This document shows positions 1 to 64,000 of a stretch of DNA of 64,000 bases, in pieces. The notes beneath the pieces are model-generated. The model did no database searches, had not been told where the DNA came from, and saw nothing but the letters and a program-made list of their open reading frames with translations. How positions within the stretch are numbered: position 1 is the stretch's first letter; every line of letters begins with the position of its first letter. The DNA is taken from positions 62,001 through 126,000 of the forward strand of contig JAUCBJ010003676.1 in the NCBI GenBank assembly GCA_032718475.1, given 5' to 3'. The translations under genes and the position numbers were made by a program. The stretch comes from Nemertoderma westbladi (lineage: Eukaryota; Animalia; Xenacoelomorpha).

Positions 1-344
1 CCCGGATCAGAAACCTCTCTCATGGTGAATCTCCCAATACCACTGTCAAAAGTGATTTGCATCGTCCAGATCTCTAAAGATAGATGCACAATCGGGTGTG
101 ACCCGTTGTTGATATCTCCACTCAGGTTGGAGGGAGTATGCCATTGCGATAATGCTGCATGTGACTCTTCCTTCGCCATCTCAGTCAGATGGTCATATTT
201 CTTAAAAATTAAACATACTCATGTGTTATAATTCATTTAGCAGTTCTAGGTGAATGTGAATAAGACCTAATTTTTTCCATTAAGTGATAATGAGTGTTAA
301 TTAATCACCCTGCTTTCATTCATTGCTACTTAACGTTGTTTTAG

Positions 345-506
<162 letters not shown>

Positions 507-1585
507 ACGTTGCATAAACAGAATGTCTGGTGAATATTTCGTGTGGTGATGGAGAAATGTAATCGAGCTCTAGGGAAATTATGTAATTCATAATAATTAG
601 TATAATATCGAGAAAAATTAATAAAAAAATCACTTGAACCAAAAACACAGTTTAGTACTTTGATCTTGTGATATATAAGTAATTTAATTATTTTAACTTA
701 CATCAATATATGTTAACATTGTTGTATATAAATAATATTGTTTAATTTGTCACGTAAGTTATTTAGTATCATTTCTGTCAGTAAATTGTGTAGAGATCCT
801 ACTTTCCACTTCTGAACAAAACCATTTACATTACACATTTCCTACCATGGCATAGTGGTTAAATTATTTTTCTTTAAACTATATCTCTCCAGAGTTTGAC
901 GTTACTCAAACTCTTTTTCAAACTCTTTTATCAAACTCTCGGTCAAATTTTTTACGATACCATAAAGAGACAACCCAGGGCACATCACAGCCTTGCATCC
1001 TTAAAGAAGGCACAAGCCAGATGCATTGTAGCTTGTCAGACTTCGACTGGATAAAAAATAGGAAAGATGTAACAACTTTGCCTTTTATCTTTTCCATTTA
1101 TACTCAAAGTGTCATGGATGGCTTATTAACAGCGGGGTTCTGGTTTAACCTGCACCAGCTGTGTTAAATATATGATATGATGATGATATCCACCTCATGG
1201 GAAATGATGGAGAAAGATATGTTAATCTGAAATATAAATCTTTTGATCAATATTCTATTATTTTCACACTCGGTTATCTAAATCCGAGTGGTAGGTACAT
1301 CACATTTGTAATTGTTGTAATCCCAGGTTCTTCAGCTTTGGGGATTTATTGGTCAAGGTCAAAGTCAACCTCAGGTACATAAAATGGGGGATTGTCTGAG
1401 TATAGAAGGAGTATAAACATTTTTCATTAAAAATCCTGAGGGGTCTCTTAATCGTCGGGCGGGTCATATGTATTGTATATCACACTGTATTATATATAAT
1501 TTGACATTTGCAGTCTATAATAAGAAGTATATTAAATTAAGTTTATTGAATTATGCAACACTGCCAATTAAGGCGACACTGAATA

Positions 1586-3077
1586 CACCATGTCCCAGAA
1601 TATAGTGTCGTAATTCAGTGACACCCCCCCCCCCCCCCCCCCTAATTTTTCTACAAATCTTGATGAGATTGCATGACATTTGAAACTGAGATAGTTTCAC
1701 CTCCCGACCTCTGACTGGGTGAGCCAGAATTTTTATTTTTGCTTTCAATCTTTAGCTACAAGCGTTTAAAAAAAAGTGTCTCCAGCAATATTACACCAGT
1801 TACACCGCAGTTATTCTTGTACCGTATAACTGTTTGATGGCACCAATCTAAAGCTGGTCATACAAGGATTCTAAATATGTAACACAATTTGAATTTCGTT
1901 GAAAAATAGCTGAGATATGAGCGTTCAAATGTTGCATGGTTATGATCCGGCGTGAGGCATTTTTATTCTATTTAATAAATGGTGATTGTATTAATATGTG
2001 CTTAGGACAAGACATTTGACATGCACATTACCGGGTAGTACTATTCCATATACTATAGGCCTACTAATAGCAGATTCTGCTCAGTTTGTTGAGGATTGCT
2101 ATTGCCTTGTGCATCTTTTTGAGTCGTGCAAGCCGGGAATCTCCTGTCACCGGTGCAGCCCAGGAACAATCGGACAATAGATGGTCTGGTGAGCATGCTG
2201 CCGCTCTGCAGAGTTTACAGACACAGGTCAGCTTTGGTCTCCAACAGCGCGAGTCAAAACAGAGCAGATGGTGATGCCCGTTCCGCAGAATTCGTGTGCC
2301 ACGAAGCGTCGACGAAAACCAGATAATCTGGTAAGAGTTAGATTCCGAGGGTCACAGGATGTGTCTTCTATAGCATTTAAAATAGAAGTGGAAGACAAGA
2401 ACTTGCTAACTTTCGCAGGTGAGCTTGAATCAGTTGGCTGTCCTTATCTAAGTTGAAAACCTCCACTCCGTATACTGTAATGCAGAAGGAATGATCACAA
2501 GTTGGTACAGGCGCATCGCTGACGACAGTGAGACCATTTGCAGGTCTACTTTGATGGATAGACTGACGGCGGCAGCAATGGCCTTACTGTAGCGATGTTT
2601 TAGGTGTCCAGAATTCGAGTTAAATGCAGTTAGTACAATACCAAGGTATTTGAAACTGGAAACTAATTTGATTTGCTTGTTGTTATATGTAAGCTTGCCA
2701 GCAGTAGCCAATCGGCCACCATGGTGGATCTTCACAGCCTCCATCTTTGCAATGTTGACAGACATCGACTTATTTCTACAGTTTGATGACAGTCTATTAA
2801 GTGTGTCCCGTGTTTGCTCGATGGTATCAGCCACTATCACTAGATCGTAAGCATACATGAGCACTATCACTCCCGTAGAAATCAACGCAGCGTGGCGATC
2901 AGCGACAAAAAGTGCGAATAAATGAGGGGACATTTTGTCACCCTGAAGGACACTAATCTATTTAATAAATGCATCATAATCTGGAATATTTGGAATAAAA
3001 GCAAAAATAAAAATTCTGGCTCAACCAGTCAGTGGTCGGGAGGTGAAACTATCTCCGTTTCAAATTTCATGCAATCT
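1586..3077. mobile_element. Long-TIR MITE copy 1 (TA-flanked, Tc1/mariner-like end), interrupted by a LINE, right arm truncated
   Basis: TA|CACCATGTCCCAGAATATAGTGTCG start; ~400 bp matches 3082-3480 directly and ~39970-40365 inverted; partial inverted arm at ~2997-3077. Confidence 0.75.
1981..2956 (-). mobile_element. 5'-truncated non-LTR retrotransposon (LINE) ORF2 fragment with 14-bp TSD
   Basis: Minus strand encodes VLQGDKMSPHLF, YAYDL (decayed YADD), FKYLG and a C-terminal knuckle CKLC-x7-H-x4-C; flanked by TCTATTTAATAAAT at 1967-1980 and 2957-2970; empty site visible near 3460-3490. Confidence 0.85.
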
Positions 3078-3081
3078 GCAA

Positions 3082-3532
3082 TACCATGTCCCAGAATATA
3101 GTGTCGTAATTCAGTGACACCCCCCCCCCCCCCCCTTAATTTTTCTACAAATCTTAATGAGATTGCATGAAATTTGAAACAAAGAGAGTTTCACCTTCCG
3201 ACCACTGACTGGGTGAGCTAGATTTTTTATTTTTGCTTTCAATCTTTAGCTACAAGCGTTTAAAAAAAGTGTCTCCGGTGATACTTCACCAGTTACACTC
3301 CAGTTATTCTTCTACCTTATAGATGTTTGTTGGTACAAATGGAAAGCTGGCCATGCAAGGATTTCAAATATGTACCACAATTTGAATTTCGTTGAAAAAT
3401 AGCTAAGATATGGGCGTTCAAATGTTGCATGGTTTAGCACCGGCGCGAGGCTGTTTTATTATATTTAATAAATGCATCATAATCTGGAATATTTTGTTTA
3501 TCCAAATACGTAACTGGGCAACAATGCATTAC
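3082..3532. mobile_element. MITE copy 2, left arm (pairs with 39915-40365)
   Basis: ~430-bp inverted match to the arm ending at 40365; the Sola element sits at the centre. Confidence 0.8.
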
Positions 3533-4904
3533 ATCTGAAGCCCTCGGGGCAACAACATGTATGTTATGTACAAAAATGACAATTTGAGTAAATCGACTTT
3601 AAAGATTTTTTTTTATAAGATTTTTATATTCTACTTTTCACAATGACTATGGACCTGATATTACTATGTAATGCATATAATAGGTTATTAAACAATCATA
3701 GCTCACTATTTAGATCATTCATTCAATTAATTAGAAGATAATGCCATTTGTTTGTACATAACTTTTTGTTGCTCCAAAGATTCAGGACAACATTATGTTA
3801 TGTGAACAGAAACATTATGTCAAACTCATTGAGGGATAAAGAACGAAGTTTAATAATTCGAATTTAATGTAACAATCTTTGGCAGAAGTGTGTGGAATTG
3901 CTTAACAAATGTTCTGTAACCTAATATGCACACAAGATGGCGTGTAAGAAGATATAAGGCATTTTTTATCACTTTAGATGTTAAAAAGATTCTTCTTTGC
4001 ATTGAAGAGGGTTTCCACTTTCCAGTCTCAGTGGATAGATAGCATCTTTCAATATGCTAAAATTGTGCTGACCATGAGATCTTGTGGTGCTATGTTACCA
4101 GTGCTAACCGATCATCATCATTATCATCAGAACAAAATTATGTAAAATTCACTAAGCTAGTCTGTATTATATTGTTCAAATAAGACACTTTTAAATTTAA
4201 ATACAGTTTACCGATTACTTTTTTTTACCGATTAATACAGATTACCGATACAGTTTTACTCAGTTTTGATAAAATTACACAAACATGTATAAAATAAATG
4301 GGAGGATTAGTCAATTCTCCAGTAGTACAGTATACGTTGGTGTTAGTTTAGGTGCTTAGTCTATATCAGTATTATCACTCGAAGAGTTGCATTCAATCAA
4401 ATCAATGTAAAATCCGCGATGTGTGCGAGGAACGTATTCGAGCTGAGTTTTCAGGTCTGCTAACTTCTTCGGGTTCACACCATTTCGAGGCTGTTTCCTC
4501 CATCTGGTTTCACTGTCTATTAGTAGTGTTGTTGGTACTTATTTTCCCATTAGACGTTGCTGTTTAGCCTATTATTTGTACTTGTTGATCTACATTTTGG
4601 TAACGTATACCGTTATCTCACTTATTCGTACAAATTTAGCCGGTAGGCTAGATTACTACTTATTTTATTATATACCTTGTTAGTTTTATTCGTACCGGTT
4701 AGGGTATATATATACTATATATATATATCAAGGTAAGTTTGACATTTGTACATTTCGACATTTTGACATTTCGACATTCTGACTTGTTGATTTATTTGTA
4801 CCGGTTAGGGTATATATATACTATATATACCAAGGTAAGTTTGACACTTCAACATTCAGACACTTTGACATTTTATTACCCGTACTTGACGTATATAATA
4901 AGAC

Positions 4905-7900
4905 ATGAGTGACACACCCCATTCGACGAGATACCCACCTACCGACTATGACTCGTGCGACCCGGACAGATCGACAGTAGACGAACCGAGAAGGAGAACC
5001 CGAGATTCCACCGATGTCACACCGCTTGCGTCGCCGGTACCCCGAACGGAAATACCGGAAGCCGCAACGCGTGGCGATGGCAGAATCGAAGATTTCCTTA
5101 CCGTCCCGCAGACTAGATCGCGGGAACCGGACATGGTAAGTTCGACTGGAAGCCAGGAGAACGTTATTAGAAGTATAGGAGGACACATGGCCCAGATTAC
5201 TCGGAACCTTGGAGAAGGTTTTCGCGTTTTACGTGAGTTAACCGCCCCGATGTCGAGATACGAGTTCTACACCTTACAGGTAAGGATAGAAAGTAGGGTA
5301 CATGCCTCCGTAGATAAACTTAAAGGTTTAAACGAACTTGCAGAGTTGCGTGGCGACAACTTTACTCAGGTAAAGATAGTAGATAAATTAGTAAGTGCGA
5401 GAGAAAGCATTATCCAGTTTAAGTCAGTAATAAGATTGGCTCAACAGGAGCAGTTTGACCAACTGCTAGGTGAGTCAGTTTCGGACGCGTTGTTACAACC
5501 CGAAGAGGAAGAAGAACTCTACTGCCTGGACGGAAGGTTGGAAACGCTTACCAATTTTCTTCGTAGATGCGGCGTACCGATCGACGAACCGGAAGTCGAA
5601 CCGCGAGGGACAACGGAAGTTCTCACTACGGAAGGCTCAAAAGCCTACCAGCATCCACCTCTGGATAGATCGTTCGTTAGCGTACGGAGCGACGTTGGCA
5701 ACGTTGGCGACGTTAGTAGAACAGCGTCTGTAATTACTCGACAACAACAGGAGGTTGCACGCCGACAACAAGTCGCCGAGGAAGAAGCGCAACACCAGAT
5801 GGCACAGATCGCCATCGAAGGAGAGAAACAACATAGAGAGGACGAGGCAAGAATTGCGCAACTCAAGGCGCAAGCCGAATTCGAAGCTTCGGAAATGCGC
5901 AGACTGGAGGAGGACTTAGCGCGAGAAGCGGCGGCAGCAGCCGACGAGTTAGCACAGAAGAAAGCAGCATCCGACACTCGTGCCAAGTTGGAGGCGCGAC
6001 AAATAAACGCTCGATTAGCTATACAGGAAGCGGAGTTAGCGGCACAACAACAAGTAGCGGATCGACGTGAAAGGGAGATGCAACTACAGTTCGAACTAAA
6101 TCGTAGATCGCGCGAGACAGCGAACGCGCAAGCGGACCTCGAACTCGACGCGAGAGATAGATCTATAAGATCGCGAACTGGACACGACTTGTCTGCCCTG
6201 GATCGCATGGAAGCTCGTTATCGTGGAATACAGAAGCGAATCGAGGAACGAAGTGTGGGAGCGATAGATCGAGGAGAGGAGTTCGTCGAGGATTACTGTA
6301 AACGTTTTCCCCAAGTTATTCCTATGCTCAAACCCACGACTCCGATAAAACCGGTCTTCGTTACGAAACCTAAGGAAATAATGCCTGTGCGTTCGACGCA
6401 AGGCAACAGGTTTGTTGTGATGGAAATACCGCAACCTAGGGCGACTTCATCGCCAATTTTAGCAGGTAACATAACTAGTCCACCTACAGTAAGTCGTAGT
6501 CTACTTGTAGGAAGAGAGGAACCTGCGTTTATGACCATTAAACAGGTGAGTAAACCATTACAAGTTAAACCTGTGACGTGCTGTGCAAATCCAGTTATTT
6601 ACAGACCTACTACGAAACCCGACTATTTCACTCGACTGTTGACACAATGTTCGACGCAACCTACGACTTCGTGGAAGGCTTGCGAGCCTACCGAACTACG
6701 GATGAGGATGGATATGGGTAGTACCCACGGGATCGGACAACGTATAACGAGACCTACGACTTCGTGGAAGGCTTGCGAGCCTACCGAACAACGGAGAGCC
6801 GTAGATTCCGGACCACAACGGACGAGATCTAGAATAATACGTCGGACACGAACCCGCCAGCCACCTTATCCGGACGACAGTGACTCATCTAGCGACTCGG
6901 AGTCGACGGAACGGGAAATATTCCGTACTGGAGCGGCGGAGGATTACAAACGAGAGGAGAGGTCGACGAATCCATACATCGACAATCCACCTCGAGAAAC
7001 ACCCCAACAGAAACCCACGTTGAAACCAGCGGAAACGATCAGCGCTAAACAGTTCACCGAGATGACGGACAGAATAGCTCAACTCGAAGAACGACTCGAA
7101 GCGCAACCGTCGGATCGATCTCGAACCAGCGTGGAGTTGGAACAACCTAGACAACATCGACCACCGAGGAGAGAACAGGAGACTAGACGGACTCCGACAC
7201 ATCGAGAAGAAGATCCCATTAATAATTCCTACCGACGAACAACGCGCGGAAGGGAGCGACTGGACGACGCCACCGAACAGGGACGCGGACAGTTGGACTT
7301 AGTTAGCGAGATTGCGAAATTCGCGGCTAGACACGGATTAGCGGCACAGCAACCGCCGAAGTTCTCTGGCAACGCGAAACACTGGCGCACACTGGTAGAC
7401 TACGTAGAGTCCCAGATCGCTAAGTGTGCTTTCACCTCGACGGAGAAGTTTAATTACTTGCTACAAGTTCTGTCTGGTGAGCCGAAACGATTAGCGGAAA
7501 CCTTTATTGGAGTTCCCGATGCCTTTGAGTTGGCTTACGACCGTTTATATTCGATTTACGGAGGTAACGTAGCCATGGCTAAATCCATTATCGAAGACCT
7601 CTGCAGAGGAGGCAACATTTCGAAACCGATCGACCTTTTACGACTCGCGGACGAAATCAAGAACGCTATAGGGACTTTACGATCTATTGGACAACTCGAA
7701 TACGCTAACGCACCGACGGTTCTCATTCGAATAATCGGTCGACTTCACCATCGACTACGAAGAGAATGGCGACGCATCGAGTACCAGCGCGAAGAGGCCG
7801 GAGGGTTATTAAAACTCACCGATGTCTATCAACTGATTTCACGGGAGGCCGTGATCGAGACTCGATCGAACTATACTGATCACCACATCACGGCGGAAGG

Positions 7901-10900
7901 GATAGCTGTTTCTGCGCCGACTCGGACAAAACCGTTTCCGACGAACGCGAAAGCCGTTACTTACGCCACCCCTACTGAGACTTCTAAAGTTCTGACGCCT
8001 ATCGGCACCATGCAGCCACGACAACAGTTGCCGGCGGACTTTGTGGGATGCTCATACTGCAAGCGGAACGGCAGAAACCATAGCGGACATAAACTACGTA
8101 GATGTCGCGCTTTTAAAGAGTTAGGGATCGAGGAGAGGAGACTCCAAATCCAATCTCTAGATTCCTGTTGGAGATGTATGAAGCCAGGACACGTCCGGAA
8201 GGATTGCCCGAGCGACGATACATGTTCTCTGTGTGGACATAACCATGACGCGTTGCTTCACACAACCAGTCATACTCCGACCAGACGCTTTCGACGAGAG
8301 CATCCAGATAAAGCGGCTAGATGCGACGCGCTTTATAAGGAGCGTGCGCCGCACGAGATCCGTACCTTTTATACCGACTGTATGGATCAGTCAGGATCAT
8401 CGGACGAGGATGAGGAGGAAGACGACACTTTCTACGTGCATGCAGGTGAGGAACAGCCATCGATAACGCTCCTCACACAGAACCAATTGAAAGGGTTTAG
8501 CATGATTCCTATAAAGATTACCGGAACCCGAGGGAGCAAGCGTATATACGCCATCTTAGACTCTGCGTCATCGCATAGTTATGTCGACGAACAAGTAGCC
8601 GACGTAGTTACGGACATGAGTCAAGGTAAGACTGCTCAGTACACTGTAAGCAGCATGCATGGTAAGAGAGCGATCCCTGTGACAAGAGTAAAACTAACTT
8701 TAGACACTCTTCTTTCCAAAGTGGAACACAGCAAGGAGGAGCGCTCATTACTTCCGGTAAGAAATTTGACCTTTGCAGCCACGAAGGACTTTAGTAACTT
8801 GCTCGGCCCTGTGCCAGAGCAATCACCGGAAGATCGTAAGTATTTCCGACATCTTGGAATACCGGAATGTCCTGTTAATTATCGTTCCATTGCGATGTTA
8901 ATTGGGACAGACCAGTTTAACTTACATCAGGTATGGGAGACACGCCCATCTGTTATTACAGCGGGCAACCCCTACGCATGTAGAACTCCCATAGGTTGGT
9001 ATACTAGAGCACCAATACGTTCACTAGAGGTAAGTGACCAGGAGGACGACGTTTTGAGTACGTGTAGTTTATTGACTAACACGATAGATAATTCTCCTTC
9101 ACACTCCCGTGGTCCAATTGTACGGACAGCACTACGACAGACTTGCGTCACTAACGCAGACGCCACCGATACTGACGTAACCGATCTGGACACGACCATA
9201 CGGACCTCTGACTTACAACTACTTGCAGTAGACCAGGTTGTATTGACTACTGAAGACCAAAGGGTTGTTGCCGTGGATGACTCGATGAACGAGGATTTTG
9301 GAAGGCTTGCGAGCCTACCGAAAAATCCGAAGGTCATTGACCCCACCCACCAGGCTTCGACACCGGTCGTTGATCTTGGAAGGCTTGCGAGCCTACCGAT
9401 AGATCAAGAGGTTGTCAAACCGCCGCACGACGATTCGACGCCGACTAGTGACTCCGGAAGGCTTGCGAGCCTACCAGACGCATTGAAACTAGCCACCGCA
9501 GCGGACGAAGACGTGGATGAGGACCATGGCGCAGTGCAAGCAGCGCTTGACCGACTGCTGACTGAACGGACCATACAATGGTTGGAACAGGACTCAGCAG
9601 AACCCGGTAGTTACGAGACCGCTATGTCAGAACAGGAAAAACTGTCATTAAATATTATGAGAGATACCATTCGCCAGACCGCGAATGGCCACTATGAGGT
9701 TGGTATGTTGTGGCGCAATGGACAACCTAAGCTCGTTAACAATTACCCGCTTGCTTTGAGGCGACTCAAATCAATAAGGCAGCGATTGTTGCGAGACGAG
9801 ACGGCCCATATGCAATACAATGCACAACTTCAGACGTATCTCCAAAAGGGATACGCCATTAGGATGTTAAATCCCGAGGTAACCACAGACCAGACATATT
9901 ACCTGCCACATCATTTTGTTCGACACCCGGACAAACCTGGCAAGGTGCGTGTAGTCAACGACTGTGCTGCGCTTTACCAAGGGATGTCTATGAACAGCGA
10001 ACTGATGGATGGGCCGAATATGAATAATTACCTCATGGGAGTCCTAATGCGTTTTAGACAACGCAAAGTGGCTTTCACTTGTGACGTAGAGGCCATGTTT
10101 CACCAGGTTAAGGCTTTGGAGCGGGACAGGGACAGTTTGAGGTTTCTTTGGTATCCGGACGGAAACTTACAACTTCCGCCAGAAACTTACCAAATGCAGG
10201 TAAGAGTTTTTGGAGCCAGGGACAGCCCCAACTGCACCATGCACGCCTTAAAGCAGACAGCATTGGACAGACGAGACCAATTTGACCCAGAAGTAGTTCG
10301 GACCGTGGAACGAGATTTCTACGTGGATGACGGCCTCAAGAGTTGTGACACCTTGGAGCGCGCTACAACCATAGCACACCAACTCCAGGATTGTCTCGCT
10401 GAGGGCGGATTTCACCTGACGAAGTTCGCTTCCAACGAACCCGAACTGGTGAACTCATTTGACCCGACGGATCGTAGCGGAGGTGACTTAGACTTAGACT
10501 TAGAACCTCTGCCGACGACCAAAGTATTAGGACTTAGTTGGGACCCTAACACCGACAATTTTAGGGTACGTGTAAGGTCCAACGACCAGACTAGACCTCT
10601 CACTAAGAGGACTTGCTTATCGACCATGAGTCGATTGTATGACCCATTGTGTTTCATTAGTCCAGTGATCCTACATGCTAGAATCATACTCCGCAGCATT
10701 TGGCAAGCCGGACTGGAATGGGACGACCCCATCATCAGAAAAGTTAGCTGAGCGATGGAGGGACTGGGAAGCCCAACTGACGTTCCTACAAGACTATACC
10801 ATACCAAGGGTATACTTTCCTTTGCAAACCACCTTTCCTGCCGATTTAGAGCTTCACAGCTTTAGTGACGCTAGCAAGGATGGATTGGGGGTTACATTGT

Positions 10901-13755
10901 ACCTTAGACGACAAGTGACATCGGACAGCTACGATGTATCTCTCGTTACTTCAAGGGCTAGAACAATGCCATTGAAGTATATGACTGTACCTCGTGGGGA
11001 GCTGCAAGCCGGGACGATATCCACAGATATTGTCAGTCTAGTTCAACGCGAGCTGGAGGCTAACTTAAAGGTCACATATTGGACGGATGCGACGTTGGTA
11101 CTTTGGTACATAAACAACGAAGCATTTGAGTTCAAGACTTTCGTAGCCAACAGACGGGCTGAAATACTAGACCGGTCGCTCAAACAAGATTGGCGTCACT
11201 GTCCAGGGAAGCTGAACCCAGCTGACATCGCTTCACGGGGGATGCAACCGCTTGACTTTTGTAAACCGGACAATAAATCCTTTTGGTTTAGAGGACCCGA
11301 TTTCCTACAGCGACCATCAGACGAATGGCCACCGTTATTCGACGCGACAACCAACACCATACCAGAGGGTGCCAAGATAAAACTCGACAAGGTTGTCAAG
11401 TCTAAAGCGAAAGCCAACGCCAAGGTCAAGAGGAAAAAAGGACGGACGAAATCTGATGACCTGGACGCCAGACCTGACATTACGCCAGACGTCTCACCAG
11501 ACATTCGACCAGACGCTTGTACGAATCCTTCACCGGATGTTCCGCGGGAGATTTCACCAGACGTTTCGCGGGATTGTTCACCAGATTACTCGCCAGACTA
11601 TTCACCAGAAGAGACACTAGATTGTTCTCCGGATTGTTTGCCAGATTGTTTGTTGGAACTCTCGACAGAATGTCTACCGGACGTCTCACCAGACTTTCCA
11701 CCAGACATCTCGACAGACTGTCCACCAGGCTGTCTACCAGACTTTGAACTAGACTTTCTGACAGAAGTTACGCTAGACAGACTTTGGGACCGACGACAGG
11801 ACATTTCGCCGGATGTTCCGCGCTATGTCTCACCAGACGTCTCACCAGACTGTTCACCGGACGCTTCACCAGACTGTCTATTAGACACTCCATTAGAAGA
11901 CCCACTGGAGCGGACATTTAGAGACTTACCGAATTTGACTTCTTTGGACGACAAAGGTGTGGCCACAGCGATCACACTCCGCTCAAAGAAAGTACTTGAC
12001 TTACCACCTACAAGTAAACGTGTGACTAAGGTTAGGAAGCTAACAGGCTCACAGGAACACACTGACACTGTAGAGTTGAAACCATTACTGCCAGTCGACA
12101 CATTAGGTGCGGACGGCAAAGGTAAGACCGTAGAGATTGACGTAATTGGGGACTCAGACAAACCTACCGGAAGGCCCGTGGGCCTACCAAGTCCAGACAA
12201 GTATCCACACTACGACTACACCTTACCCGATGACGTCACCAACACTTACATTGACAGGATAGTGAACCTAACTAGATCATGGACTGACGCATGCCGCAAG
12301 TTAGCATGGCTCAAACGATTGAGACAATATGCCAGAGGCAAACGCGACTTTCCTAGAAGACTTACCTTAAAGGAAATTGGCCACTGTGAAGTTGATATCA
12401 TTAGACATTATCAATTGCGATATTTCGCACGAGAGTTCACAGCGATCAAACAAGGTAAACAGATTAAGTCTTCACCGATTTTGAGTTGGAGTCCGATTAT
12501 TTACCGGGGCTTACTTTGTCACAAGTCCAGACTCCAAAACATCGACTTTGCACTTGACTTTAGGTATCCTATCATCATACCGCAACACCATGAATTACAG
12601 CGCGCTATGATACTGGACGCACATGTACAACTCAAACACGTAGGTAGACACCACTGTCTATCACACTTACGCTCGAGGTTTGTACTGATTAGACCTAGTA
12701 AGGCACTGAGTTCGGTAACACGGAACTGTATTATTTGTAAGAAGGTGCACGCGAGGATAGGACACCAAGAAATGAGTGAACTACCACTAGCTAGATTACA
12801 GGCGTTTAGACCCCCTTTCACTGAGACAGGGATAGACTGTTTTGGACCCATAATCGCGAAACGCGGAAGGGTACAGGTAAAACGTTGGGGATTGATCTTC
12901 ACTTGTATGGCCAGCAGAGCTGTCCATATAGAGCGAGTGACAGACTTGACCACCAATGCCTTTATCCTAGCCTTACGGTGATTTATCGCTAGACGTGGAT
13001 TGGTCAAATCCATATACTGCGACCAAGGGACAAACTTTGTGGGTGCACGGAACGAAATAACCAGAGCTTTGAGAAAATTGGACCAAAACCAGATTTCCGA
13101 GGAACTACGTCCTCACTGTATTGTTTGGTTTTTCAATACTCCAGACAGTCCGTGGAGAGGCGGCGTTTGGGAAAGGCTGATTGGCTCAATAAAGACAGCT
13201 ATGGCTAAAGTCGTACCGACGCAACACATCTTGACAGACGACCAACTGACGACGTTACTAATTGAAATCGAAGCAATCTTAAATACTAGACCGATCGCTT
13301 TGATCCCAGACAATAACGACGTACAGTTTGCCTTGACACCAGCGCACCTGCTTATGCAGGCGCCGACGACACTGTTGCCCATTTCGGTACCCGTTGATAG
13401 TGACGGATACGGCAACAAGGCTTGGAAAATCACTCAATTACTTGCAAATAAATTCTGGGAAATATGGCAGAAATATTATTTGCCCTCTATTTCGACCAGA
13501 ACCTCTTGGTATCTAAATACCCGATGTTTAAGACGTGGTGACCATGTTTTATTGGCTGAAGCTAATCTGAAAAGACGGTTTTGGTTGACTGGAGTCATTT
13601 TGACCACGCACCCTACATCTGGTGTAGTAAGGACAGTTACTGTAAGGACTATCGACGGACGTACCGTAGATAGGCCTGTACAACGTCTCGTACTCCTTGA
13701 GGAGACTAGAAACAAGACGGGAGACTACAAATCTCCACCCAATATTAGTAAATAG
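4905..13755 (+). pseudogene. BEL-1 gag-pol polyprotein (frameshift near 10740, in-frame TGA at 12979-12981)
   Basis: Three BEL Gag knuckles (e.g. CWRCMKPGHVRKDC, CSLCGHNHDALLH), protease ILDSASS, RT YYLPHH/FYVDD, RNase H FSDAS/NPADIASRG, integrase HHCC, GIDCFGP, CDQGTNF, WERL. Confidence 0.93.
11460..11890 (+). repeat. Degenerate 12-bp (SPDx) tandem repeat in the BEL-1 RNase H-integrase linker
   Basis: Recurrent TCACCAGAC-type units encoding SPDV/SPDC/LPDC in frame. Confidence 0.8.
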
Positions 13756-14489
13756 ATGTGGGACCTTTGTTGGCCGCCACATAGACCTACTGTATTTTAG
13801 TTATTGGTATTTGTATTACTGTACGTGCATTTGTAATCCTCTTCACTGTAGATAGAGACAGCGGTGGAATTCCATTGTCTTTATACGTGAACATGGAGGG
13901 TAGTACCCTTATGTATCACATAGGAGCGGGATTGTGTGTACAGTAGGAATGGAATTCCACTTGGAACCCACAAGTGAGACAATTTTCAAAAATTATTAGA
14001 CAAATCCATTTATTTGGATTTAAATTTAAGAAAAACGATTCTCCAGTGAAAGCAAATTCTAGAATACAGCTAGATAAAAATTAAAATTGGGGAGGACAAG
14101 AGCGGATGGAAGGCTTGCGAGCCTACCGATAAATTTTTTTTGGAAAAAGAAAATCGGCCTTGTTCTACGTAGTCGTGTCTACTATTATTTAGACCAATTA
14201 ATTCTCGACTGCATTATTTTCTTTGGGAAGTAGCATGGGAAATTAAAAGGTGAGTATTTTAGACTCGCGGCTAGTTTACCCAGAATTCGTTTTTTATCGG
14301 CACATTTTTTGGATTAGGAGCCAGTGCGAAATCACGCGAACCCGAAATCATTAGGCAAAATGGGTTGGGGTTTAGAGCAGAGTTGAGCCAAAAGCCGACA
14401 AATTCTAAGTCACCTCACATCTAACCTCTATTTTGTGCTTCATCTAGTAGAAACGTAACGATATGTAACCACATATATATTCGTATACG

Positions 14490-17400
14490 ATGGCGGAGAA
14501 GATGTATAAAGAGTTACGTCAAGGGTTTACGCAAGAACAAGAGCACCAGGCGCCATTCAATCTTTATGGAGCTAAAAACTTTAGTGTGTTTGGAGTGGAG
14601 AGTATGGCTAGGAGTACGGCCAAGCTCGCTAAATCCAAGGCGGACCCGAATGTTACGCGACAGCGGTTGGATGCATACAACAAAAGAACGGAGGAATTAC
14701 GCGCGGAGTACAATGCGTTATATCCCTACGATGCGTTATGCGACGCTAGCGACATTTGCGAGGATCCAGACACCGAAATACGCCGATTGTATCATACGCT
14801 GCAATATTTGACGGTAAACGAACCCTTACCTGCAGCTAGAGACGAATTTGAAGGAATGCATCTTTATAGACGCGCTCGAGGAGCGGATCCAGAGACCAAG
14901 GACGCGTTCTCCATATACAAACTGTTTTATAAATGTGGAGCGTGTATGCGCGAGCAAGACAACGCGATTCCTATGCGGTTGAACTCGGAGAACCCCGAGC
15001 CGATATTAGCGCGATGTTCACACCACCAAAGTCTACGTTACCAAGAAGGCGGATACCCTTTGACAAATCCGTATCATTCGTTTAAAATGAGTGGACCGAA
15101 CGCGGGTGAGATCGTTATTTACGAACCCAAATTAGTCGAACCAGACGTCTACAGCATGGTAGTGGACGAGTCTAATAAGTCGACACAAGAGAAACGGGAA
15201 GCTTTGAGCCTCTACAGGGCGTACAAGGCGTACGAGAAAGGCGAGATCGAGGAGTTCGGCGGAAGGCTCGCGAGCCTACCATTCTATTGGATATCCCACG
15301 ATCAAACCGAACCCAAGGAGATGACACCCGAGCTCTTCGATAGTATCACCTTTGCTCAGCGTTTGTCGCAGAGACTACAGATACCTCATGTCGAGATGAC
15401 GCGAGAACCTCAGCCCCATTCTACTGGAGCGATAGTACCGGTTGCGAGACCAACTAGTTTTCCTATTAGTATACCGACCCGGAAGGAGACAACTTACGAG
15501 ATCCCTATAGTTGAACACCCGGAGATCATCTCGAACCTGGATTTCCTCCCATCGGTTACCTTCGGTGATGTGTTAGAGTCAGCCGAGTTGCGTAAAGTAA
15601 TAGTTCAAAAAATCGTACGCAACGTGCCTCCACATATCACGGACTTTAAGGAAGTGGATCGCGCGGGGACGGATATCGCACCTTGTATCTTGCGAGGATA
15701 TCTGACGAAAACGATTCGATTATGGATCGGAGTTGGAACGTTTGAGACCGACACCGATATCGCGACCAATTGGACCGGTAAACCTATTAGTTTCGATGAT
15801 GAAAAGTCGATTGGGAGAATTTGGAACCCTACCGACGATTTACTCGACGATTGGGACGTGACTAGCCGATCTCTGAAAGAGAATGGTTATATGTTTTACG
15901 ATAATGAAGGAGGAAGCCATCAGCAAAGCCTCACTTCAAAGACTATACAGATTAGAGCACCAGATGGCGTGTTACATGTCTTCAGCCGACAGAGGAGTGA
16001 TAGGAAGATGCCTATGCCGGAAGGAACGACGCAAAGACACGCGATGATAAAACGGATAGTTAAATCCATGGACCTGGCTTGTAGCATAGAAGCTAGGATG
16101 TTGCCAAAGGCCGTGCGAGACGTTGTGTTGGATAAGAGCATCGTCAAGATCGGATCCGGTGTACGGGATGACCTCATTAGCGACTTTGCAGGGATGCCCA
16201 CGGAAGAGGACCGATTGCCTACGCCATACGTGGATACTAGACCATTGTTGCTTTGGGCTATTGAGCAAGGATATTTTAGGGAGTATAACACGCTAAAAAC
16301 TGGGACGGGTTATATCTCATATCTAATGTTCAGTTGGGATTACAAGGAGAGTAAGAGGAACAAATACACGGACGTATACGGAGAGGGAGATACCCCCGGC
16401 GTAAACGAGTTCGAGTCACAGTTGAAGTGGCGAGGTTGCGTGTATTGGGCGATTACTTCACCTCCGCGGATAATCTTGCAATACTATTTAGCGATAGAAT
16501 CTTCGGTTAACGTTTGTTTCATCGCGGACGTAGTATCCAGAACCCTAAAGCGACACCCGTTATGTCTTGGCGAAGGACATACCTTTTACGATGGAGGAAG
16601 GACGCATACTGATGTATTCCGACGATTTCTCCAACCCTTTTATAACACCGATGCGCACTGCGAAGTTTTCACGCGAGCGGGACTTAGCGTTTTCAGGGAC
16701 GTCTATCTCACTCACGCGGGAAGTCTAGTTGACAGACCGTCGATGTTAACGTTAGTACCCTACGACGGGGAACGCCACGCGGAATTCGAACGCCCGGAAG
16801 GATCCTGGAAGGCTCGCGAGCCTACCGCCCATCATGACGATGTGGATCCGACCGAGTTGGCGCTAATAGACGAACCGTTACGGCAACTCATAGAAATAGA
16901 GGAGAACCTTCCGAGGAAGACGCGAACTGAGATACGCGAGTTGGAGAAAAGCGATGCCATGGTTTGTGTACAACCTACGGAGACGAACATACCGACTGAC
17001 CCGGATGATGAAAATTATCACGTGGACGGTAGCGCTCGCCCCATCGGAGATCTCATCTATGAGCGAGTTTGGTATCCTGCCAACACTATTTGTGGCAGAT
17101 GTGGAGCAACTGGCCATCACGCAAAGAAGTGCGGAGCGAAGCACATATCTCTACCGGATTTAGTATGCAACTGGTGCGGGGATCAACGTTCGCACACTTT
17201 CTACACTTGCTGGCGTTTCGTGGCGCAGTGTACTTATTGTAATATTAAGGGCCATAGGGCATCCGAATGTCAACTTAGAGACGTCCCCTTTGAGCACATG
17301 TCAGTTAAAATCGTTCGACAATTATTCGACCATTGGGAGGATCTAGCAGACGAGCATGTATCGACGCAGCGACGCCGCTTCCCTATGAGAGCACATTTGG

Positions 17401-17831
17401 GATTTTGGGCCTTAAACTCTCTCATAATGTCAAAGGAAGGATATGTATCGGCTATGCCTCAGTACGATGAATTGTTGGAGGTATTGGATATATTGCCGTT
17501 GGACAGTGGATTCAAAGTTGTGCGGGACTATTTCTTACAAGTGCACCCCGACAACAAGAATACTTGGAACTTTCAAACTGTGGTGAACAAGATTACAGCC
17601 GGAGAATTCGATAAACTGCGAGTTGAACAGCGGAATCGAGGAGCCTGGCATTCGATAGCTTGGGCATACCGGAGCGCATTTTATCACAAACGCGTAACCT
17701 CGTGCATTCCGGACGAGACCGACGTTTTGCGTGAGACTGGCTTCAAGGCCACGCCGTTAGCAGAGAAGACGCGTCACCCACAGGATGATCAGCAATTTCG
17801 TATACTCAAAGCCCAGAAGGCCGGACAATAG
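14490..17831 (+). CDS. BEL-1 accessory ORF: unknown N-terminal domain + DEDD 3'-5' exonuclease (WRN/RNase D-like) + three zinc knuckles; same frame resumes past one TAG to 18245
   Basis: ExoI-like FYDNEG (~15894), TIQIRAPDGVLHVF, ExoII-like LPKAVRDVVLDKSIVKIGSGVRDD, YVDT, ExoIII-like YYLAIE; knuckles CGRCGATGHHAKKC, CNWCGDQRSHTFYTC, CTYCNIKGHRASEC. Confidence 0.8.
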   Translation: MAEKMYKELRQGFTQEQEHQAPFNLYGAKNFSVFGVESMARSTAKLAKSKADPNVTRQRLDAYNKRTEELRAEYNALYPYDALCDASDICEDPDTEIRRLYHTLQYLTVNEPLPAARDEFEGMHLYRRARGADPETKDAFSIYKLFYKCGACMREQDNAIPMRLNSENPEPILARCSHHQSLRYQEGGYPLTNPYHSFKMSGPNAGEIVIYEPKLVEPDVYSMVVDESNKSTQEKREALSLYRAYKAYEKGEIEEFGGRLASLPFYWISHDQTEPKEMTPELFDSITFAQRLSQRLQIPHVEMTREPQPHSTGAIVPVARPTSFPISIPTRKETTYEIPIVEHPEIISNLDFLPSVTFGDVLESAELRKVIVQKIVRNVPPHITDFKEVDRAGTDIAPCILRGYLTKTIRLWIGVGTFETDTDIATNWTGKPISFDDEKSIGRIWNPTDDLLDDWDVTSRSLKENGYMFYDNEGGSHQQSLTSKTIQIRAPDGVLHVFSRQRSDRKMPMPEGTTQRHAMIKRIVKSMDLACSIEARMLPKAVRDVVLDKSIVKIGSGVRDDLISDFAGMPTEEDRLPTPYVDTRPLLLWAIEQGYFREYNTLKTGTGYISYLMFSWDYKESKRNKYTDVYGEGDTPGVNEFESQLKWRGCVYWAITSPPRIILQYYLAIESSVNVCFIADVVSRTLKRHPLCLGEGHTFYDGGRTHTDVFRRFLQPFYNTDAHCEVFTRAGLSVFRDVYLTHAGSLVDRPSMLTLVPYDGERHAEFERPEGSWKAREPTAHHDDVDPTELALIDEPLRQLIEIEENLPRKTRTEIRELEKSDAMVCVQPTETNIPTDPDDENYHVDGSARPIGDLIYERVWYPANTICGRCGATGHHAKKCGAKHISLPDLVCNWCGDQRSHTFYTCWRFVAQCTYCNIKGHRASECQLRDVPFEHMSVKIVRQLFDHWEDLADEHVSTQRRRFPMRAHLGFWALNSLIMSKEGYVSAMPQYDELLEVLDILPLDSGFKVVRDYFLQVHPDNKNTWNFQTVVNKITAGEFDKLRVEQRNRGAWHSIAWAYRSAFYHKRVTSCIPDETDVLRETGFKATPLAEKTRHPQDDQQFRILKAQKAGQ

Positions 17832-18898
17832 ATTAAGAAGATAGCTAATGTCGCCGAGAGGACGACATCGAAGTCGCAAATCTGGATGACTCGGGGCACG
17901 GTTTCCCTTGCTAGAGAACCACGCGGAGGGACAGGATACGCTTTGACTGAACCCATTAGGATTCAAACGACGTCAGAGAGCGAGGTGTCAACGGACGGAA
18001 CGGTCCTACCCTTTCGACTTCCTCCTAGCGTTGTAGAGACTCGATCCGATGTTAAGCCGACAGTTGGAATCGGACGAGGATTTAGAGGATTGAGCGCACG
18101 ACGGATGTGCGAAACTCCCGTCGTCCCCTTTCCTAGTGTTTTGGAACCACCGACGACTCGACGCCGAAGTCCGAGCCCAGTTCGACCTCGACCACCCCCC
18201 AATCGCACTAGAGGACGTGGACGAGCCCGCTCAGCGAAGGAATAGGAAGCGAGTGGAAGGAAGGCTTGCGAGCCTACCGATTTGGATATTTCATTTGGAT
18301 ATTATATTTGGATATTTATTTGGATACTTATATTTGGATATTATATTTGGATATTTATATTGGACATTATATTTGAATGTTGGGTTTGGAGGAGCGAGAT
18401 ATGGAAAGGAAGGCTTGCGAGTCTACCGTTAGCAATTAATGCTCAGGAGAAGATATCCAGACCAGCAGGACGAACTTTTAAGATCGTCATGAGGACATTA
18501 TTTGGAAGTTATTAGCGCATTGTGTTTATATTATATTTGAACTGATTTAATTTGGTGAAGGTTTATTATGTATATTTACAATATATAAAGATTTATCGAA
18601 AAGGTTACAATTATTTGTTCGATTTGTTTTGATTTATTTGTTCTGATTTGTTTAATTTGCTTACCTTGATAACCGAAAGCCTTTTTTTTTGTATTTTAGG
18701 CACTAAAGTTAATTAGTAAATTTGTATTTGTATGTACGATCGATTGTATTTACGCCGTATCTGCAATATTAAGTATGCAATAATTAGATAGTGATTATAT
18801 TTATATTTTAGGCCCTACCAGTAGATTTAGAAGTAGTTTGTAAATATTTTATATTTCGATTGGTGAAAACAGTCTTACTTACTGTTTTCATGGAGCGG

Positions 18899-19310
18899 TG
18901 ATGAATTATTTCACTATAAGGTAGCATTTGTAGTTTAACTTTAACGTAAAAACTTTCGAAAATCCAACGCATTTTGATTAAGTTACAGTAATGTAATATG
19001 CCTATTCATATTTGTACACATAAAACCCTTAGGTACTCTCGTGGTGTAGTGGTCAGATGGTTAAGGCGTTGGTTACATTACAGATAGGTTACGAGTTCGA
19101 ATCCCGGTCGGGAAATTTGTATTTTGGGGCCATTTATTTTCGTTTGGTGCTAATTGGTGGACCAATGAGAAGCGTACAACGTAGCGAATGATGAGCCAGG
19201 CCAATCATAGGGCATAAATTATCTTATTGCTCAAATGTGAGGCAGTGGAAAATTCTGTTAGGATTCCATGTCCCAGATTAGTGTAAGGGCCGGATTGCGT
19301 TGAATGATGA
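18899..19310 (+). repeat. BEL-1 3' LTR, left part
   Basis: Starts TG directly after the PPT; its ~115-bp CCAAT-containing unit (~19190-19305) continues as a second copy after BEL-2 at 35847-35960. Confidence 0.75.
19036..19113 (+). other. tRNA-derived sequence (Pol III box A/box B) inside the BEL-1 LTR
   Basis: GTGGTGTAGTGG (box A, 19041), GGTTAAGGCG, GTTCGAATCCC (box B, 19095); imperfect cloverleaf, no credible anticodon arm. Confidence 0.6.
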
Positions 19311-21537
19311 TGTTAAACAACCGCGACACCTATACTAACAGCAGAACTGTTGAACAGACAAATACCCGTATACCTCTCTGCCAACCTAATGAGCTCTCGC
19401 CTAACCAATAAGACACAAAGACTGCTCTACTGTTAAGTAAAGGGGATCAGGAGTGTGCTATTACTAAATTGTAAGGGTTGCTAAATACAAAACCGCTACT
19501 TACCGTTGGATGGCGCTAATCTGCCGTCCGCTAATATATTTTACTAAATTTACACAACTCCTGCAAAATCGCTTGTTCCTTTCTCTACCGATCGCTCGAT
19601 AGAGAGCTAACTGTTCGAATCTATGAGCCACGCGGGAATAACCAAAACAATAAACCCGAGTCGGCTCCCTAAGCTTACTTAAGACGAGTGCGAGGGGCTT
19701 TGCACTCAGAGTATATTCTTACGCCTAATTTTACCACTGAAATACGCTAATGCCTACGTCTTTTCTAATCGCGAATACTGGGGGTTCCCTAACGGAATGT
19801 GTGAATGCGAGAATATTTAAAATAATCAAAATGGTACAGTACAATGTCTTTCGTAGGTGATACCGCTCTGGGTCTAAACTTGCCTGCAGCTGGCTTTAGG
19901 CCAGCAACTCACTAGTGTCTTGCGTACTGACTATTGCGATCTAGTTTATTACCCGCTAATGCAAATAACCGCTTAGCGTGAATAGTTTACAGTACTCTAA
20001 TTATTACCTTAGCTACTCTCCGCTATGCTGCGTACTAATTCTTAATTTTTACTAATCAATTACAGTCACAAATATGTAACAGCGTACTAATTACTAAGAG
20101 TTCCAGAATGCGTAATTCTAATTTATTACGCAACAGGTTTCGCTAGTAATAGCCTAAATTGCCGTATTACTTTGACCTAAGCAGTAGTTAATTGTTGTAA
20201 CTAAGAAATAGAAATCAATCAAAAGGGAATGGGGTGCCTACCTAAGCATTCGTAATCATAGGCACACTTCAGTAACACACCAATCAGCATCAGCAATCAC
20301 AGATCACAATAGTACAACTTGCAATTATACAATCTGCAATTATATAATTCGCAACATAATAATTCGCAATTGACTAATTCGCAATCTACTTACTCGCAAC
20401 TTACTTACTGTAAGGTATGCAGGCCCCTCCCGGGTACATCTAGGCTTCCTAACTAACCCAATTCCTGCCCCCTAATACTAAATAGAGACAAAACCTGGAT
20501 CATCAGCCCCCTAATTACTGTACCAGCGAGCGGTCTCCAACCTACAGTCCAAATCGCCCGACCGCAACGTTGACCCCCGCCAGCGTTGCCCGCTTTTGAA
20601 TCCTCCGCTCTCCCTAGTCGCTCAACCCCCCGATGTGCCCACCGCCCACTGGCACCTTAGCCCTTCATTATGCTAATAGCTACCGTAGCGGCGCATGCAA
20701 ATCACAAAGTCTGACAGTCTCAGAAATCCCTTAGGATTATTGCGCAGAAAGGAATCACATAGAACCATTAATCAAAAGTAGAAATCATAGTTCAGTTGTA
20801 ATTAGCAGTAATCGAAGGAATTAATTGAGAAACACAATCGAGAGTAATCGCACTAGCAAATCATTCCAAGAAATTAATCAAAATTAGCAAATTGCAGAAA
20901 ATACGCTAAAATATCCGTCAAAAATTGAATAGGGACAGCTCAGCAAGTACAAAGATGATAGCAGATCATGTGAGGTGTCATGGGGCAGATTGGTAAGGCT
21001 CTACCGGCACACCGCCAATTTATAGGTGATCCGGGTGGGTGATGCAATAGGGTGACTCAATCGCTCTCCTATTGGCTCTCCAGTCCGTGCTAGCATTAGA
21101 CCAACCTGGAAGCAGTTAGTCCAATAAGGAGGCCGGATTGTAGCCCTATTGCTCCCCAACCTCAAATTATTACCATATATGGTAATGGTTCACGTCCCTG
21201 GCTGCTGAATGGCCAGGACAGCGTCCCTATATGCTAGCCCTATCGATGCTAATATCAGCAAGCACAAAATCCAGGGTCCGAATAAACTTGCTACCCTGGA
21301 ACTATCTACATATATCCTAATACAAAATTACGTAGGTAGGGCTACATACTATACAAAATGGATGGATTCAAAATATATGGGCGTTTCGATTTCCCTATCT
21401 AAATATCATTGCGTTATTATGCCTTATCTAAAATATTATGCTGCACAACGGACTAATATTACATACAGTATAACGGACTAATATTGTGTACAGTATAACG
21501 ACTAATATATGTGGATACAGCGCCATATACCGTAACA
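19311..21537 (-). repeat. BEL-2 3' LTR (2227 bp)
   Basis: Near-identical to 33619-35846 (about ten differences by eye). Confidence 0.95.
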
Positions 21538-22411
21538 CCGCTCCAAGGGAAATCATACAATGTTTCCCTCCAATTGTAGAAGAGTATAAGGTGATGTATA
21601 CAAACAAAATAAATTTCTTCCAAATAATCTAGAAAACACAATAATTCTACTATTTACAAATATTGCCATAGATATTGCATAATGAATTTACATACAAATT
21701 AAAATTACAAAATATTATCTCTCTCAATGTTAACGATTATTACATACAAATTAAATTTACAAAAATACTGTTTCTCATTCGTTCTACATAATGATTACTA
21801 CATACAAAATTAAATTACAAAAATATTACTTCCTTTATTTATTTACAAATTGACTGTCTACCTATTGAAATGGAACATGGCTAGGACAATGTCCCCCATT
21901 TCCCATCTCAAATTAACGATCAACATTAACAAGATAAACTAAATATAAACGTATTTGAGGCTAAATTTTTAACTAAATTGCATTAAAGGCCGATAATCAA
22001 ATTAAATATAAAATACGTAATAATTTCTTTCATTTTCGGACTTTACTTAATTTCTTATAAAAAACGCAAATCATCTTGGTTTGATGATTGCTCAGGTAAG
22101 TGAAAGGAGTAAGCCAAACCCGCGGGTTTGTCTCCCCAATCACTTCCTTTGCCTCTTTCAATAAACTTTAGAGCAAATAAAGTCATATACACAAAATCAA
22201 ATATAATATAGGCTCAAAATCATATTTCCAACGGACTATAAAATAAAATTATTTCCTTTCAATATTTTTCGGCCTTCGAAAATAAAACTCTAAAATATGG
22301 ATACGACTAGTGTATATGAGTCCAGTCGAATGATTGATCAAAACCTACGATATGCATCAGAGCGACGATGATGTATATGTCTAGAGTTTGACGCTCCGTG
22401 ATATTATAGTC

Positions 22412-23512
22412 TCATCGGCTAGCTCCTGGGTCTCTCGGGCTCGCTCCCTTCTCCAGATACACCAGTCTACCCCCTGTAGACTCTGTTGACGGCGTCCTTG
22501 AGGCGTCACTTCCCGGAACCGGCGACGACGTTCCCTGGGCACTGACTATCTCCCGACTGGTGCTCCTCCCTCGGCCTCGTCCCATTTGCCGTGTCCCTGT
22601 GGGCGCCTCCGCCAACTCCTCTTTCTTCAACTTTATAGAATGGAACTGCTCGTCCTTGGCTTGACGCTTGCCAAGGACTCCTCCTTCTGGTACTTGCCGC
22701 GAGCTGTGAGGTCCGGCTGTTGTCTCTGTGGGCGCGGCGGTCCTGATCCTCCACTCGTTCAGAGGTCAATGACCCCAAACGAGTCTCCTTAGGCCGCCAA
22801 TTGTGCGCTGGGTAATAAATCTAGACGTATATATCAGAGCGACGATGATATATAAAGGATTGGACATATTCGGGCTTAATAATGCGTTCGTCGAAACTTC
22901 CCGAAATAATTTGGAGTAAATATCGTATAAATCGCGGATCGTGGGTATGGTTAGTAGACGGATGGACTGCGCGAATCTCGTCTGGATACTCAGGCGTGAC
23001 CTTCCTTTCCTGGTGAAGCGAAGTGAACGTGGTCCAGGAACTCGAGTCCCGTGCCGCTTCGCGCCGCGCCTCTAGGTCTTTATAGGCTCGGTATAGCGAA
23101 ATGGCCGCCACCGTGTCTATCAAAGCGGGTGTCGAACAGGTTTAATCTCCGTATACGGATCTAATGTCGTAACGGTCGGCGTAATGGGTCTCGGAGTTCG
23201 CTTTCCGCTGAAGTCGATACTGATCATCGGGTTGCTCATCGGGTAACCTCCCTCGTTATATCTAAGGAACTGGTGAGCTTGACATCGCGTTAATATCGGT
23301 TCTGGATGTTGCTCGTCTAGTCGGTCGGGAATCGTGGGTTTGTATTTCCCATTTAGCTCCATCACCAACCGCCCATGGTAGTAAACGTTCGAATCTTTAC
23401 ATCCCGGTCGCGCGAATGGTAACTCCGCCTCCTCTCTGGCAGTAAATCCTCTGCGCGGTTGCGCTCTAATATCCTTCTCCATTATGCCCGCGTATATACA
23501 TATATATCCCAA
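22412..23512 (-). pseudogene. BEL-2 accessory ORF remnant (internally deleted, frameshifted homolog of the BEL-1 accessory ORF)
   Basis: IPDRLDEQHPEPILTRCQAHQFLRYNEGGYPMSNP matches BEL-1 IPMRLNSENPEPILARCSHHQSLRYQEGGYPLTNP; ISLYRAYK vs LSLYRAYK; RRGFT vs RQGFT; RG-rich tail. Confidence 0.85.
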
Positions 23513-24240
23513 TAAGTGTTCCGTTACGCAAACCAGTTACACCGTGGGTAATCAGTTAGATGTCGCAGAAGGACAGACCTCCCGAACCCCCCCCCCCGCC
23601 TTCCAGCAGTTCAGGTTCGACTCTCTAGATCCCGTCTCTTCCTAACTAACTATCCTCTAACCTATTCCCATGCATAGCGCAAAACTTTGGAGATAAACTG
23701 GCCGTGACCAACTTACTTTTTGATGCCCAAACTACTCCCATTACTCGTACTAAACTACAGTAGTTAGAAAGGACTATAGCCACAATACTCGACTATACCA
23801 AACCCACAGGTTTGATAATCGAACATCACACATCCTGCAAACTACTGAGTGGGGTCCATGTACGCCTCTGGTGCTACTAACCTTTAGCACCTTAGTTGCA
23901 CTGTTGGCACCAATCTGTGGAAGTTGCTAAACTCAATTTACACTCCTATGTAATATAGCCGTCACCATGGTTTCTAAATGCTATTTTCCAGGCTTCACGA
24001 CTTTTCAAATTACTGTTTATCTATAGACGAATTCTAAAACGCGTCTATACACAGCGTCTGGAATTGTCTTGGGTTCACTTTTCTAATTTTAAAATTTTAA
24101 TTTTTCCAAAAATTTTGAAAATAAAATTTTGTTTTGATACCCACCAGACAAAACTCAACGCAAATCACCACAACCCCGCTCCTATGCATTTCCTTGTATT
24201 TGCATACGAGGAATGCATACGAAGTGAGTTGCGTCCAACA

Positions 24241-27200
24241 CTAACTCTGTTTTGAGGCAGGAGACAAATTATAATCTCCCGTCTCGATACGTGTCTCCTC
24301 TAATAACACGATATCTTGGACCGGTCGGTCCAAGGTGTGTAAACCATTAGTTTTACACTTTTTTGGGTGCGGACACTTGCACCTAATTTTCACAGTGACT
24401 GTGCGCACTATGTTTTGCACGTCTGGGTGTGTGTGCAAGATCACTCCCGTCTCCCAATACTTTCTCTTGACAATAGGTTCGGTTATCAGTACGTAATCTC
24501 CCCTTTGGAGGCCCCGAACCGTTTTGTACCACTTTGTTCTGGTGGATATGGTGGGAAGATAGTATTCCCGCCAATATTCCCAGAATGTGTACGCTACTAA
24601 TTGAGTCACTTTCCAGCTCTTACGACTATATAGGTCGGCACTAATGGGTTCTGATGCCGGCACAAGAAATGCTGGACTCTGCATTAGCAAATGATTCAGC
24701 GTTAATGCAACACCGTCTGGCAACATAGCTATCGGCCTCGAGTTTAGGGTATGCTCGATTTCAATGAAAGCTGTAACCAGTTCGTCGTCGGTAAGTTGTT
24801 TGTTTACAGGCAACGTCTTAGCAATGGCCTGCTTCACAGAGCGAACTAAACGCTCCCAACTTCCTCCTCTCCAAGGACTTTCTGGAGTATTGAATCTCCA
24901 TTCTACTCTTTGCGGCAAAAGTGCTGCAGAAATTTCCTTATTCTGTGCCGCTTTATGAGCCGCGTTCAACTCGCTATTCCCTCCGACAAAGTTTGTACCC
25001 TTATCGGAGTAGAACGCCTTTACTAGTCCTCTCCTGGCCATAAATCTCTTTAAGGCCAGGAGCAGAGATTTGGTCGACATGTCTGCCACACGCTCAATGT
25101 GTATGGCTCTACTAGCCATACATGTCAGTAGCAGACCCCATCGCTTGTGGGTCAGCCGTCCACTCTTTGCTTCAATCGGACCAAAACAGTCCACCCCTGT
25201 GTTCGTAAAGGGTGGGTCATATGCCTGCACTCTCGCTTCCAGGAGTTCAGCCATCTCCTGTTCCAATACTCTGGCGTTCACCCTCTTGCAAACCAGACAG
25301 GCGTCATACATAGTGCCGACTGCCCTGCTTGGCTGCAATAAAATGAATCGCTGTCTCGCTGCCGACAGACAGTGTAACTTTCCCGCGTGATGCAACCGCT
25401 TGTGTATATCCCATAGAATCGCTCTTTGCAATTCTATTGGGTGACTAGGGATTATCACTGGGAACCGAAACTGTGAGTTTATGTCGACAGTCTGGATTCT
25501 CGATCTATGACAAATTAAACCCTTATGGATTAATGGGCTCCATTTTCTAAGGGGTTTATAGAGAACTGGTCGTTGAGCCGATAATAGATGGAATTCTTTT
25601 GGGAAGGCACACATTTGATAATGCTTCAAATGCTTTAATTCCGCTTGATCAATCTCATCCTCTGTCAGAGGTTGTTTCAATTTCCGAATTCGCTCACTAT
25701 TGGTGCTCAATGGTTCTCTCAAATGTTTCGAATGTTTTAAACAAAGGTACGAAATGTATCGGCTTAACCACGCAGTTCTTTTACAAATTGTCAGCCAAGA
25801 GGCAGACGAATTTAGTAATTTGTCATAAATACTGCATGACTCTAATGCCAGCGACGGTTGTCCGCTAACTAATGGAAGTTTCGAATCCAAACCCGCAGGT
25901 TTGGAAACCAAAGGCTCCATTTTGTCAGTCATTTTCTGTCCGTCACTTATCAACTGTGACTGTCGTCTAGTCTGTAAGGGTGGTTTTACGTCATAACTTA
26001 CCCTTCCGGACCTAGTAGTCACGTAAGTCTGTTGGTCTGACAGGTCTCCGGGCCGCTCCAATGACTCTTCAGGCCGCTCCAATGACTCTTCAGGCCGCTC
26101 CAATGACTTAAGTTTGGCTTTAGACTTTGACTTAGAGACTTTCTCCACCTTGACTTCTGCATCTTCAGGCATCGGATTGGTCACTATCTTTAGTCGCTCT
26201 GGCCAATGTTCCTGTGTCCTCGTTAGAAAATCAGGTCCATGCAACCAAAACTCCTGAGACTCTTCCTGACAGAATTCCACCGGCATTGCACCTCTCGAAG
26301 TTATGTCGGCCGGGTTCAACACTCCCGGACAATGTCTCCATTGTTCCTTCGTCGAAAAGTCAACGATCTGAGCGCGTCTGTTGGCCATAAATGTCTTTAG
26401 TGCAATATTGTCGGCCGCAATGTATACTAACACCAAGGATGCGTCCGTCCAATAGAATAAGGTCAATGTCGTGTCTAACTCCTCTGTTATCTGCTTACTT
26501 ACCTCGACTGAAACTACAGCCGCCTGTAACTCTGCACGAGGGACAGTCATGTATTTGACCGGCATTGTCTTTGATCTAGAAGTCACAAAGGCCGTCTCAA
26601 ACTTGTCCTGACTTACCTCTCGGCGAAGGTAGGCTACCATACCAAAGCCGGTGTCACTTGCGTCACTGAACAGATGCAGTTCGAGATCAGCTGGAAATAC
26701 CAGCTGATTCGGAAAGTAGGAACGGGGTACGTCTATGTTTTTCAATAGATGTAACTCGGCTTCCCACTCCCTCCACTGCTTTGCATGTATAGGAGATATT
26801 GGTTCGTCCCACTCTAAGTCGGACAACCAAATTTTCCTCATGCACGCTCGTGCCTGTAATATAACCGGACTGATAAAATTCATCGGGTCAAATAGTCTAC
26901 TTAATGTCGATAAGCAAATCCTCTTTGTCAAAACTTTGTCTGGGCTACTGGGCTCAAATCTAACTCTTACCTGGAACTTATCTGAGTTCGGGTTCCAAGC
27001 GAGTCCCAGTACTCGCGCCATGGGGATTGGTTCTACCCCCAATTCTATGTCTCCGCTCCCGCGATCTTTTACCGGGAACGATTCTAATAGGGCCTCCGAA
27101 TTTGTAGTGAACTTGGTTAGAGGAAATCCCCCTGTAGCCAAGCACTCTTGCAGGCCGTGAGCCACTTCTATGGCTTGTTCCGCTGTGTCCTTGGACACCA

Positions 27201-30200
27201 ATCCGTCGTCCATGTAGAAGTTTCTCAAGATGGACTCGATTACTTCTACTGGATACTTACCAATCTGGGCTGTTGCCGTTTTCTTTAGAACAAACAGCGT
27301 GCCGTTCGGACTATCGCGGGCGCCAAATATCCTAACGTACATTTGGTATGTAACCACTGGGCCGGATAAGTCTTCATTCTCGTACCAGAGAAAGCGAAGG
27401 CTATCCTGGTCTGCCTTACAGGCTCTTACCTGGTGGAACATCGCCTCGATGTCACAAGTAAATGCGAATCGCCGCTGTCTAAAACGTAACAGTATTCCAA
27501 TCAAATAGTTGTTCAGGTTGGGTCCATCCATCAACTCTGAATTCAGGGACATACCTCTATAGACTGCTGCGCAGTCGTTGACTACTCGGACTTTGTCTGG
27601 TTTGTCAGGGTGAGTCACATAGTGGTGTGGAAGGTAATAAGTCTGGTCTGTCACTAAGTCAGGGTCCTCTACCTTCCCAGCAAATCCCTTGGCGAAATAG
27701 TTGTTGATCTGGGCGCAATACTTCTCCCTAATGTCTGGATTCTTCAACAACCGAGCCCTTACTCCGTTTAATCTTTTCAAGGCTAAGTTATAGTTGTTCT
27801 CCAACTTAGGTGGTTGTCGACGCCACAACATTCCAACTTCAAAATGTCCAGTCGGTAGTAGACGTATGGTATCTTCCATCATCTCCAGCGACCGTTTCTC
27901 ATCAGTAGACATGGCTAGGTCATATCCACCGGGTTCCATTGCGTCCCTATCCAGCCATTCGACGGTTCTGGCTCCTGTCTCGAGGTCCTGGCGTATCAAT
28001 TCCTTCTGTAATTCCTCCTCACTGTATTGGAAAATGTCTAGGTCTCGATATTTAGCCACTTGACCCTCCACTATGTCTGTATAAGTCAAAACGTTAGTCA
28101 AATAGGTAGCGTGGGCCGCTGAACCAGACCCACGGGTCTGATAACAGTAGTCCTCGGGTTCACTATCTGTCCGGTCGTTGTGAAGTGGTTCCGACAACCT
28201 AACATTATCGGGAATCAACTCCTCGTCCGACTCGCTAAAGTCGCTATAGTGGTCAATACAGGTTCTCCTAAACTCGTCTATGTCTGGTGGTTCTACTAAC
28301 GGTGGTTGAGTTATAGGCTGTAATTCGTCGTATCTGTCCATTGGCTTGTCACCACCTGTAAACTCATAAGACATGGGTACTCGTGTATACCAACCTAATA
28401 TAGTCCTATGGGCATGTGGTCCATTGACATGCGGCTCAGCTGGTCTCGTTTCCCATATTTGGTGTGCGATCAGCTGTTCTGCACCAATTAACATAGAAAC
28501 ATTCCTATAACCTACCTGGTGTCTGGGTATCCTGAGCTTGTCAAAATACTCCTGTGCTATGGGACTCATCGGCGGCACCTTACCTAACTGCCTGCCGAAT
28601 CCCTTCATAGCTAGACACTTAAATCCGTCCAATGGCAAAGCTTTCCGTTCTTGTCGAGTATGTTGGTCTCTCGGAAGTAGGGAATCTAGTTCTACCGAAA
28701 TTCTGTGTCCCTTGAGGTCTCCTACTCCATGCATAGACTTCAACTCTATTTGGATCTCCTCGGCGTCCTGGAAGCTAGAAACAGCTCTCGCCACTTCCTC
28801 GTCGATATAAGATAATGTGGACGCAGTGTCCAACATCACATATATCCGCTTTGATCCCTTATCGCCGGTAAGTTTCACCGGAATCACTCTAAATATTTCC
28901 GACGTTGCCGATGATAAATACGTCCGCGCGCTGGTCGATGAACTATCCGCGGTGAAACCTTGGCAGGTCACCTCTCTCGCGCTCGACTCGCCATCCTCGT
29001 CCGACGAACCTGGTTGATAACCATCGTCCTGGATGCCGGTGTACGTATTCCTCCTTATCGATACGGGTTCTTTGCTCCCCTTCCTTTGAGGATTTCGCTG
29101 TAAGTAACGGTCCGTTGGGGTGTGGAAATCCGCATGTAGCAACTTGTGATGTAGTCTGCCGCATTCCATGCATCCGTCCTTGCTGTTCGGGCACTGCCGC
29201 CGTACATGACCTGGCGCAAGACATGCCCAACAGGTGTCCAACGTCCGCACTTGAACTCTTCTCTGTTCCGAATTTAATTCTTTGAACCGTCTGCAACTAT
29301 CTAACTTATGATCGTCAGATCTTACCTCCTTTAGTAAACAGTATTGGCAACCTACAAATCCATCCGGCAACTCCTGTTGCTTTAACCTAGGTCTATCTAA
29401 CCGCTCACCTGACCATACTCGCGAGTCTGATCTAAAGGCTGGGGTACTCGAATTATATCTGTCTACTGAGTTATAAGTCACAGTGGTCCTGTTATCGTCA
29501 AAACTTACCATAGACTTACCGGTAACAGGCTTAGACTCTCTCATATTCTCTTCTGAGAAGTTTGATTTCATCTCTGCTACTGCTTCTGTGGCTATCATGT
29601 CATGAATATGCTGAAGTGTCAACACCTTACCTTGGCCCTCCAACTTATTCTCTAATTTGCGCCATTTCTGTCGATAACGCATGTTTAAACGTCTAATTAC
29701 GCTTTTCAAAACTTCGGCGTGATCACCATGATGAGGTAGATTCACCGTCCTCAAGATGTCCAATGCGTTCGAAATAGCGTTCGCTAAGTTCAACAGCTCT
29801 AACGGAGTTGTAATCCTTCCGCCCTTACCCAAGTCTTCTACTATCGACTGCGCCATCTTTGTTTTATTCCCGTAGATGTCGCTAAGCGTCTTCATCGCTA
29901 ACTCGAATGCCCTTTCATTGCCGACGAAGTTATCAGCAATGGCTCTAGGTTCTCGATGGAGCATCTGAAGCAAATAGTTGAACTTCTCGTTGGGAGTAAA
30001 GGTGCTGTTGGTTAGCTGCTCGTCGACATAGGTTTTAAAGGTCCTCCAATGCTTATGGTTGCCCATAAACTTCTGGGGTTGTTGCGTCGGCAGTCCTTGC
30101 CTAGCAGCAAACTTACCTATGTCCCTAAGGGTTGCGTCGTTCCGGGTTAACAAATGGTTTAGTTCCGCAGGGTTGTTAAGTCTGGTCCTTTCCCGGTGGT

Positions 30201-32538
30201 TCCAACTTACCTGCTCCGCGTCGGTCCTTCTTTCCTTATAGTTTCGGGACTTCTGACGTCTCATTTCTTCCTCTTCATCGCTTGACTCTGTGTCAGTCCT
30301 TAGCGCTCGCGATGGTTTGCGCGCCGAGGCCCTGATCCAAGCCTCCTCAATAAATTTCTCGGCCGAATTATCGAAGTTGGGATTATGAATATTCGGGACA
30401 GGCGTCCTTACCTGAGGTCTATGTGGTATAGTCTCCTCCGATATGCGTACTCGTTGACTAGGCTGGACTTTATCTAACTCAGGCCTGCTAGGATTAGAAT
30501 TACTTCTTACCTGGGCTGCTTCCTTTAACCGTAGGTTGCTAAGCATGTCCGTTATAGGTTGGATGTGCGGCGATATAGCTTGCGCTAAACTAGCACTTAA
30601 CTCATCCCTCGTAATAAATTCCTGGCTAGGGTTCTGTTGTATAGTCGGCTCTATCTGAGTAATCCGCTGTCTCTCATATGATCCCTCTTCCGGTTTAACC
30701 CGGAAGTTCTCCGTCGAACTGGGTCGGCGCTCCGTCCCCGTATTCCAAACCCGCGGGTTCGGTTCGCCCAATACTCGGCCCGTCGGAGTTTCTTCTCTAA
30801 ATTCTTCGTTGTCGCGTTCGGTGTATAGTGGTGCGGTGTTCTGATGCCGTGGATTCTGCGCGATAGGTGAAGCACTAATACCAACTGGCGTGCGATATGT
30901 AGAGAATGGTTTAGCGATCCGTGTACTCGTAATAGCTGGACCGGGTATAGGAATTCTGGTCGTCGTCGACTCGCGTATGGTCGGAGTTCTCGCTTCCTGT
31001 TCGGCCTTCTGCAGTGCGAACAGTTCTCGCAACTCGGTCCCTACACTCGCCCCACATTCTTCGATCATTCGCATCCCCTTCTCGGCGATTTCATTCGCCT
31101 TCCTAGTCCGTTCTTCGCTCTCTAAACTTAATCTCGCACTTTCCAACTGCGCCAGTTTACGTTCTTCTTCTTCCCTCGCTCGTCTCGCTGCGCTCTCTTC
31201 TTCCACCAGCGCCTTCTCTTCATACAACGCCCGTCGCTCCTTCTCGATCTCGAGTTCGCGTTCTTTGCGCTCGTGTTCGAGTTGAAGTTCGTATTCCTTT
31301 TGTTCGCGTTCGAGCTGGAGTTCGCGTTCCTTGCGTTCGCGTTCGAGCTTGAGTTCGCGTTCCTTGCATTCGCGTTCCGCTTGCTCGCGCTTACCTTTCT
31401 CTTCCAACTCTCGCAACTTTGCGTCTAACTTACGTGTGCGCTCCCGTTCCCGCTCGGCTTCCTTCCGTGCTTCCGATGCACGCAAAACTTCCGCCTGTTG
31501 TTCGTCCAGTTGGCGTCTTCTCTCCTCCGCCGAGTTGTGAGAAACAAGGGATCTAGCACATATAACCTTCCCTCGCGCGTGACTAACCTGGGAATCGCCA
31601 CTGTCTCTGCATGCGTCGTCGGGTGGAGTCAACGTCCTCTGTTGAATGTTCTCCGTCGTCGGTAGCACCTGACCTGGTACCACCACTCCATTCTGCATCA
31701 GCCAGCTAGTAACTTCCCTTTGATACCTGCGCTCTTCTTTATCTTGGATCTCTTCTCGCTCCACTAAGTCTCTCAACTCTGCGTCACTCACCTGAGTCGC
31801 CTGCGTTTGTGATGCCCATAGCAGCCAGTTCTCCGTCCTAACTCGTCGGAATCGCTCCGATAACTCGCGATGCTCCAACAGGGCTGCCAAAACCCTATCA
31901 TAAATCCTCGTCGCCACGTCGCTCGACTGAGACTCTACTGCCTTCTTCGCTAGGACTGCAAGCTCCTCCGTCTGCTTGAATAACGCTGAATTATATCCTC
32001 TTCTAATCTCTACTAACTCTACCCTCCCGATGTTCGCTGAGTCGGCTAACATTTTCCTTACCTTGTCCGCCGTCCGAGTTATATGTCCGGCGTGCGCGCG
32101 AAGTTTCTTCTTTATCGCAATGTCGAACTCTCTATCACTTACCTGACTTACACTCGGTGGACTTGAAGGGTTATTTCGGGAACTACGGGTACTCCTTACA
32201 GCCGTTGGGACCACGGCACTTACCATACCCACAGGTCTGGAAACCGGGCTCCGGGCTCTCGCTTCTGCTACACTACCCTCCCTATCACTCACCTCTGTCC
32301 GGGCTTCCGTACAGTCCTTCCTATCAGTAGCGGTAGGGGATCCTAATACTATTACCTGAGGTAGTTCTTCTTCCTCACTAGTCACTGTCTCGTCCTCCTG
32401 TTCACTTACGTCAGCGTCGCTCGCTGCGTCGTCATAGTCGGCATTGTCGTCAACAGTAATATTTACGCTATCGTCAGTCGGCGGTCCGGCCGCCGTCTCA
32501 TAGCTGTCCTCTACTGCCTCCTTGTCTGAGACACTCAT
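24241..32538 (-). CDS. BEL-2 intact gag-pol polyprotein (2765 aa)
   Basis: Coiled-coil Gag, knuckles (CWACLAPGHVRRQC), protease MLDTAST, RT FYMDD, RNase H FSDAS, integrase GVDCFGP/SDKGTNF/WERL; no stops. Confidence 0.96.
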   Translation of the reverse strand: MSVSDKEAVEDSYETAAGPPTDDSVNITVDDNADYDDAASDADVSEQEDETVTSEEEELPQVIVLGSPTATDRKDCTEARTEVSDREGSVAEARARSPVSRPVGMVSAVVPTAVRSTRSSRNNPSSPPSVSQVSDREFDIAIKKKLRAHAGHITRTADKVRKMLADSANIGRVELVEIRRGYNSALFKQTEELAVLAKKAVESQSSDVATRIYDRVLAALLEHRELSERFRRVRTENWLLWASQTQATQVSDAELRDLVEREEIQDKEERRYQREVTSWLMQNGVVVPGQVLPTTENIQQRTLTPPDDACRDSGDSQVSHARGKVICARSLVSHNSAEERRRQLDEQQAEVLRASEARKEAERERERTRKLDAKLRELEEKGKREQAERECKERELKLERERKERELQLEREQKEYELQLEHERKERELEIEKERRALYEEKALVEEESAARRAREEEERKLAQLESARLSLESEERTRKANEIAEKGMRMIEECGASVGTELRELFALQKAEQEARTPTIRESTTTRIPIPGPAITSTRIAKPFSTYRTPVGISASPIAQNPRHQNTAPLYTERDNEEFREETPTGRVLGEPNPRVWNTGTERRPSSTENFRVKPEEGSYERQRITQIEPTIQQNPSQEFITRDELSASLAQAISPHIQPITDMLSNLRLKEAAQVRSNSNPSRPELDKVQPSQRVRISEETIPHRPQVRTPVPNIHNPNFDNSAEKFIEEAWIRASARKPSRALRTDTESSDEEEEMRRQKSRNYKERRTDAEQVSWNHRERTRLNNPAELNHLLTRNDATLRDIGKFAARQGLPTQQPQKFMGNHKHWRTFKTYVDEQLTNSTFTPNEKFNYLLQMLHREPRAIADNFVGNERAFELAMKTLSDIYGNKTKMAQSIVEDLGKGGRITTPLELLNLANAISNALDILRTVNLPHHGDHAEVLKSVIRRLNMRYRQKWRKLENKLEGQGKVLTLQHIHDMIATEAVAEMKSNFSEENMRESKPVTGKSMVSFDDNRTTVTYNSVDRYNSSTPAFRSDSRVWSGERLDRPRLKQQELPDGFVGCQYCLLKEVRSDDHKLDSCRRFKELNSEQRRVQVRTLDTCWACLAPGHVRRQCPNSKDGCMECGRLHHKLLHADFHTPTDRYLQRNPQRKGSKEPVSIRRNTYTGIQDDGYQPGSSDEDGESSAREVTCQGFTADSSSTSARTYLSSATSEIFRVIPVKLTGDKGSKRIYVMLDTASTLSYIDEEVARAVSSFQDAEEIQIELKSMHGVGDLKGHRISVELDSLLPRDQHTRQERKALPLDGFKCLAMKGFGRQLGKVPPMSPIAQEYFDKLRIPRHQVGYRNVSMLIGAEQLIAHQIWETRPAEPHVNGPHAHRTILGWYTRVPMSYEFTGGDKPMDRYDELQPITQPPLVEPPDIDEFRRTCIDHYSDFSESDEELIPDNVRLSEPLHNDRTDSEPEDYCYQTRGSGSAAHATYLTNVLTYTDIVEGQVAKYRDLDIFQYSEEELQKELIRQDLETGARTVEWLDRDAMEPGGYDLAMSTDEKRSLEMMEDTIRLLPTGHFEVGMLWRRQPPKLENNYNLALKRLNGVRARLLKNPDIREKYCAQINNYFAKGFAGKVEDPDLVTDQTYYLPHHYVTHPDKPDKVRVVNDCAAVYRGMSLNSELMDGPNLNNYLIGILLRFRQRRFAFTCDIEAMFHQVRACKADQDSLRFLWYENEDLSGPVVTYQMYVRIFGARDSPNGTLFVLKKTATAQIGKYPVEVIESILRNFYMDDGLVSKDTAEQAIEVAHGLQECLATGGFPLTKFTTNSEALLESFPVKDRGSGDIELGVEPIPMARVLGLAWNPNSDKFQVRVRFEPSSPDKVLTKRICLSTLSRLFDPMNFISPVILQARACMRKIWLSDLEWDEPISPIHAKQWREWEAELHLLKNIDVPRSYFPNQLVFPADLELHLFSDASDTGFGMVAYLRREVSQDKFETAFVTSRSKTMPVKYMTVPRAELQAAVVSVEVSKQITEELDTTLTLFYWTDASLVLVYIAADNIALKTFMANRRAQIVDFSTKEQWRHCPGVLNPADITSRGAMPVEFCQEESQEFWLHGPDFLTRTQEHWPERLKIVTNPMPEDAEVKVEKVSKSKSKAKLKSLERPEESLERPEESLERPGDLSDQQTYVTTRSGRVSYDVKPPLQTRRQSQLISDGQKMTDKMEPLVSKPAGLDSKLPLVSGQPSLALESCSIYDKLLNSSASWLTICKRTAWLSRYISYLCLKHSKHLREPLSTNSERIRKLKQPLTEDEIDQAELKHLKHYQMCAFPKEFHLLSAQRPVLYKPLRKWSPLIHKGLICHRSRIQTVDINSQFRFPVIIPSHPIELQRAILWDIHKRLHHAGKLHCLSAARQRFILLQPSRAVGTMYDACLVCKRVNARVLEQEMAELLEARVQAYDPPFTNTGVDCFGPIEAKSGRLTHKRWGLLLTCMASRAIHIERVADMSTKSLLLALKRFMARRGLVKAFYSDKGTNFVGGNSELNAAHKAAQNKEISAALLPQRVEWRFNTPESPWRGGSWERLVRSVKQAIAKTLPVNKQLTDDELVTAFIEIEHTLNSRPIAMLPDGVALTLNHLLMQSPAFLVPASEPISADLYSRKSWKVTQLVAYTFWEYWREYYLPTISTRTKWYKTVRGLQRGDYVLITEPIVKRKYWETGVILHTHPDVQNIVRTVTVKIRCKCPHPKKCKTNGLHTLDRPVQDIVLLEETRIETGDYNLSPASKQS

Positions 32539-33618
32539 AGTCTAATAATGTTTGCCTTCCGGCAAAATATCTCGCAAAGTTCGAGATATAATTATAATTT
32601 AACCGAAAATACGGTCAAATTATTTGTCAAATAATCAGTTGGTCCAAAATGTCAAAATAAATTCGCAATGCAATATTGCGAATTTAATGGGGTATATAGT
32701 TATAGCAAATACTAGCACAATATTTAAACAAAATATTATTATATAGCTACTATAGCAATTAAATACCGGTATGACACAAAATAGCTTTGAATCTAATACA
32801 AAATATTCAAAATAAACTTGCCACCCGATTATTTCTAATTTTACATATATAGCTCTAATCAACGTAATTTTAATTTCAAATATTATATGTATCCACTAGC
32901 GCGTGGCTACATCTTCGGGTTGCGACTCTCTCTAACTCTCTCTCTAACTTGAGCGATTCAAAACCATGGCCGGCTAAACCTAAATATCCTAACTAATAAA
33001 TTGAGTTCAGCTTCGCAGTTAAACAACCGATAATTTTTTACTGCTTCCACAAACACAATGGTGCCAACAGAACAACTAACCTTGTTTGCTGTGAGATTCC
33101 ACGTCCGCGTCCAAAGATTCAGGCTTTTCGCTGATTGCAAACCGAACCCGCAGACCCACACGAACCCCAAACTCAGAAGTTCTGTCTTGCCATGTATCTC
33201 CAGATGGTATAAAATAACTAAGCGGTTACCTAACATACCGGTACAAAACTCTAGAATTTTACAAAATAATTTTGACCGAAACTGAATTCTCGCAAACCTA
33301 GCTAATAATTTTCAAAAAACTTACTAATTACAATTTGCCCTAAGGCCTAAGCAACTGTATTCGCAATTAGTAAAAACGCACTACCGTACATCCACTGTAT
33401 GCAGTACAGTAAGTAAAACAGTACACCAACCTAACAGCCTAATGCTACTGTGTGTGTGGTACGGCAAACAAATGTCCTTCTACCGTACGCAGTAACAGCA
33501 ATCAGCCTAATGTACTACTGTACTATCGTACGCAACCAGTGAATACAGTAATCTAAACTAGCAGCCTAAGAATACTCTATTGACCGCTGCAAGCAACAGC
33601 CAATAAAACATACCTTAC

Positions 33619-35846
33619 TGTTAAACAACCGCGACACCTATACTAACAGCAGAACTGTTGAACAGACAAATACCCGTATACCTCTCTGCCAACCTAATGA
33701 GCTCTCGCCTAACCAATAAGACACAAAGACTGCTCTACTGTTAAGTAAAGGGGATCAGGAGTGTGCTATTACTAAATTGTAAGGGTTGCTAAATACAAAA
33801 CCGCTACTTACCGTTGGATGGCGCTAATCTGCCGTCCGCTAATATATTTTACTAAATTTACACAACTCCTGCAAAATCGCTTGTTCCTTTCTCTACCGAT
33901 CGCTCGATAGAGAGCTAACTGTTCGAATCTATGAGCCACACGGGAATAACCAAAACAATAAACCCGAGTCGGCTCCCTAAGCTTACTTAAGACGAGTGCG
34001 AGGGGCTTTGCACTCAGAGTATATTCTTACGCCTAATTTTACCACTGAAATACGCTAATGCCTACGTCTTTTCTAATCGCGAATACTGGGGGTTCCCTAA
34101 CGGAATGTGTGAATGCGAGAATATTTAAAATAATCAAAATGGTACAGTACAATGTCTTTCGTAGGTGATACCGCTCTGGGTCTAAACTTGCCTGCAGCTG
34201 GCTTTAGGCCAGCAACTCACTAGTGTCTTGCGTACTGACTATTGCGATCTAGTTTATTACCCGCTAATGCAAATAACCGCTTAGCGTGAATAGTTTACAG
34301 TACTCTAATTATTACCTTAGCTACTCTCCGCTATGCTGCGTACTAATTCTTAATTTTTACTAATCAATTACAGTCACAAATATGTAACAGCGTACTAATT
34401 ACTAAGAGTTCCAGAATGCGTAATTCTAATTTATTACGCAACAGGTTTCGCTAGTAATAGCCTAAATTGCCGTATTACTTTGACCTAAGCAGTAGTTAAT
34501 TGTTGTAACTAAGAAATAGAAATCAATCAAAAGGGAATGGGGCGCCTACCTAAGCATTCGTAATCATAGGCACACTTCAGTAACACACCAATCAGCGTCA
34601 GCAATCACAGATCACAATAGTACAACTTGCAATTATACAATCTGCAATTATATAATTCGCAACATAATAATTCGCAATTGACTAATTCGCAATCTACTTA
34701 CTCGCAACTTACTTACTGTAAGGTATGCAGGCCCCTCCCGGGTACATCTAGGCTTCCTAAGTAACCCAATTCCTGCCCCCTAATACTAAATAGAGACAAA
34801 ACCTGGATCATCAGCCCCCTAATTACTGTACCAGCGAGCGGTCTCCAACCTACAGTCCAAATCGCCCGACTGCAACGTTGACCCCCGCCAGCGTTGCCCG
34901 CTTTTGAATCCTCCGCTCTCCCTAGTCGCTCAACCCCCCGATGTGCCCACCGCCCACTGGCACCTTAGCCCTTCATTATGCTAATAGCTACCGTAGCGGC
35001 GCATGCAAATCACAAAGTCTGACAGTCTCAGAAATCCCTTAGGATTATTGCGCAGAAAGGAATCACATAGAACCATTAATCAAAAGTAGAAATCATAGTT
35101 CAGTTGTAATTAGCAGTAATCGAAGGAATTAATTGAGAAACACAATCGAGAGTAATCGCACTAGCAAATCATTCCAAGAAATTAATCAAAATTAGCAAAT
35201 TGCAGAAAATACGCCAAAATATCCGTCAAAAATTGAATAGGGACAGCTCAGCAAGTACAAAGATGATATCAGATCCTTGTGAGGTGTCATGGGGCAGATT
35301 GGTAAGGCTCTACCGGCACACCGCCAATTTATAGGTGATCCGGGTGGGTGATGCAATAGGGTGACTCAATCGCTCTCCTATTGGCTCTCCAGTCCGTGCT
35401 AGCATTAGACCAACCTGGAAGCAGTTAGTCCAATAAGGAGGCCGGATTGTAGCCCTATTGCTCCCCAACTTCAAATTATTACCATATATGGTAATGGTTC
35501 ACGTCCTTGGCTGCTGAATGGCCAGGACAGCGTCCCTATATGCTAGCCCTATCGATGCTAATATCAGCAAGCACAAAATCCAGGGTCCGAATAAACTTGC
35601 TACCCTGGAACTATCTACATATATCCTAATACAAAATTACGTAGGTAGGGCTACATACTATACAAAATGGATGGATTCAAAATATATGGGCGTTTCGATT
35701 TCCCTATCTAAATATCATTGCGTTATTATGCCTTATCTAAAATATTATGCTGCACAACGGACTAATATTACATACAGTATAACGGACTAATATTGTGTAC
35801 AGTATAACGACTAATATATGTGGATACAGCGCCATATACCGTAACA
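33619..35846 (-). repeat. BEL-2 5' LTR (2228 bp)
   Basis: Direct repeat of 19311-21537; minus-strand TATAAA near 35330 with upstream CCAAT. Confidence 0.95.
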
Positions 35847-35851
35847 GATGA

Positions 35852-37746
35852 GCTGGGCCAATCATAGGACACAAAGCACTTTATTGCTCAAATGTGAAGC
35901 TGTGGAAAATTCTGTTTGGTTTCCATGTGCGATATTTAGTATAAAAGGCCGGTTTGCCTTCGGTTATCATTCCTAAAAACACCCCCTTATACCTTACTTC
36001 GGTTATCACACACACACTCTCTTATTCTTGTAAAATTAGTTTATTTGGTTTCTTGTTGAAACTTTATTTGATAAATCCTTTGTAAAACTGTAAATATACT
36101 GCAAATTCCTGAACATGTTTTCTTTTGGTCCAACTTTGGGACAGCCAAACATCGGGAAGATGGCAGCCTAGACCGTTAGGCCGTAAGCAACGCAGGGAAA
36201 AGATGTCCACAACACGCTAGCGCCCACATTGGATTGACCGCGCACCCCCTTTGCCCTTCGAAATACTCCACTTGCCATGCAGCGCCCGCTTTGTGAGAAA
36301 GGTAAGACTTTGTTCGACGCCCTTGCCCGCCGTAAGACCTATAGATCAGGGTAAGCGTGACGCCGTCCTGGACGCCGCAAATTTAGGATCAAATAATTAT
36401 ATTCAGACAGAAACACCCCCCCCCCCCCCCCCCTTTGTCAGTCCTACGAACCCCTGGGTTAACCTGTACTTCCTACAGGTGCGAACTATTGCCATTCGTC
36501 AGTACGCGAGTACATAGGTACGGACAGCATATGTTCCATAATTTAGTGATTCGTAGTATTGACTGTTTGGTACCGGTTCGCTTTGTAGAACGTACATTAG
36601 TACCCCCCCCCCCCCCCCCCCCCCCTTGTCTGGAGTTAGCTATTTGATCAGGCAAGGAGTATTTCTGCTACAGGCACACTGCTTGGCCTAGGGAGGTTTT
36701 ATTAATATCCTACCGCGCCTTGCCACGTACTGATAGGTATTGCTGCTAACTACCGCGGCAACAAAGTTCTAGAATTAAATTATTATACCAGATCAGCTAA
36801 CGTACGGTAGCGATTAACCCCTATTTCTTATCTTACAACCAGAATCTGGTATTAGTACCGATCACGGGTGTAGTTACTAACACCGTGGTTGCCCATTGGG
36901 TTGTGGATAGGAAGGAGAGAGCTTTGACGTCATTTTGTGAGTATAAAGTTCTACAAAACGCGACTAGTTTATTTAATAGCTAGCGCACGGTATCATTTCG
37001 GTCAGAAAATCACTAAAACCTAGTAAAGGAAATACACGAAATTGTTTTATTTGTAACACACCCACACACACACGCCCTAAAACATATTGCCCTTAGAGTT
37101 CTACTAGCTATAGCGTACTATACATTACTTTAGGCAGAAATTATCTGTATTTGTAAAATTAGGATCTGATTTAATTGCGGCAAGAGAGAGCATTTCACTT
37201 TCGTTATTAAACTGTTGTTTTCTGTCCAGCAGTATTGTTACATTTAGGCTTGACCCTTTAGACTGATTTCGTACAGGGGGATCAGTTATCGTTACATTTA
37301 GGCACGACTTTTAGGCTGATTTAGACAGGGGTAATCAGCATTGTTACACTAGGTCTGTTAACCACCTAGCTCGTATATAAACCATATAAATCACACCGCG
37401 GCAAGTTACTGTATTTAGGACTGTCAGTGATAGTTAGGATTCGCTGCGCGGGGATTGTTTTCCCGTGAGTTTGGTCTGTTACTGTAACTGTACATCTGCC
37501 TCACCGGTTAGAGGACAGGTATCCTTTTGTCTAGTACGTAGGCATTAGACCCGCTCACGTACATAGAATAGATACTAGGCTCTGTTCCTCGCCAGTAGTC
37601 GTTTGTGTATTGTATCTGTTTGTTTAGATATCCTGGACTGGGATTTGTTGTCAGATACTGTACGAGCCCGTATACATTACTAGAGTCTCATAGTAAGATA
37701 CATCGTTACTAGGATCTGGTAAGCGGTATACTACTGGACCCTTACA
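35852..37746 (+). repeat. BEL-1 3' LTR, right part (reconstituted LTR ~2.3 kb)
   Basis: Continues the U3 tandem unit; TATAAAA at 35940; ends in CA where the Sola transposase frame begins. No second LTR copy to confirm the end. Confidence 0.65.
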
Positions 37747-39440
37747 CCATGAAATGTCTGAAACTACAAATGGATTTCGAATTTTGACAGCTGCAATGTG
37801 GCTTCGATATTCCTCGGGGGTGTAAACTCTTTCAATCTTTGAAAGGTATTGTTCTATGATGCCAAAATCACGATCCGAATCTAAATAACTGTGGCCTACT
37901 TCCGGGAATTTATGATCTATAATCTTAAGCTTACCTATACCAATGATGTACTGCCAAAGGCAAAGGATGAACCAATTCTTATTCTGGCCACCACAGGAAT
38001 CTGACCAAGCTATAAGATGTTCCCCTTTTATCGCTTCACTTTCAATGAAGGCCAGTAATGATGACATAATTTCCTCGCTTCCACGACCAGACTGATTTTC
38101 CGTCCAAGTTTGCATGTACCCATTTGAATGTCCTGGACGTGTCACGTGTATCCCTAAGTTATAAAACCACAACTGTCGAAGATAGAATGCAACTGAAGTA
38201 GGAATCTTTGGGAGTGGTAAGGTTTTCTGTAAATCAAACGTTATAAAGGTCATATTTGTGTTTGTCTCAGTATTCTTACGATCTTCTTTTAGTGACTCAA
38301 TAGCAAATTTATAATTTTCTTTATGTTCATCTGTACATTCATTTCGATCACACTGAGCGCAAACATCTGAGCGAGGGCAACCAAACCCTAAGTTAAACTC
38401 TTCTGTAAATACACGGTGAAAATAATCCGCCGAAATAATGTCTCTATATTCGAGATTCTCTTCTAAATACTCAATACTAAATACATCGTTGGCACTGTCA
38501 ACACTGGTGATAGGTATTCCCTATTTTTATTCTTAGTTCTCGAATAGTGAGACTTTTCTGTTGGATATTTATTAATATGTTTTACAACGCTAGTGCGACC
38601 GTCATCAGAAACCTTGTTGGGTCGATTATTATGCGTTCCACTTTGCCTTGGCGATGGTCCAGTATCGCCTTGGTAAACAGAACTACGAACTCTGTCTATT
38701 ACTGTGTTTGATACCTGAAGGATATTTCGTAGAGCAACTTTACACACATTAACATCAGTGCCACTGACTTTCAGTGAATACTTGTATGATGCAGTGTGGT
38801 GCTTACTAGCACCCTTTCGCTTCCGCCTACATTCCAACTTATGGATACAACTAGAAATAAATATATCTTTCCCTTTATTATCCACTGAATAGAAATAATC
38901 GAAAATGATCTTTCGTTGATCCTTTGAAATACGGCCACTGCAATTTTGCTGGCAATTAGGCTTGCAAATAATTTCACCATCATGGACCGTCTTTGCAGAA
39001 ATTTCTTTACCTCTTGAACTTATATAAGATTCGCCTTTACTACGATTAATTTTCCTCTGATTTTTTTTCCAGAGCTTAGGGTTTCTTTTTCGCTTCCTTG
39101 AGGATTTCCCATCATTTTCATATTCTTTGCCTGAAGATAAAGTATGTGGATCATCATTAGTGCTGATGTTAGCTACTGCTATTTCATCAGGCTCCTCTTC
39201 TCCGAGGTTGGAGTAAGATTCGTCAGTTTCGTTCGGATCATATTCAGATTCAGAAGTAACTGCTTCAGAAGATGATTCTGCGTTGGCAGGAACATTTCCT
39301 GTTATGTGGCCTATTTCTGATGGATTGGATATGGATACAGAGTCAGATATTTCTTGAAAGCTAACAGTATTTCTAATCCATTGTTTGTAGACTAAGTCAC
39401 TAAGTACCTTCCTAGTAAGTAAGTATTCAATAATAGCCAT
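37747..39440 (-). pseudogene. Sola1-like DDD transposase, frameshifted near 38470 and truncated at the LTR junction
   Basis: SHYSR, FNLGFGCPRSDVCAQCD, TFDLQKTLPLP, FYLRQLWFYNLGIH, WTENQSGRGSEEI, WSDSCGGQNKN, GHSYLDSDRDFG. Confidence 0.85.
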
Positions 39441-39914
39441 ATATTCATATACCTAATAGTACATAAATTATTGTTTTTCACGAAACGAGTATACTTATAG
39501 TAATTGGTTTAAAAATACCGGTAGGCCTACTGCAAAAATACTATAGGATATTGCAGGATTGTTGAGCCGACCTCAGGAAAGTAATAATGAAGGATATACA
39601 ATAAAATAATTTCAAATTGTATTGAGACATATCATACACTTAAGGCTGCATAAGGTTATGTGTAATTTTTTTTCATTTTACAAGACCATAAAGAGTTATG
39701 TTACATAGAATGGAACATAACACTTTGTTGCCCCGACGATTTCTGAAAATGGTAACATAACACAATGTGGAATTGCGTTTCACCTATTTCCTGTGCTCTG
39801 ATTGGTCTGAAATTTTCACCAATGAAAGCTAAGCATCCGATTTACTAGAAAATGTAAAAACCTCAATTTTGACAATATGTAACATAACACGTTGTTGCCC
39901 CGAGGGCTTCATCT

Positions 39915-40365
39915 TTAATCATACTATTACGTAGCTATTCATACATATAAAAAATGTTCTAGAATATGGTTTATTTATTAATAGAATAAAAGAGCCTCGC
40001 GCCGGTGCAAAAAAACCATGCAACATTTGAACGCTCATATCTCAGCTATTTTTCAAAGAAATTCAAATTGTGTGGCCATGCTCTTGCTCTTGCATGACCA
40101 GCTTTCCATTGGTACCAACAAAGAGCTATAAGGTAGAATAATAACTGCGGTGTAACTGGTGTAATATTGCTGGAGACACTTTTTTTTAAACGCTTGTAGC
40201 TAAACATTGAAAGCTAAAATAAAAATTCTGGCTCACCCAGTCAGTGGTCGGGAGGTCAAACTATCTATGTATCAAATTACATGCAATCTCATTAAGATTT
40301 GTAGAAAAATGAGGGGGGGGGGGGGTGTGTCACTGAATTACGACACTATATTCTGGGACATGGTG
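39915..40365. mobile_element. MITE copy 2, right arm, followed by TA
   Basis: Ends ...CTATATTCTGGGACATGGTG|TA, the reverse complement of the starts at 1586 and 3082. Confidence 0.8.
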
Positions 40366-40429
40366 TATACAGGTGACATATTTTTATTTATTTATTTATT
40401 TATTCCAGACAATATATATATATATCAAT

Positions 40430-41500
40430 ATAATTATTAATTACACACACGTCATCCATATTCTACACTAGGGCCTAAAATATTAATTACTAAAAGGAAT
40501 GCACAAAAATGGTATTATTAACAAATTATCAGTATAACATTGAGGAATCTAACATCGATCTCATTCTTGAACAGTGCTGTGTTCCCACGGCAACTGTTGA
40601 TACTAGATTATTAGTGGTAGCATCAATCCTATTAAATAAATTGACTATGGATTTATGACGCACATGGATGAAACACGGCAAGCTGTGCACGCCAAAAAAC
40701 AGCGACATACTACCGCGTACTGGTAATGAAAATAGCAATCGAGCAGCACTGTTGTAAGCAACTTTGATACGATTATGAACAGAGTTAAAACAATTATCAA
40801 TCAGCCGTTGTAGGCCAATAGCAGAGTTGTATATTAGGCAAATATCACGATAAAAAAGTATTGAGCCGAATGCTATTGCTGTACACAAAATGCTCAGCAG
40901 CAATACCATCTGGTCCAACCGCCTTTCCTAATTTTAAATTTGAGATTGCACAGCTAATCTCAGATGGGCTGATAATAATATCACTACAATATAATAAATC
41001 TTCTAATGAGTTATCTACAAACGACCTGTTGGTTTTACTTTCGTCTAAATTAGCATCACAACAATTTAAAAGATTACAATATTCCTGCTTAAACATATTA
41101 CCAATCAACTTCTCACCAACTGCACCACTATCTACATTTGGTAACGGCACCGCACTACTATTTTCTTTTTTAACCGAATTCCAAAAAGTGGAATAATCTT
41201 TCTTAATTTCGGCCTCTGCAATTTTATTGCACCGAATTACTTTTTCATTTCTTTTACATTGACGCAAACAGCGTTTAAAATCGGCCTTTGAAACTAAATA
41301 GCGCCTGTGCAGCTCCCCATGTCGGGGTGATCCTGCACCACGCCACATTTTAAAAATACTTCGACATAATTTTTCTTTTACAATATCGTTCCATCCTGGA
41401 ACATTGTGCTAATTAAAACTGTCGCCAGTGAGTTTAACCGGAATAGTTTTAGCGGCACAATCCAACACAACTTCGGAAATTGAGTCCCAAAAGTTAGACA
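40430..41500 (-). mobile_element. Decayed, internally deleted LINE ORF2 fragment; boundaries approximate
   Basis: KLGKAVGPDGIAAEHF pre-RT motif joined to a C-terminal segment (KVAYNSAARLLF). Confidence 0.65.
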
Positions 41501-42679
41501 TATCTTGATGGTGAAAAACCACATTAATAAACATAGATATACAACTTCTCTAATGCTTTTAAGGTTGCCTGTTGTGTATTGTGTAAGATACCTAAGATTT
41601 GTATCTCTAGAATCAGTTGATATGACTCTTCAGTTTTCTGTTCTAAGAGAAGAAGGATTCCTATTCAACTCAAATCACACCACATTTGGAATTGCAGGGA
41701 GATATTAGCAGGTCAAATTAATATACAAACATTCAACAAAATATTCAAAATTTCTCAATATTTGACTTTCTTGTTGTGCATTGTGAAGATGACATAGTTA
41801 GGGGTAGTAATTGACACATAAATTTCGTGATGGCCCAAGATACCTTTTGGATACTACTTCGTTTCTAAAATCAAAAATATTCTTACAATTTTATTTTCCT
41901 AAAAATTGTTCGATTTTAGTAAATTCTACAATGTTTGGCCTCAGTGTGCATCGGGAAGACCAACATATGATGCGCTTATTTTTTGCATGTTATTTTATGT
42001 TGCCCTTCCACAACTTTTACATACTACTACTACTTCATCTCCAAAATCCAAAATTCGCATTTTTTCATCCACCCTAGTCTCATAAGGGGAATCTCAACAG
42101 GTGATGCCATCCGCCACCTTTTACAATGTCTCATTGTCTCCATGTGGAATTCTGGCATATGGCTACGCCCAATACACCACTGTACAGTGTACATACCTAT
42201 GTGGATGGTGTCCTCTAAGGAATATCTTAGCGTAAGTTTAATAAATGTTATGTTCCTTTCATTATAATACTGTCAAATTTTAAATTATAACCCTATTAAT
42301 ATCGGGCTATAATATGTTGTATAAATAGAGCGAGGTATTTGTACATAGGGTGGGTCGATTTATACTTTTTTGGATATCTAGATTTTCTCATTGATAAAAA
42401 GTGGCCTTGGGTCCTAACACTAGGTATACACGTGATTTTACTTCCTAAAAATCATGTTTGACCCCTGCATCAAATTTTATTAAAACCCATATATTTTAAA
42501 TTAATTCTCCTGAAATACGAAGTAGGTAATTTAATTTTCTCACTAATTTAATGATAAAGACAAAAGCATAATTGGAAATTATTGATGATTTTTATCATTT
42601 ATATTAACCATTACCCGTGCACATAATTATTAAATTTGGTCAATTTACCACATTTTTTGCTTTTTGCCAGTATTTAGAC

Positions 42680-43240
42680 AAACCGTGCCAGTGAAGTAGA
42701 TGGTATCCCCCTGAAGTCTTTAAAATACCAGAAGTTTGGAACTCATATACCCCATCTTAGTAGACATTGCTAGACAGAATGAGACGAGAGTCCTACAAGA
42801 AATAAAACTTTGATCTATTCAGGGAATCGCATTGATCTTGATTGCCGCAAATACAATATAATTATATTAAATCGCACTAGGGATCCTCTATCGAGAGACT
42901 GCTACGTGGAAATCAGAATGGGTTCCTTAAAGGTCGTGGCCATGTTGGCACTTAGAAGGATAATTGAAGAGTTATCAAAAAAGAAAGACAGACAGACATC
43001 TGGCTGTATTTTTGTTGACTTCTTCAAGGGCTTTGATTCAGTCTCTCGCTCACGCATGTTCAGCATACTTCCATTATATGGGATCCCTGATGAAATTATT
43101 GCAGCAATGAGATCAGTCTCGATGGTTCGACGACATTTGTGTCTACTGTTGATGGTGACGCAGAACCATTTGAAGTGTATGTGGAATCCTCCAGGGAGAC
43201 ACACTTATTCACCATTCTTATTATTCGTACAACCCCTCTC
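42680..43240 (+). mobile_element. Decayed RTE-like LINE RT fragment; boundaries approximate
   Basis: RASEVDGIP, IFVDFFKGFDSVSR, LYGIPDEII; similar to 49980-50730. Confidence 0.7.
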
Positions 43241-44149
43241 CTCTCTAGAATCTAAAAATTTTAACGAAAACTATTAATTTTGGCACTTCAACCCGGGGGT
43301 GCTAAGACTGCTGCCTAGGCTGAGTTCTCAGCCAGCGTAGGCTGAGAGGACTGGGGAGTCATTTCAAGAAAGGAGTCCTTGTACATCATCCTTGTACATC
43401 ATCCTTGTACACTAGAGCCAACAAGATGATCTAAAGGAGGATGGTAATTTCAGTCTTCATAAGGCTGATAGCTAAAGCGGTGATATATTGGTTTCTGGGT
43501 TAGCGAAGTGCAATCGCATATAGGGATAATCCCATAACAATAGCTCAGTTATGAAATGAGGGATTGGGTTGGATTTGAGGGTCGATGGCTTGGTGATTAA
43601 AATCTTTAATTTAGCATGATTTAGCCCCCTCCCTTGTGTTCCATTCACACTCCATTATACCCCCCACACCCTGGGCTTTCAGCAGATCTGATGGTAAACC
43701 ACACCACACAGAGAGCCCTCATCGATGATGCACCAAACATTGTTCAGTAACCCAGAGACTTCTTCCCGAATTAGCTCAGAAACAAGGTAGTCCACCTTGT
43801 TTCTTCACCCTGTTTTTTAATGAAATAATAGGTCTGTTCCTTAATAGTTGAAAGTTACTGATTACTAATATATAACAATTATTTCTAAATAAATTTATAT
43901 TTCTGATAAATTATATCCAGTTAAATATTGAAGTATATATGTTACTCCTACACAATTATAATCAAGTCAAAATTGGCAATGAATTTAAGTTACTGTTAAA
44001 TAATAACCAGTCATGAGTAGATTGATACACGATTTCGAAAAACATGGTACTTACAGGTATTTAATTTTCTGTTAATTCTTGATAAATTCAAGTTTCTTAT
44101 AAATAAATATAACATACTGATAAATAATTATTGAAGTATATAAATTATA

Positions 44150-44212
44150 CATTTGTAATATCAATGTATTTCTCGATAAAATTTATCGAGAAATACATTG
44201 ATATTACAAATG
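44150..44212. repeat. Perfect 63-bp palindrome (31-bp arms, 1-nt centre)
   Basis: CATTTGTAATATCAATGTATTTCTCGATAAA-A-TTTATCGAGAAATACATTGATATTACAAATG. Confidence 0.95.
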
Positions 44213-44295
44213 AATAATGTTTAAAAGATAGAAATAAGCGCTATATAATACATAATAGGCCTAATGAGAAATAAAAAGTCCAAATTCAGAGTAGA

Positions 44296-45628
44296 TCGGA
44301 ATTCTTGATTGGGTGTCTTTATATCCCAGGGGTCTTTATATCCCAGGGGTCTTTATATCCCATCTTAAAAAAAGCCTTAAAAATGGGTCTTTATATCCCA
44401 AGGGTCTTTATATCCCAGGGGTCTTTATATCCCATTTCTACACTAAAAGCGAGTCTTTATATCCCAGGGGTCTTTATATCCCAAGGGGCTTTATATCCCA
44501 AGGGGCTTTATATCCCAGGGGGCGTTATATCCAGTAGGTCCTTTTTGTAATGGTCCCGCAACTTTTCAATAAATATACTTCTGAGGAAATATAACAATAA
44601 CTAGTATAATAATTAAGGATAAAAATTAATTATTAAAATATTTACAATTGAAGGTAAACCCTGTCACCAACACCTAATCCACCGCCTCTTCCATTATCAC
44701 CTAGACCACCGCCACCAACACCTAGTCCACCATCTCCTCCACCAACACCTAGTCCACCCACGCCGCCACCAACACCTAGTCCACCCTCTCCTCCACCAAC
44801 ACCTAGTCCACCCTCTCCTCCACCAACACCTAGTCCACCCACACCGCCACCAACACCTAGTCCACCCTCTCCTCCACCAACACCTAGTCCACCCACACCG
44901 CCACCAACACCTAGTCCACCCTCTCCTCCACCAACACCTAGTCAACCCACACCGCCACCAACACCTAGTCCACCCTCTCCTCCACCAACACCTAGTCCAC
45001 CCACACCGCCACCAACACCTAGTTCACCCACACCGCCACCAACACCTAGTCCACCCTCTCCTCCACCAACACCTAGTCCACCCACACCGCCACCAACACC
45101 TAGTCCACCCTCTCCTCCACCAACACCTAGTCCACCCACACCGCCACCAACACCTAGTCCACCCTCTCCTCCACCAACACCTAGTCCACCCACACCGCCA
45201 CCAACACCTAGTCCACCCTCTCCTCCACCAACACCTAGTCCACCCACACCGCCACCAACACCTAGTCCACCCTCTCCTCCACCAACACCTAGTCCACCCA
45301 CACCGCCACCAACACCTAGTCCACCCTCTCCTCCACCAACACCTAGTCCACCCACACCGCCACCAACACCTAGTTCCCACCAATTTCCACCTATTTCCCA
45401 CCAAAGAATTTATTCTCCCAGAATAACTGGTGGGATATAAAGCCCCCTGGGATATAAAGACCCTTGGGATATAAAGACCCCTGGGATATAAAGACCCGAT
45501 TTTAGTTTAGAAGTGGGATATAACGACCCCTGGGATATAAAGACCCATTTTTTTAGGGTGGGATATAAAGACCCTTGGGATATAAAGACCCCTGGGATAT
45601 AAAGACCTGAGACCGAATTCTTTACCCG
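44296..45628. mobile_element. Non-autonomous foldback-type element with inverted arrays of a 16-bp subterminal motif; termini approximate
   Basis: TCTTTATATCCCAGGG-type array at ~44315-44535, inverted GGGATATAAAGACCC array at ~45430-45606. Confidence 0.65.
44663..45378. repeat. 27-bp minisatellite with alternating variants (~26 units)
   Basis: CCACCAACACCTAGTCCACCC followed by ACACCG or TCTCCT. Confidence 0.9.
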
Positions 45629-46194
45629 TAGAAGTAGTCGATACACGTACCTTAAAAATGTTTTGTACAAATCTGAAAAACGTTGATCTACTACGTAAAG
45701 GTTTTGCACGTTTTATCGATTTGATAAATAATATATTATTACAGTACATTGATTTATTATATATTACATTAATATACTTTGGTGCTTTTTTTCGTTGTAA
45801 TTTTAAAAGTGTTGATTTACAATAATTACATGTGGCAACAGTTTCATTTATGGTAAATACTGTCATAATCTATGTAAAAAAAACACCGCGGCCTCCATAA
45901 GTGCTATGCCTGGGCGATCTTCTCACATGCATAGACTCAAACATTTGTTATTTGTTTAATAATTATAATAATAATAAACATAAAAGGAAAATATGTCGAC
46001 CCAGTACTGCAGTACTGTAAAGTACCAGTAATATGAATTGAAAAATTGAATTGAATTGAACAGAAAATGTGCTAATATATTGTACCGGTATGTATCTCAT
46101 TTATTGAAACCCATTTCTGCATTTAGTTCAGGCAACAATAAACAGTGGATATGTTAATCAACATTTTAAAATTATAGCTAAATAGGCTAAAAGC

Positions 46195-48363
46195 GTAGCT
46201 AAATATATGTGAAAGATAAATAATAACCAGTCAAGTGTATCTAAATATATGTGAAAGATAAATAATAACCAGTCAAGTGTATCTAAATATATGTGAAAGA
46301 TAAATAATAACCAGTCAAGTCTAGCTAAATATATGTGAAAGATAAATAATAACCAGTCAAGTCTAGCTAAATATAAGTGAATGATAAATAATAACCAGTC
46401 AAGTGTAGCTAAATATATGTGAAACATAAATAATAACCAGTCAAGTGTAGCTAAATATATGTGAATGATAAATAATAACCAGTCAAGTGTAGCTAAATAT
46501 ATGTGAATGATAAATAATATCCAGTCAAGTGTAGCTAAATATATGTGAATGATAAATAATAACCAGTCAAGTGTAGCTAAATATATGTGAAACATAAATA
46601 ATAACCAGTCAAGTGTAGCTAAATATATGTGAAAGATAAATAATAACCAGTCAAGTGTAGCTAAATATATGTGAAAGATAAATAATAACCAGTCAAGTGT
46701 ATCTAAATATATGTGAAAGATAAATAATAACCAGTCAAGTGTATCTAAATATATGTGAAAGATAAATAATAACCAGTCAAGTCTAGCTAAATATATGTGA
46801 AAGATAAATAATAACCAGTCAAGTGTAGCTAAATATATGTGAATGATAAATAATAACCAGTCAAGTGTAGCTAAATATATGTGAAACATAAATAATAACC
46901 AGTCAAGTGTAGCTAAATATATGTGAATGATAAATAATAACCAGTCAAGTGTAGCTAAATATATGTGAATGATAAATAATATCCAGTCAAGTGTAGCTAA
47001 ATATATGTGAATGATAAATAATAACCAGTCAAGTGTAGCTAAATATATGTGAAACATAAATAATAACCAGTCAAGTGTAGCTAAATATATGTGAAAGATA
47101 AATAATAACCAGTCAAGTGTAGCTAAATATATGTGAAAGATAAATAATAGCCAGTCAAGTGTAGCTAAATATATGTGAAAGATAAATAATAGCCAGTCAA
47201 GTGTAGCTAAATATATGTGAAAGATAAATAATATCCAGTCAAGTGTAGCTAAATATATGTGAATGATAAATAATAACCAGTCAAGTGTAGCTAAATATAT
47301 GTGAAACATAAATAATAACCAGTCAAGTGTAGCTAAATATATGTGAAAGATAAATAATAACCAGTCAAGTGTAGCTAAATATATGTGAAACATAAATAAT
47401 AACCAGTCAAGTGTAGCTAAATATATGTGAAAGATAAATAATAACCAGTCAAGTGTAGCTAAATATATGTGAAAGATAAATAATAGCCAGTCAAGTGTAG
47501 CTAAATATATGTGAAAGATAAATAATAGCCAGTCAAGTGTAGCTAAATATATGTGAAAGATAAATAATAGCCAGTCAAGTGTAGCTAAATATATGTGAAA
47601 GATAAATAATAGCCAGTCAAGTGTAGCTAAATATATGTGAAAGATAAATAATAGCCAGTCAAGTGTAGCTAAATATATGTGAAAGATAAATAATAGGCAG
47701 TCAAGTGTAGCTAAATATATGTGAAAGATAAATAATAGCCAGTCAAGTGTAGCTAAATATATGTGAAAGATAAATAATAGCCAGTCAAGTGTAGCTAAAT
47801 ATATGTGAATGATAAATAATATCCAGTCAAGTGTAGCTAAATATATGTGAATGATAAATAATAACCAGTCAAGTGTAGCTAAATATATGTGAAACATAAA
47901 TAATAACCAGTCAAGTGTAGCTAAATATATGTGAAAGATAAATAATAACCAGTCAAGTGTAGCTAAATATATGTGAAAGATAAATAATAGCCAGTCAAGT
48001 GTAGCTAAATATATGTGAAAGATAAATAATAGCCAGTCAAGTGTAGCTAAATATATGTGAAAGATAAATAATAGCCAGTCAAGTGTAGCTAAATATATGT
48101 GAAAGATAAATAATAGCCAGTCAAGTGTAGCTAAATATATGTGAAAGATAAATAATAGCCAGTCAAGTGTAGCTAAATATATGTGAAAGATAAATAATAA
48201 CCAGTCAAGTGTAGCTAAATATATGTGAAAGATAAATAATAACCAGTCAAGTGTAGCTAAATATATGTGAAACATAAATAATAGCCAGTCAAGTGTAGCT
48301 AAATATATGTGAAACATAAATAATAGCCAGTCAAGTGTAGCTAAATATATGTGAAAGATAAAT
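46195..48363. repeat. 42-bp minisatellite (~51 units)
   Basis: Unit AAATATATGTGAAAGATAAATAATAACCAGTCAAGTGTAGCT. Confidence 0.95.
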
Positions 48364-48548
48364 ATATATGAGAACTATTGTTTTTTCTTATTGATAGTAA
48401 GAATGTGTTGGATGTGAATGAATTATTTTTTCTGTTGCATACTTTCTGATAAATAGTTATGTAGTCATAGTAGATTTGGTTGATTGTTTTCCCTATTATG
48501 TTAAGGGAAACAAATTTATGAGCAGTTGAATTGGGTTAATATCTGGCT

Positions 48549-49300
48549 TTATTTCCATATGAAGGAGACAAATAGTAAAGCGATGAGAATCATATACTTT
48601 GAAACATCAACTGCTACAGCTGTGGCTGTAGTGGTTGTTGGTACTGTTGTGGTTTCCATCAATGTTGTCGTCTCAGTAGTGGTCTTTGCAACTGTAACCG
48701 GGGTTGTAATGGTTTGAAGTGATATTCTTATGAGAGAATCACCAACATCTACCTCGAATCCCTCTTCTATGCCTCTTTCGAAAATGCCCTTCATGTCTTC
48801 AGAAACATAAATGGTTAAAGAAATCGTACCGTAAATATCATCTCCCTTACCGAAACAAACAAGTTTCCCAACGATGTAATTCATTTTTCCTACAACTGGT
48901 GCAAATCTCGTTGTCATCGCTACTATAATATCACTAATTGTGAAATCCGAACATGGAGAATAAGTGATGTTATACTCTGTCGCCACTTGATAGATAAATT
49001 TATCGATAGTATGACTTTCTTCATCCAATTGAATAATTCCACTTTTATAATAAACTTCGTACAGATCTGATATATCCTTGATTAACTCATCGGTAGTTGT
49101 TATATTCGGAGATATTCCTACAAACTCGATTTCAACAATAATAGAACCGCATGTGATATTCATACTTGCTACATTTGCTGTTTTCCTCACAACATATGAT
49201 ATATCATTCTTGAGTTTTTCAACTGCGGTTTTTTTACTTATGAAGTTGTAACATTCTTCTGTACTAGCTTCAATCACTATTTTCACATAAGCTGATATTT
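48549..49300 (-). CDS. Terminal exon of host cell-surface protein: SEA-like region, Thr-rich stalk, hydrophobic C-terminus (GPI signal or TM)
   Basis: Poly-T acceptor AG at 49301-49302; NITCGSIIVEIEF; TTTETTT stalk; YMILIALLFVSFIWK*; phase-compatible with the upstream EGF exon. Confidence 0.75.
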
Positions 49301-49594
49301 CTAAAAAAAAACACAATAATATTATAGAATACAAGGTTTCGGATGAACAGGTTGTCGAAAGTGAATCGAAAGTTTACAATCAAAGAGTCTGAAAATTTTT
49401 ATGCATATCGATTTTGTTTGCAAGTTTGTTTGTTTCCGTTGTTTTGTTTGAATGTCGCCACCGCCAGATGAAGCTGTACTTGTTAAATTGCAAATAAATA
49501 TTGCAAAAGAATGGAAGCCTTATGGTATGTTTTAAATATAGAGGACAATATGACACTTGTATTGAATTAGAATTATAATCTGATATTTGCTTAC

Positions 49595-49723
49595 CACCAC
49601 TACTACAGGAAACACCATCGCCAACATATCCTGGATTACATTTACAAGAAAAACTGCCATCATTATTTGTACAGGTGGCATTATCGTGGCAATTATCGGT
49701 ATTGGTAGAGCATTCGTCAACAT
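49595..49723 (-). CDS. Calcium-binding EGF exon (129 bp, phase 1-1) of the same host gene
   Basis: ttcAG|(D)[42 protein letters not shown]|GTAAG. Confidence 0.9.
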
Positions 49724-49979
49724 CTGAATCATAAAATATTAGGAATTCATTAAATTACCAAAATTAAAATTACAATAATATCAAAGCTATGTGGTGTTGA
49801 TTTAAATGGATTAAATTAGGCTTAAATTTCATGGAAAAGTTGAATTTGTGTTCTATTTTAATTATAATAAAATTTTTATTTTTAATTTTGTTTTTTTTTT
49901 CATTAAATTACATTATAATTGAAACTAGTATCCAAAAAGTATATAGAAAAATTATGTGATTTGAAGTTATTAGCAGCAT

Positions 49980-50730
49980 TAAACGAATGCAAACGAAAGC
50001 AGCATTATTGAATGTTTGCAACCGGATGTTAAAAGGCGAAAAGCCACCACCAATTTGGACTAAAGGTCAACTAAAGCCTCTCCCCAAGAAAGGAGACCTC
50101 GGTATACCAACAAACTATCGTGGGATCTGTCTGCTTGTGGTAGCTGCCAAAATGTACAATAAAATGATTCTATATAGGATTAGGCCCCACATAGAAAAAC
50201 TACTGCGTAATAGCTCAGATACTTGCACTACGGAGACTGATTGAAGGAATTATGTCAAAGAATCTCCCTGCAGTCATGACTTTTGTGGACTTCAAAAAGG
50301 CATTCGACTCCATCCATAGAGGTAAATGCTTGAAATCCTACGAGCTTATTGTATACCAGAAGTAATTGTTGCTGGTATTGAATTGTTATATTGTGACACA
50401 GAAGCGCAGCGCAGGTACTCTCACCAGATGGTTTTTCTCAACCCTGGGTGGCGTACTGCAAGGTGACACATTAGCACACTTACTATTTGTCATTGTGCTG
50501 GATTATGCAATGAGGACGGCCACAAAGGGTGAATATCTGGTATTCACACTTCAAGAACACAGAAGTAGTAGATATCCAGCAACTACAGTCACAGACACCA
50601 ACTTTGCGGATGACATCGCCGTGCTCTCTAATACTCCAGCAGATGCACAGCTTCTACTAGATAAAGTGGAGAGGGCTGCTAAGGAGGTTGGATTGTAATA
50701 CACTAGCAGATGCACAGCTTCTACTAAATT
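49980..50730 (+). mobile_element. RTE-like LINE reverse transcriptase fragment, decayed
   Basis: PKKGDLGIPTNYRGICLL, FVDFKKAFDSIHR, GVLQGDTLA, FADDI. Confidence 0.85.
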
Positions 50731-50739
50731 ATAGAATGT

Positions 50740-52444
50740 CCCCAATGCGAAAAGGTGAGCTGACTGCCTTGGCAGATAAGCTTTCTCTTAGCGCAGTGGG
50801 TGTTCAAGAGCACCGAATGCAGACTGGACAGACTGATGAGGTTCTGATTAAGGACATGGGGGGCGGTCAGCATGCATTCTTAACATTCCTGGGAGACTTT
50901 AATGCAAGTCTGCATCAATCACCTACATCGCCCTGGGTCTATAGCAATAGTGTTAACCGAAATTCTGTCCATCTTCAGGATTTTATCTCTGGAAATGGAT
51001 TGTTTTCGGCTGGAACCCAGTTCAAGAAGCGAACTGGAAAGCTATGGACTCATAGTGGACCCAGTGGTCACAAGTCCCAGATAGACCATATTCTGTTTCG
51101 TAGGAAATACAGGAGCTCTATACAAGACTGTAATGCATTTACACTTCGACACTTCTCCAGTGATCACCGCCTTATTGTGGCCAAGGTAAGACTTAGTCTG
51201 CGTGCTAGCAGAACAACTAAATCTGCCTTGCCGCGACATGACTGGTCCTCTCTGTTGCAACAGCCAAGTGTGAGATCCAGCTTCACACTACAGCTGAGCA
51301 ACAGGTATGAGGCTCTTGCCTTTGAGGCGGCAGATCACTATGAGGACTATACTGCCTTTACAGAAGCAGTTAAGTTAGCAGCTGCAGAAACAGTTCCTGT
51401 ATTCCCTCGAAACAGGAAAAGGGCCCCCTGGACTGACAACAAAATTCAGAAGTGCCGAAATGACCTTCATAAGGCGCAGAAAGAGTCCCGACTCAAACAG
51501 ACTACAGCGGCCAAGAATGCAGTTAAGGCTGTGTTAGCGTATTCAATTCCGCTAACACCCCACAAAGTAAGCCGTTAAGCAATATTAGGGGCCACGAGGT
51601 TGGTTACCCAATCTCGCGTCATCCCAACAAAGTGGGAAGGAGAAACACACAATAGGGGTCAGGGGCCATACCCCTGACAGAGAGAGAATAGCAAGGGCGA
51701 AGGGAAGCACTTCAGAGGGGGGCAAAGGGTGACAAGTAGGATATTAGCCAATGGGGGGAAGGCATCGGCTGAGTAGTGATTATATGGCCAACTGTGCAAT
51801 ATATATTACCGGTCGATGCAGCATTCATTCAGTTATCACAGTACAGTCAGGCAGAACGGTGACAGTTAGGACCGTCGCCGCCGTCACCATATTACCGGTA
51901 CATTACCATCATTAACTGCTATCTGCTATCATCCTATTTATACTGTATTTCATATATCAACAATAACGTCGGAGCAACACAAACTCTTTTCCATCACGGT
52001 GCGGCGGAGACGCGTACACAAACAACACCGGATAAACTGGGATCCTCTCGGGTCCCGTCACAGGCTGCATCTAGGTCCCTGAACAGGCAGTACTCTGTTA
52101 ATCTACAGGAGCTAATAAACCAACAGGTTGATGCCATCAATGATGCTGACGACAGCAGACAATCATCCCAGGCATGGAAATCGATCAACTTGCTTACTGG
52201 GCGGAAAAGCCAACCAACCACCAAGGTTAAGGCTGAATCACCAGCCGATCGCCTCAATGGTTGGAAAGCCCACTTTGAAAAGCTCCTCAATAATGACAGG
52301 GTATTGCCTGATAACTTTATAGAAGTAAAAGTGTCTGAGTCTGTACTCCCAGATATTCCCATTGGCAATATCTCCTTTGCAGAAGTGAAGGCTGCTGCAA
52401 AGAGCATTCAGACCAATCGTGCCAGTGGAGTAGATGGTGTTCCC
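50740..52444 (+). mobile_element. RTE-like LINE APE endonuclease-to-RT linker fragment, interrupted by a solo LTR and ended by BEL-3
   Basis: GVQEHR, LGDFNA, SQIDHIL, SDHRL; frame resumes after 52067 to RASGVDGVP. Confidence 0.85.
51532..52062. mobile_element. Solo LTR (531 bp) with 5-bp TSD GGCTG
   Basis: TG...CA ends; GGCTG at 51527-51531 and 52063-52067; removal restores LINE frame KNAVKAASRSLNRQY. Confidence 0.85.
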
Positions 52445-53274
52445 TGTTCGCGGTATTTCAACTTTTCATAATGCGAGTTGAATATTTTTTGTATTTATTT
52501 AAAATGATTATTCCGATATCACTACTGGGTGCGGGACCATGGGTTTTGGGCATATTCTATAAACTGGGGGCGATTTATGGGCGAACTTTGGGGCGACTTA
52601 CAGGGTACGGGACTAATTTCATGTTTATAAGGGCCAGGGGGGGATGGAAAATTCAAGCAGTATTCAGGTTAGCCTGATTACTATTACGCCCTGGCCAACT
52701 TCCTGCTGCCTGTAGAGGTGGATTTGGTAACGCGCCAGGCCTAAAGGACAAGGACTGCCCTTAGCGGTCCCTGGCCAACAGCAGTTATTACGAGCCTGAA
52801 AAGGACATCGGAACGCCAGCTGCTTGTGTCAGGGATTTGCGACGGGAAACGACAGCCCCCTTAGCCAAGCCGTACTGGTTCTCAATGACCGATCCCTTCG
52901 GGGTTCGCGAGGGGTGGGACGGACACGCGAATGGGTGGCCGACTTACTGAGGAAGGGTTTGACGAGGACTGCCCTTAGCGGTCTCTGGTCTACAGCAGTT
53001 ATTACGAGCCTGAAAAGGACATCGGAACGCCGGCTGCTTGTACCAGGGATTTGCGACGGGAACCGACGACAGACCCCTTAGCCAAGCCGTACTGGTTCTC
53101 GATGATTGTTCCCTTCGGGGTTCGTGAGGGGTGGGACAGACACGCGACGGGGTCGAAAGACAAAGGACTGGACTGGACACGCGACAGGGTCGACCGACAC
53201 CGACACTACGGCATCAAGACTAGGACCGAGGGAAAATCTGGGGAACATTAGTTAGGCTAAAATCTGAGCGAACA
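52445..53274 (+). repeat. BEL-3 5' LTR (830 bp) with internal ~214-bp tandem duplication
   Basis: TGTTCGC...GCGAACA ends; LINE frame stops at 52444; duplicated units start at 52751 and 52965. Confidence 0.75.
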
Positions 53275-54025
53275 GTGGGTAATTAAATAATATACTGTAG
53301 GGATTTATATTGTCGTGTATAATTATTGTGAATATTTGGTGTATATTGATTTGGGGAAGCCCAAAATTATTCTCAATCAGGATTGTACATTGTTACAGGA
53401 TTGTAACAGGGTTAACTACATTAAAGGATATATCCAACCAATGCAGCTTTTTCTCAACCGCAATCCTGCATCTAAGAAATTCCTCCTTCTCCACAATCAA
53501 TATCCGGTGACTGGCCGGGACTCCGTGGTCTGTAAAGCCCCGCCTCCAGCTTCGGTGTTTTTCCCCCCTGGTGTCGGGATAACGGCAACAAAATTGAGAA
53601 TAATTGGGTCAATTTTGACAGGGTGTCAAAATTGAGAATAAAACGCGGCCAACTTCAACTGGTGGAAGTTGAGAATCCTACAATACTCTTCAAAACTCTC
53701 TACGTGCTTGCCAGCACCCACTACGAGGAAACTCTGGTATTTGAGTTAAGACTAAGTCGTGGTTTAATTAATCAACAAACTCGATCTAACCAACTCGTAG
53801 TCGGCAGATCACATATTCGGAGAGTTGTTAACAGGGAATGGAAGTATCGATCATACCCATTGATATAATCCAAGTTGAGCCAGGAATCTGGCACGTCGAG
53901 GTTGAAGTACAAGGAACGAACGTCGGACGATTCAGGATTACCATTCGGGTGGTCCAAGCTGAGTACAATACCTATGAGGAACTATTTTACGACATCGCAT
54001 ATCTAGCTATCGACGAGGCGCTACA

Positions 54026-57000
54026 ATGATGACAAATAACGTTTCCGATACCGAGGAGATGGATCACCACACAGACTCGGAAACCGACGAGGTACCAAAC
54101 ATCAAAAACATGGCTCGTCGACTAGGTGCTCTCAAAGGCGGAGTCACTCGAGCGTACCAACGTATAGAGAAACAACTCAAGGGAGTCGAAACCCCCCTCA
54201 ACGAGATACAAGCTCAGCTTCAGAGTATCCGAAGTATCTTACAAAGACATGAGAGAATGATACAGGCGTACCAAGAACTCATCCCCGCCACCGACCAGGT
54301 AAATTATCCCAAATTGGAAGAACACGTTGCACGCCTAGACGAATTCTGCAAACAACACCGGAGGACCCTTAGCCTCGTAAGAGGCTACGAAGAACAGTAC
54401 TACAAGAGAGCTGAAAGAACAGACGCAGAATCAGTGCGAACCTCCAGCACCAGGACAGCAGTACATCGAAAGAGAACGGGGTCCTCTAGAAATCAGCACT
54501 CCAGCGCTAGGAGCGCGGTATCCGGTTCAGCACACAGCTCTCAAGGGGGTCAACCACTCCGAGACCAGCTATGAGAACGGAAGGCATTAGCCCTCAAAGC
54601 TCGGATGGAAGATGAGTATATTCAACTGCAAACCGAGCAAGATGTATTAGCCGCCGAAATGCAAAAACGAGAGGCCGAACAAGAGGCCGAACGGCAGGCC
54701 GCACAACGTGAACAGGAGGCTGAACAATGTGAACAGGAGGCTGAACTACGTAGACAGGAGGCTGAACAACATAGACGAGAGGCCGAACGGCAGGCCGAAC
54801 AACGTAGACGGGAGGCCGCACAACGTGGACGAGAGGCCTAACGAGAGATCGAACAACGTAAATGGGAAGCAGAAATGCGTAAACAACACGCCGAGGCCCA
54901 AGCGATTCTCATCCACAAAAAGAATGCGGATATTGCGAAACTCGCGGAATATGAAGCCGCACTTGTAGAACGAGATATCCAACTATACGAGGACTGGGAA
55001 AGGGAAATAGATCAGGAATATGAACCAATCCCGGTACCGGAGTTAGAGAAGTCATTTACACCAACAGCGGCAAAACTTCCGAAACCCGAGATCCCGCCTA
55101 CCATACAGTCTACGTTATCGGCACAAGCACCGGTGTTCAATCCCCCACCGATTACGCTGAAAAATGAGGAACCGTGTTTCCCATCCAACCCCACGACAAC
55201 GAGTGTACCCAAGTACGAGCCTGAAAGGGACTCGGAACGGGACGCCACTCCCCGATCCAACAACCCATTTATATCCACACCACAAACCCGTAGTCGCGTC
55301 ATCATTAAAACTCCACCTATCATTGATCCATCGAGTATGGGAGTGAGTGCCAATAACTATAACCCTCCGAGTCACTCCAGTTCAGACGACGTCGGTATTA
55401 TCCGGGCGTTGGAAAACCGCCTTGCCATGCCTAAAATGGAGATCCGCACCTTCGAAGGAGATCCCGTCGATTACCTCAGATTCAAGAAACGGTTCTTTGC
55501 GCAGATTGGATCAACGGACATAGCCGACGCACAGAAATTGGTATATTTATCGCAATACCTGGGTGACAAACCACGCAGAATTATTGCATGTTTTGAGGGA
55601 GGTTCTCACGAGGCATACTATGACGCATGGAAAACTCTAGATAAAAGATACGGAAATACCGGAACTATAATTAATAAAACTCTAGAGAGACTGATACAGG
55701 ACGCGGGATCACTAGGGGACCCACAGAACATCCAGGAATTCTCCGACTCTATGAAGGATGCCTACTATACTCTGAAACCCTTAAATAAGGAGGACCAGGT
55801 GAACAACATTCTAAACCTCCGACAGATCGCCCGGAAGTTCCCCGGATGGCTACAAAGTAAGTGGGCTTATAAATGCGTAGATCTCCGGCGCAGACATCCA
55901 GATCGAGATCCTAGCTTCCTTGAAATGTCGGCATTCCTGGACGATATCTCCGAAGCCATGAATGACTCGATGTTTTCAAAACAGAGTCTCGCCAAGTTGG
56001 ACGGAATAGAGAGCAACTCCAGGAGTAAGATACCCCCTCCGAAACCGAGATTCCGCCCCCCACCGGTGAGTACGATGGCCATCACCATGGCCAAGGATTC
56101 CGACGACGAAGACTACGAGGAACCGACATCCGCCGAGGAATGGGCGTGTTACGTTGCGAATTGGGCACCCGAGAGGGAAGGCATCACAAACTCCCTCCTC
56201 TGTCTCTTCTGTGGAGAGAAACATAAAGTGGAATTCTGCAGGAAGTTTCAGTTCGCCGAACTCGTCCCACGCTTCGAGGCGATAATGAAACACCGAGGAT
56301 GCTTCCGGTGTCTTGGAACAGGTCACTATGTTCGGGATTGTGACCAAAGATCGTGCAGTGCAGTCTGTAACGACCTACGTCATCACACGCTCCTCCACAT
56401 CCCCGCAAACTTCGATTTCACTACCCTCCCCTTTCGGATCGAAGCCAAGCGAAGAGGAGAAACGAACCACGTTTTCAAAGGAACCCGGACAACCCAACGG
56501 AGAGAAACCAACCCGTTTAAAATCTCCACCGATACACCACAAGTAACAAATATTTCAGCCACGATTAATCTTATAAATCGCCGCTACATGGTCTTCGCAA
56601 AGGTAATCCCAGTAAGGATTCAAGGAGTCGGCAAATCCCTGACGACGCTCGCGTTCCTTGATAACGGGTCTGACGGAACCATCATCTGACGGGACCGGGA
56701 TTTCCTCAAGCAACTCGGCCTAGAATATGAACCTTGTAAACGGCCCATACAAACCATCACCGATAACAGAGAGGTAGAGTCTGGGGAGGTGCAACTCCAG
56801 ATGGAAGGAGTAATGAAGGGCTACGAAACGGTTAAGTTAACCATCAAGAACGCCTTGGTACACACAGACCTCCGAGTGCGGTTCCGACAATCAGCCGAGT
56901 ACGCCCCCCTCATACAATTGGACCGAGACGATGTAGATCTGAGGTGTCCGCAGTTGGACGTAAACCGCATCACCCTACTGATCGGACTTGATACACCGGA

Positions 57001-60000
57001 ACTACACATCCCCACCGGAGATATCGCCCGATCTATAAAACAGGATGACGGATTTTATGCTGAACGAACAATAATGGGATGAACACTCTGCGGCATTAAG
57101 GAAGAAACTACTGACACCTATACCTACCTTCCCAAATGTCAGATTAAAGAGAATGCAACCTCCGTGGGTTATTGCTCAGCTACGGACCTTGACGAGGATT
57201 TGTTTCTGGAGACCGAGAAAACCCAACAAGAGATGAAGAAATATTTTAATCTAGAGACCCAGGAGTTCGCTGAAAAGGACGAAAACCCGTCCGAAGAGGA
57301 TCAATATTGTATGGACGTTCTCGACCAGGCCACGTTCAAAGACGGACACTGGTGTTCACCTATGTTATGGAAGGACCCAAACAAACCAATGGCAAACAAC
57401 GCCAGCATGGCACTTAGGCGACTTAAGGGGATTCTGCGCCGGCTGAATGACCAACCCGAGATAAAGGAGAAATATAATACCGTAATCCAAGGATATCTCG
57501 ACGATGGATTAGCAGAAATGGTACCATGGAATGAACTGCAAGGTGGTAAAAGAACATATTATCTCCCAACCCACTATGTGGTAGAAGCCCGGAAGGGTGG
57601 GAAAATCCGAGTGGTAAATGATGCCGCCGCTATGTACCAGGGCGAATCCCTAAACAGTCAGCTTTACACGGGACCCAACATATATAGTACACTCATCGGC
57701 GTATTGATCAGGTTCAGGGAAAACCAGGTAGCATTCACCTGCGACATCAAGGCCATGTTTCATCAAGTTCGTATGCTACCAAGAGACTCAGACTGTCTAC
57801 GTATCCTATGGACGGATAAAACACTAACTCAACAGGAGATTAGTCAACTTACGATAAAGGACGTAGACATAATGCGTATGGTCGTCAGGATCTTCGGCGC
57901 TAAGGACTCGCCGGTAGCATGCAGTGACATGCTGAAGAGGACGGCAACTATGTGCGAAAACGAGTTCCCTCCAACTGTCATAGAAACCATCCGACGATGC
58001 TTTTACGTGGACAATGGATGCGCTGGCGCAGATAATGTGGACGAGGCATATCGGCTAGCAATGGGGATGGTAGAATGTCTAAAGAAAGGAGGTTTTCCAC
58101 CCGTGAAGTTCAGATCCCATGACAAAACACTTATGGAAAAGTTTCCGGAGGACATCCGGCTGGAAAATAACAAAATGTATTCGGAGGATGTGGAACACCG
58201 TGTACTTGGGATTGAATGGGACATAGAATCAGACGAATTCATTTTCAAATATAAACCCCTACCCAAGCCTATGACAAAAAGGGGATGTTTGTCGATAAAA
58301 AGCACCATCTTCGACCCACTAAATTTCATATCTCCAGTAACCTTGGCCGGAATGAACCTGATTAAGGAAATGTGGATAGAAGGACTGGGATGGGACGAAG
58401 AACTCCCCCCACACCTCAGCGTCAAATGGAGAAAATGGACGGAGCAGCCGGAACACCTACATCTTATGCGGATACCTCGACCGTTCTTCCTCGATAAACT
58501 ACCCACCGATATCTTCCAGCTCCATACCTTCTCGGATGCTTCGAATACCGGAATTGGCGTAGTCACCTTCTTACGAAGACTCAGCAATGATGGAAACGGC
58601 GATACGAGCTTCTTATTTTCTAAAGCCAAGACAGTATCCGGGGAATTCGTAGCAACGATTCCAAGACTCGAGCTACAGGCTGCAGTTTGGGCAGTAAGAC
58701 AGAATCGCATGGTCATGCGGAACCTACGAATCCCCATCGAGTCTCAACACTTCTGGGTCGATTCGAGTATAGTTCTCTATTATCTCCACTCTCCATCACG
58801 GCGTCACACTACGTTTGTTGCGAACCGAGCCACGGAGATTAAACAGTGTACCGGCCGAGAACAGTGGCACCACGTGAACGGGAAAGAAAATCCAGCGGAC
58901 TTATCAAGCCGAGGCGCCACCCCAAAACAACTCGGTAAAAGCAAACTCTGGCTTACAGGCCCTGAATTCCTACAGCAGCCACAATTAACATGGAGTACCC
59001 GATTCGACCCCGTACTCGATAGCGGAAAATACTCCGAGGACAATAAAGAGATCCGTAAAGTCCATAGAAGCAACGCAGTGGAAATTTATAGTTGTCCGAC
59101 TGAGCCTGCAAAGGACTCGGGCAGGCACTATAACGTCGCGACGATCATTCAACCAGCGGCGTCTTTACATCTGTTGATCGAGCGAACCTCATCAATGAGA
59201 AGGCTCATCCACCACATTATAACCCTTCGCAACTTCCTACGGTGGAAAGACAACAAGCCGATAGTTCAACGGAGTATACAAGAACTCATTATCGCGGAGA
59301 AGTGTATCGTTGGATATGTCCAGAGAGAAAGTTTCCCCGATGAGTGGGAACAACTCAGTGCGTGCAAGACCTTGAAACCGGATAGCCCAGTCTACCAACT
59401 GAGACCAATGATGGGAGAGGACGGACTGATCCGACTGAATACCCGGATGGCAAACGCCCCGGTCGAATATGAGGTTAAATACCCGGCGCTTCTGCCCGGA
59501 ACTTCAACACTAGCCAAGCTATTAATTCAACAATGTCACGAGGAGAACCATCACGCAGGACAAAACTGGATTATAGCTAATATAAGACAAAGATATTGGA
59601 TCACACACATCCAGCCACTGATCCGGAAAGTGTTGAAACGTTGCTTTATCTGCAGAAGATATCTAGCGCCACCACTCACACAAAAGATGGCCGACTTACC
59701 AGCCACCCGTCTACAGCCCGATTCCCCACCATTCTACGTCACCGGAGTGGACTGTTTCGGTCCGTTTACGGTCATCGAACGACGATCCAACATCAAATGC
59801 TGGGTGGCCATATTTACGTTCCTTAGGTCTAGGGCAATCTACCTAGACATTGTGGTGAACCTTACGCAACACGCATTCATCAACGCTCTGCGTCGGTTCG
59901 TGGCAAGCAATGGGACATGTCGTCACATGTATTCCGATAACGGCACAAACTTTGTGGGAGGAGAAAGAGAACTTAGAGAGGCGATCGAGGGATGGTTTAC

Positions 60001-60709
60001 CGATAACACCGCATCCCAAGTCTGGAAGGAACACCAGATACAGTGGCACTTCCAGACCCCCTTAGCACCCCATACGAGCGGGGTATGGGAGAAACTGATC
60101 GACCTAGTGAAACGATCCATGCGCGTCGCTCTAGGAGACACCCGGGTAACCCATGACACCCTCCGCACAACATTCTGCGAGATCACGGCTACCCTGAACA
60201 ACCGACCCATTGTCCCTATCCGCGACGACCCCACAGACCTGGAGCCCCTTACTCCTAATCACCTACTGGGGAGACCTAAAACTCATGTTCTCCCAGAGAC
60301 AATGTTTCCGGATCCCAACGATATTGCGAGACATACAAACTGGAAGAATGCCCAAGCGTTGGCAGCGCATTGGTGGAGAATCTGGGCCCAGGAGTACCTC
60401 ATAACCCTCCGGACCAGGAGGAAGTGGAACAACACCTACAGGAATATCGAAGTTGGCGCCATGGTACTAGTAAAAGAAGACCTTAAAGACCGCGTCCACT
60501 GGCCTGTGGTGCGAGTTGTGACAATACATCCGAGTAAAGACGGACTTGCGAGGACTGTGACGATACGAACGGCAAAGGGCCACTACCAACGCCCTATCCA
60601 GAGGCTGTGCCTTCTTGAAGGCAATGACAGCGGTGACTCTACGAGAGGTGATAAGTTCCCTACTCAGGATCCTGCTGCGGACATTGGTGACAATTACAAA
60701 TGCGTTTAA
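54026..60709 (+). pseudogene. BEL-3 gag-pol, one frame with four premature stops and a YVDN RT motif
   Basis: ORF pieces starting 54026, 54605, 54875, 56789 and 57164 share a frame; knuckle CFRCLGTGHYVRDC, FLDNGSDGT, FSDAS, GVDCFGP, SDNGTNF. Confidence 0.92.
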
Positions 60710-60994
60710 ACCCTTCTCATCATGTTGGCAAACTTTTTAAACTGTGATTTATCGACAATGAAATGGACACCCTTAAACCAACTGTAACCACGCAATGGTA
60801 TTTGTGTTTCCTCGTGTGTTATGTGGAGTCCAACGTCACCCTGCAGATGTTTCGACTGACGCAGGGTCGTTTATGTATAGTTTACCCTGATTTTGGTCAT
60901 TGGGACCAACGCCATTGAATTATTGGAAATGGTAAAGATTTGAAGTGGAATTCATTGTATTAATTGCAGTATGTTATGTTGTCCGTTGCGTGAG

Positions 60995-61405
60995 CAGTTC
61001 GGGGCGTAGGCGGTGTAACGAGTCCAGCTGTAGATCGCGGATTGACGCGCAACACCCCCTCTATCCCATTATTCTGGTGGGTCCATGGTGCATCCACATG
61101 ACTTCGACGATAGAGGGTTTTATGTTTCTCAGTCGCGTTATTCTGATGGGACCGTTGCGTGGATTTTGGGGCGTAGGTGGTGTAACTAGTCCAGCTGTAG
61201 ATCCCAGAATGTTGCGTAACCCTATCCCACATGACTTCGTCGACTGAGCTTTATGTTGTTGGGAGTGTTATTCTGGTGGGTCCCTGGTGCATCCACGTGA
61301 CTTCACTTCCAGCGTCTTCATTGTCCGTTACGTGTGCAGTTTGGGGCGTAGGCGGTGTAACTAGCCCAGCTGTAGATCCCAGATTGCCGCGTAACACCCC
61401 TTCCA
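60995..61405 (+). repeat. ~170-bp degenerate tandem repeat (3 units) between BEL-3 pol and its accessory ORF
   Basis: GGGGCGTAGGYGGTGTAAC...CCAGCTGTAGATC at ~61000, ~61168 and ~61343. Confidence 0.85.
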
Positions 61406-61968
61406 CAACAAAGATTTCCCAAAGAAGATGATTGAATGTAGTTGGAAATGATGAAAAGAATCAGACAACTCTACTATAAACCTGAATGATGACGCGTATG
61501 ATGATGAAAATGTAATGATGCGCACCCTGGTGCTGCGCTTATAACAAATGATGATAGCCGGGGGGCTATAACCCCAATGATAATGTGTAAATAAATGAAA
61601 TGTGGAAATGAAATGTGAAATAAATGGTGGAAATAAATGTGTTGAAATATGTTGAAATAAATGAAATGTGATGAAATAATAATGAGAAATGAAAAAAAAA
61701 AGACAAAAAAAAGGTATAAAAAGTCTAAAGAAAAGAATTGGAAAAAAGAAAGGACATAAAAAGTCATAAAACTGGTTGGATATTAATGTATAGCTATAGT
61801 AACTGTAAATGCTGAATGTATTAGCAATAAGATGATAGATGCCTATATAGCAATGTTATTAATAAACTGAACTAAAAATAAAACTGAATTATTCTGCAAT
61901 CACTATAGTTTCAGACTTTCTGGACTTATAATTAACTGATCTAATTTGTAACGGATATAATCGTAAAT

Positions 61969-62950
61969 ATGGACCCAAATCGCCAAATTATCGGCGAATT
62001 ACGTAACACGATAGATCTACTGGAATATTCGCAACCTGGATCCCCTGACTTTGATACAAATTGGAGCACCCTGCTAAATGAGAACGTGCGAGTCGTTAAA
62101 TTCACCGGGCGAGAGGGACCGGATTCCAAGAATCTACGAGCCCTCCGGTTAGCCGATGCTAGTACGAGACTGAAAAGAACTCGGAACGCAAAGGCAACCG
62201 GAGGGGACGATTCGTCGTTTTGGGAAACGTTCCGGCAGAGCGTCTACAGATCCCGATGTTTGATCTACGACAACGAGGGAAACGCGACGCCCACCTCGAA
62301 AGCGATTACGTTGGCGAGATGTCAAAGTTTCGTCGACGACAAGAGTACGTACCTCGCCCACTGGGGAAACCTGTCAGAGTGTACGGCGACGCTTCGAGAG
62401 GAACGTATATCGACCATCCAAAATCGCGACGACTACCAAGAAAAATACGGGCGAAAGAATACGGTCGATCCTTAATCGTCGTCCTCGGAACCCTGGACGG
62501 TTTGGTATTGGTGTGTCGAATATTTCCGACACCCAGACAGGAAGTGCAGGCAGCCGGAGCGATCTGGTTGCTACCTCCGGAAATCCAAAAGATCCTCTTC
62601 GACGTCATTAAAATCGGGTCGGATATAAAGGCGGACATCCGGAACGACTACGCGAACACTCCTTCAGGAAGAAACCGACGAGACGACCTCAACGCCCTTA
62701 GCCATTGCGTCGACACTCAAACGCTACTAGCCTGGTTACGATTCGCCGAGTTCATGCGAGGATTCCTTTCATCCATGAGCCGTGGGCTCGAAAAATAGAC
62801 ATAAACGAAAAAACGCCATAGGCGCAATGATAAAAACACCAGCTGGCACTCATGAAAAATGGATAGAGATGGCCTAGTAATGCTATTCTATAGGAATGGC
62901 CACCTAACAAGGAAATGCTTTCTGTGCCAAGTATTATCCTCACTCTACAA
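61969..62950 (+). pseudogene. BEL-3 accessory ORF remnant: DEDD 3'-5' exonuclease homologous to the BEL-1 accessory ORF
   Basis: LIYDNEG vs MFYDNEG; LPPEIQKILFDVIKIGSDIKAD vs LPKAVRDVVLDKSIVKIGSGVRDD; CVDTQTLLAW vs YVDTRPLLLW; frameshift near 62470. Confidence 0.8.
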
Positions 62951-62979
62951 CTCAGACAGTGAGCAAACATAAGCTGTGG

Positions 62980-63261
62980 GCTTCTAATGTATTACATCAT
63001 AAGCTGATTGCTCTCCCAATAGCCCTCACACACTCACTGAATCGAATGAAATCGAATATCTATTAGCTTAATGCGAATAGCTGGTAAGCTGAATGCCATT
63101 TTAGTTATTGTGTACTGTTGGCTTCTAATGTATTACATCATAAGCTGATTGCTCTCCCAATAGCCCTCACACACTCACTGAATCGAATGAAATCGAATAT
63201 CTATTAGCTTAATGCGAATAGCTGGTAAGCTGAATGCCATTTTAGTTATTGTGTACTGTTG
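62980..63261. repeat. 141-bp direct tandem duplication
   Basis: GCTTCTAATGTATTACATCATAAGC... starts at 62980 and 63121. Confidence 0.9.
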
Positions 63262-63589
63262 AGTGTAGAGTTGACTGCCATGTTGTATGTATTTAATTAA
63301 AATAATTTTCGTAGAGGGAAGTTAATTTGGGATTACTCTCTATCAGATGTAAGCAATGGGGTGGGTCATGGGACCCAAATATAGTACATTATGCATATGC
63401 AGGGCAAACATTAATAAAATCATTCAGTCAACCTGAAGGGTATTTGCTTTAGTTAACTACTGCGTGAAAAGCGAATTTATGATGTTACCCATACTTCAGG
63501 TAAATGAATTTTTAGATATTTTGTACTGAAGGCAAGGATTTCTGATATAATTAAAATACAAGACAGGGGCTTGTTTCGATATATGTAGT

Positions 63590-64000
63590 TGCGCCCTTCG
63601 AGCAGCACGTGAGTTAATCAAATATTAGACACAATGTTTGAGTTGTCCCTTCGAGCAGCACGTGAGTTTGGCTTTGACCCTTCGATATATGTATTTGCGC
63701 CCTTCGAGCAGCACGTGAGTTACATCAAATAATAGACACACTGTTTGACTTTGTCCCTTCGAGCAGCACGTGAGTTTTGCTTTGACCCTTGATATATGAT
63801 GTTGTGCCCTTCGAGCAGCACGTGAGTTACATCAAATAATAGACACACTGTTTGACTTTGTCCCTTCGAGCAGCACGTGAGTTTGGCTTTGACCCTTCCA
63901 GCAGCATGTGTCAATCGAGCCGAATCATACCGATCGAGCCGAATAGAACCAATCGAGGCGATCAAGCCGAGTCGAGCCCAATCGAGCCGAACGGAGCCGA
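63590..64000. repeat. Complex tandem repeat (CCCTTCGAGCAGCACGTGAGTT units) followed by a ~10-bp GAGCCG repeat
   Basis: Six copies of CCCTTCGAGCAGCACGTGAG; ATCGAGCCGA-type units run to the window end. Confidence 0.8.

Follow-up and report, generated by a model that had tools for sequence, protein, structure and literature searches.

The stretch of DNA analysed here (the window, 64 kb) holds two large BEL/Pao retrotransposons, one of which interrupts the other. BEL-1 lies on the + strand, and BEL-2 is inserted within its LTR. BEL-1 comprises a gag-PR-RT frame of 1949 aa (4902..10751) that encodes DUF1759, CCHC knuckles and the start of Peptidase_A17 and in this copy breaks toward the 3' side, at its end, an RNase H-integrase frame (10669..13755) with a single in-frame stop (12979-12981), and an accessory ORF of 1113 aa (14490..17831). 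Its LTR begins after a purine tract that is common to BEL-1 and BEL-2, and is split into a portion preceding the BEL-2 insertion (18899..19310) and a portion following it (35852..36115), the latter with a PBS-like site next to it; PBS-like sites here are of the TGG kind. BEL-2 (19311..35846, - strand) is bounded by LTRs at 19311-21537 and 33619-35846 that are 99.5% identical and by a 5-bp target duplication, and contains an open gag-pol of 2766 aa (24241-32541, - strand); its accessory ORF is deleted down to a remnant. Thus a flanking LTR pair with its target duplication is present for BEL-2; a single LTR of BEL-1 lies inside the window.

Both Gag proteins combine DUF1759 with CCHC knuckles and both elements have the order PR-RT-RH-IN with Peptidase_A17 and DUF5641, which places them in BEL/Pao (Belpaoviridae). 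Their RTs are 59% identical to each other, and the closest RT relatives stand at about 45-47%. A third and more distant BEL element, BEL-3, shares the domain layout of these two and retains a remnant of the accessory ORF that includes the exonuclease part; it sits on a long branch of an RT tree that was made by a quick method from 43 of 122 rows. The internal part of BEL-1 alone (~14 kb) and BEL-2 (16.5 kb) are above the genome range of 4.2-10 kb given in the ICTV profile of the family, which does not bar membership; the same profile describes BEL/Pao replication as poorly understood. Observed-to-expected CpG is 1.06-1.2 in the elements versus 0.64-0.68 in the flanks.

The BEL-1 accessory ORF is predicted to contain a DEDDy/WRN-like exonuclease domain (~15750-16640), and has three CCHC-like zinc-knuckle motifs at ~17090-17270. 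DEDDy exonucleases are marked by D-x-E in Exo I, D in Exo II and Y-x3-D in Exo III. D-x-E is recognizable by eye in BEL-1, in BEL-3 and in P0122, a relative of the accessory ORF (E 1.7e-4), and the Exo III position is E in BEL-1. Atlas reads the ORF as WRN-like (0.92; 23 of 30 matches, 153 shared features); structure predictions reach a pLDDT of 30-32, and neither Pfam and PDB searches nor two word-indexed protein searches returned a match. Bdelloid LTR retrotransposons have a comparable arrangement, with a DEDDy-exonuclease ORF3 behind pol, that is, an additional ORF with a WRN/RNase D-like domain (PMC5408684, in which the words 'hairpin' and 'stem-loop' do not occur). The present ORF differs in belonging to BEL/Pao, in its length and in its three knuckle-like motifs.

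The initial annotation of this DNA listed twelve dispersed copies of a 20-nt hairpin in BEL-1, and all 12 have been located, every one on the + strand. They fold as it described (2 bp, an A.A mismatch, 5 bp and a tetraloop), and the mismatch is retained in 12/12. The most upstream copy (5630..5649), in the Gag N-terminal region, has an atypical loop. Two copies follow in the Gag linker (6673..6692, in the first unit of a 93-nt duplication, and 6766..6785) and three in the PR-RT linker (9300..9319, 9378..9397 and 9456..9475); at 9300 the hairpin is carried by a longer stem, bulged by 2 nt on the 3' side, and that at 9378 has two double changes in the lower stem relative to it. The copy in the RNase H-integrase linker (12169..12188) has a CGUG loop and, like BEL-2, a C-G closing pair. 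One copy lies in the non-coding spacer from pol to the accessory ORF (14108..14127), two within that ORF (15261..15280 and 16807..16826) and two in the 3' non-coding region (18259..18278 and 18408..18427). The outermost letters are T..G in six copies and C..A in four, and these two pairs are mutually reverse-complementary.

Nine of the 12 copies are coding (the exceptions being 14108, 18259 and 18408), and all three phases are used: phase 0 at 9300, 9378, 9456, 12169 and 15261, read as GRLASLP or GRPVGLP; phase 1 at 6673, 6766 and 16807, read as WKACEPT or WKAREPT; and phase 2 at 5630, read as EGSKAYQ. The WKACEPT, GRLASLP and non-coding readings were already in the earlier list, from which the third frame was missing. 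The proposal that constraint acts on nucleic acid and not on peptide is borne out by the use of three frames and by three 78-nt tandem units in which the hairpin is identical at 20/20 positions and the other letters are shared at 20-29 of 58 (34-50%). A peptide repeat is ruled out by the three frames, in both families, and a peptide of the GRLASLP/KAxEPT type is missing in 119/120 relatives, the remaining one having a chance GRLESL. Central polypurine tracts were also considered and rejected: the BEL-1 motif offers merely six purines and the BEL-2 motif none.

BEL-2 has a separate set, seven hairpins on its sense strand, which surfaced in a blind repeat search and whose stem is unlike that of BEL-1, with the same tetraloop class and the same linker regions. 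This second set, missing from the initial annotation, strongly reinforces its case. In the order of transcription (all - strand), they lie in the Gag N-terminal region (32223..32239), in the Gag linker upstream of DUF1759 (30745..30761), in the DUF1759-to-knuckles interval (29413..29429, with a U-A closing pair), in the PR-RT linker (28124..28140, with G-C versus A-U in four other copies), in the RNase H-integrase linker (25887..25903, atop a long stem), in the spacer from pol to the accessory remnant (23798..23814, atop a stem of 20 bp that contains a 2-nt bulge) and in the 3' non-coding region (22114..22130). A pattern drawn from the BEL-2 copies recovers seven sense-strand sites against 0.02 by chance, the pattern being derived from those same copies. 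A hairpin motif of this type was looked for in BEL-3 and none was found.

The loop is Y-G-Y-G in 18/19 copies (UGCG in 9, CGCG in 5, CGUG in 2, UGUG in 2 and another loop in 1), letters 1 and 3 alternating between C and U and letters 2 and 4 being constant G; judged by its letters, it is of the UGCG/UNCG tetraloop type. This loop class spans two families with different stems. Across the 19 copies, double changes occur at 7/10 pairs, and the covariation score is 0.496, versus 0.253 for shuffled and at most 0.212 for slid alignments, so that the covariation check proposed with the initial annotation came out in favour of the fold. Much of this covariation represents a single between-family event; within a single family, double changes affect the closing pair (BEL-1 and BEL-2 alike) and, in BEL-2, also pairs 4 and 8. 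Read on the sense strand, each of the four wobble cells at BEL-2 pairs 1-7 is G.U, with no C.A. Arm-to-arm correction of near-palindromes can imitate covariation. Folding in context (+/-100 nt) predicts the hairpin in 10/12 BEL-1 copies, 6673 and 9456 being those without it; among all 19, four have no predicted fold in context, or one below 0.5. An extended stem was rejected as a general feature: longer stems are significant (p<0.05) in only 3/19 copies (Fisher p 0.07). A search of Rfam with positions 3500-20000 returned no family at gathering score and one sub-threshold, unrelated match.

Within the 64 kb there is no further site at up to three mismatches from the BEL-1 motif, in keeping with the earlier reading of it, and no hairpin in either orientation outside BEL-1 and BEL-2. 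Shuffled sequence yields a mean of 0.27 matches, and the both-strand count of 23 was reached in 0/100 shuffles. The strand bias of BEL-1 (12/12 sense, p 0.0005; by cluster 8/8, p 0.008) is mirrored by a structure-only pattern, which finds 13 sense-strand sites over BEL-1 and 0 antisense. Hairpins recur at intervals of 1-3 kb along both elements and are spaced more evenly than random (BEL-2, CV 0.22, p 0.002; BEL-1 clusters, CV 0.35, p 0.016); this evenness is in part a reflection of linker positions. Overall, 14/19 copies are coding, and at 11 of 12 tested coding sites (the accessory-ORF pair left out) at most ~6 of 120 relatives align. No hairpin lies in the LTR or leader of either element. 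Rickettsia palindromic elements and REP-type palindromes are likewise read in frame inside protein linkers. The BEL hairpins differ from these in being much shorter, of fixed orientation and present in two elements only, with no spread to other DNA of the window; mobile palindromes of the RPE/REP type occur in either orientation and outside a single host element, whereas all copies here are on the sense strand and, within the 64 kb, confined to BEL-1 and BEL-2. Viral and metagenome collections contain 21 viral and 37 metagenome loci with one motif match each, none with a tblastn match to the element, and viral contigs contain no RT relative of the elements. Searches of the open literature, outside Repbase, listed no description of repeats like these in any LTR element, BEL/Pao included.

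Other copies of BEL-1 modify the picture of individual hairpins. At positions 18422 and 5639 the window departs from essentially all compared contigs of runs X1, X3 and X4. The G.U pair at 18408, which had been cited as a variant of the motif, is therefore a private mutation of this copy and not covariation. The CAAA loop at 5630 is present in the window as claimed, and part of it (5639) is equally private. The compensatory variant at 12169 is a real double change as far as the window's copy goes, the 40 of 1413 rows compared bearing on other sites. X4 record 26 represents a sister lineage that is abundant; it has 26 differences in 131 nt and keeps 19/20 letters of the hairpin at 15261; its single hairpin change (15266) is synonymous and breaks pair 6-15, the partner being unchanged. 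The motif is thus kept in the family, as had been expected, but with one stem pair broken in this lineage. Conservation at 15261 is no more than marginal: 1/20 letters changed against 15/53 (p 0.027), and 1/6 against 10/19 (p 0.14) if third positions are taken by themselves. In an older low-depth copy the loop and the closing pair together carry three changes, the diverged contig of X4 record 16 lacks the hairpin at 6673, and one X3 contig has a weak joint 18248-18404. Copies of the BEL-1 family also show CpG-type decay.

The reading that we favour, at a little under an even chance, is that the zinc knuckles of Gag may read the hairpins as packaging signals that are dispersed along the RNA and specific to each family. 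The initial annotation had proposed packaging, export or self-recognition, with Gag or the accessory knuckles as putative binders. The Gag knuckles of each element would select and condense its own, unusually long RNA; the motif would act as folded RNA, its loop guanines providing the putative knuckle contact and its stem, including the A.A mismatch in BEL-1, probably conferring family identity. If many evenly spaced sites work jointly, individual sites can be gained, duplicated or damaged; new copies would arise when reverse transcription duplicates a short stretch or switches template, and would persist only at places where seven additional residues do no harm to the protein. The textbook packaging signal of a retroelement is one region near the 5' end. 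That no copy lies in the LTR or leader, the usual place of psi, counts against the packaging reading, as does BEL-3, which has the same layout but no motif. So do the four BEL-1 copies within or 3' of the accessory ORF, which a spliced mRNA would share, the broken pair and marginal conservation at 15261, the changes in the older copy and the four copies with weak or no predicted fold. In BEL-1 as in BEL-2, the stem-loops share a candidate recognition motif and lie on the putatively packaged strand. Dispersed packaging signals are described for MS2, STNV and the HBV pregenome in extracts of PMC6281560, and have in common with the BEL hairpins a loop motif that recurs in numerous short stem-loops along the packaged strand, within coding regions. 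In contrast, those signals are degenerate; the BEL hairpins, as candidate capsid ligands, are near-identical, family-specific 17-20-mers in an LTR retrotransposon. In Rous sarcoma virus psi, the UGCG tetraloop of SL-C is bound by an NC zinc knuckle (PMC5035970 and PMC7291142, both in part); UGCG is the loop of 9/19 and Y-G-Y-G that of 18/19 BEL copies, in elements that encode CCHC knuckles. The RSV loop, however, is a single one in a compact 5' leader signal, versus 7-12 copies across a BEL element and none in its leader, and the same extracts rate it as of secondary importance for packaging, which also counts against the packaging reading.

The hairpins might instead be RNA tags for the accessory protein, which would coat RNA of its own family for export, transport or shielding from host silencing; this we regard as unlikely. 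The predicted combination of exonuclease domain and knuckles, with its remnant in BEL-2, suits such a role, and since 4/12 BEL-1 copies lie within or 3' of the accessory ORF, a spliced mRNA would carry hairpins just as the genomic RNA does. CpG-type decay in a family of CpG-rich elements makes silencing pressure plausible. Egalitarian, a host protein, reads bulged stem-loops with an exonuclease-homology domain, two being needed per transcript, and its cargo signals include the I-factor ILS (PMC13186709, in part). The likeness extends to more than one stem-loop per RNA, the BEL reader being predicted only; but Egalitarian signals are long bent stems with little sequence identity, and most BEL copies lack such a stem. 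Moreover, the predicted WRN-like fold finds no backing in the structure models or in Pfam, BEL-3 has an exonuclease remnant without hairpins, and the young BEL-2 keeps its hairpins despite the deleted accessory ORF, although help in trans is possible. That the near-palindromes are repeated dimerisation sites, at which loop-loop contact leads to an extended duplex so that only genomes of the same family pair and recombine, appears quite unlikely. The loops UGCG, CGCG, CGUG and UGUG are self-complementary if wobble is counted, and the predicted mean gain of duplex over two hairpins is -13.8 (BEL-1), -11.4 (BEL-2) and +5.3 (cross-family) kcal/mol; any near-palindrome yields such a gain, which is therefore no test of dimerisation. 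The fixed A.A mismatch is unnecessary for pairing, a loop of 4 nt is poorly suited to kissing, and identical sites in such number would pair intramolecularly too.

Two further readings are both, in our estimate, very improbable. In one, an anti-silencing or chromatin protein encoded by the element would bind the motif as double-stranded DNA, in the manner of VANC; VANDALs are DNA transposons, and the 9-bp motif that VANC recognises on their dsDNA lies within non-coding tandem repeats (PMC5735166, in part). The systems share a transposon accessory protein beside a multi-copy, family-specific motif, with fast turnover in the VANC case (same extract), and the near-palindromic form, the central CpG and the reverse-complementary outer letters (T..G and C..A) would suit DNA; but fixed orientation, wobbles that are G.U only in BEL-2 and coupled double changes suit a folded single strand, and the covarying BEL hairpins lie mostly in coding linkers and never in the LTR. 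In the other, the motif has no function: it would be a micro-repeat that RT template switching at a pause hairpin has multiplied and kept uniform, and that linkers tolerate. Tandem duplications, a copy number that varies (X4 record 16, the weak X3 joint), the avoidance of conserved domains and the broken pair of the sister lineage are all consistent with this; it leaves unexplained one loop class across two families with rewritten stems, the invariant A.A mismatch, the even spacing and the absence from the LTRs and the rest of the window.

A broader proposal, which we consider somewhat doubtful, is that giant BEL/Pao elements of one clade mark their RNA with a family barcode, a shared loop on a family-specific stem in near-regular repeats through genes and spacers. 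Either Gag or the element's exonuclease-fold/knuckle protein would read it, and each family would then package, pair or protect its own RNA only. If true, LTR retrotransposons would possess a code for recognising self at the level of RNA, a counterpart of VANC/VANDAL. Two natural versions side by side provide a testable cognate/non-cognate pair of 20-nt RNAs, together with small zinc-knuckle domains. Were the packaging reading true, it would extend dispersed packaging signals to the Ortervirales and would account for related, co-expressed families not packaging each other's RNA.

A pattern scan recovers precisely the 12 copies of a 20-nt hairpin that the initial annotation had placed along BEL-1 (5630-18427), a BEL/Pao retrotransposon; all 12 are on the + strand, and chance alone would yield 0.27. 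The proposed independence of reading frame and the proposed fold are borne out: nine copies are coding, with all three phases represented, and three are non-coding; every copy offers 2 bp, an A.A mismatch, 5 bp and a tetraloop, and 10 of the 12 retain that fold when predicted within a 220-nt context. Three hairpins sit in 78-nt tandem units that are identical inside the hairpin (20/20) and match outside it at just 29, 20 and 25 of 58 letters, so that the hairpin letters appear to have been held or homogenised while the remainder drifted. The flanking positions (-1 and +21) read T..G in 6 copies, C..A in 4 and A..G in 2; in no copy do they form a Watson-Crick pair (permutation p 0.002, or 0.008 once twins are collapsed).

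Contigs from four sequencing runs cover BEL-1 densely (20269 in run X1); its family is therefore multi-copy. Among the differences between the window copy and others, read from 40 of 1413 rows, those at 18422 and 5639 belong to the window copy alone; the G.U variant of the 18408 hairpin, earlier taken as motif variation, is thus a change of this copy. Hairpin number varies among copies: one (X4 record 16) lacks the hairpin at 6673, and a single weak joint leaves out 18249-18403. The window copy's own lineage is identical to it over 15185-15335 (X4 record 25), whereas an abundant sister lineage (X4 record 26) differs there at 26 of 131 letters, yet at only 1 of 20 inside the hairpin (p 0.027 for 73 tabulated letters, 0.056 for the whole record, 0.14 for third positions). 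That single change is synonymous and disrupts a pair; as to whether family copies keep the motif, the 15261 site thus weakly backs conservation of sequence and does not back pairing. The sister lineage's flanks there are T..T. An older copy shows CpG-type decay within the hairpin loop.

BEL-1 is assigned to BEL/Pao by DUF1759, Peptidase_A17, an integrase zinc domain and DUF5641, and in the window copy the reading frame breaks once and contains in-frame stops. Downstream of pol lies an accessory ORF of 1113 aa (14490-17831) with zinc-knuckle-like motifs, a segment of which is grouped by Atlas with WRN-like exonucleases (0.92, 23 of 30 hits), a predicted assignment; the one relative in the databases, P0122, likewise combines an exonuclease segment with knuckles. 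The ORF or a remnant occurs in all three BEL elements (also 23070-23332, - strand, and 62260-62770, + strand), the WRN-like segment with its D-x-E motif being common to BEL-1 and BEL-3; DEDDy ORF3s are already described in rotifer LTR elements (PMC5408684). Two duplicated splice-donor-like sites before gag (4730 and 4832) and an acceptor-like site (about 14447) ahead of the accessory ORF suggest that this ORF may be expressed from an env-style spliced mRNA. BEL-1 has no LTR before gag (4400-4900); behind its sole LTR (18899-19310 and, past BEL-2, 35852-36115) come a PBS-like site and ~1.5 kb of DNA resembling a leader (within 35852-37650). The arrangement looks like what is left of a tandem pair, or like an insertion that is circularly permuted (one-LTR circle). 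A stretch of this LTR (19043-19115) is tRNA-like by eye, with no call from ARAGORN or Rfam. A degenerate 12-bp tandem array (11460-11890) encodes a Pro/Asp/Cys-rich linker from RNase H to integrase. The BEL-1/BEL-2 stack appears to lie inside a DNA-transposon-like element (DUF7869) that has terminal inverted repeats (about 3530-4400 and 37651-39910); elsewhere lie a MITE-like repeat (1579-1981, 3083-3566, 39880-40372), a 17-bp-unit inverted-repeat element (44300-45600), a 42-bp satellite array (46000-48400) and, at 300-500, an exon-like stretch by eye (C-terminus of a trypsin-type serine protease).

BEL-2, nested inside BEL-1's only LTR, is its closest relative (RT identity 59%, versus at most 47% for all database hits and 40% for BEL-3). 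It (19311-35846) is young, with 2228-bp LTRs 99.5% identical and a 5-bp target duplication; gag-pol is open and the accessory ORF deleted. A blind search for dispersed 14-mers gave a set of six in BEL-2, whereas no group in BEL-3 had more than three members. The six are hairpins with a stem unlike that of BEL-1 and a Y-G-Y-G loop identical in class; a loop-and-stem scan added a seventh, making seven sense-strand sites versus 0.02 by chance for a pattern written after the sites were known. They occupy three frames. Both elements carry hairpins in the Gag N-terminus, Gag linker, PR-RT linker, RH-IN linker, pol-accessory spacer and 3' region; codon phase is equal at the RH-IN site only, so most sites probably arose by re-seeding and were not passed down with their letters intact. 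Of the coding hairpins tested, 7/7 in BEL-1 and 4/5 in BEL-2 fall in stretches to which no more than about 6 of 120 relatives can be aligned. Gaps in BEL-2 are 1289-2237 nt (CV 0.22, p 0.002), and spacing of the BEL-1 clusters has a CV of 0.35 (p 0.016). A model built from all 19 copies finds no additional site at E below 1 within the window, and none in LTRs, leader or BEL-3; blind hairpin grouping concurs. In viral and metagenome collections the motif is never repeated: all 58 matching loci contain it just once, and none of them is a BEL element.

The 19 copies show double changes at 7 of 10 pairs, 80% of pair cells being paired versus 64.6% when shuffled, and a covariation score (0.496) above every slid control; much of this is a single event between the two families. 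Within families, double changes affect the closing pair in both, and pairs 4 and 8 in BEL-2; the lower stems of the BEL-1 hairpins at 9300 and 9378 also differ in this way. Loop letters 1 and 3 alternate C/U, letters 2 and 4 are G in 18 of 19 copies, and in BEL-2 all four wobbles read G.U on the sense strand. Together these features of the sequence favour a hairpin that would act as folded sense strand more than as duplex DNA. Longer stems are not general (3/19 significant, Fisher p 0.07; antisense 2/19). A DNA motif like VANC (PMC5735166), from which the hairpins differ in placement, is improbable, and neutral spread of the sequence is just as improbable.

The hairpins may be dispersed packaging signals read by Gag zinc knuckles along the element RNA, the reading we favour most but hold tentatively, at a little short of even. 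They would work in the same manner as the dispersed stem-loops described for MS2, STNV and HBV (PMC6281560), and differ in position from retroviral psi; in RSV psi the G of a UGCG loop touches an NC knuckle, the loop's role in packaging being reported as secondary (PMC5035970, PMC7291142). A tag for the element's accessory protein, for which Egl offers a precedent (PMC13186709), is unlikely, and is weakened by BEL-3, where an accessory remnant is present and hairpins are absent. Dimer sites are more doubtful again: predicted duplexes are favoured within families and not between BEL-1 and BEL-2, but any palindrome would give that preference. In the literature searched, which did not extend to Repbase, no comparable hairpin system in LTR retrotransposons appeared. 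The hairpin pattern is real. Both elements are longer than the range that the ICTV profile gives for genomes (4.2-10 kb; PMC8742986), a length at which distributed condensation would be favoured.

Follow-up and report, generated by a model that had tools for sequence, protein, structure and literature searches.

The BEL/Pao LTR retrotransposon copy E1 of Nemertoderma westbladi (Xenacoelomorpha) carries a third gene, ORF3, whose middle domain, judged by its motifs and remote homology, is very probably a DEDDy-type 3'-5' exonuclease domain and is followed by three CCHC zinc knuckles. Comparison of family copies shows purifying selection on the nuclease domain. The window, that is, the whole stretch analysed, comprised 64,000 nt (assembly GCA_032718475.1, contig JAUCBJ010003676.1, positions 62,001-126,000, forward strand) and held three BEL/Pao families (E1, E2 and E3), each with an ORF3 relative, whole or broken, in the env position (Table 1).

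Table 1 Features of the three BEL/Pao families in the window
Feature	Position	Strand	Basis or remarks
E1, BEL/Pao LTR retrotransposon copy	4506..19310	+	Pfam domains; rise in family depth and loose ends at about 4506
Two splice-donor-like sites, AAG/GTAAGT, E1 leader	4733..4840	+	Sequence pattern; at 4733 and 4835
gag-pol of E1, broken twice	4905..13755	+	Protease LDSAS (aa 1218), RT YVDD (aa 1806)
E1 20-nt hairpin motif, 12 dispersed copies	5630..18427	+	5630 (weak), 6673, 6766, 9300, 9378, 9456, 12169, 14108, 15261, 16807, 18259, 18408; three reading frames and non-coding DNA
Branch point, pyrimidine tract and AG upstream of ORF3 ATG	14421..14447	+	Sequence pattern
ORF3, ATG start, 1113 aa, E1	14490..17831	+	ORF list; other copies differ at the stop codon
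Predicted DEDDy-type 3'-5' exonuclease domain	15822..16580	+	D471/E473 (15900-15908), D561 (16170-16172), Y666/E670 (16485-16499)
Three CCHC zinc knuckles	17091..17270	+	Motif scan: CX2CX4HX4C, CX2CX5HX4C, CX2CX4HX4C
In-frame continuation of ORF3 past stop, 137 codons	17832..18245	+	Arg/Pro-rich basic tail, 11 R+K in 35 aa
E1 polypurine tract (PPT)	18892..18898	+	Purine-rich, then TG; same core before E2 3' LTR
E1 3' LTR, first part	18899..19310	+	TG start directly after PPT
E2, BEL/Pao, inserted into E1 3' LTR	19311..35846	-	LTRs and target duplication
E2 hairpin, 6 copies	22115..32239	-	22115, 23799, 25888, 28125, 30746, 32224
Internally deleted ORF3 relative in E2	22412..23482	-	N-terminal block, 60% over 43 aa, and basic tail
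E3 hairpin, GNAA loop	52791..62183	+	55216, 59101, 62165; weaker 52791, 53005
gag and pol of E3, more distant BEL/Pao family	53978..60709	+	Pfam, motifs
Broken ORF3 relative in E3	61969..62798	+	Motifs split between frames; ends before ExoIII

Host element and neighbouring families

Pfam searches of E1 returned DUF1759 (gag, E 1.6e-9), a weak zf-CCHC match in gag, Peptidase_A17, Integrase_H2C2 and DUF5641, in BEL-type order. By its gag domain and knuckles, the order protease-RT-RNase H-integrase, the YVDD motif and the PPT, E1 is classified as a member of Belpaoviridae. Both lesions attributed earlier to its gag-pol were seen, a frame break near 10.7 kb and a stop codon at 12979-12981. The 5' LTR and the primer site, which in Belpaoviridae fits tRNA-Arg or tRNA-Gly, were missing, the 3' LTR was interrupted by E2, and no LTR pair for E1 was found within the window; the 3' LTR likely resumes from 35847 beyond E2, as suggested by a repeat unit shared with 35847-35936.

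The RTs of the two other families shared 59% and 38% identity with that of E1. E2 had 2.2-kb LTRs that were 99.5% identical, a 5-bp target duplication and an unbroken gag-pol of 2766 codons (24241-32541), and its ORF3 relative lacked both nuclease and knuckles. Since this young element with intact gag-pol has lost the nuclease, the ORF3 nuclease looks optional in cis, although the deletion could date from or after the last insertion. In E3, YDNEG (ExoI) was found in one frame and LLPP..KIGSDIKAD..VDT (ExoII region) in another.

Reading frame and conservation of ORF3

ORF3 started 735 nt past the pol stop and, as first described, was an ATG-initiated ORF of 1113 codons between pol and the PPT. 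The hallmarks of env, a signal peptide and a transmembrane anchor, were not detected by hydropathy, in keeping with the earlier reading: the best 19-residue Kyte-Doolittle mean was 1.48, and the N-terminus had no strong hydrophobic run (best 10-residue mean, 1.22). Residues 1-440 matched no recognised family. The preliminary description had taken ORF3 to be open throughout, which did not hold, the stop codon at 17829-17831 interrupting a frame that runs on to 18245. In contigs from four runs, which were used for comparison of E1-family copies, other copies differed at this codon in 4/4 runs, at nearly all local depth. Because the frame is open behind the stop and other copies differ there, ORF3 of the E1 copy is broken as well, and the family ORF3 is likely to have about 1250 codons. 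With ORF3 itself stopped, the argument from an intact ORF3 beside a decayed gag-pol fails, and the contrast cannot serve as evidence.

Absence of the ORF from other copies would have spoken against the element gene first proposed; the nuclease domain was instead covered over its full length in all four runs. A substitution check across these copies gave an excess of silent changes: 32 of the 40 variants listed for the domain were silent, with pN/pS 0.07-0.10 among them, or 0.36-0.55 if all 31 further variant rows are counted as replacements. The acidic codons for E473 and E670 showed silent variation only, among the variants listed. A joint that skips 15052-18115 was seen in two of the four runs, a further sign that ORF3 is optional in cis, and deletion forms occur in the E1 family.

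Such forms, together with the deletion of ORF3 in E2, its breakage in E3 and its stop in E1, would suit a captured host gene carried as a passenger without benefit to the element. This explanation is highly improbable and largely refuted by the strong silent-variant excess, the presence of ORF3 in three families with RT identity down to 38%, the family hairpins lying within the coding frame, and a search of 1.84 billion representatives in which no close cellular relative of ORF3 was found.

The predicted nuclease domain

All motifs named in the preliminary description were present, namely FYDNEG (aa 469), IQIRAPDG (aa 486), LPKAVRDVVLD (aa 538), KIGSGVRDD (aa 553), YVDT (aa 580) and Y666-x3-E670. 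For ExoI, D471 and E473 aligned with the D-x-E of DEDDy exonucleases; for ExoII, D561, following K-x-G, was in register in three DEDDy subfamily alignments. The canonical Y-x3-D of ExoIII was not found in ORF3, the last acidic residue being E, as had been suspected; ExoIII was placed by pairwise alignment with YLRGD of protein P0001, HHalign having left it out of register. With Y-x3-E in place of Y-x3-D, the domain is to be regarded as a DEDDy-like variant rather than a canonical member.

P0001 is a 558-aa ENA protein from one 7460-nt contig. It had the same order as ORF3, with nuclease, acidic linker, three knuckles and a following helix (34% and 25% identity), and differed in having the canonical set D-E-D-Y-D (D-x-E, D, Y-x3-D) and in missing the long N-terminus. 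Its Atlas model matched PF01612 clusters in 10/10 structure rows, with TM up to 0.73 by target and scores below the Atlas naming bar.

Against pooled bacterial DEDDy proteins, the ORF3 domain alone scored 26.8 (E 0.002), a score reached by none of 168 shuffles, and with P0001 added HHalign gave 85.9% (E 5e-6, score 42.6, 0/56 column shuffles) with ExoI and ExoII in register; three other ORF3 regions, compared as profile controls, gave E 0.09-0.27. Atlas language-model features matched ORF3 to PF01612 with a score of 0.92 and 161 shared features, fewer than the 170 typical within the family; scores of at least 0.9 arise in 4-10 per 100 shuffled proteins. Of the checks suggested at the outset, profile comparison thus succeeded (HHalign 86%), and those by Pfam and fold did not. 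No match for the ORF3 nuclease was found in Pfam, NCBIfam or PHROG, none to PF01612 above the Pfam cut-off for ORF3, its domain or P0001, and none in a PDB sequence search with ORF3. HMMER comparison of profiles from bacterial DEDDy proteins with the sequence did not rise above the best shuffles (2.1 bits); AlphaFold2 models of the domain itself were of low confidence (pLDDT 34), and structure searches with the ORF3 model reached a best E of 0.36 in Foldseek and Z <4 in VIA. The earlier assignment of a DEDDy exonuclease with knuckles therefore stands on remote homology (HHalign, Atlas, P0001) and lacks a confident fold of ORF3.

Were the motifs chance look-alikes in a divergent protein, the missing curated family and fold matches and the Atlas scores of shuffled proteins would be accounted for, but this is very unlikely: shuffle-controlled profile matches were obtained with three separate DEDDy subfamilies over the ExoI and ExoII regions, the P0001 model matched PF01612 structures, and the motif columns were those common to E1, E3 and P0001. 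As the shuffles show, the motif series is more than chance.

Catalytic activity of the ORF3 nuclease is predicted with modest confidence. With E rather than D as the fourth carboxylate, activity may be reduced or lost. A weak or dead nuclease could, like Maelstrom and EXD1 with their inactive DEDD fold, serve as an RNA-binding scaffold in the manner of Rev or CERV, binding the hairpins and exporting, localising or shielding genomic RNA. Consistent with this are the retention of the replacing E across copies, the D-N-E reading of ExoI in both E1 and E3, the Arg-rich basic tail of the ORF3 continuation and the splice-like signals, as well as, from the portions of the reports used here, Cer1 CERV, a genomic-RNA exporter encoded by a spliced message (PMC10309623), and the inactive DEDD derivatives noted in piRNA biology (PMC5408684). 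Against it, neither the tyrosine nor any of the four acidic positions has been lost, the homologue P0001 is canonical, and every listed variant in the codons for E473 and E670 is silent, as expected of metal ligands; a scaffold is accordingly considered unlikely.

Zinc knuckles and dispersed hairpins

The three knuckles reported earlier were present at aa 868, 893 and 914, and a triple array is common to ORF3 and P0001. Pfam zf-CCHC matched the cut-out knuckle region with E 0.0024, below the curated cut-off, and likeness to nucleocapsid and Air2 knuckles was weak (E 0.05-4).

Each element also contained 5-12 near-identical copies, 16-20 nt long and on the same strand, of a family-specific hairpin; two of the copies in E1 and one in E3 lay within ORF3. 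A literature search for dispersed family-specific hairpins in BEL/Pao found no case. Multiple dispersed packaging signals have been listed in picornaviruses and in hepatitis B virus (PMC6281560), where, as in the present families, many stem-loops with a common loop lie along the genome; unlike those described there, the BEL/Pao hairpins are near-identical copies in an LTR retrotransposon. They are candidate cis signals for BEL/Pao. It is conceivable, though improbable, that the ORF3 knuckle-nuclease reads the family hairpin, which each family would write into its RNA as a self-tag, sparing or packaging tagged RNA and trimming untagged competitors or host silencing RNAs; if true, this would be a retrotransposon-encoded, barcode-guided ribonuclease.

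Possible role of the ORF3 product

Counter-defence is tentatively put forward as the main role of the nuclease. The ORF3 product would be an optional, trans-acting accessory 3'-5' exonuclease that blunts RNA-based host defence by trimming RNA 3' ends. It would be made, env-style, from a spliced message, for which the E1 leader donors and the acceptor upstream of ORF3 are predicted candidate sites. In the manner described in part of the report on Trypanosoma brucei RNase D (TbRND; PMC7797062), a precedent that suggests a preference for RNA, its knuckles would grip ssRNA and thread the 3' end into the DEDDy site. It would act on small silencing RNAs or on tails that destabilise the RNA of the element. 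Against piRNAs as targets stands the 2'-O-methylation usual in their mature form, which protects them from 3' trimming. Animal retrotransposon proteins that counter small-RNA defence are known in few cases. The benefit would be conditional and shared in trans, so that copies can lose ORF3; nuclease loss in the young E2 fits such an accessory role better than proofreading.

Alternatively, the protein may be a replication helper, drawn into the particle by hairpin binding and trimming the primer, RNA ends or cDNA ends, proofreading included. Such a role was put forward for rotifer ORF3s, and structured RNA and the ends of ssDNA are substrates of DEDDy enzymes of this kind, according to the sections cited (PMC5408684); the weakly nucleocapsid- and Air2-like knuckles and the same-strand hairpins, as candidate recruiters, are also in line with it. 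It is nevertheless rather unlikely, given that gag-pol alone suffices for BEL/Pao replication (PMC8742986), that E2 transposed recently without nuclease in cis and that Gag has knuckles of its own. Returning to counter-defence, long residence of ORF3 in this BEL/Pao lineage is argued by its relatives in families with RT identities of 59% and 38% and by the family hairpin inside it; that ORF3 is a long-resident, selected gene and at the same time a trans-acting accessory of counter-defence is possible, short of probable.

Comparison with known systems

The BEL-type element Cer13 of C. elegans, treated by Malik, Henikoff and Eickbush in 2000, is said to encode, past its integrase, an exonuclease domain resembling RNase D; it reportedly adjoins a phlebovirus-derived env instead of taking its place, with no knuckles described. 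Like Belpaoviridae, a family with poorly understood replication according to its ICTV profile (PMC8742986), the present elements have DUF1759 gag with knuckles, PR-RT-RH-IN, YVDD, PPT, TG..CA LTRs and a third ORF. The third gene after pol is described there as env-like (PMC8742986; in part of the text also PMC3118150, PMC554778), whereas ORF3 has no membrane segment. The elements are also larger, E1 exceeding 14 kb even with the 5' LTR missing and E2 reaching 16.5 kb versus 4.2-10 kb, with E2 LTRs of 2.2 kb versus 0.2-1.2 kb.

In the sections cited, TbRND (PDB 7C42, 7C45) combines a 3'-5' Exo domain with CCHC knuckles placed behind it, which bind ssRNA, U-rich RNA in particular, a pairing termed very unusual by its authors (PMC7797062). 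This order is shared with ORF3, which has three knuckles instead of four, about 170 aa past the nuclease, whereas TbRND is a cellular mitochondrial enzyme with a short linker; compared with TbRND as described there, ORF3 alone has the 440-aa N-terminus and the basic tail. TbRND entries appeared weakly in the ORF3 profile search (E 1.9 and 3.6), over the knuckles only, and the first Atlas match of P0001, a Euglenozoan PF01612 plus zf-CCHC cluster (0.87), serves as a lead only.

DEDDy ORF3s were published in 2017 in rotifer LTR retrotransposons by Rodriguez et al. (PMC5408684), which lowers the novelty first supposed, and the ORF3 nuclease is a variant of a retrotransposon DEDDy gene already known elsewhere rather than an unprecedented gene type. 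As far as the cited text goes, Juno and Vesta (Gypsy-type) and Terminons of bdelloid rotifers have an RNase D-like DEDDy domain encoded behind pol by an ORF of its own, likewise without membrane segments and with gain and loss differing by family; no clear link to copy number was seen, a point against the counter-defence role proposed here (PMC5408684). None of the sequence searches returned these rotifer ORFs. Their hosts are the Juno/Vesta LTR lineages and Penelope-like elements rather than BEL/Pao; by description, their motif is DEED versus D-E-D-E in ORF3 (third D561, fourth E670), and the text on them mentions a Cys-His-Cys motif in Vesta2 and Vesta5 but no triple CCHC array (PMC5408684). 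Purifying selection, measured here on the ORF3 nuclease and absent from the rotifer work as cited (PMC5408684), the occurrence in three divergent BEL/Pao families and the TbRND-like layout are additions to the rotifer reports, and since the unbroken nuclease-knuckle domain can be expressed and assayed, the role of retrotransposon DEDDy genes becomes testable.

Organization of the BEL/Pao elements

Three BEL/Pao elements were present in the window (table below). E1, the element carrying the predicted exonuclease frame (ORF3), lacked a 5′ LTR, and its 3′ LTR, which started with TG, was split by insertion of E2, a second element on the opposite strand. By its Gag, Pol and polypurine tract (PPT), E1 is a member of the Belpaoviridae; BEL/Pao elements are known from animal hosts (PMC8742986). 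The two LTRs of E2 were 99.5% identical, with 10 mismatches and one gap over 2227 nt. Reverse transcriptase (RT) identity to E1 was 59% for E2 and 38% for E3, the third and more distant element. Donor-like sites in the E1 leader, together with a branch point and acceptor, all recognized as sequence patterns, suggest that ORF3 would be expressed from a spliced message, in the manner of env. Neither ARAGORN nor Rfam made a call in the tRNA-like stretch of the E1 3′ LTR, and no noteworthy tRNA or RNA family was returned by them.

Features of the three elements and of the surrounding DNA
Feature	Position (nt)	Strand	Description
E1	~4506–19310	+	BEL/Pao
E1 leader	4733, 4835	+	Donor-like sites
E1 hairpins	5630–18427	+	12 copies of a 20-nt motif
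E1 tandem repeat	11461–11890	+	12-bp units (PDxS-type peptide) between RNase H and integrase; E2 alignable on either side
E1 splice pattern	14421–14447	+	Branch point and acceptor
Motif ahead of all three ORF3 starts	14460–14492, 23480–23530 (-), 61945–61971		GTAACG and ATATA run, seen by eye; possible common promoter or splice signal
ORF3	14490–17831	+	Frame behind stop open to 18245
ORF3 N-terminus	14934–15026	+	C-x2-C ... C-x2-H, second half kept in E2; possible zinc site
E1 PPT	18892–18898	+	Followed by TG
E1 3′ LTR	from 18899	+	Split by E2
tRNA-like stretch	19030–19120		A- and B-box-like motifs by eye; may be SINE remnant or LTR part
E2	19311–35846	-	5-bp target duplication; 2766-codon gag-pol without breaks
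E2 hairpins	22115–32239	-	Six copies
E2, directly after 5′ LTR	33590–33620	-	Splice-donor-like sequence in place of a primer-binding site of TGG type; possibly unusual priming
E3 hairpins	52791–62183	+	Three to five copies
E3 RT	57083–60709	+	YVDN instead of YVDD, as reported in C. elegans Cer7–Cer12 (PMC554778)
E3, between pol and ORF3	60979–61403	+	Potentially hairpin-forming repeats (three of 83 nt, two of 37 nt)
Dispersed repeat	1579–1981, 3083–3474, 40013–40372		~400 bp, three copies (one inverted), poly-C run
Element fragments	50661–52471 and 37651–39452		Non-LTR element fragments (EEP endonuclease, E 3e-4) and DUF7869-bearing ORF fragments (E 8e-8)
Inverted arrays	44312–45607		16–17 bp unit flanking 0.9-kb core; MITE- or foldback-like
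Tandem array	46023–48500		42-bp unit, ~53 units, ~95% identical

Reading frame and motifs of ORF3

ORF3 was an ATG frame of 1113 codons, beginning 735 nt past the end of pol and located upstream of the PPT. Every motif named in the preliminary description was found, namely D471-N-E473, IQIRAPDG, LPKAVRDVVLD, KIGSGVRDD (including D561), VDT and Y666-x3-E670, as were three knuckles of the CCHC type (aa 868, 893, 914). A duplicate of the Gag knuckles is an unlikely source of these (tblastn E 0.06–1.6). In agreement with that description, no membrane segment was detected in ORF3 (best 19-residue hydropathy, 1.48) and no strong hydrophobic run was present at its N-terminus; an env identity is therefore ruled out. 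Its statement that the frame is open throughout did not hold, since the stop codon was followed by 137 more open codons, and contigs of other copies differed at the stop in all four sequencing runs. Thus, judging from the sequence, the ORF3 copy of E1 is broken, as is its gag-pol, and the gene of the family is likely to comprise about 1250 codons with a basic Arg/Pro-rich end. The original observation is real, partly as described.

Assignment of the middle domain

No match to the middle domain was obtained in curated family libraries or among PDB sequences, and both AlphaFold2 models of it had a pLDDT of 34. Foldseek placed DEDD enzymes on top (RNase AS first, EXD2 fifth), yet at E 0.36 or worse, and VIA-align gave Z under 4; neither result was given weight as support. 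In a feature search of the Atlas with aa 430–740, the nearest entries were clusters of PF01612, the DEDDy exonuclease family, at 0.92, and 23 of the 30 hits listed fell in the PF01612 set, the hit sharing 161 features, below the usual 170. When 1.84 billion representatives were scanned in full with HMMER, one sequence was returned, P0001, an unnamed 558-aa ENA protein (E 1.7e-4). It has the order of ORF3, i.e. nuclease, linker, three knuckles and then a helix, with a canonical catalytic set (D-x-E, D, Y-x3-D), and all ten structure rows of its Atlas model held PF01612-bearing clusters (TM up to 0.73 by target), with a model pLDDT of 0.44 and scores below the naming bar.

Profile comparison by HHalign used an alignment built from 39 of 40 bacterial PF01612 proteins retrieved, the other being wrongly framed. 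ORF3 combined with P0001 matched it at 85.9% and E 5e-6, with the ExoI and ExoII motif blocks in register and a score of 42.6 versus a best of 20.1 among 56 column shuffles. The ORF3 domain alone gave E 0.002, a value reached in none of 168 shuffles, and three other parts of ORF3 gave E 0.09–0.27; the single inputs P0001 (E 0.02) and the E3 fragment (E 0.24) were weak. Profile-to-sequence HMMER searches from the bacterial proteins, the wrongly framed one included, performed no better than shuffles. The columns common to E1, E3 and P0001 were the motif columns. These four weaker and partly independent lines (Atlas features, P0001, HHalign and motif columns) agree on a DEDD nuclease, and the middle domain is very probably a DEDD(y) nuclease domain by sequence criteria; that it is something other than a nuclease is highly improbable.

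ExoIII was left out of register by HHalign and by two MAFFT alignments (A1 and A2), so that a third (A3) was used, and the assignment of Y666 and E670 is based on a pairwise match to YLRGD of P0001. The DEDDy class proposed earlier stood in part: ExoI and ExoII behave in a DEDDy-like way, while the strict Y-x3-D test failed at Y666-x3-E670. The domain is thus predicted to be DEDDy-like in its working, outside strict Y-x3-D membership, and catalytic activity is somewhat more probable than its loss.

Further relatives of ORF3 were sought by word-index protein searches at near length (4604 candidates) and shorter length (3175), by a search with alignment A2 (4751 candidates) and by viral-contig scans, all of which found none. 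Metagenome scans gave 86 and 117 pattern matches with none confirmed, and P0001 had no match among plasmids.

Conservation across copies and families

Other copies were viewed through contigs of four sequencing runs (three studies, three samples, one organism), in which 56–68% of sampled words were present. The domain was not confined to the copy in the window: contig coverage reached all 30 bins of nt 15860–16540, and the differences listed included no small indels. Variants in the nuclease domain occupied 71 places, and 32 of the 40 listed were silent; pN/pS was 0.07–0.10 from these 40, with sites pooled rather than counted as tree events, and, were every one of the 31 unlisted places a replacement, it would be 0.36–0.55 (p 0.009 or less). 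The codons of E473 and E670 had silent variants only, among those listed. This confirms the earlier reading of the last acidic residue as E and indicates from sequence variation that Glu at ExoIII is a trait of the family, not damage.

E2 retained a deleted ORF3 remnant, consisting of the N-terminal block (60% identity over 43 aa) and the basic tail without the nuclease, and in E3 the broken ORF3 remnant still had YDNEG and the ExoII region. A joint skipping nt 15052–18115 was observed in two of the four runs; in two of four, summed contig depth, which is no copy number, was lower for ORF3 than for pol. The remnants, the excess of silent variants and the joint indicate that ORF3 is an old gene of the lineage, under selection and often lost from single copies. 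A passenger gene is the least credible explanation of ORF3.

Dispersed family-specific hairpins

All 12 hairpin copies of E1 had the sense orientation; they fell in three reading frames as well as in non-coding DNA, and ORF3 contained two of them. Ten places lay within 3 mismatches of the commonest form, versus none in 100 shuffles. The E2 copies had another stem, with the Y-G-Y-G loop in common (0.18 matches expected by chance), and the hairpin of E3, a third type, had a GNAA loop, with one copy lying inside the E3 ORF3 remnant (chance, 0.05). Y-G-Y-G hairpins with at least 5 Watson-Crick pairs, a pattern picked after the repeats had been seen, numbered 10 in E1 and 4 in E2 on the sense strands, against averages of 0.18 and 0.13 in shuffles. 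An alignment of 17 copies from E1 and E2 had 89% of its cells paired and both-side changes in five of eight pairs, much of this being due to the two lineages, with compensated changes also within E1 (12169) and within E2 (28125). The stability of single copies was not unusual (z from +0.3 to -4.5), and the motif may instead be a palindromic protein site at the DNA level. The hairpins of the three families could be packaging or export signals, for which the binding partner might be ORF3, Gag or a host protein, and they show that ORF3 co-evolved with the putative cis signals of its element. A weak or dead nuclease serving as a Rev- or CERV-like RNA factor on the hairpins (for CERV, see PMC10309623) would be an unlikely role for ORF3, and a hairpin-guided ribonuclease distinguishing self from non-self an improbable one.

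Possible role of ORF3

BEL/Pao elements replicate with gag-pol alone (PMC8742986), and the recent move of E2 took place with no nuclease in cis. For these reasons an accessory role that is conditional, acts in trans and is directed against host RNA defence is tentatively favoured, short of an even chance, over a co-packaged replication helper or proofreader, which is considered rather unlikely. In the favoured accessory role, a soluble protein made from the spliced message would hold single-stranded RNA by its knuckles and direct the 3′ end of that RNA into the nuclease, by analogy with Trypanosoma brucei RNase D (TbRND), in which ZF1 and ZF2 bind U-rich RNA (PMC7797062); it might trim small RNAs or remove destabilising tails.

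Comparison with known systems

Placement of a nuclease at the env position has precedent, because DEDDy ORF3s with a DEED motif were reported by Rodriguez et al. (2017, PMC5408684) in the rotifer LTR elements Juno and Vesta and in Terminons, with a proposed role in 3′-end processing or silencing; the report is repeated in passages of three reviews (PMC5718144, PMC6431247, PMC6338049). No description of an exonuclease ORF in BEL/Pao was found in the papers searched. An RNase D-like domain was reportedly noted in C. elegans Cer13 by Malik and colleagues in 2000. The main texts of PMC3118150, PMC554778, PMC2774666 and PMC13524379 do not contain the word exonuclease, and sequences in the supplement of PMC3118150 may hold similar ORFs. 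The knuckles and nuclease of ORF3 are predicted to be arranged to hold RNA, as described for TbRND, and its motif is D-E-D-E, whereas that described for the rotifer ORFs is DEED. While the concept of a nuclease ORF has been published, interest in this case rests on its selection signal, its hairpin tags and a domain that can be assayed directly. What appears to be new is the combination of a BEL/Pao host with a very long ORF3 that has triple knuckles and a D-E-D-E motif, together with measured purifying selection and dispersed hairpins specific to each family.

Follow-up and report, generated by a model that had tools for sequence, protein, structure and literature searches.

Hairpin repeats in the BEL elements

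Elements of a distinct BEL/Pao lineage carry short hairpins in their internal region; these are real, family-specific repeats at even spacing. Sequence comparison leads us to favour, tentatively, the explanation that these hairpins are family-specific RNA tags which the zinc knuckles of the element's own Gag may bind, either for selection and packaging of the genome or for assembly. The element that carries the hairpins first described is BEL-2, whose insertion site is the 3' LTR of BEL-1; its features are as follows.

19311..35846, minus strand: BEL-2, complete BEL/Pao LTR retrotransposon of 16.5 kb, with LTRs, TG...CA ends, target duplication and Pfam domains
33619..35846, minus strand: BEL-2 5' LTR, without the hairpin motif
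24241..32541, minus strand: BEL-2 gag-pol ORF, intact, 2766 aa from stop to stop
29134..29349, minus strand: BEL-2 Gag nucleocapsid with three Cys/His knuckles, the candidate reader
19311..21537, minus strand: BEL-2 3' LTR, without the BEL-2 hairpin motif

The two LTRs of BEL-2 (2228 bp) share 99.5% identity, and its ends are flanked by a target duplication of 5 bp, as expected of an LTR retrotransposon. Assignment to BEL/Pao is based on a single gag-pol with DUF1759, three Cys/His knuckles, Peptidase_A17, an integrase zinc-binding domain and DUF5641, and is also backed by a tree with BEL/Pao relatives. A third element, BEL-3, lies within the same 64-kb window (the whole stretch of DNA that was analysed) as BEL-1 and BEL-2. 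Protein searches for close relatives of the elements found none, the top full-length identities being about 42%, and viral contigs searched with the RT alignment, the accessory alignment and the BEL-1 motif gave no match.

The first-pass annotation had described four BEL-2 hairpins on the minus (sense) strand, and all four were found where it had placed them (30745-30762, 25886-25905, 23799-23814 and 22115-22130). Two further copies bring the total to six.

32223..32240, minus strand: BEL-2 hairpin 1, in N-terminal gag, with a TGTG loop and a single purine mismatch; the weakest copy, newly found
30745..30762, minus strand: BEL-2 hairpin 2, in mid-gag, with a CGCG loop and a G-U pair that exists only on the sense strand
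28123..28142, minus strand: BEL-2 hairpin 3, in the PR-RT linker, with a CGTG loop and a compensatory change from A-U to G-C; newly found
25886..25905, minus strand: BEL-2 hairpin 4, in the RH-IN linker, with a TGCG loop
23796..23817, minus strand: BEL-2 hairpin 5, in the non-coding spacer between pol and the accessory ORF, with a TGTG loop; stem identical in other genomic copies
22115..22130, minus strand: BEL-2 hairpin 6, in the 3' UTR, with a CGCG loop; it caps a longer predicted stem

Longer stems surrounding the cores were significant in some copies only. A seventh candidate at 33143-33158, the only one in the leader, had a stem probability of 0.00 and no predicted fold, and was dropped. 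The other two elements carry sets of their own.

5630..18427, plus strand: the BEL-1 hairpins, 12 in number and each 20 nt long, with starts at 5630, 6673, 6766, 9300, 9378, 9456, 12169, 14108, 15261, 16807, 18259 and 18408
52792..62182, plus strand: the BEL-3 hairpins, 5 in number, with a bulged A and a loop of GAAA or GCAA, with starts at 52792, 53006, 55217, 59102 and 62166

Stems are identical in 10 of the 12 BEL-1 copies, and the loop is YGYG in all except copy 5630, where it is CAAA (11/12 and 1/12). The YGYG loop reported earlier as common to the families is thus shared by BEL-1 and BEL-2 and is not lineage-wide, given this CAAA copy and the GAAA/GCAA loops of BEL-3. The "equivalent positions" once claimed for BEL-1 and BEL-2 are equivalent by region: BEL-1 copies occupy the same four regions as the BEL-2 hairpins first described (mid-gag, RH-IN linker, pol-accessory spacer and 3' UTR), with further copies in N-gag, the PR-RT linker and the accessory ORF. 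By residue the equivalence fails, as only the RH-IN copy lies within 4 residues and in frame (hairpin 4, which has the same frame and nearly the same aligned position as BEL-1 copy 12169).

The comparison with shuffled sequences, in which similar counts would have spoken against the annotation's reading, placed the hairpin counts of both BEL-2 and BEL-1 far above the shuffles. YGYG loops on stems of at least 6 bp numbered 6 on the BEL-2 sense strand, a count that takes in the dropped candidate at 33143-33158 and leaves out the mismatched copy at 32223-32240; 200 dinucleotide shuffles averaged 0.41 such loops and never gave more than 3, and the antisense strand had 1. With a statistic that picks no motif beforehand, the largest family of look-alike tetraloop hairpins had 5 members in BEL-2 and 12 in BEL-1, compared with at most 2 in 60 shuffles each. 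In BEL-3, the hairpins emerged as a family when the sense strand was scanned (3 copies) but not the antisense strand (1). Spacing of the copies is even (p about 0.004 for BEL-1 and for BEL-2 each), some copies in BEL-1 and BEL-3 are local tandem ones, spacings of 78 and 93 nt occur, and no hairpins were found in the LTR stretches tested. Rfam covariance models run against positions 4000-36500 of the window matched none of the hairpins and gave one weak, unrelated match (E 0.21).

A probable sense-strand RNA structure

The signal most likely acts as a sense-strand RNA structure. Each of the 13 YGYG loops that are asymmetric has the order pyrimidine-G-pyrimidine-G in the sense orientation, in which the second and fourth loop bases of BEL-1 and BEL-2 stay G and C and U replace each other; both guanines are present and unpaired in 17 of 18 BEL-1/BEL-2 copies and in none of the 5 BEL-3 copies. 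At 18408, 30745 and 55217, single inner-stem changes leave a G-U pair in the sense orientation, and the second of these hairpins (30745-30762) is predicted to fold at -9.9 kcal/mol in sense and -5.6 kcal/mol in antisense. Hairpin copies fall in three reading frames and in non-coding DNA, which rules out reading the repeats as a protein motif. Neutral CpG decay was rejected as the source of YGYG because G-to-A changes would then be as frequent as C-to-T. YNMG tetraloops have a Y-N-M-G loop (M = A or C) closed by a C-G pair; this identity was also rejected, with U at loop position 3 in 3/6 BEL-2 copies and a U-A closing pair in 11/12 BEL-1 copies.

The family-specific stem of the first description was upheld in that stems are uniform within a family and different between families, although those of BEL-1 and BEL-2 are forms of one homologous stem and not unrelated ones. 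BEL-1 and BEL-2 stems differ by three compensatory transitions among the inner five pairs, with intermediate forms in both families. Among 11 distinct BEL-1/BEL-2 copies, 5 of 8 pairs have changed on both sides, giving a covariation score of 0.609 (0.289 shuffled) that reflects two groups of related sequences; covariation in BEL-2 alone was not above shuffles (64/500). Uniform stems within families and different stems between them, in one host, fit a family-specific recognition system.

Conservation and distribution in relatives

Hairpin cores are intact although their flanks are unrelated. In an 81%-identical genomic relative, the core differs only at one loop pyrimidine. The region of BEL-2 hairpin 5 (23775-23858) has 22 variable positions, none of which is among the 16 stem positions, the lone core change being at the first pyrimidine of the loop; the corresponding p of 0.004 assumes independent sites and is overstated, since the variable sites are clustered. 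Of the changed pairs in the extended stem of this hairpin in the divergent copy, 4 are kept and 4 broken.

The expectation that related families would carry such hairpins was not borne out, as none of 90 distant BEL loci (103 less 13 under 4.5 kb) has a hairpin family by a detector that recovers 8, 5 and 3 copies in BEL-1, BEL-2 and BEL-3, respectively. The hairpins are therefore a trait of one lineage and not general to BEL/Pao, and three elements of one lineage in one host represent a single evolutionary origin. A structure-blind repeat scan of 85 loci of 5-15 kb was noisy: families of 4 were common and families of at least 5 occurred in 3 loci, in 2 of which the repeats were clustered at both ends, like LTR repeats.

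The accessory ORF

A related accessory ORF is present in all three hairpin-bearing elements.

14490..17831, plus strand: BEL-1 accessory ORF, 1113 aa, with an N-terminal domain, a DEDD-type exonuclease-like domain and three CCHC knuckles
22400..23482, minus strand: BEL-2 accessory ORF remnant, broken, end approximate
61970..62798, plus strand: BEL-3 accessory ORF, broken and short, its exonuclease-like part homologous to that of BEL-1

The BEL-2 remnant has the N-terminal domain in common with BEL-1 and no visible exonuclease or knuckles, and the BEL-3 copy stops upstream of any knuckles. No related ORF was found among the 103 distant loci (best match E 0.07), many of which end shortly after pol. 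A word search found no homologue, and 1.84 billion representative proteins included one (P0170). PDB sequence searches gave no match to the exonuclease region and non-significant matches only to the knuckles of P0170 (best E 0.18), and folding the accessory protein from its single sequence gave a mean pLDDT of 34, too low for use.

An extra exonuclease-like gene also lies downstream of pol in the rotifer elements Juno and Vesta (the DEDDy ORF3; PMC5408684), and CERV of Cer1 is an element protein acting on genomic RNA (PMC10309623). Unlike in these elements, the accessory gene here belongs to a BEL/Pao lineage and has three CCHC knuckles in addition. A term search found no repeated RNA hairpin element in the Juno/Vesta (PMC5408684) or CERV (PMC10309623) papers, the one occurrence in the latter referring to protein structure.

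Possible readers of the hairpins

The hairpins would fold in vivo, and a reader encoded by the element itself is suggested by a single host containing a different uniform stem for each family. Gag is the leading candidate, since no other protein with knuckles was seen in all three elements. The guanines at loop positions 2 and 4 could occupy the knuckle pockets, and Gag knuckles binding at many sites would allow a family to collect and encapsidate its own genomic RNA, which is unusually long, perhaps to the exclusion of sister families. Discrimination between self and non-self RNA, as the first-pass annotation proposed, would be a plausible function.

Two published systems offer models for such binding. 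RNA viruses (MS2, picornaviruses and HBV; PMC6281560) have established packaging signals of the dispersed type, in which many short stem-loops with a common motif likewise lie along the genomic RNA, within coding sequence; here the setting is an LTR retrotransposon, the copies are far more uniform, sister families differ in one host and capsid binding is putative. HIV-1 NC binds the guanines at the second and fourth positions of a GGAG tetraloop (PMC7599994), so that Psi/SL3 resembles BEL-1 and BEL-2 in having, at tetraloop positions 2 and 4, the guanines that two knuckles bind in HIV-1, with CCHC knuckles encoded in cis. Psi is, however, one cluster in the 5' leader, whereas 5-12 copies here extend over gag, pol, the spacer, the accessory ORF and the 3' UTR, and its loop guanines are absent from BEL-3. 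Several observations count against Gag: replacement of the GGAG loop reportedly had little effect on HIV-1 packaging (PMC7599994), G2 and G4 are missing in the GAAA/GCAA loops of BEL-3 and the CAAA loop of BEL-1 copy 5630, and copies in the accessory ORF and 3' UTR mean that subgenomic RNA would bear some too. Moreover, distant BEL elements share the core Gag domain family DUF1759 and lack the hairpin family; the hairpins co-occur with the accessory gene and not with DUF1759 Gag alone, which points to a reader other than Gag.

That other reader could be the accessory protein, its exonuclease-like domain and three CCHC knuckles coating the genomic RNA for export or protection in the manner of Rev or CERV. 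The related ORF occurs in 3/3 hairpin-bearing elements and 0/103 distant loci, its knuckles and exonuclease fold are supported, and CERV, an LTR-retrotransposon accessory protein, is required for export of genomic RNA (PMC10309623). We nevertheless regard this as improbable, since the BEL-2 copy lacks exonuclease and knuckles and the BEL-3 copy lacks knuckles while both elements retain hairpins; supply from fuller copies is possible and none were seen. The co-occurrence is also a single lineage event, and the early ends of many distant loci weaken it. The RNA might also dispense with a protein reader: same-family motifs would refold as extended duplexes, linking two genomes or compacting one at many points, and self/non-self discrimination would follow from pairing itself. 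YGYG is exactly the centre that stays self-complementary under G-U wobble, a second reading of the loop as a wobble palindrome that accounts for the tolerance of C-to-U but not of G-to-A changes. The predicted duplex beats two hairpins in 66/66 BEL-1 pairs (mean -13.7 kcal/mol) and 15/15 BEL-2 pairs (-12.1 kcal/mol), while BEL-1 x BEL-2 duplexes are favoured in only 4/72 (mean +4.4). Ty1 dimerises via the palindromes PAL1/PAL2 (PMC6844567), similarly self-complementary sequences in an LTR-retrotransposon RNA, although those are in the 5' UTR and ours are many, dispersed and family-uniform, with dimerisation predicted only for BEL-1 and BEL-2. Such energies follow from any palindrome and so are no evidence of use, BEL-3 hairpins (mean -1.0) and BEL-1 copy 5630 are unable to pair in this way, and if each site paired with its own twin, this would not hold distant copies alike; duplex formation therefore seems rather unlikely to be the function.

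The remaining explanations are much weaker. A host RNA-binding protein for transport, export or stability could read the loop common to BEL-1 and BEL-2 in one host, and dispersed sites might suit a host adaptor, yet this is very unlikely given that a single reader would not force a different uniform stem on each family, that the BEL-3 loop differs and that Rfam matched none of the hairpins. Comparably poor is the prospect of palindromic DNA sites for an element-encoded anti-silencing factor, for which the precedent is VANC acting on VANDAL motifs (PMC5735166). There, as here, repeated motifs differ among related elements, have spread partly in tandem and accompany an element-encoded accessory protein. 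The near-palindromic, family-specific motif, its partial spread by local tandem duplication, the CpG in its loop and the CpG observed/expected ratio of the elements (1.06-1.18 vs 0.54-0.69 in the flanks) would all suit DNA sites. VANC works on DNA transposons at the DNA level, however (PMC5735166), and a double-stranded motif of this type is contradicted by loops that are strictly sense-polar despite symmetric core arms in BEL-2, by the G-U-type variants, by the GNRA-plus-bulge form in BEL-3 and by LTRs, home of the promoter, that lack the motif. A neutral by-product, in which slippage or template switching spread a small palindrome into tolerant linkers, is largely refuted and highly improbable. 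The local tandem copies agree with it, as do hairpins sited in linkers longer than those of homologues (RH-IN linkers of hairpin-bearing elements are 412 and 246 aa, vs a median of 143 in 71 proteins); intact cores amid unrelated flanks, compensatory changes, the core conserved in a divergent genomic copy and the even spacing do not.

Significance

Own-RNA selection by LTR retrotransposons is poorly known beyond Ty1 and Ty3, and a literature search on Belpaoviridae RNA structure and packaging returned Ty1 work only. Three co-resident families with homologous, distinct and uniform hairpins provide natural matched and mismatched pairs of signal and reader, so short RNAs and small protein domains would suffice for an in vitro test of family specificity. 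Were the pairs orthogonal, they would supply small orthogonal RNA-protein or RNA-RNA modules and would show how self-recognition codes drift without loss of function. Conceivably, though we hold this with more doubt than confidence, the hairpin recurring every 1-3 kb, in coding and non-coding stretches alike, is a family barcode that co-evolves at all copies with an element-encoded reader (or pairs with itself), sister families packaging, exporting or dimerising only their own genomes. If true, such a barcode would mirror the VANC/VANDAL arms race at the level of RNA, and would be the first packaging code spread over many sites of an LTR retrotransposon.

The three elements and their setting

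The eukaryotic DNA of the window holds three BEL/Pao retrotransposons, of which one is complete:

19311-35846, minus strand, BEL-2, complete element of 16.5 kb

Its LTRs (19311-21537 and 33619-35846) are unusually long at 2228 bp; they are 99.5% identical, end in TG...CA and have a target duplication of 5 bp, and the gag-pol is intact (2766 aa). BEL-2 appears to have inserted into the 3' LTR of BEL-1, a plus-strand element with a broken pol and an intact accessory ORF (1113 aa), an extra gene after pol. BEL-3, also on the plus strand, is in more advanced decay. A FastTree phylogeny of 97 reverse transcriptase (RT) sequences places the three in a clade of their own (support 0.995), with RT segment identities to BEL-2 of 60% for BEL-1 and 44% for BEL-3. 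BEL-1 and BEL-2 have an identical purine-tract end directly ahead of the 3' LTR. The window also contains an array (46023-48500) in which a 42-nt unit recurs about 53 times, with short inverted repeats on one side (44300-45600).

No TGG-type primer site follows the 5' LTR of BEL-2. The first 10 bases past this LTR (33609-33618, minus strand) are perfectly complementary to a mid-LTR stretch (34718-34727), in a pairing that extends beyond a mismatch into the LTR end and adjoins a splice-donor-like site. This sequence arrangement suggests self-priming, a lead only, since most of the 27 distant BEL loci with LTR pairs lack TGG after the 5' LTR too. In distant loci L007, L017, L030, L054 and L075 a TTCGA-containing or other non-TGG sequence stands right behind the 5' LTR, which may reflect priming by an internal piece of a tRNA.

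Hairpins of BEL-2

The short stem-loops repeated along these elements are real and selected. All four that the first-pass annotation had proposed for BEL-2 were found where it had placed them, and two can be added:

28123-28142, BEL-2 hairpin in which an A-U pair has become G-C by compensatory change
32223-32240, BEL-2 hairpin with one mismatch

A candidate at 33143-33158 was dropped, as it was not predicted to fold in its sequence context. The sense strand of BEL-2 carries 6 YGYG loops with a stem of at least 6 bp (a count that includes the dropped candidate and misses the mismatched copy), against a mean of 0.41 and a maximum of 3 in 200 shuffles, and a motif-blind hairpin-family statistic stood at 5, where none of 60 shuffles exceeded 2. 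On the comparison that the annotation had itself proposed, BEL-2 therefore lies far above shuffled sequence. Five of the six copies are predicted to fold as drawn (z -2.3 to -4.2); for the N-gag copy, predicted folding was no better than in shuffles (z 0.1). The LTR stretches tested held no hairpin copy.

Elsewhere among the genomic copies, several joints left by deletions (21815-23043) stop near the 3' UTR hairpin and leave it in place. Among the joints listed, one skip (22063-22814) deletes this hairpin and the following retain it:

21815-22088, deletion skip
21861-22100, deletion skip
22160-22306, deletion skip
22131-23043, deletion skip

Hairpins of BEL-1 and BEL-3

In BEL-1 a 20-nt hairpin containing an A-A mismatch occurs 12 times. 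Ten stems are identical; of the other two, the first differs by a compensatory closing pair and the second by a G-U pair. The loop is YGYG in 11 copies and CAAA in the remaining one. The hairpin of BEL-3 is a different one, present five times: its loop is GAAA or GCAA, it includes a bulged A, and its flanks are partly conserved. The copy at 62166 tips a long, very stable predicted stem-loop (62139-62208, plus strand; z -6.8) within the accessory ORF, and in the pol-accessory spacer of BEL-3 (60979-61400, plus strand) an 80-nt GC-rich unit occurs at three dispersed places, distinct from these hairpins and possibly a further RNA structure. The loop that the annotation regarded as shared is thus common to BEL-2 and all but one copy of BEL-1, but not to BEL-3; since BEL-3 repeats a hairpin with another loop, it is the repeated hairpin, and not YGYG, that is the lineage trait.

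The stems of BEL-1 and BEL-2 do differ, as had been claimed, but they are versions of a single homologous stem. A gapless alignment of the 18 copies gives an inner stem of five pairs, two common and three differing by double transitions, with intermediate forms in both elements. Both sides had changed in 5 of 8 pairs among 11 distinct rows, and the covariation score of 0.609, against 0.289 in shuffles (0/500), mostly reflects two groups of relatives. Covariation within BEL-2 alone was not above shuffles (64/500), and the BEL-3 stems showed no double change.

The coding copies of BEL-2 lie at residues 103, 596, 1470 and 2215, and those of BEL-1 map to about 300, 611-630, 1443-1475 and 2219. Position agrees closely for the copy in the RH-IN linker (between RNase H and integrase) alone; the others match no further than the region, and those of N-gag do not correspond. 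The RH-IN copies may be orthologous, because they share a frame and lie at most 4 residues apart. BEL-3 also has copies in mid-gag, RH-IN and post-pol. All coding copies fall where conservation is poor, and three reading frames are used among them, so the signal is not a peptide motif. The RH-IN linker is expanded in BEL-1 (412 aa) and BEL-2 (246 aa), against 162 aa in BEL-3 and 114-185 aa in 71 homologues. Spacing is more even than random (p ~0.004; 6 BEL-2 sites, 8 BEL-1 clusters), with placement restricted by the linker location.

Selection on an RNA signal

The signal probably acts at the RNA level, judging from strand-specific sequence features. On the sense strand, each of the 13 asymmetric YGYG loops runs pyrimidine-G-pyrimidine-G, a uniformity expected about once in 500 by chance when counted as 9 independent clusters. 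In three copies a single inner-stem change yields a G-U pair when read on the sense strand; two copies have purine mismatches. The GNRA loop and bulge of BEL-3 fit an RNA structure, and a DNA palindrome would not account for them. C and U interchange in the loops while both guanines stay constant (the CAAA copy excepted), a pattern that neutral CpG decay would not give. DNA-level and neutral readings are the weaker ones.

The BEL-2 family is abundant in sequencing runs X1 (20,693 contigs) and X3 (8,932), and conservation among genomic copies was assessed, at this resolution, for the spacer hairpin only. In aligned contigs of this non-coding spacer (23775-23858), 22 of 84 positions vary but none of the 16 stem positions (p 0.004 assuming independent sites, the differences being actually clustered); the sole variable core position is the first loop pyrimidine. 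This is also the single core change in a contig of run X5 with 28 differences in ~149 bases, whose predicted stem extension has four changed pairs retained (one by a double change) and four broken.

Distribution beyond the window

The distant set comprised 103 partly redundant BEL loci (the best 80 of 509 metagenome matches and 23 genome-collection matches) with 29-44% identity in the best segment. The hairpin-family detector, which recovers 8, 5 and 3 copies in BEL-1, BEL-2 and BEL-3, found a family of three hairpins in 0 of 90 distant loci of at least 4.5 kb, contrary to the expectation that related families would carry them, and the core common to BEL-1 and BEL-2 did not occur in 798,073 bases of these loci. 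Protein and viral-contig searches found no closer family of this lineage, Rfam had no match to the hairpins (window 4000-36500), and the literature covered, mostly outside subscription journals, did not describe family-specific hairpins scattered along BEL/Pao or any other LTR retrotransposons. So far, these hairpin families are limited to one lineage.

Candidate readers of the hairpins

Three families in one host each have their own uniform stem. This is beyond a single host reader, which weakens that explanation, and makes it likely, on sequence grounds, that the reader is element-encoded or that the copies read each other. Were copies of one family to pair with each other as an RNA zipper, wobble self-complementarity would account for the C/U tolerance and pairing energy could give family specificity, but the scheme fails for BEL-3 and we consider it unlikely.

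Slightly more doubtful is the accessory protein, best preserved in BEL-1:

14490-17831, plus strand, BEL-1 accessory ORF with an exonuclease-like middle and three CCHC zinc knuckles

A precedent is described for CERV (PMC10309623), but knuckles are absent from two of the three accessory copies. The middle scores 0.91 in Atlas against a WRN-like cluster, 38% of whose members carry PF01612, and is of DEDD type; its first acidic motif seems to be intact. Exonuclease ORF3s are described in rotifer LTR elements (PMC5408684). The BEL-2 remnant shares the N-terminal domain with BEL-1, and BEL-3 the exonuclease part. A single homologue of identical layout (P0170) was found among 1.84 billion representatives, and none of the BEL-1/BEL-3 protein among the 103 distant loci, many of which end soon after pol.

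Gag is favoured as the reader because no other knuckle protein was seen in each of the three elements, and because of a likeness to HIV-1, whose NC is described as gripping a GGAG tetraloop by its second and fourth bases (PMC7599994), the positions constant as G in YGYG. Tentatively, and at somewhat less than an even chance, Gag would recognise the hairpins at many sites along the element RNA, and its binding would select and compact the long genome, on the model of the dispersed packaging signals described for RNA viruses, which select and compact theirs (PMC6281560).

Follow-up and report, generated by a model that had tools for sequence, protein, structure and literature searches.

Open reading frames behind pol are usually taken for env genes, and the rotifer LTR elements Juno and Vesta, in which a different gene lies behind pol, belong to the Ty3/gypsy group. 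In these elements of bdelloid rotifers, as well as in Athena/Terminon, a DEDDy exonuclease is encoded by ORF3, and the catalytic DEDD has become DEED (Rodriguez et al., 2017, PMC5408684). The same work proposed that DEDDy ORFs have passed between unrelated retroelements (PMC5408684), the Terminon case is repeated elsewhere (PMC6431247), and the DnaQ-like domain has been described as well known among the accessory domains of LTR elements (PMC6338049). For BEL/Pao elements, no exonuclease accessory ORF was found in the open literature searched, and the word "exonuclease" has 0 occurrences in PMC3118150, PMC554778, PMC9094657 and bioRxiv 10.64898/2026.03.22.711591. In the nematode Cer elements (Cer7 and relatives), which belong to BEL/Pao, additional genes follow pol as well, the known one being a phlebovirus-like env. 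Malik et al. in 2000 are said, though this is uncertain, to have reported an accessory domain resembling an exonuclease in one Cer element; if true, the novelty of a BEL exonuclease is lower.

The window, by which we mean the whole 64-kb stretch of DNA analysed here, holds three BEL/Pao elements, BEL-1 (+), BEL-2 (-) and BEL-3 (+), and element types of this kind suggest an animal host. Among the runs listed as containing this DNA there was no RNA run; one further run, from a second organism, with a small share and of presumed type, is not counted as evidence. The best explanation of the sequence behind BEL-3 pol, which we hold with fair confidence, is a broken accessory gene of a multi-copy BEL/Pao family, encoding a predicted WRN/EXD2-type exonuclease that was likely captured once by a retroelement ancestor. 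The features of BEL-1 and BEL-3 are as follows:

4902..13755, + strand: BEL-1 gag-pol, in three ORF pieces (4902-10751, 10669-12981 and 12982-13755)
14490 (ATG)..17831, + strand: BEL-1 ORF2, intact, 1113 aa, with an N-terminal domain, a predicted DEDDy-like exonuclease and C-terminal CCHC knuckles
52445..53274, + strand: inferred 5' LTR of BEL-3, 830 bp, with inverted ends TGTTCGC..GCGAACA and an internal 200-bp tandem duplication
54026..60709, + strand: BEL-3 gag-pol, a 2228-codon frame interrupted by four stops, at 54572, 54839, 56687 and 57080
61909..61968, + strand: leader of BEL-3 ORF2, with the short words GTAACG and TGTAAC common to the ORF2 leaders of BEL-1 and BEL-2
61969..62475, + strand: 5' piece of the BEL-3 exonuclease gene, ATG to stop, with the ExoI-like YDNEG at 62266
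62466..62798 (open frame 62163-62798), + strand: 3' piece of the same gene in another frame, with strands, LPPEI, KIGSDIKAD and VDT..LL.W

The domain order of BEL-3 gag-pol, DUF1759 (E = 8.7e-15), CCHC, Peptidase_A17 (E = 9.9e-38), integrase H2C2 (Integrase_H2C2, E = 6.3e-9) and DUF5641 (E = 5.7e-28), fits BEL, and these gag and pol domains place the element in BEL/Pao (Belpaoviridae). Its RT motif reads YVDN (58004-58015, +), that of BEL-1 YVDD and that of BEL-2 YMDD. The YVDN motif has been described for Cer7-Cer12 and Atlas (PMC554778, PMC9094657), and BEL-3 resembles these nematode elements in this respect, but in one motif only. A preliminary description of this DNA had called the gag-pol of BEL-3 very different from that of BEL-1, and identity between the two is indeed 31-39% in pol and 20% in gag. 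The 830-bp LTR that it had reported is likewise there, as an LTR-like repeat that interrupts a LINE RT frame. It is present in a single copy, with no second one up to the window end, so that the exonuclease gene is not seen between two LTRs. Rearranged LINE fragments surround the insertion (50000-52444). Between pol and ORF2 lies a spacer of 1259 nt that contains tandem repeats and low-complexity DNA. In one DNA run, contig word depth over the LTR (52445-53274) and the post-pol spacer (60500-61700) is far above that over gag-pol, which possibly reflects a non-autonomous derivative, contig depth being no copy number.

The motifs that had been reported behind BEL-3 pol, YDNEG (62266), LPPEI (62571), IKIGS (62607) and VDT..LL.W (62709), are found in that order on the + strand, distributed over two frames, and their counterparts in BEL-1 lie at 15897, ~16100 (LP..), 16146 and 16230. 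The order is thus that of BEL-1, as stated before, but the position agrees only roughly: the domain starts ~100 aa past the ATG in BEL-3 vs ~470 aa into the 1113-aa ORF2 of BEL-1, and the loop insertions differ. The frame of the BEL-3 gene breaks at ~62440-62475. Against BEL-1 ORF2 the 3' piece scores 81, which is reached by 0/1000 shuffles (maximum 59), and the 5' piece alone is weak (score 48; 20/1000 shuffles against the whole ORF and 7/1000 against the exonuclease region). A frameshift-aware alignment to BEL-1, which the preliminary description had proposed as a check, scores 85 when the gene is read through with X at the break (0/1000 shuffles). A tblastn search inside the window matched BEL-1 ORF2 to BEL-3 with 31% identity over 58 aa (E = 6.5e-4). 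On these alignments, the BEL-3 pieces are almost certainly homologous to BEL-1 ORF2.

The BEL-3 copy is frameshifted and apparently truncated, as follows from its two frames, from the end of similarity and from the lack of matches to the other parts of BEL-1 ORF2. Similarity to BEL-1 gives out close to 62760 and the frame runs to a stop at 62798, with lower GC and CpG past ~62800; the end at 62950 that had been given for the feature is therefore too far downstream. Throughout 60710-64000 there was no match above 100 shuffles to the N-terminal 420 aa, to aa 590-720 or to the C-terminal part of BEL-1 ORF2, and no N-terminal domain, third catalytic motif or zinc knuckles (residues 868-881 and 914-927, C-terminal, in BEL-1 ORF2) were detected in the BEL-3 copy. 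At the end of the gene, contigs have loose ends on both sides of 62767-62835, a segment that includes the stop of the 3' piece, which suggests that it is shared with another repeat.

Both proteins very probably belong to the DEDDy 3'-5' exonuclease family, and both look like its WRN/EXD2 type. They follow WRN/EXD2-like domains (PF01612; human EXD2, PDB 6k1d) in the order ExoI D-x-E, two strands, LP..helix, ExoII K-x-G-x4-D, VD strand and candidate ExoIII, but fall below every curated threshold, contain long loop insertions and deviate at ExoIII, where Asp appears to have become Glu in BEL-1 and nothing is detected in the BEL-3 copy. ExoI D-x-E, the motif of the first strand, is present in both copies as YDNEG; in the MAFFT alignment with 15 bacterial enzymes its Asp falls on their invariant Asp, but the ExoI Glu was misplaced. 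ExoII K-x-G-x4-D is present as KIGSGVRDD in BEL-1 and KIGSDIKAD in BEL-3. The candidate catalytic residues of BEL-1 are D471, E473 and D561, together with Y666/E670, chosen by eye within Y666-L-A-I-E670 as the counterpart of ExoIII Y-x3-D with Glu for Asp; MAFFT put the bacterial YAATD earlier, without those residues. ExoIII was not found in the BEL-3 copy, where the frame stops at 62798 and aa 590-720 of BEL-1 have no match better than shuffles in the three frames of 60710-64000. With the first three acidic residues conserved, the domain may still be catalytic.

Searches of Pfam, NCBIfam, PHROGs and PDB sequences gave no exonuclease match for the BEL-1 or BEL-3 pieces, and the curated profile PF01612 was not reached: with E values of up to 10 allowed, 0 exonuclease families matched these pieces. 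With the ESM Atlas, aa 380-720 of BEL-1 matched a WRN-like exonuclease set (24/30 matches, score 0.91), a result to be read against the 4-10% of shuffled proteins that reach 0.9 and the 170 or more shared features usual for family members, here 160; the 112-aa BEL-3 piece had no usable match. A custom profile built from 16 bacterial WRN/EXD2-like proteins and searched against 425 window frames had BEL-1 ORF2 as its top match (E = 0.028), followed in second place by the BEL-3 frame, both at ExoII; the score of the BEL-3 frame is weak, at 2.8 bits vs 2.3 for the third frame. By the same profile the BEL-1 region beats 1000/1000 shuffles, and 2/1000 reach the score of the BEL-3 reading with X (2.6). 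A broader profile of 31 sequences put BEL-1 first (E = 0.35) and the BEL-3 piece fifth in the list. Comparison by hhalign yielded E values of 8.7e-5 and 7.6e-4 against the WRN-like set vs 0.14 and 0.12 against 15 PolA/RNase D domains. A single-sequence fold had a pLDDT of 35 and no structural match at E 0.001. When 15 WRN-like sequences guided the fold, pLDDT was 48, the best match was EXD2 (E = 4.5e-4, TM 0.27-0.36) and the motifs fell on the expected strands, all of which is circular by construction. A shared nuclease would suggest an old, mobile-element-specific nuclease family overlooked by standard profiles.

Compared with the described systems, the BEL genes come closest to rotifer ORF3 in being a separate ORF behind pol, in the DEDDy type, in the apparent replacement of one catalytic Asp by Glu and in a patchy distribution over families. 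The differences are several: the rotifer change is DEED, whereas BEL-1 appears to be D-E-D-E (ExoIII Y..E); rotifer ORF3 has been called RNase D-like, whereas the BEL domains are nearer to WRN/EXD2-like than to PolA/RNase D enzymes; BEL-1 has in addition a 470-aa N-terminal part and CCHC knuckles; and rotifer ORF3 resides in Juno/Vesta and in Penelope-like elements instead of BEL/Pao. If BEL families with only 31-39% identity in pol share an exonuclease, this would carry the rotifer case to another LTR superfamily. BEL-1 ORF2 differs from the extra gene of Cer elements in having no strong hydrophobic segment (the top 19-residue hydropathy, 1.48, falls within the exonuclease region) and no env match in a Pfam search, so that the env hallmarks of signal peptide, transmembrane anchor and viral fusogen homology are missing; the weak hydropathy and the terminal CCHC knuckles make it not env-like. 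Its N-terminal domain, conserved between BEL-1 (14490-15400, +) and BEL-2 (23482-23070, -), contains C-x2-C and RC-x-H-like residues and had zero family matches in a Pfam search.

Two cellular comparisons bear on RNA. Trypanosoma brucei RNase D trims guide RNA tails. Like BEL-1 ORF2, it combines a DEDD exonuclease with CCHC knuckles (PDB 7c42/7c45, "CCHC-type domain-containing protein"), but it is a cellular enzyme with no detected sequence similarity to BEL-1 ORF2, so that the likeness is one of architecture only. The Drosophila protein Egalitarian has an inactive DEDD fold and binds transposon RNA stem-loops. EXD1 and Maelstrom are also inactive DEDD folds that bind RNA (PMC5408684). All three offer a model for an exonuclease fold that recognises RNA stem-loops; they differ from the BEL proteins in being host proteins, and the first three acidic residues are kept in BEL.

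Private hairpins are dispersed over both exonuclease-bearing elements:

6673, 6766, 9300, 9378, 9456, 14108, 15261, 16807, 18259 and 18408, + strand: copies of the BEL-1 hairpin, in coding sequence (two reading phases) and in non-coding sequence
52792, 53006, 55217, 59102 and ~62166 (62163..62188), + strand: five copies of a BEL-3-specific hairpin, two in the LTR and one each in gag, pol and the exonuclease gene

The BEL-1 hairpin has 22 nt and a four-base loop; its 10 copies are spread over gag, pol, spacer, ORF2 and 3' region, with 0 elsewhere in the window, and the stem-loop is a candidate for an RNA packaging or binding signal. The BEL-3 hairpin differs from it, and all 5 copies lie inside BEL-3, in a pattern fitted after looking. 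In BEL-2 no 12-mer is dispersed three times in the part scanned; the pairing of hairpin and exonuclease rests on three elements, two with hairpins (BEL-1 and BEL-3) and one with none.

DNA-run contigs from three studies cover BEL-3 with 15890, 6578 and 231 records and many differing letters, which indicates a multi-copy family, and variant contigs from all three studies cover the exonuclease bins. One contig of 1104 nt with 39 other letters, from a different copy or allele, spans 61550-62662 and so connects spacer and exonuclease gene. Some contigs differ in length inside the gene, and the breaks of the window copy are thus not common to all copies. Membership of the gene in the BEL-3 element is highly probable in our view.

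The element without a detectable exonuclease is the following:

19311..35846, - strand: BEL-2, with 2228-bp LTRs that are 99.5% identical and a 5-bp target duplication
24241-32541, - strand: BEL-2 gag-pol, intact, 2766 aa in an unbroken frame
23070..23482, - strand: decayed ORF2 remnant between the BEL-2 LTRs, homologous to the N-terminal domain of BEL-1 ORF2

BEL-2 is young, given its LTR identity, its target duplication and its unbroken gag-pol, and it is 59% identical to BEL-1 across the RT region. The remnant matches the N-terminus of BEL-1 ORF2 with 60% identity over 43 aa, and in a separate alignment with a score of 144 (shuffle maximum 56), and its place between LTRs supports ORF2 as an element component. 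No exonuclease signal was found downstream of the remnant in the three frames checked. As a young element without a detectable exonuclease, BEL-2 implies that the gene is either dispensable or supplied in trans; the gene looks optional for transposition. The LTRs of BEL-2 (19311-21537 and 33619-35846) are very long at 2228 bp. A short tandem duplication flanks the element (19190-19301 and 35847-35960), directly behind a PPT-like site of BEL-1 at ~18892, and BEL-2 may be nested in the 3' LTR of BEL-1; a matching BEL-1 5' LTR was not found in the window.

A single capture by a retroelement ancestor is probable on the sequence comparisons. Three motifs, YD.EG, KIGS and D[LIV]..D[FY]A, are present in both copies and in 0/31 bacterial domains. 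Between BEL-1 and BEL-3 the ExoII block reaches 81, while none of 16 bacterial proteins scores above 62, and the BEL-3 piece scores 81 against BEL-1 and at most 53 against the 31 bacterial domains. For the whole BEL-1 domain the margin is modest and refers to a bacterial set only, with 75 against the best bacterial enzyme, near the 81-85 against BEL-3. In five hand-picked motif blocks, 28/91 positions are identical between BEL-1 and BEL-3, a value above that of gag (20%) and below that of pol (31-39%), in line with what co-inheritance would predict. The leaders of the three ORF2s also share words: the 60 nt before the start codons have six 5-mers (5/2000 shuffles) and two 6-mers (33/2000) in common, the length of this segment, like the leader and hairpin patterns, having been picked after looking. 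Pairwise DNA alignments of the three leaders were not significant (89-238/1000 shuffles), and only the three-way word count was. GTAACG stands 21-45 nt before each ORF2 start (14455 +, 61948 + and 23527 -), with an AT-rich stretch; it resembles a MYB-type site and may mark an internal promoter, and the BEL-3 segment 61909-61968 is a candidate for either a leader or such a promoter.

Relatives outside the window were sought in several ways. Word-index protein searches returned none among 1349 candidates for BEL-1 aa 380-720, 488 for a 300-aa domain and 4388 for a three-sequence alignment. Scans of viral and metagenome contigs (one with RT) gave no relative, and phages and plasmids gave only ABC-transporter matches at E 8-9. 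One metagenome locus, L165, was rejected as a chance match, its frames being unrelated bacterial-type genes.

Whether the gene also descended strictly vertically with pol is, on our estimate, evenly balanced. The preliminary description had seen in it an old, vertically kept feature rather than a one-off capture; homology stands (81, 0/1000) and a common origin is supported, but "kept" overstates the case for a broken BEL-3 copy and a BEL-2 without detectable exonuclease. Among the competing histories, the one that survives best, and which we consider unlikely, is one old capture followed by sideways transfer of a cassette between co-resident families by template switching, such that the RT tree is not tracked. 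All three families reside in one genome, and the gene looks modular, as BEL-3 ORF2 has neither the N-terminal domain nor the knuckles and BEL-2 has an N-terminal part without exonuclease. There is also precedent, the rotifer DEDDy ORF3 having been gained at least 2 times in LTR lineages and being shared with Penelope-like elements (PMC5408684). However, the block divergence of 28/91 is on the scale of pol and gag, which makes any swap about as old as the split, and each of the two ORF2s contains the hairpin of its own element, suggesting long residence.

Two independent captures from one host subfamily (EXD2/WRN-like), with the shared motifs merely those of the family, are very unlikely. This reading could draw on the bacterial WRN-like score of 75, near 81-85 between the elements, on the differing loop lengths and flanking domains, and on a comparison set that is wholly bacterial; it is opposed by the three shared motifs missing from 31/31 bacterial domains, by the drop of the BEL-3 piece from 81 to 53 or less against those domains, and by the words common to the non-coding leaders. 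That the BEL-3 piece stands outside the element, as a repeat of its own or a piece of host sequence downstream of pol, is scarcely credible. The window without a BEL-3 3' LTR, the 1259-nt spacer with its repeats and the lack of a pol-to-gene bridging contig among those listed would allow it, but strand and order match BEL-1, the hairpin is confined to LTR, gag, pol and exonuclease gene, and the 1104-nt contig of a different copy or allele links spacer and gene.

With regard to function, that ORF2 stands apart and has a leader of its own suggests that its protein is produced independently of Gag-Pol, by analogy with env-position ORFs perhaps from a sub-genomic RNA. Splicing of ORF2 is not claimed: acceptors 42 and 54 nt before the ATGs of BEL-1 and BEL-3 are no better than other AG sites, and BEL-2 ORF2 has no comparably close acceptor among its best sites. 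The mechanism that we tentatively favour is that the ORF2 protein acts on the RNA of its own element. The exonuclease fold, together with the zinc knuckles in BEL-1, would bind to the hairpins dispersed over the genomic RNA, and the bound protein might trim or guard RNA 3' ends in particle assembly. This preference comes from the private dispersed hairpins in both exonuclease-bearing elements and none in BEL-2 (three elements only), and the zinc knuckles point to RNA. Degradation of host silencing small RNAs is conceivable but somewhat unlikely, and a passenger without benefit would be improbable. Trimming of primer or cDNA ends seems more doubtful still, weakened by BEL-2 having transposed recently without the gene. 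The most speculative proposal, to which we give little credence, would be that an old BEL/Pao lineage encodes an exonuclease-fold RNA reader plus its own target, a private hairpin in gag, pol, ORF2 and untranslated regions and in several frames, with the ORF2 protein packaging, protecting or transporting the RNA, in the manner of Egalitarian and the stem-loops of Drosophila transposons; families that drop the exonuclease, such as BEL-2, would then lose the hairpins too. BEL-1 offers both an intact protein and ten copies of its hairpin, which makes the role of such nucleases, the question posed by the rotifer work, accessible to an in-vitro test.

Across the window, searches returned no Rfam families and no tRNA genes. 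Behind the LTR, BEL-2 (33609-33618, -) and BEL-3 (53275-53290, +) both lack a tRNA primer site of the TGG type and continue with GT, splice-donor-like. In BEL-2, the 10 nt that directly follow the LTR show complementarity to this LTR itself, at position 1120; in BEL-3, tested one base off, the post-LTR sequence has no self-LTR complementarity of at least 7 nt. A 42-bp tandem array of ~53 or more units lies inside a 738-aa frame (46000-49373, -), the frame ahead of it has a Thr-rich tail that is mucin-like by eye, and a His/Gln-coding repeat is flanked by inverted arms at 44300-45600. Two frames at 37651-39452 (-), one with a DUF7869 match (E = 7.8e-8), have the look of a DNA-transposon-type gene. 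Finally, a MITE-like repeat of 400-500 bp is present in several copies (1579-1981, 2998-3566 and 39880-40372).
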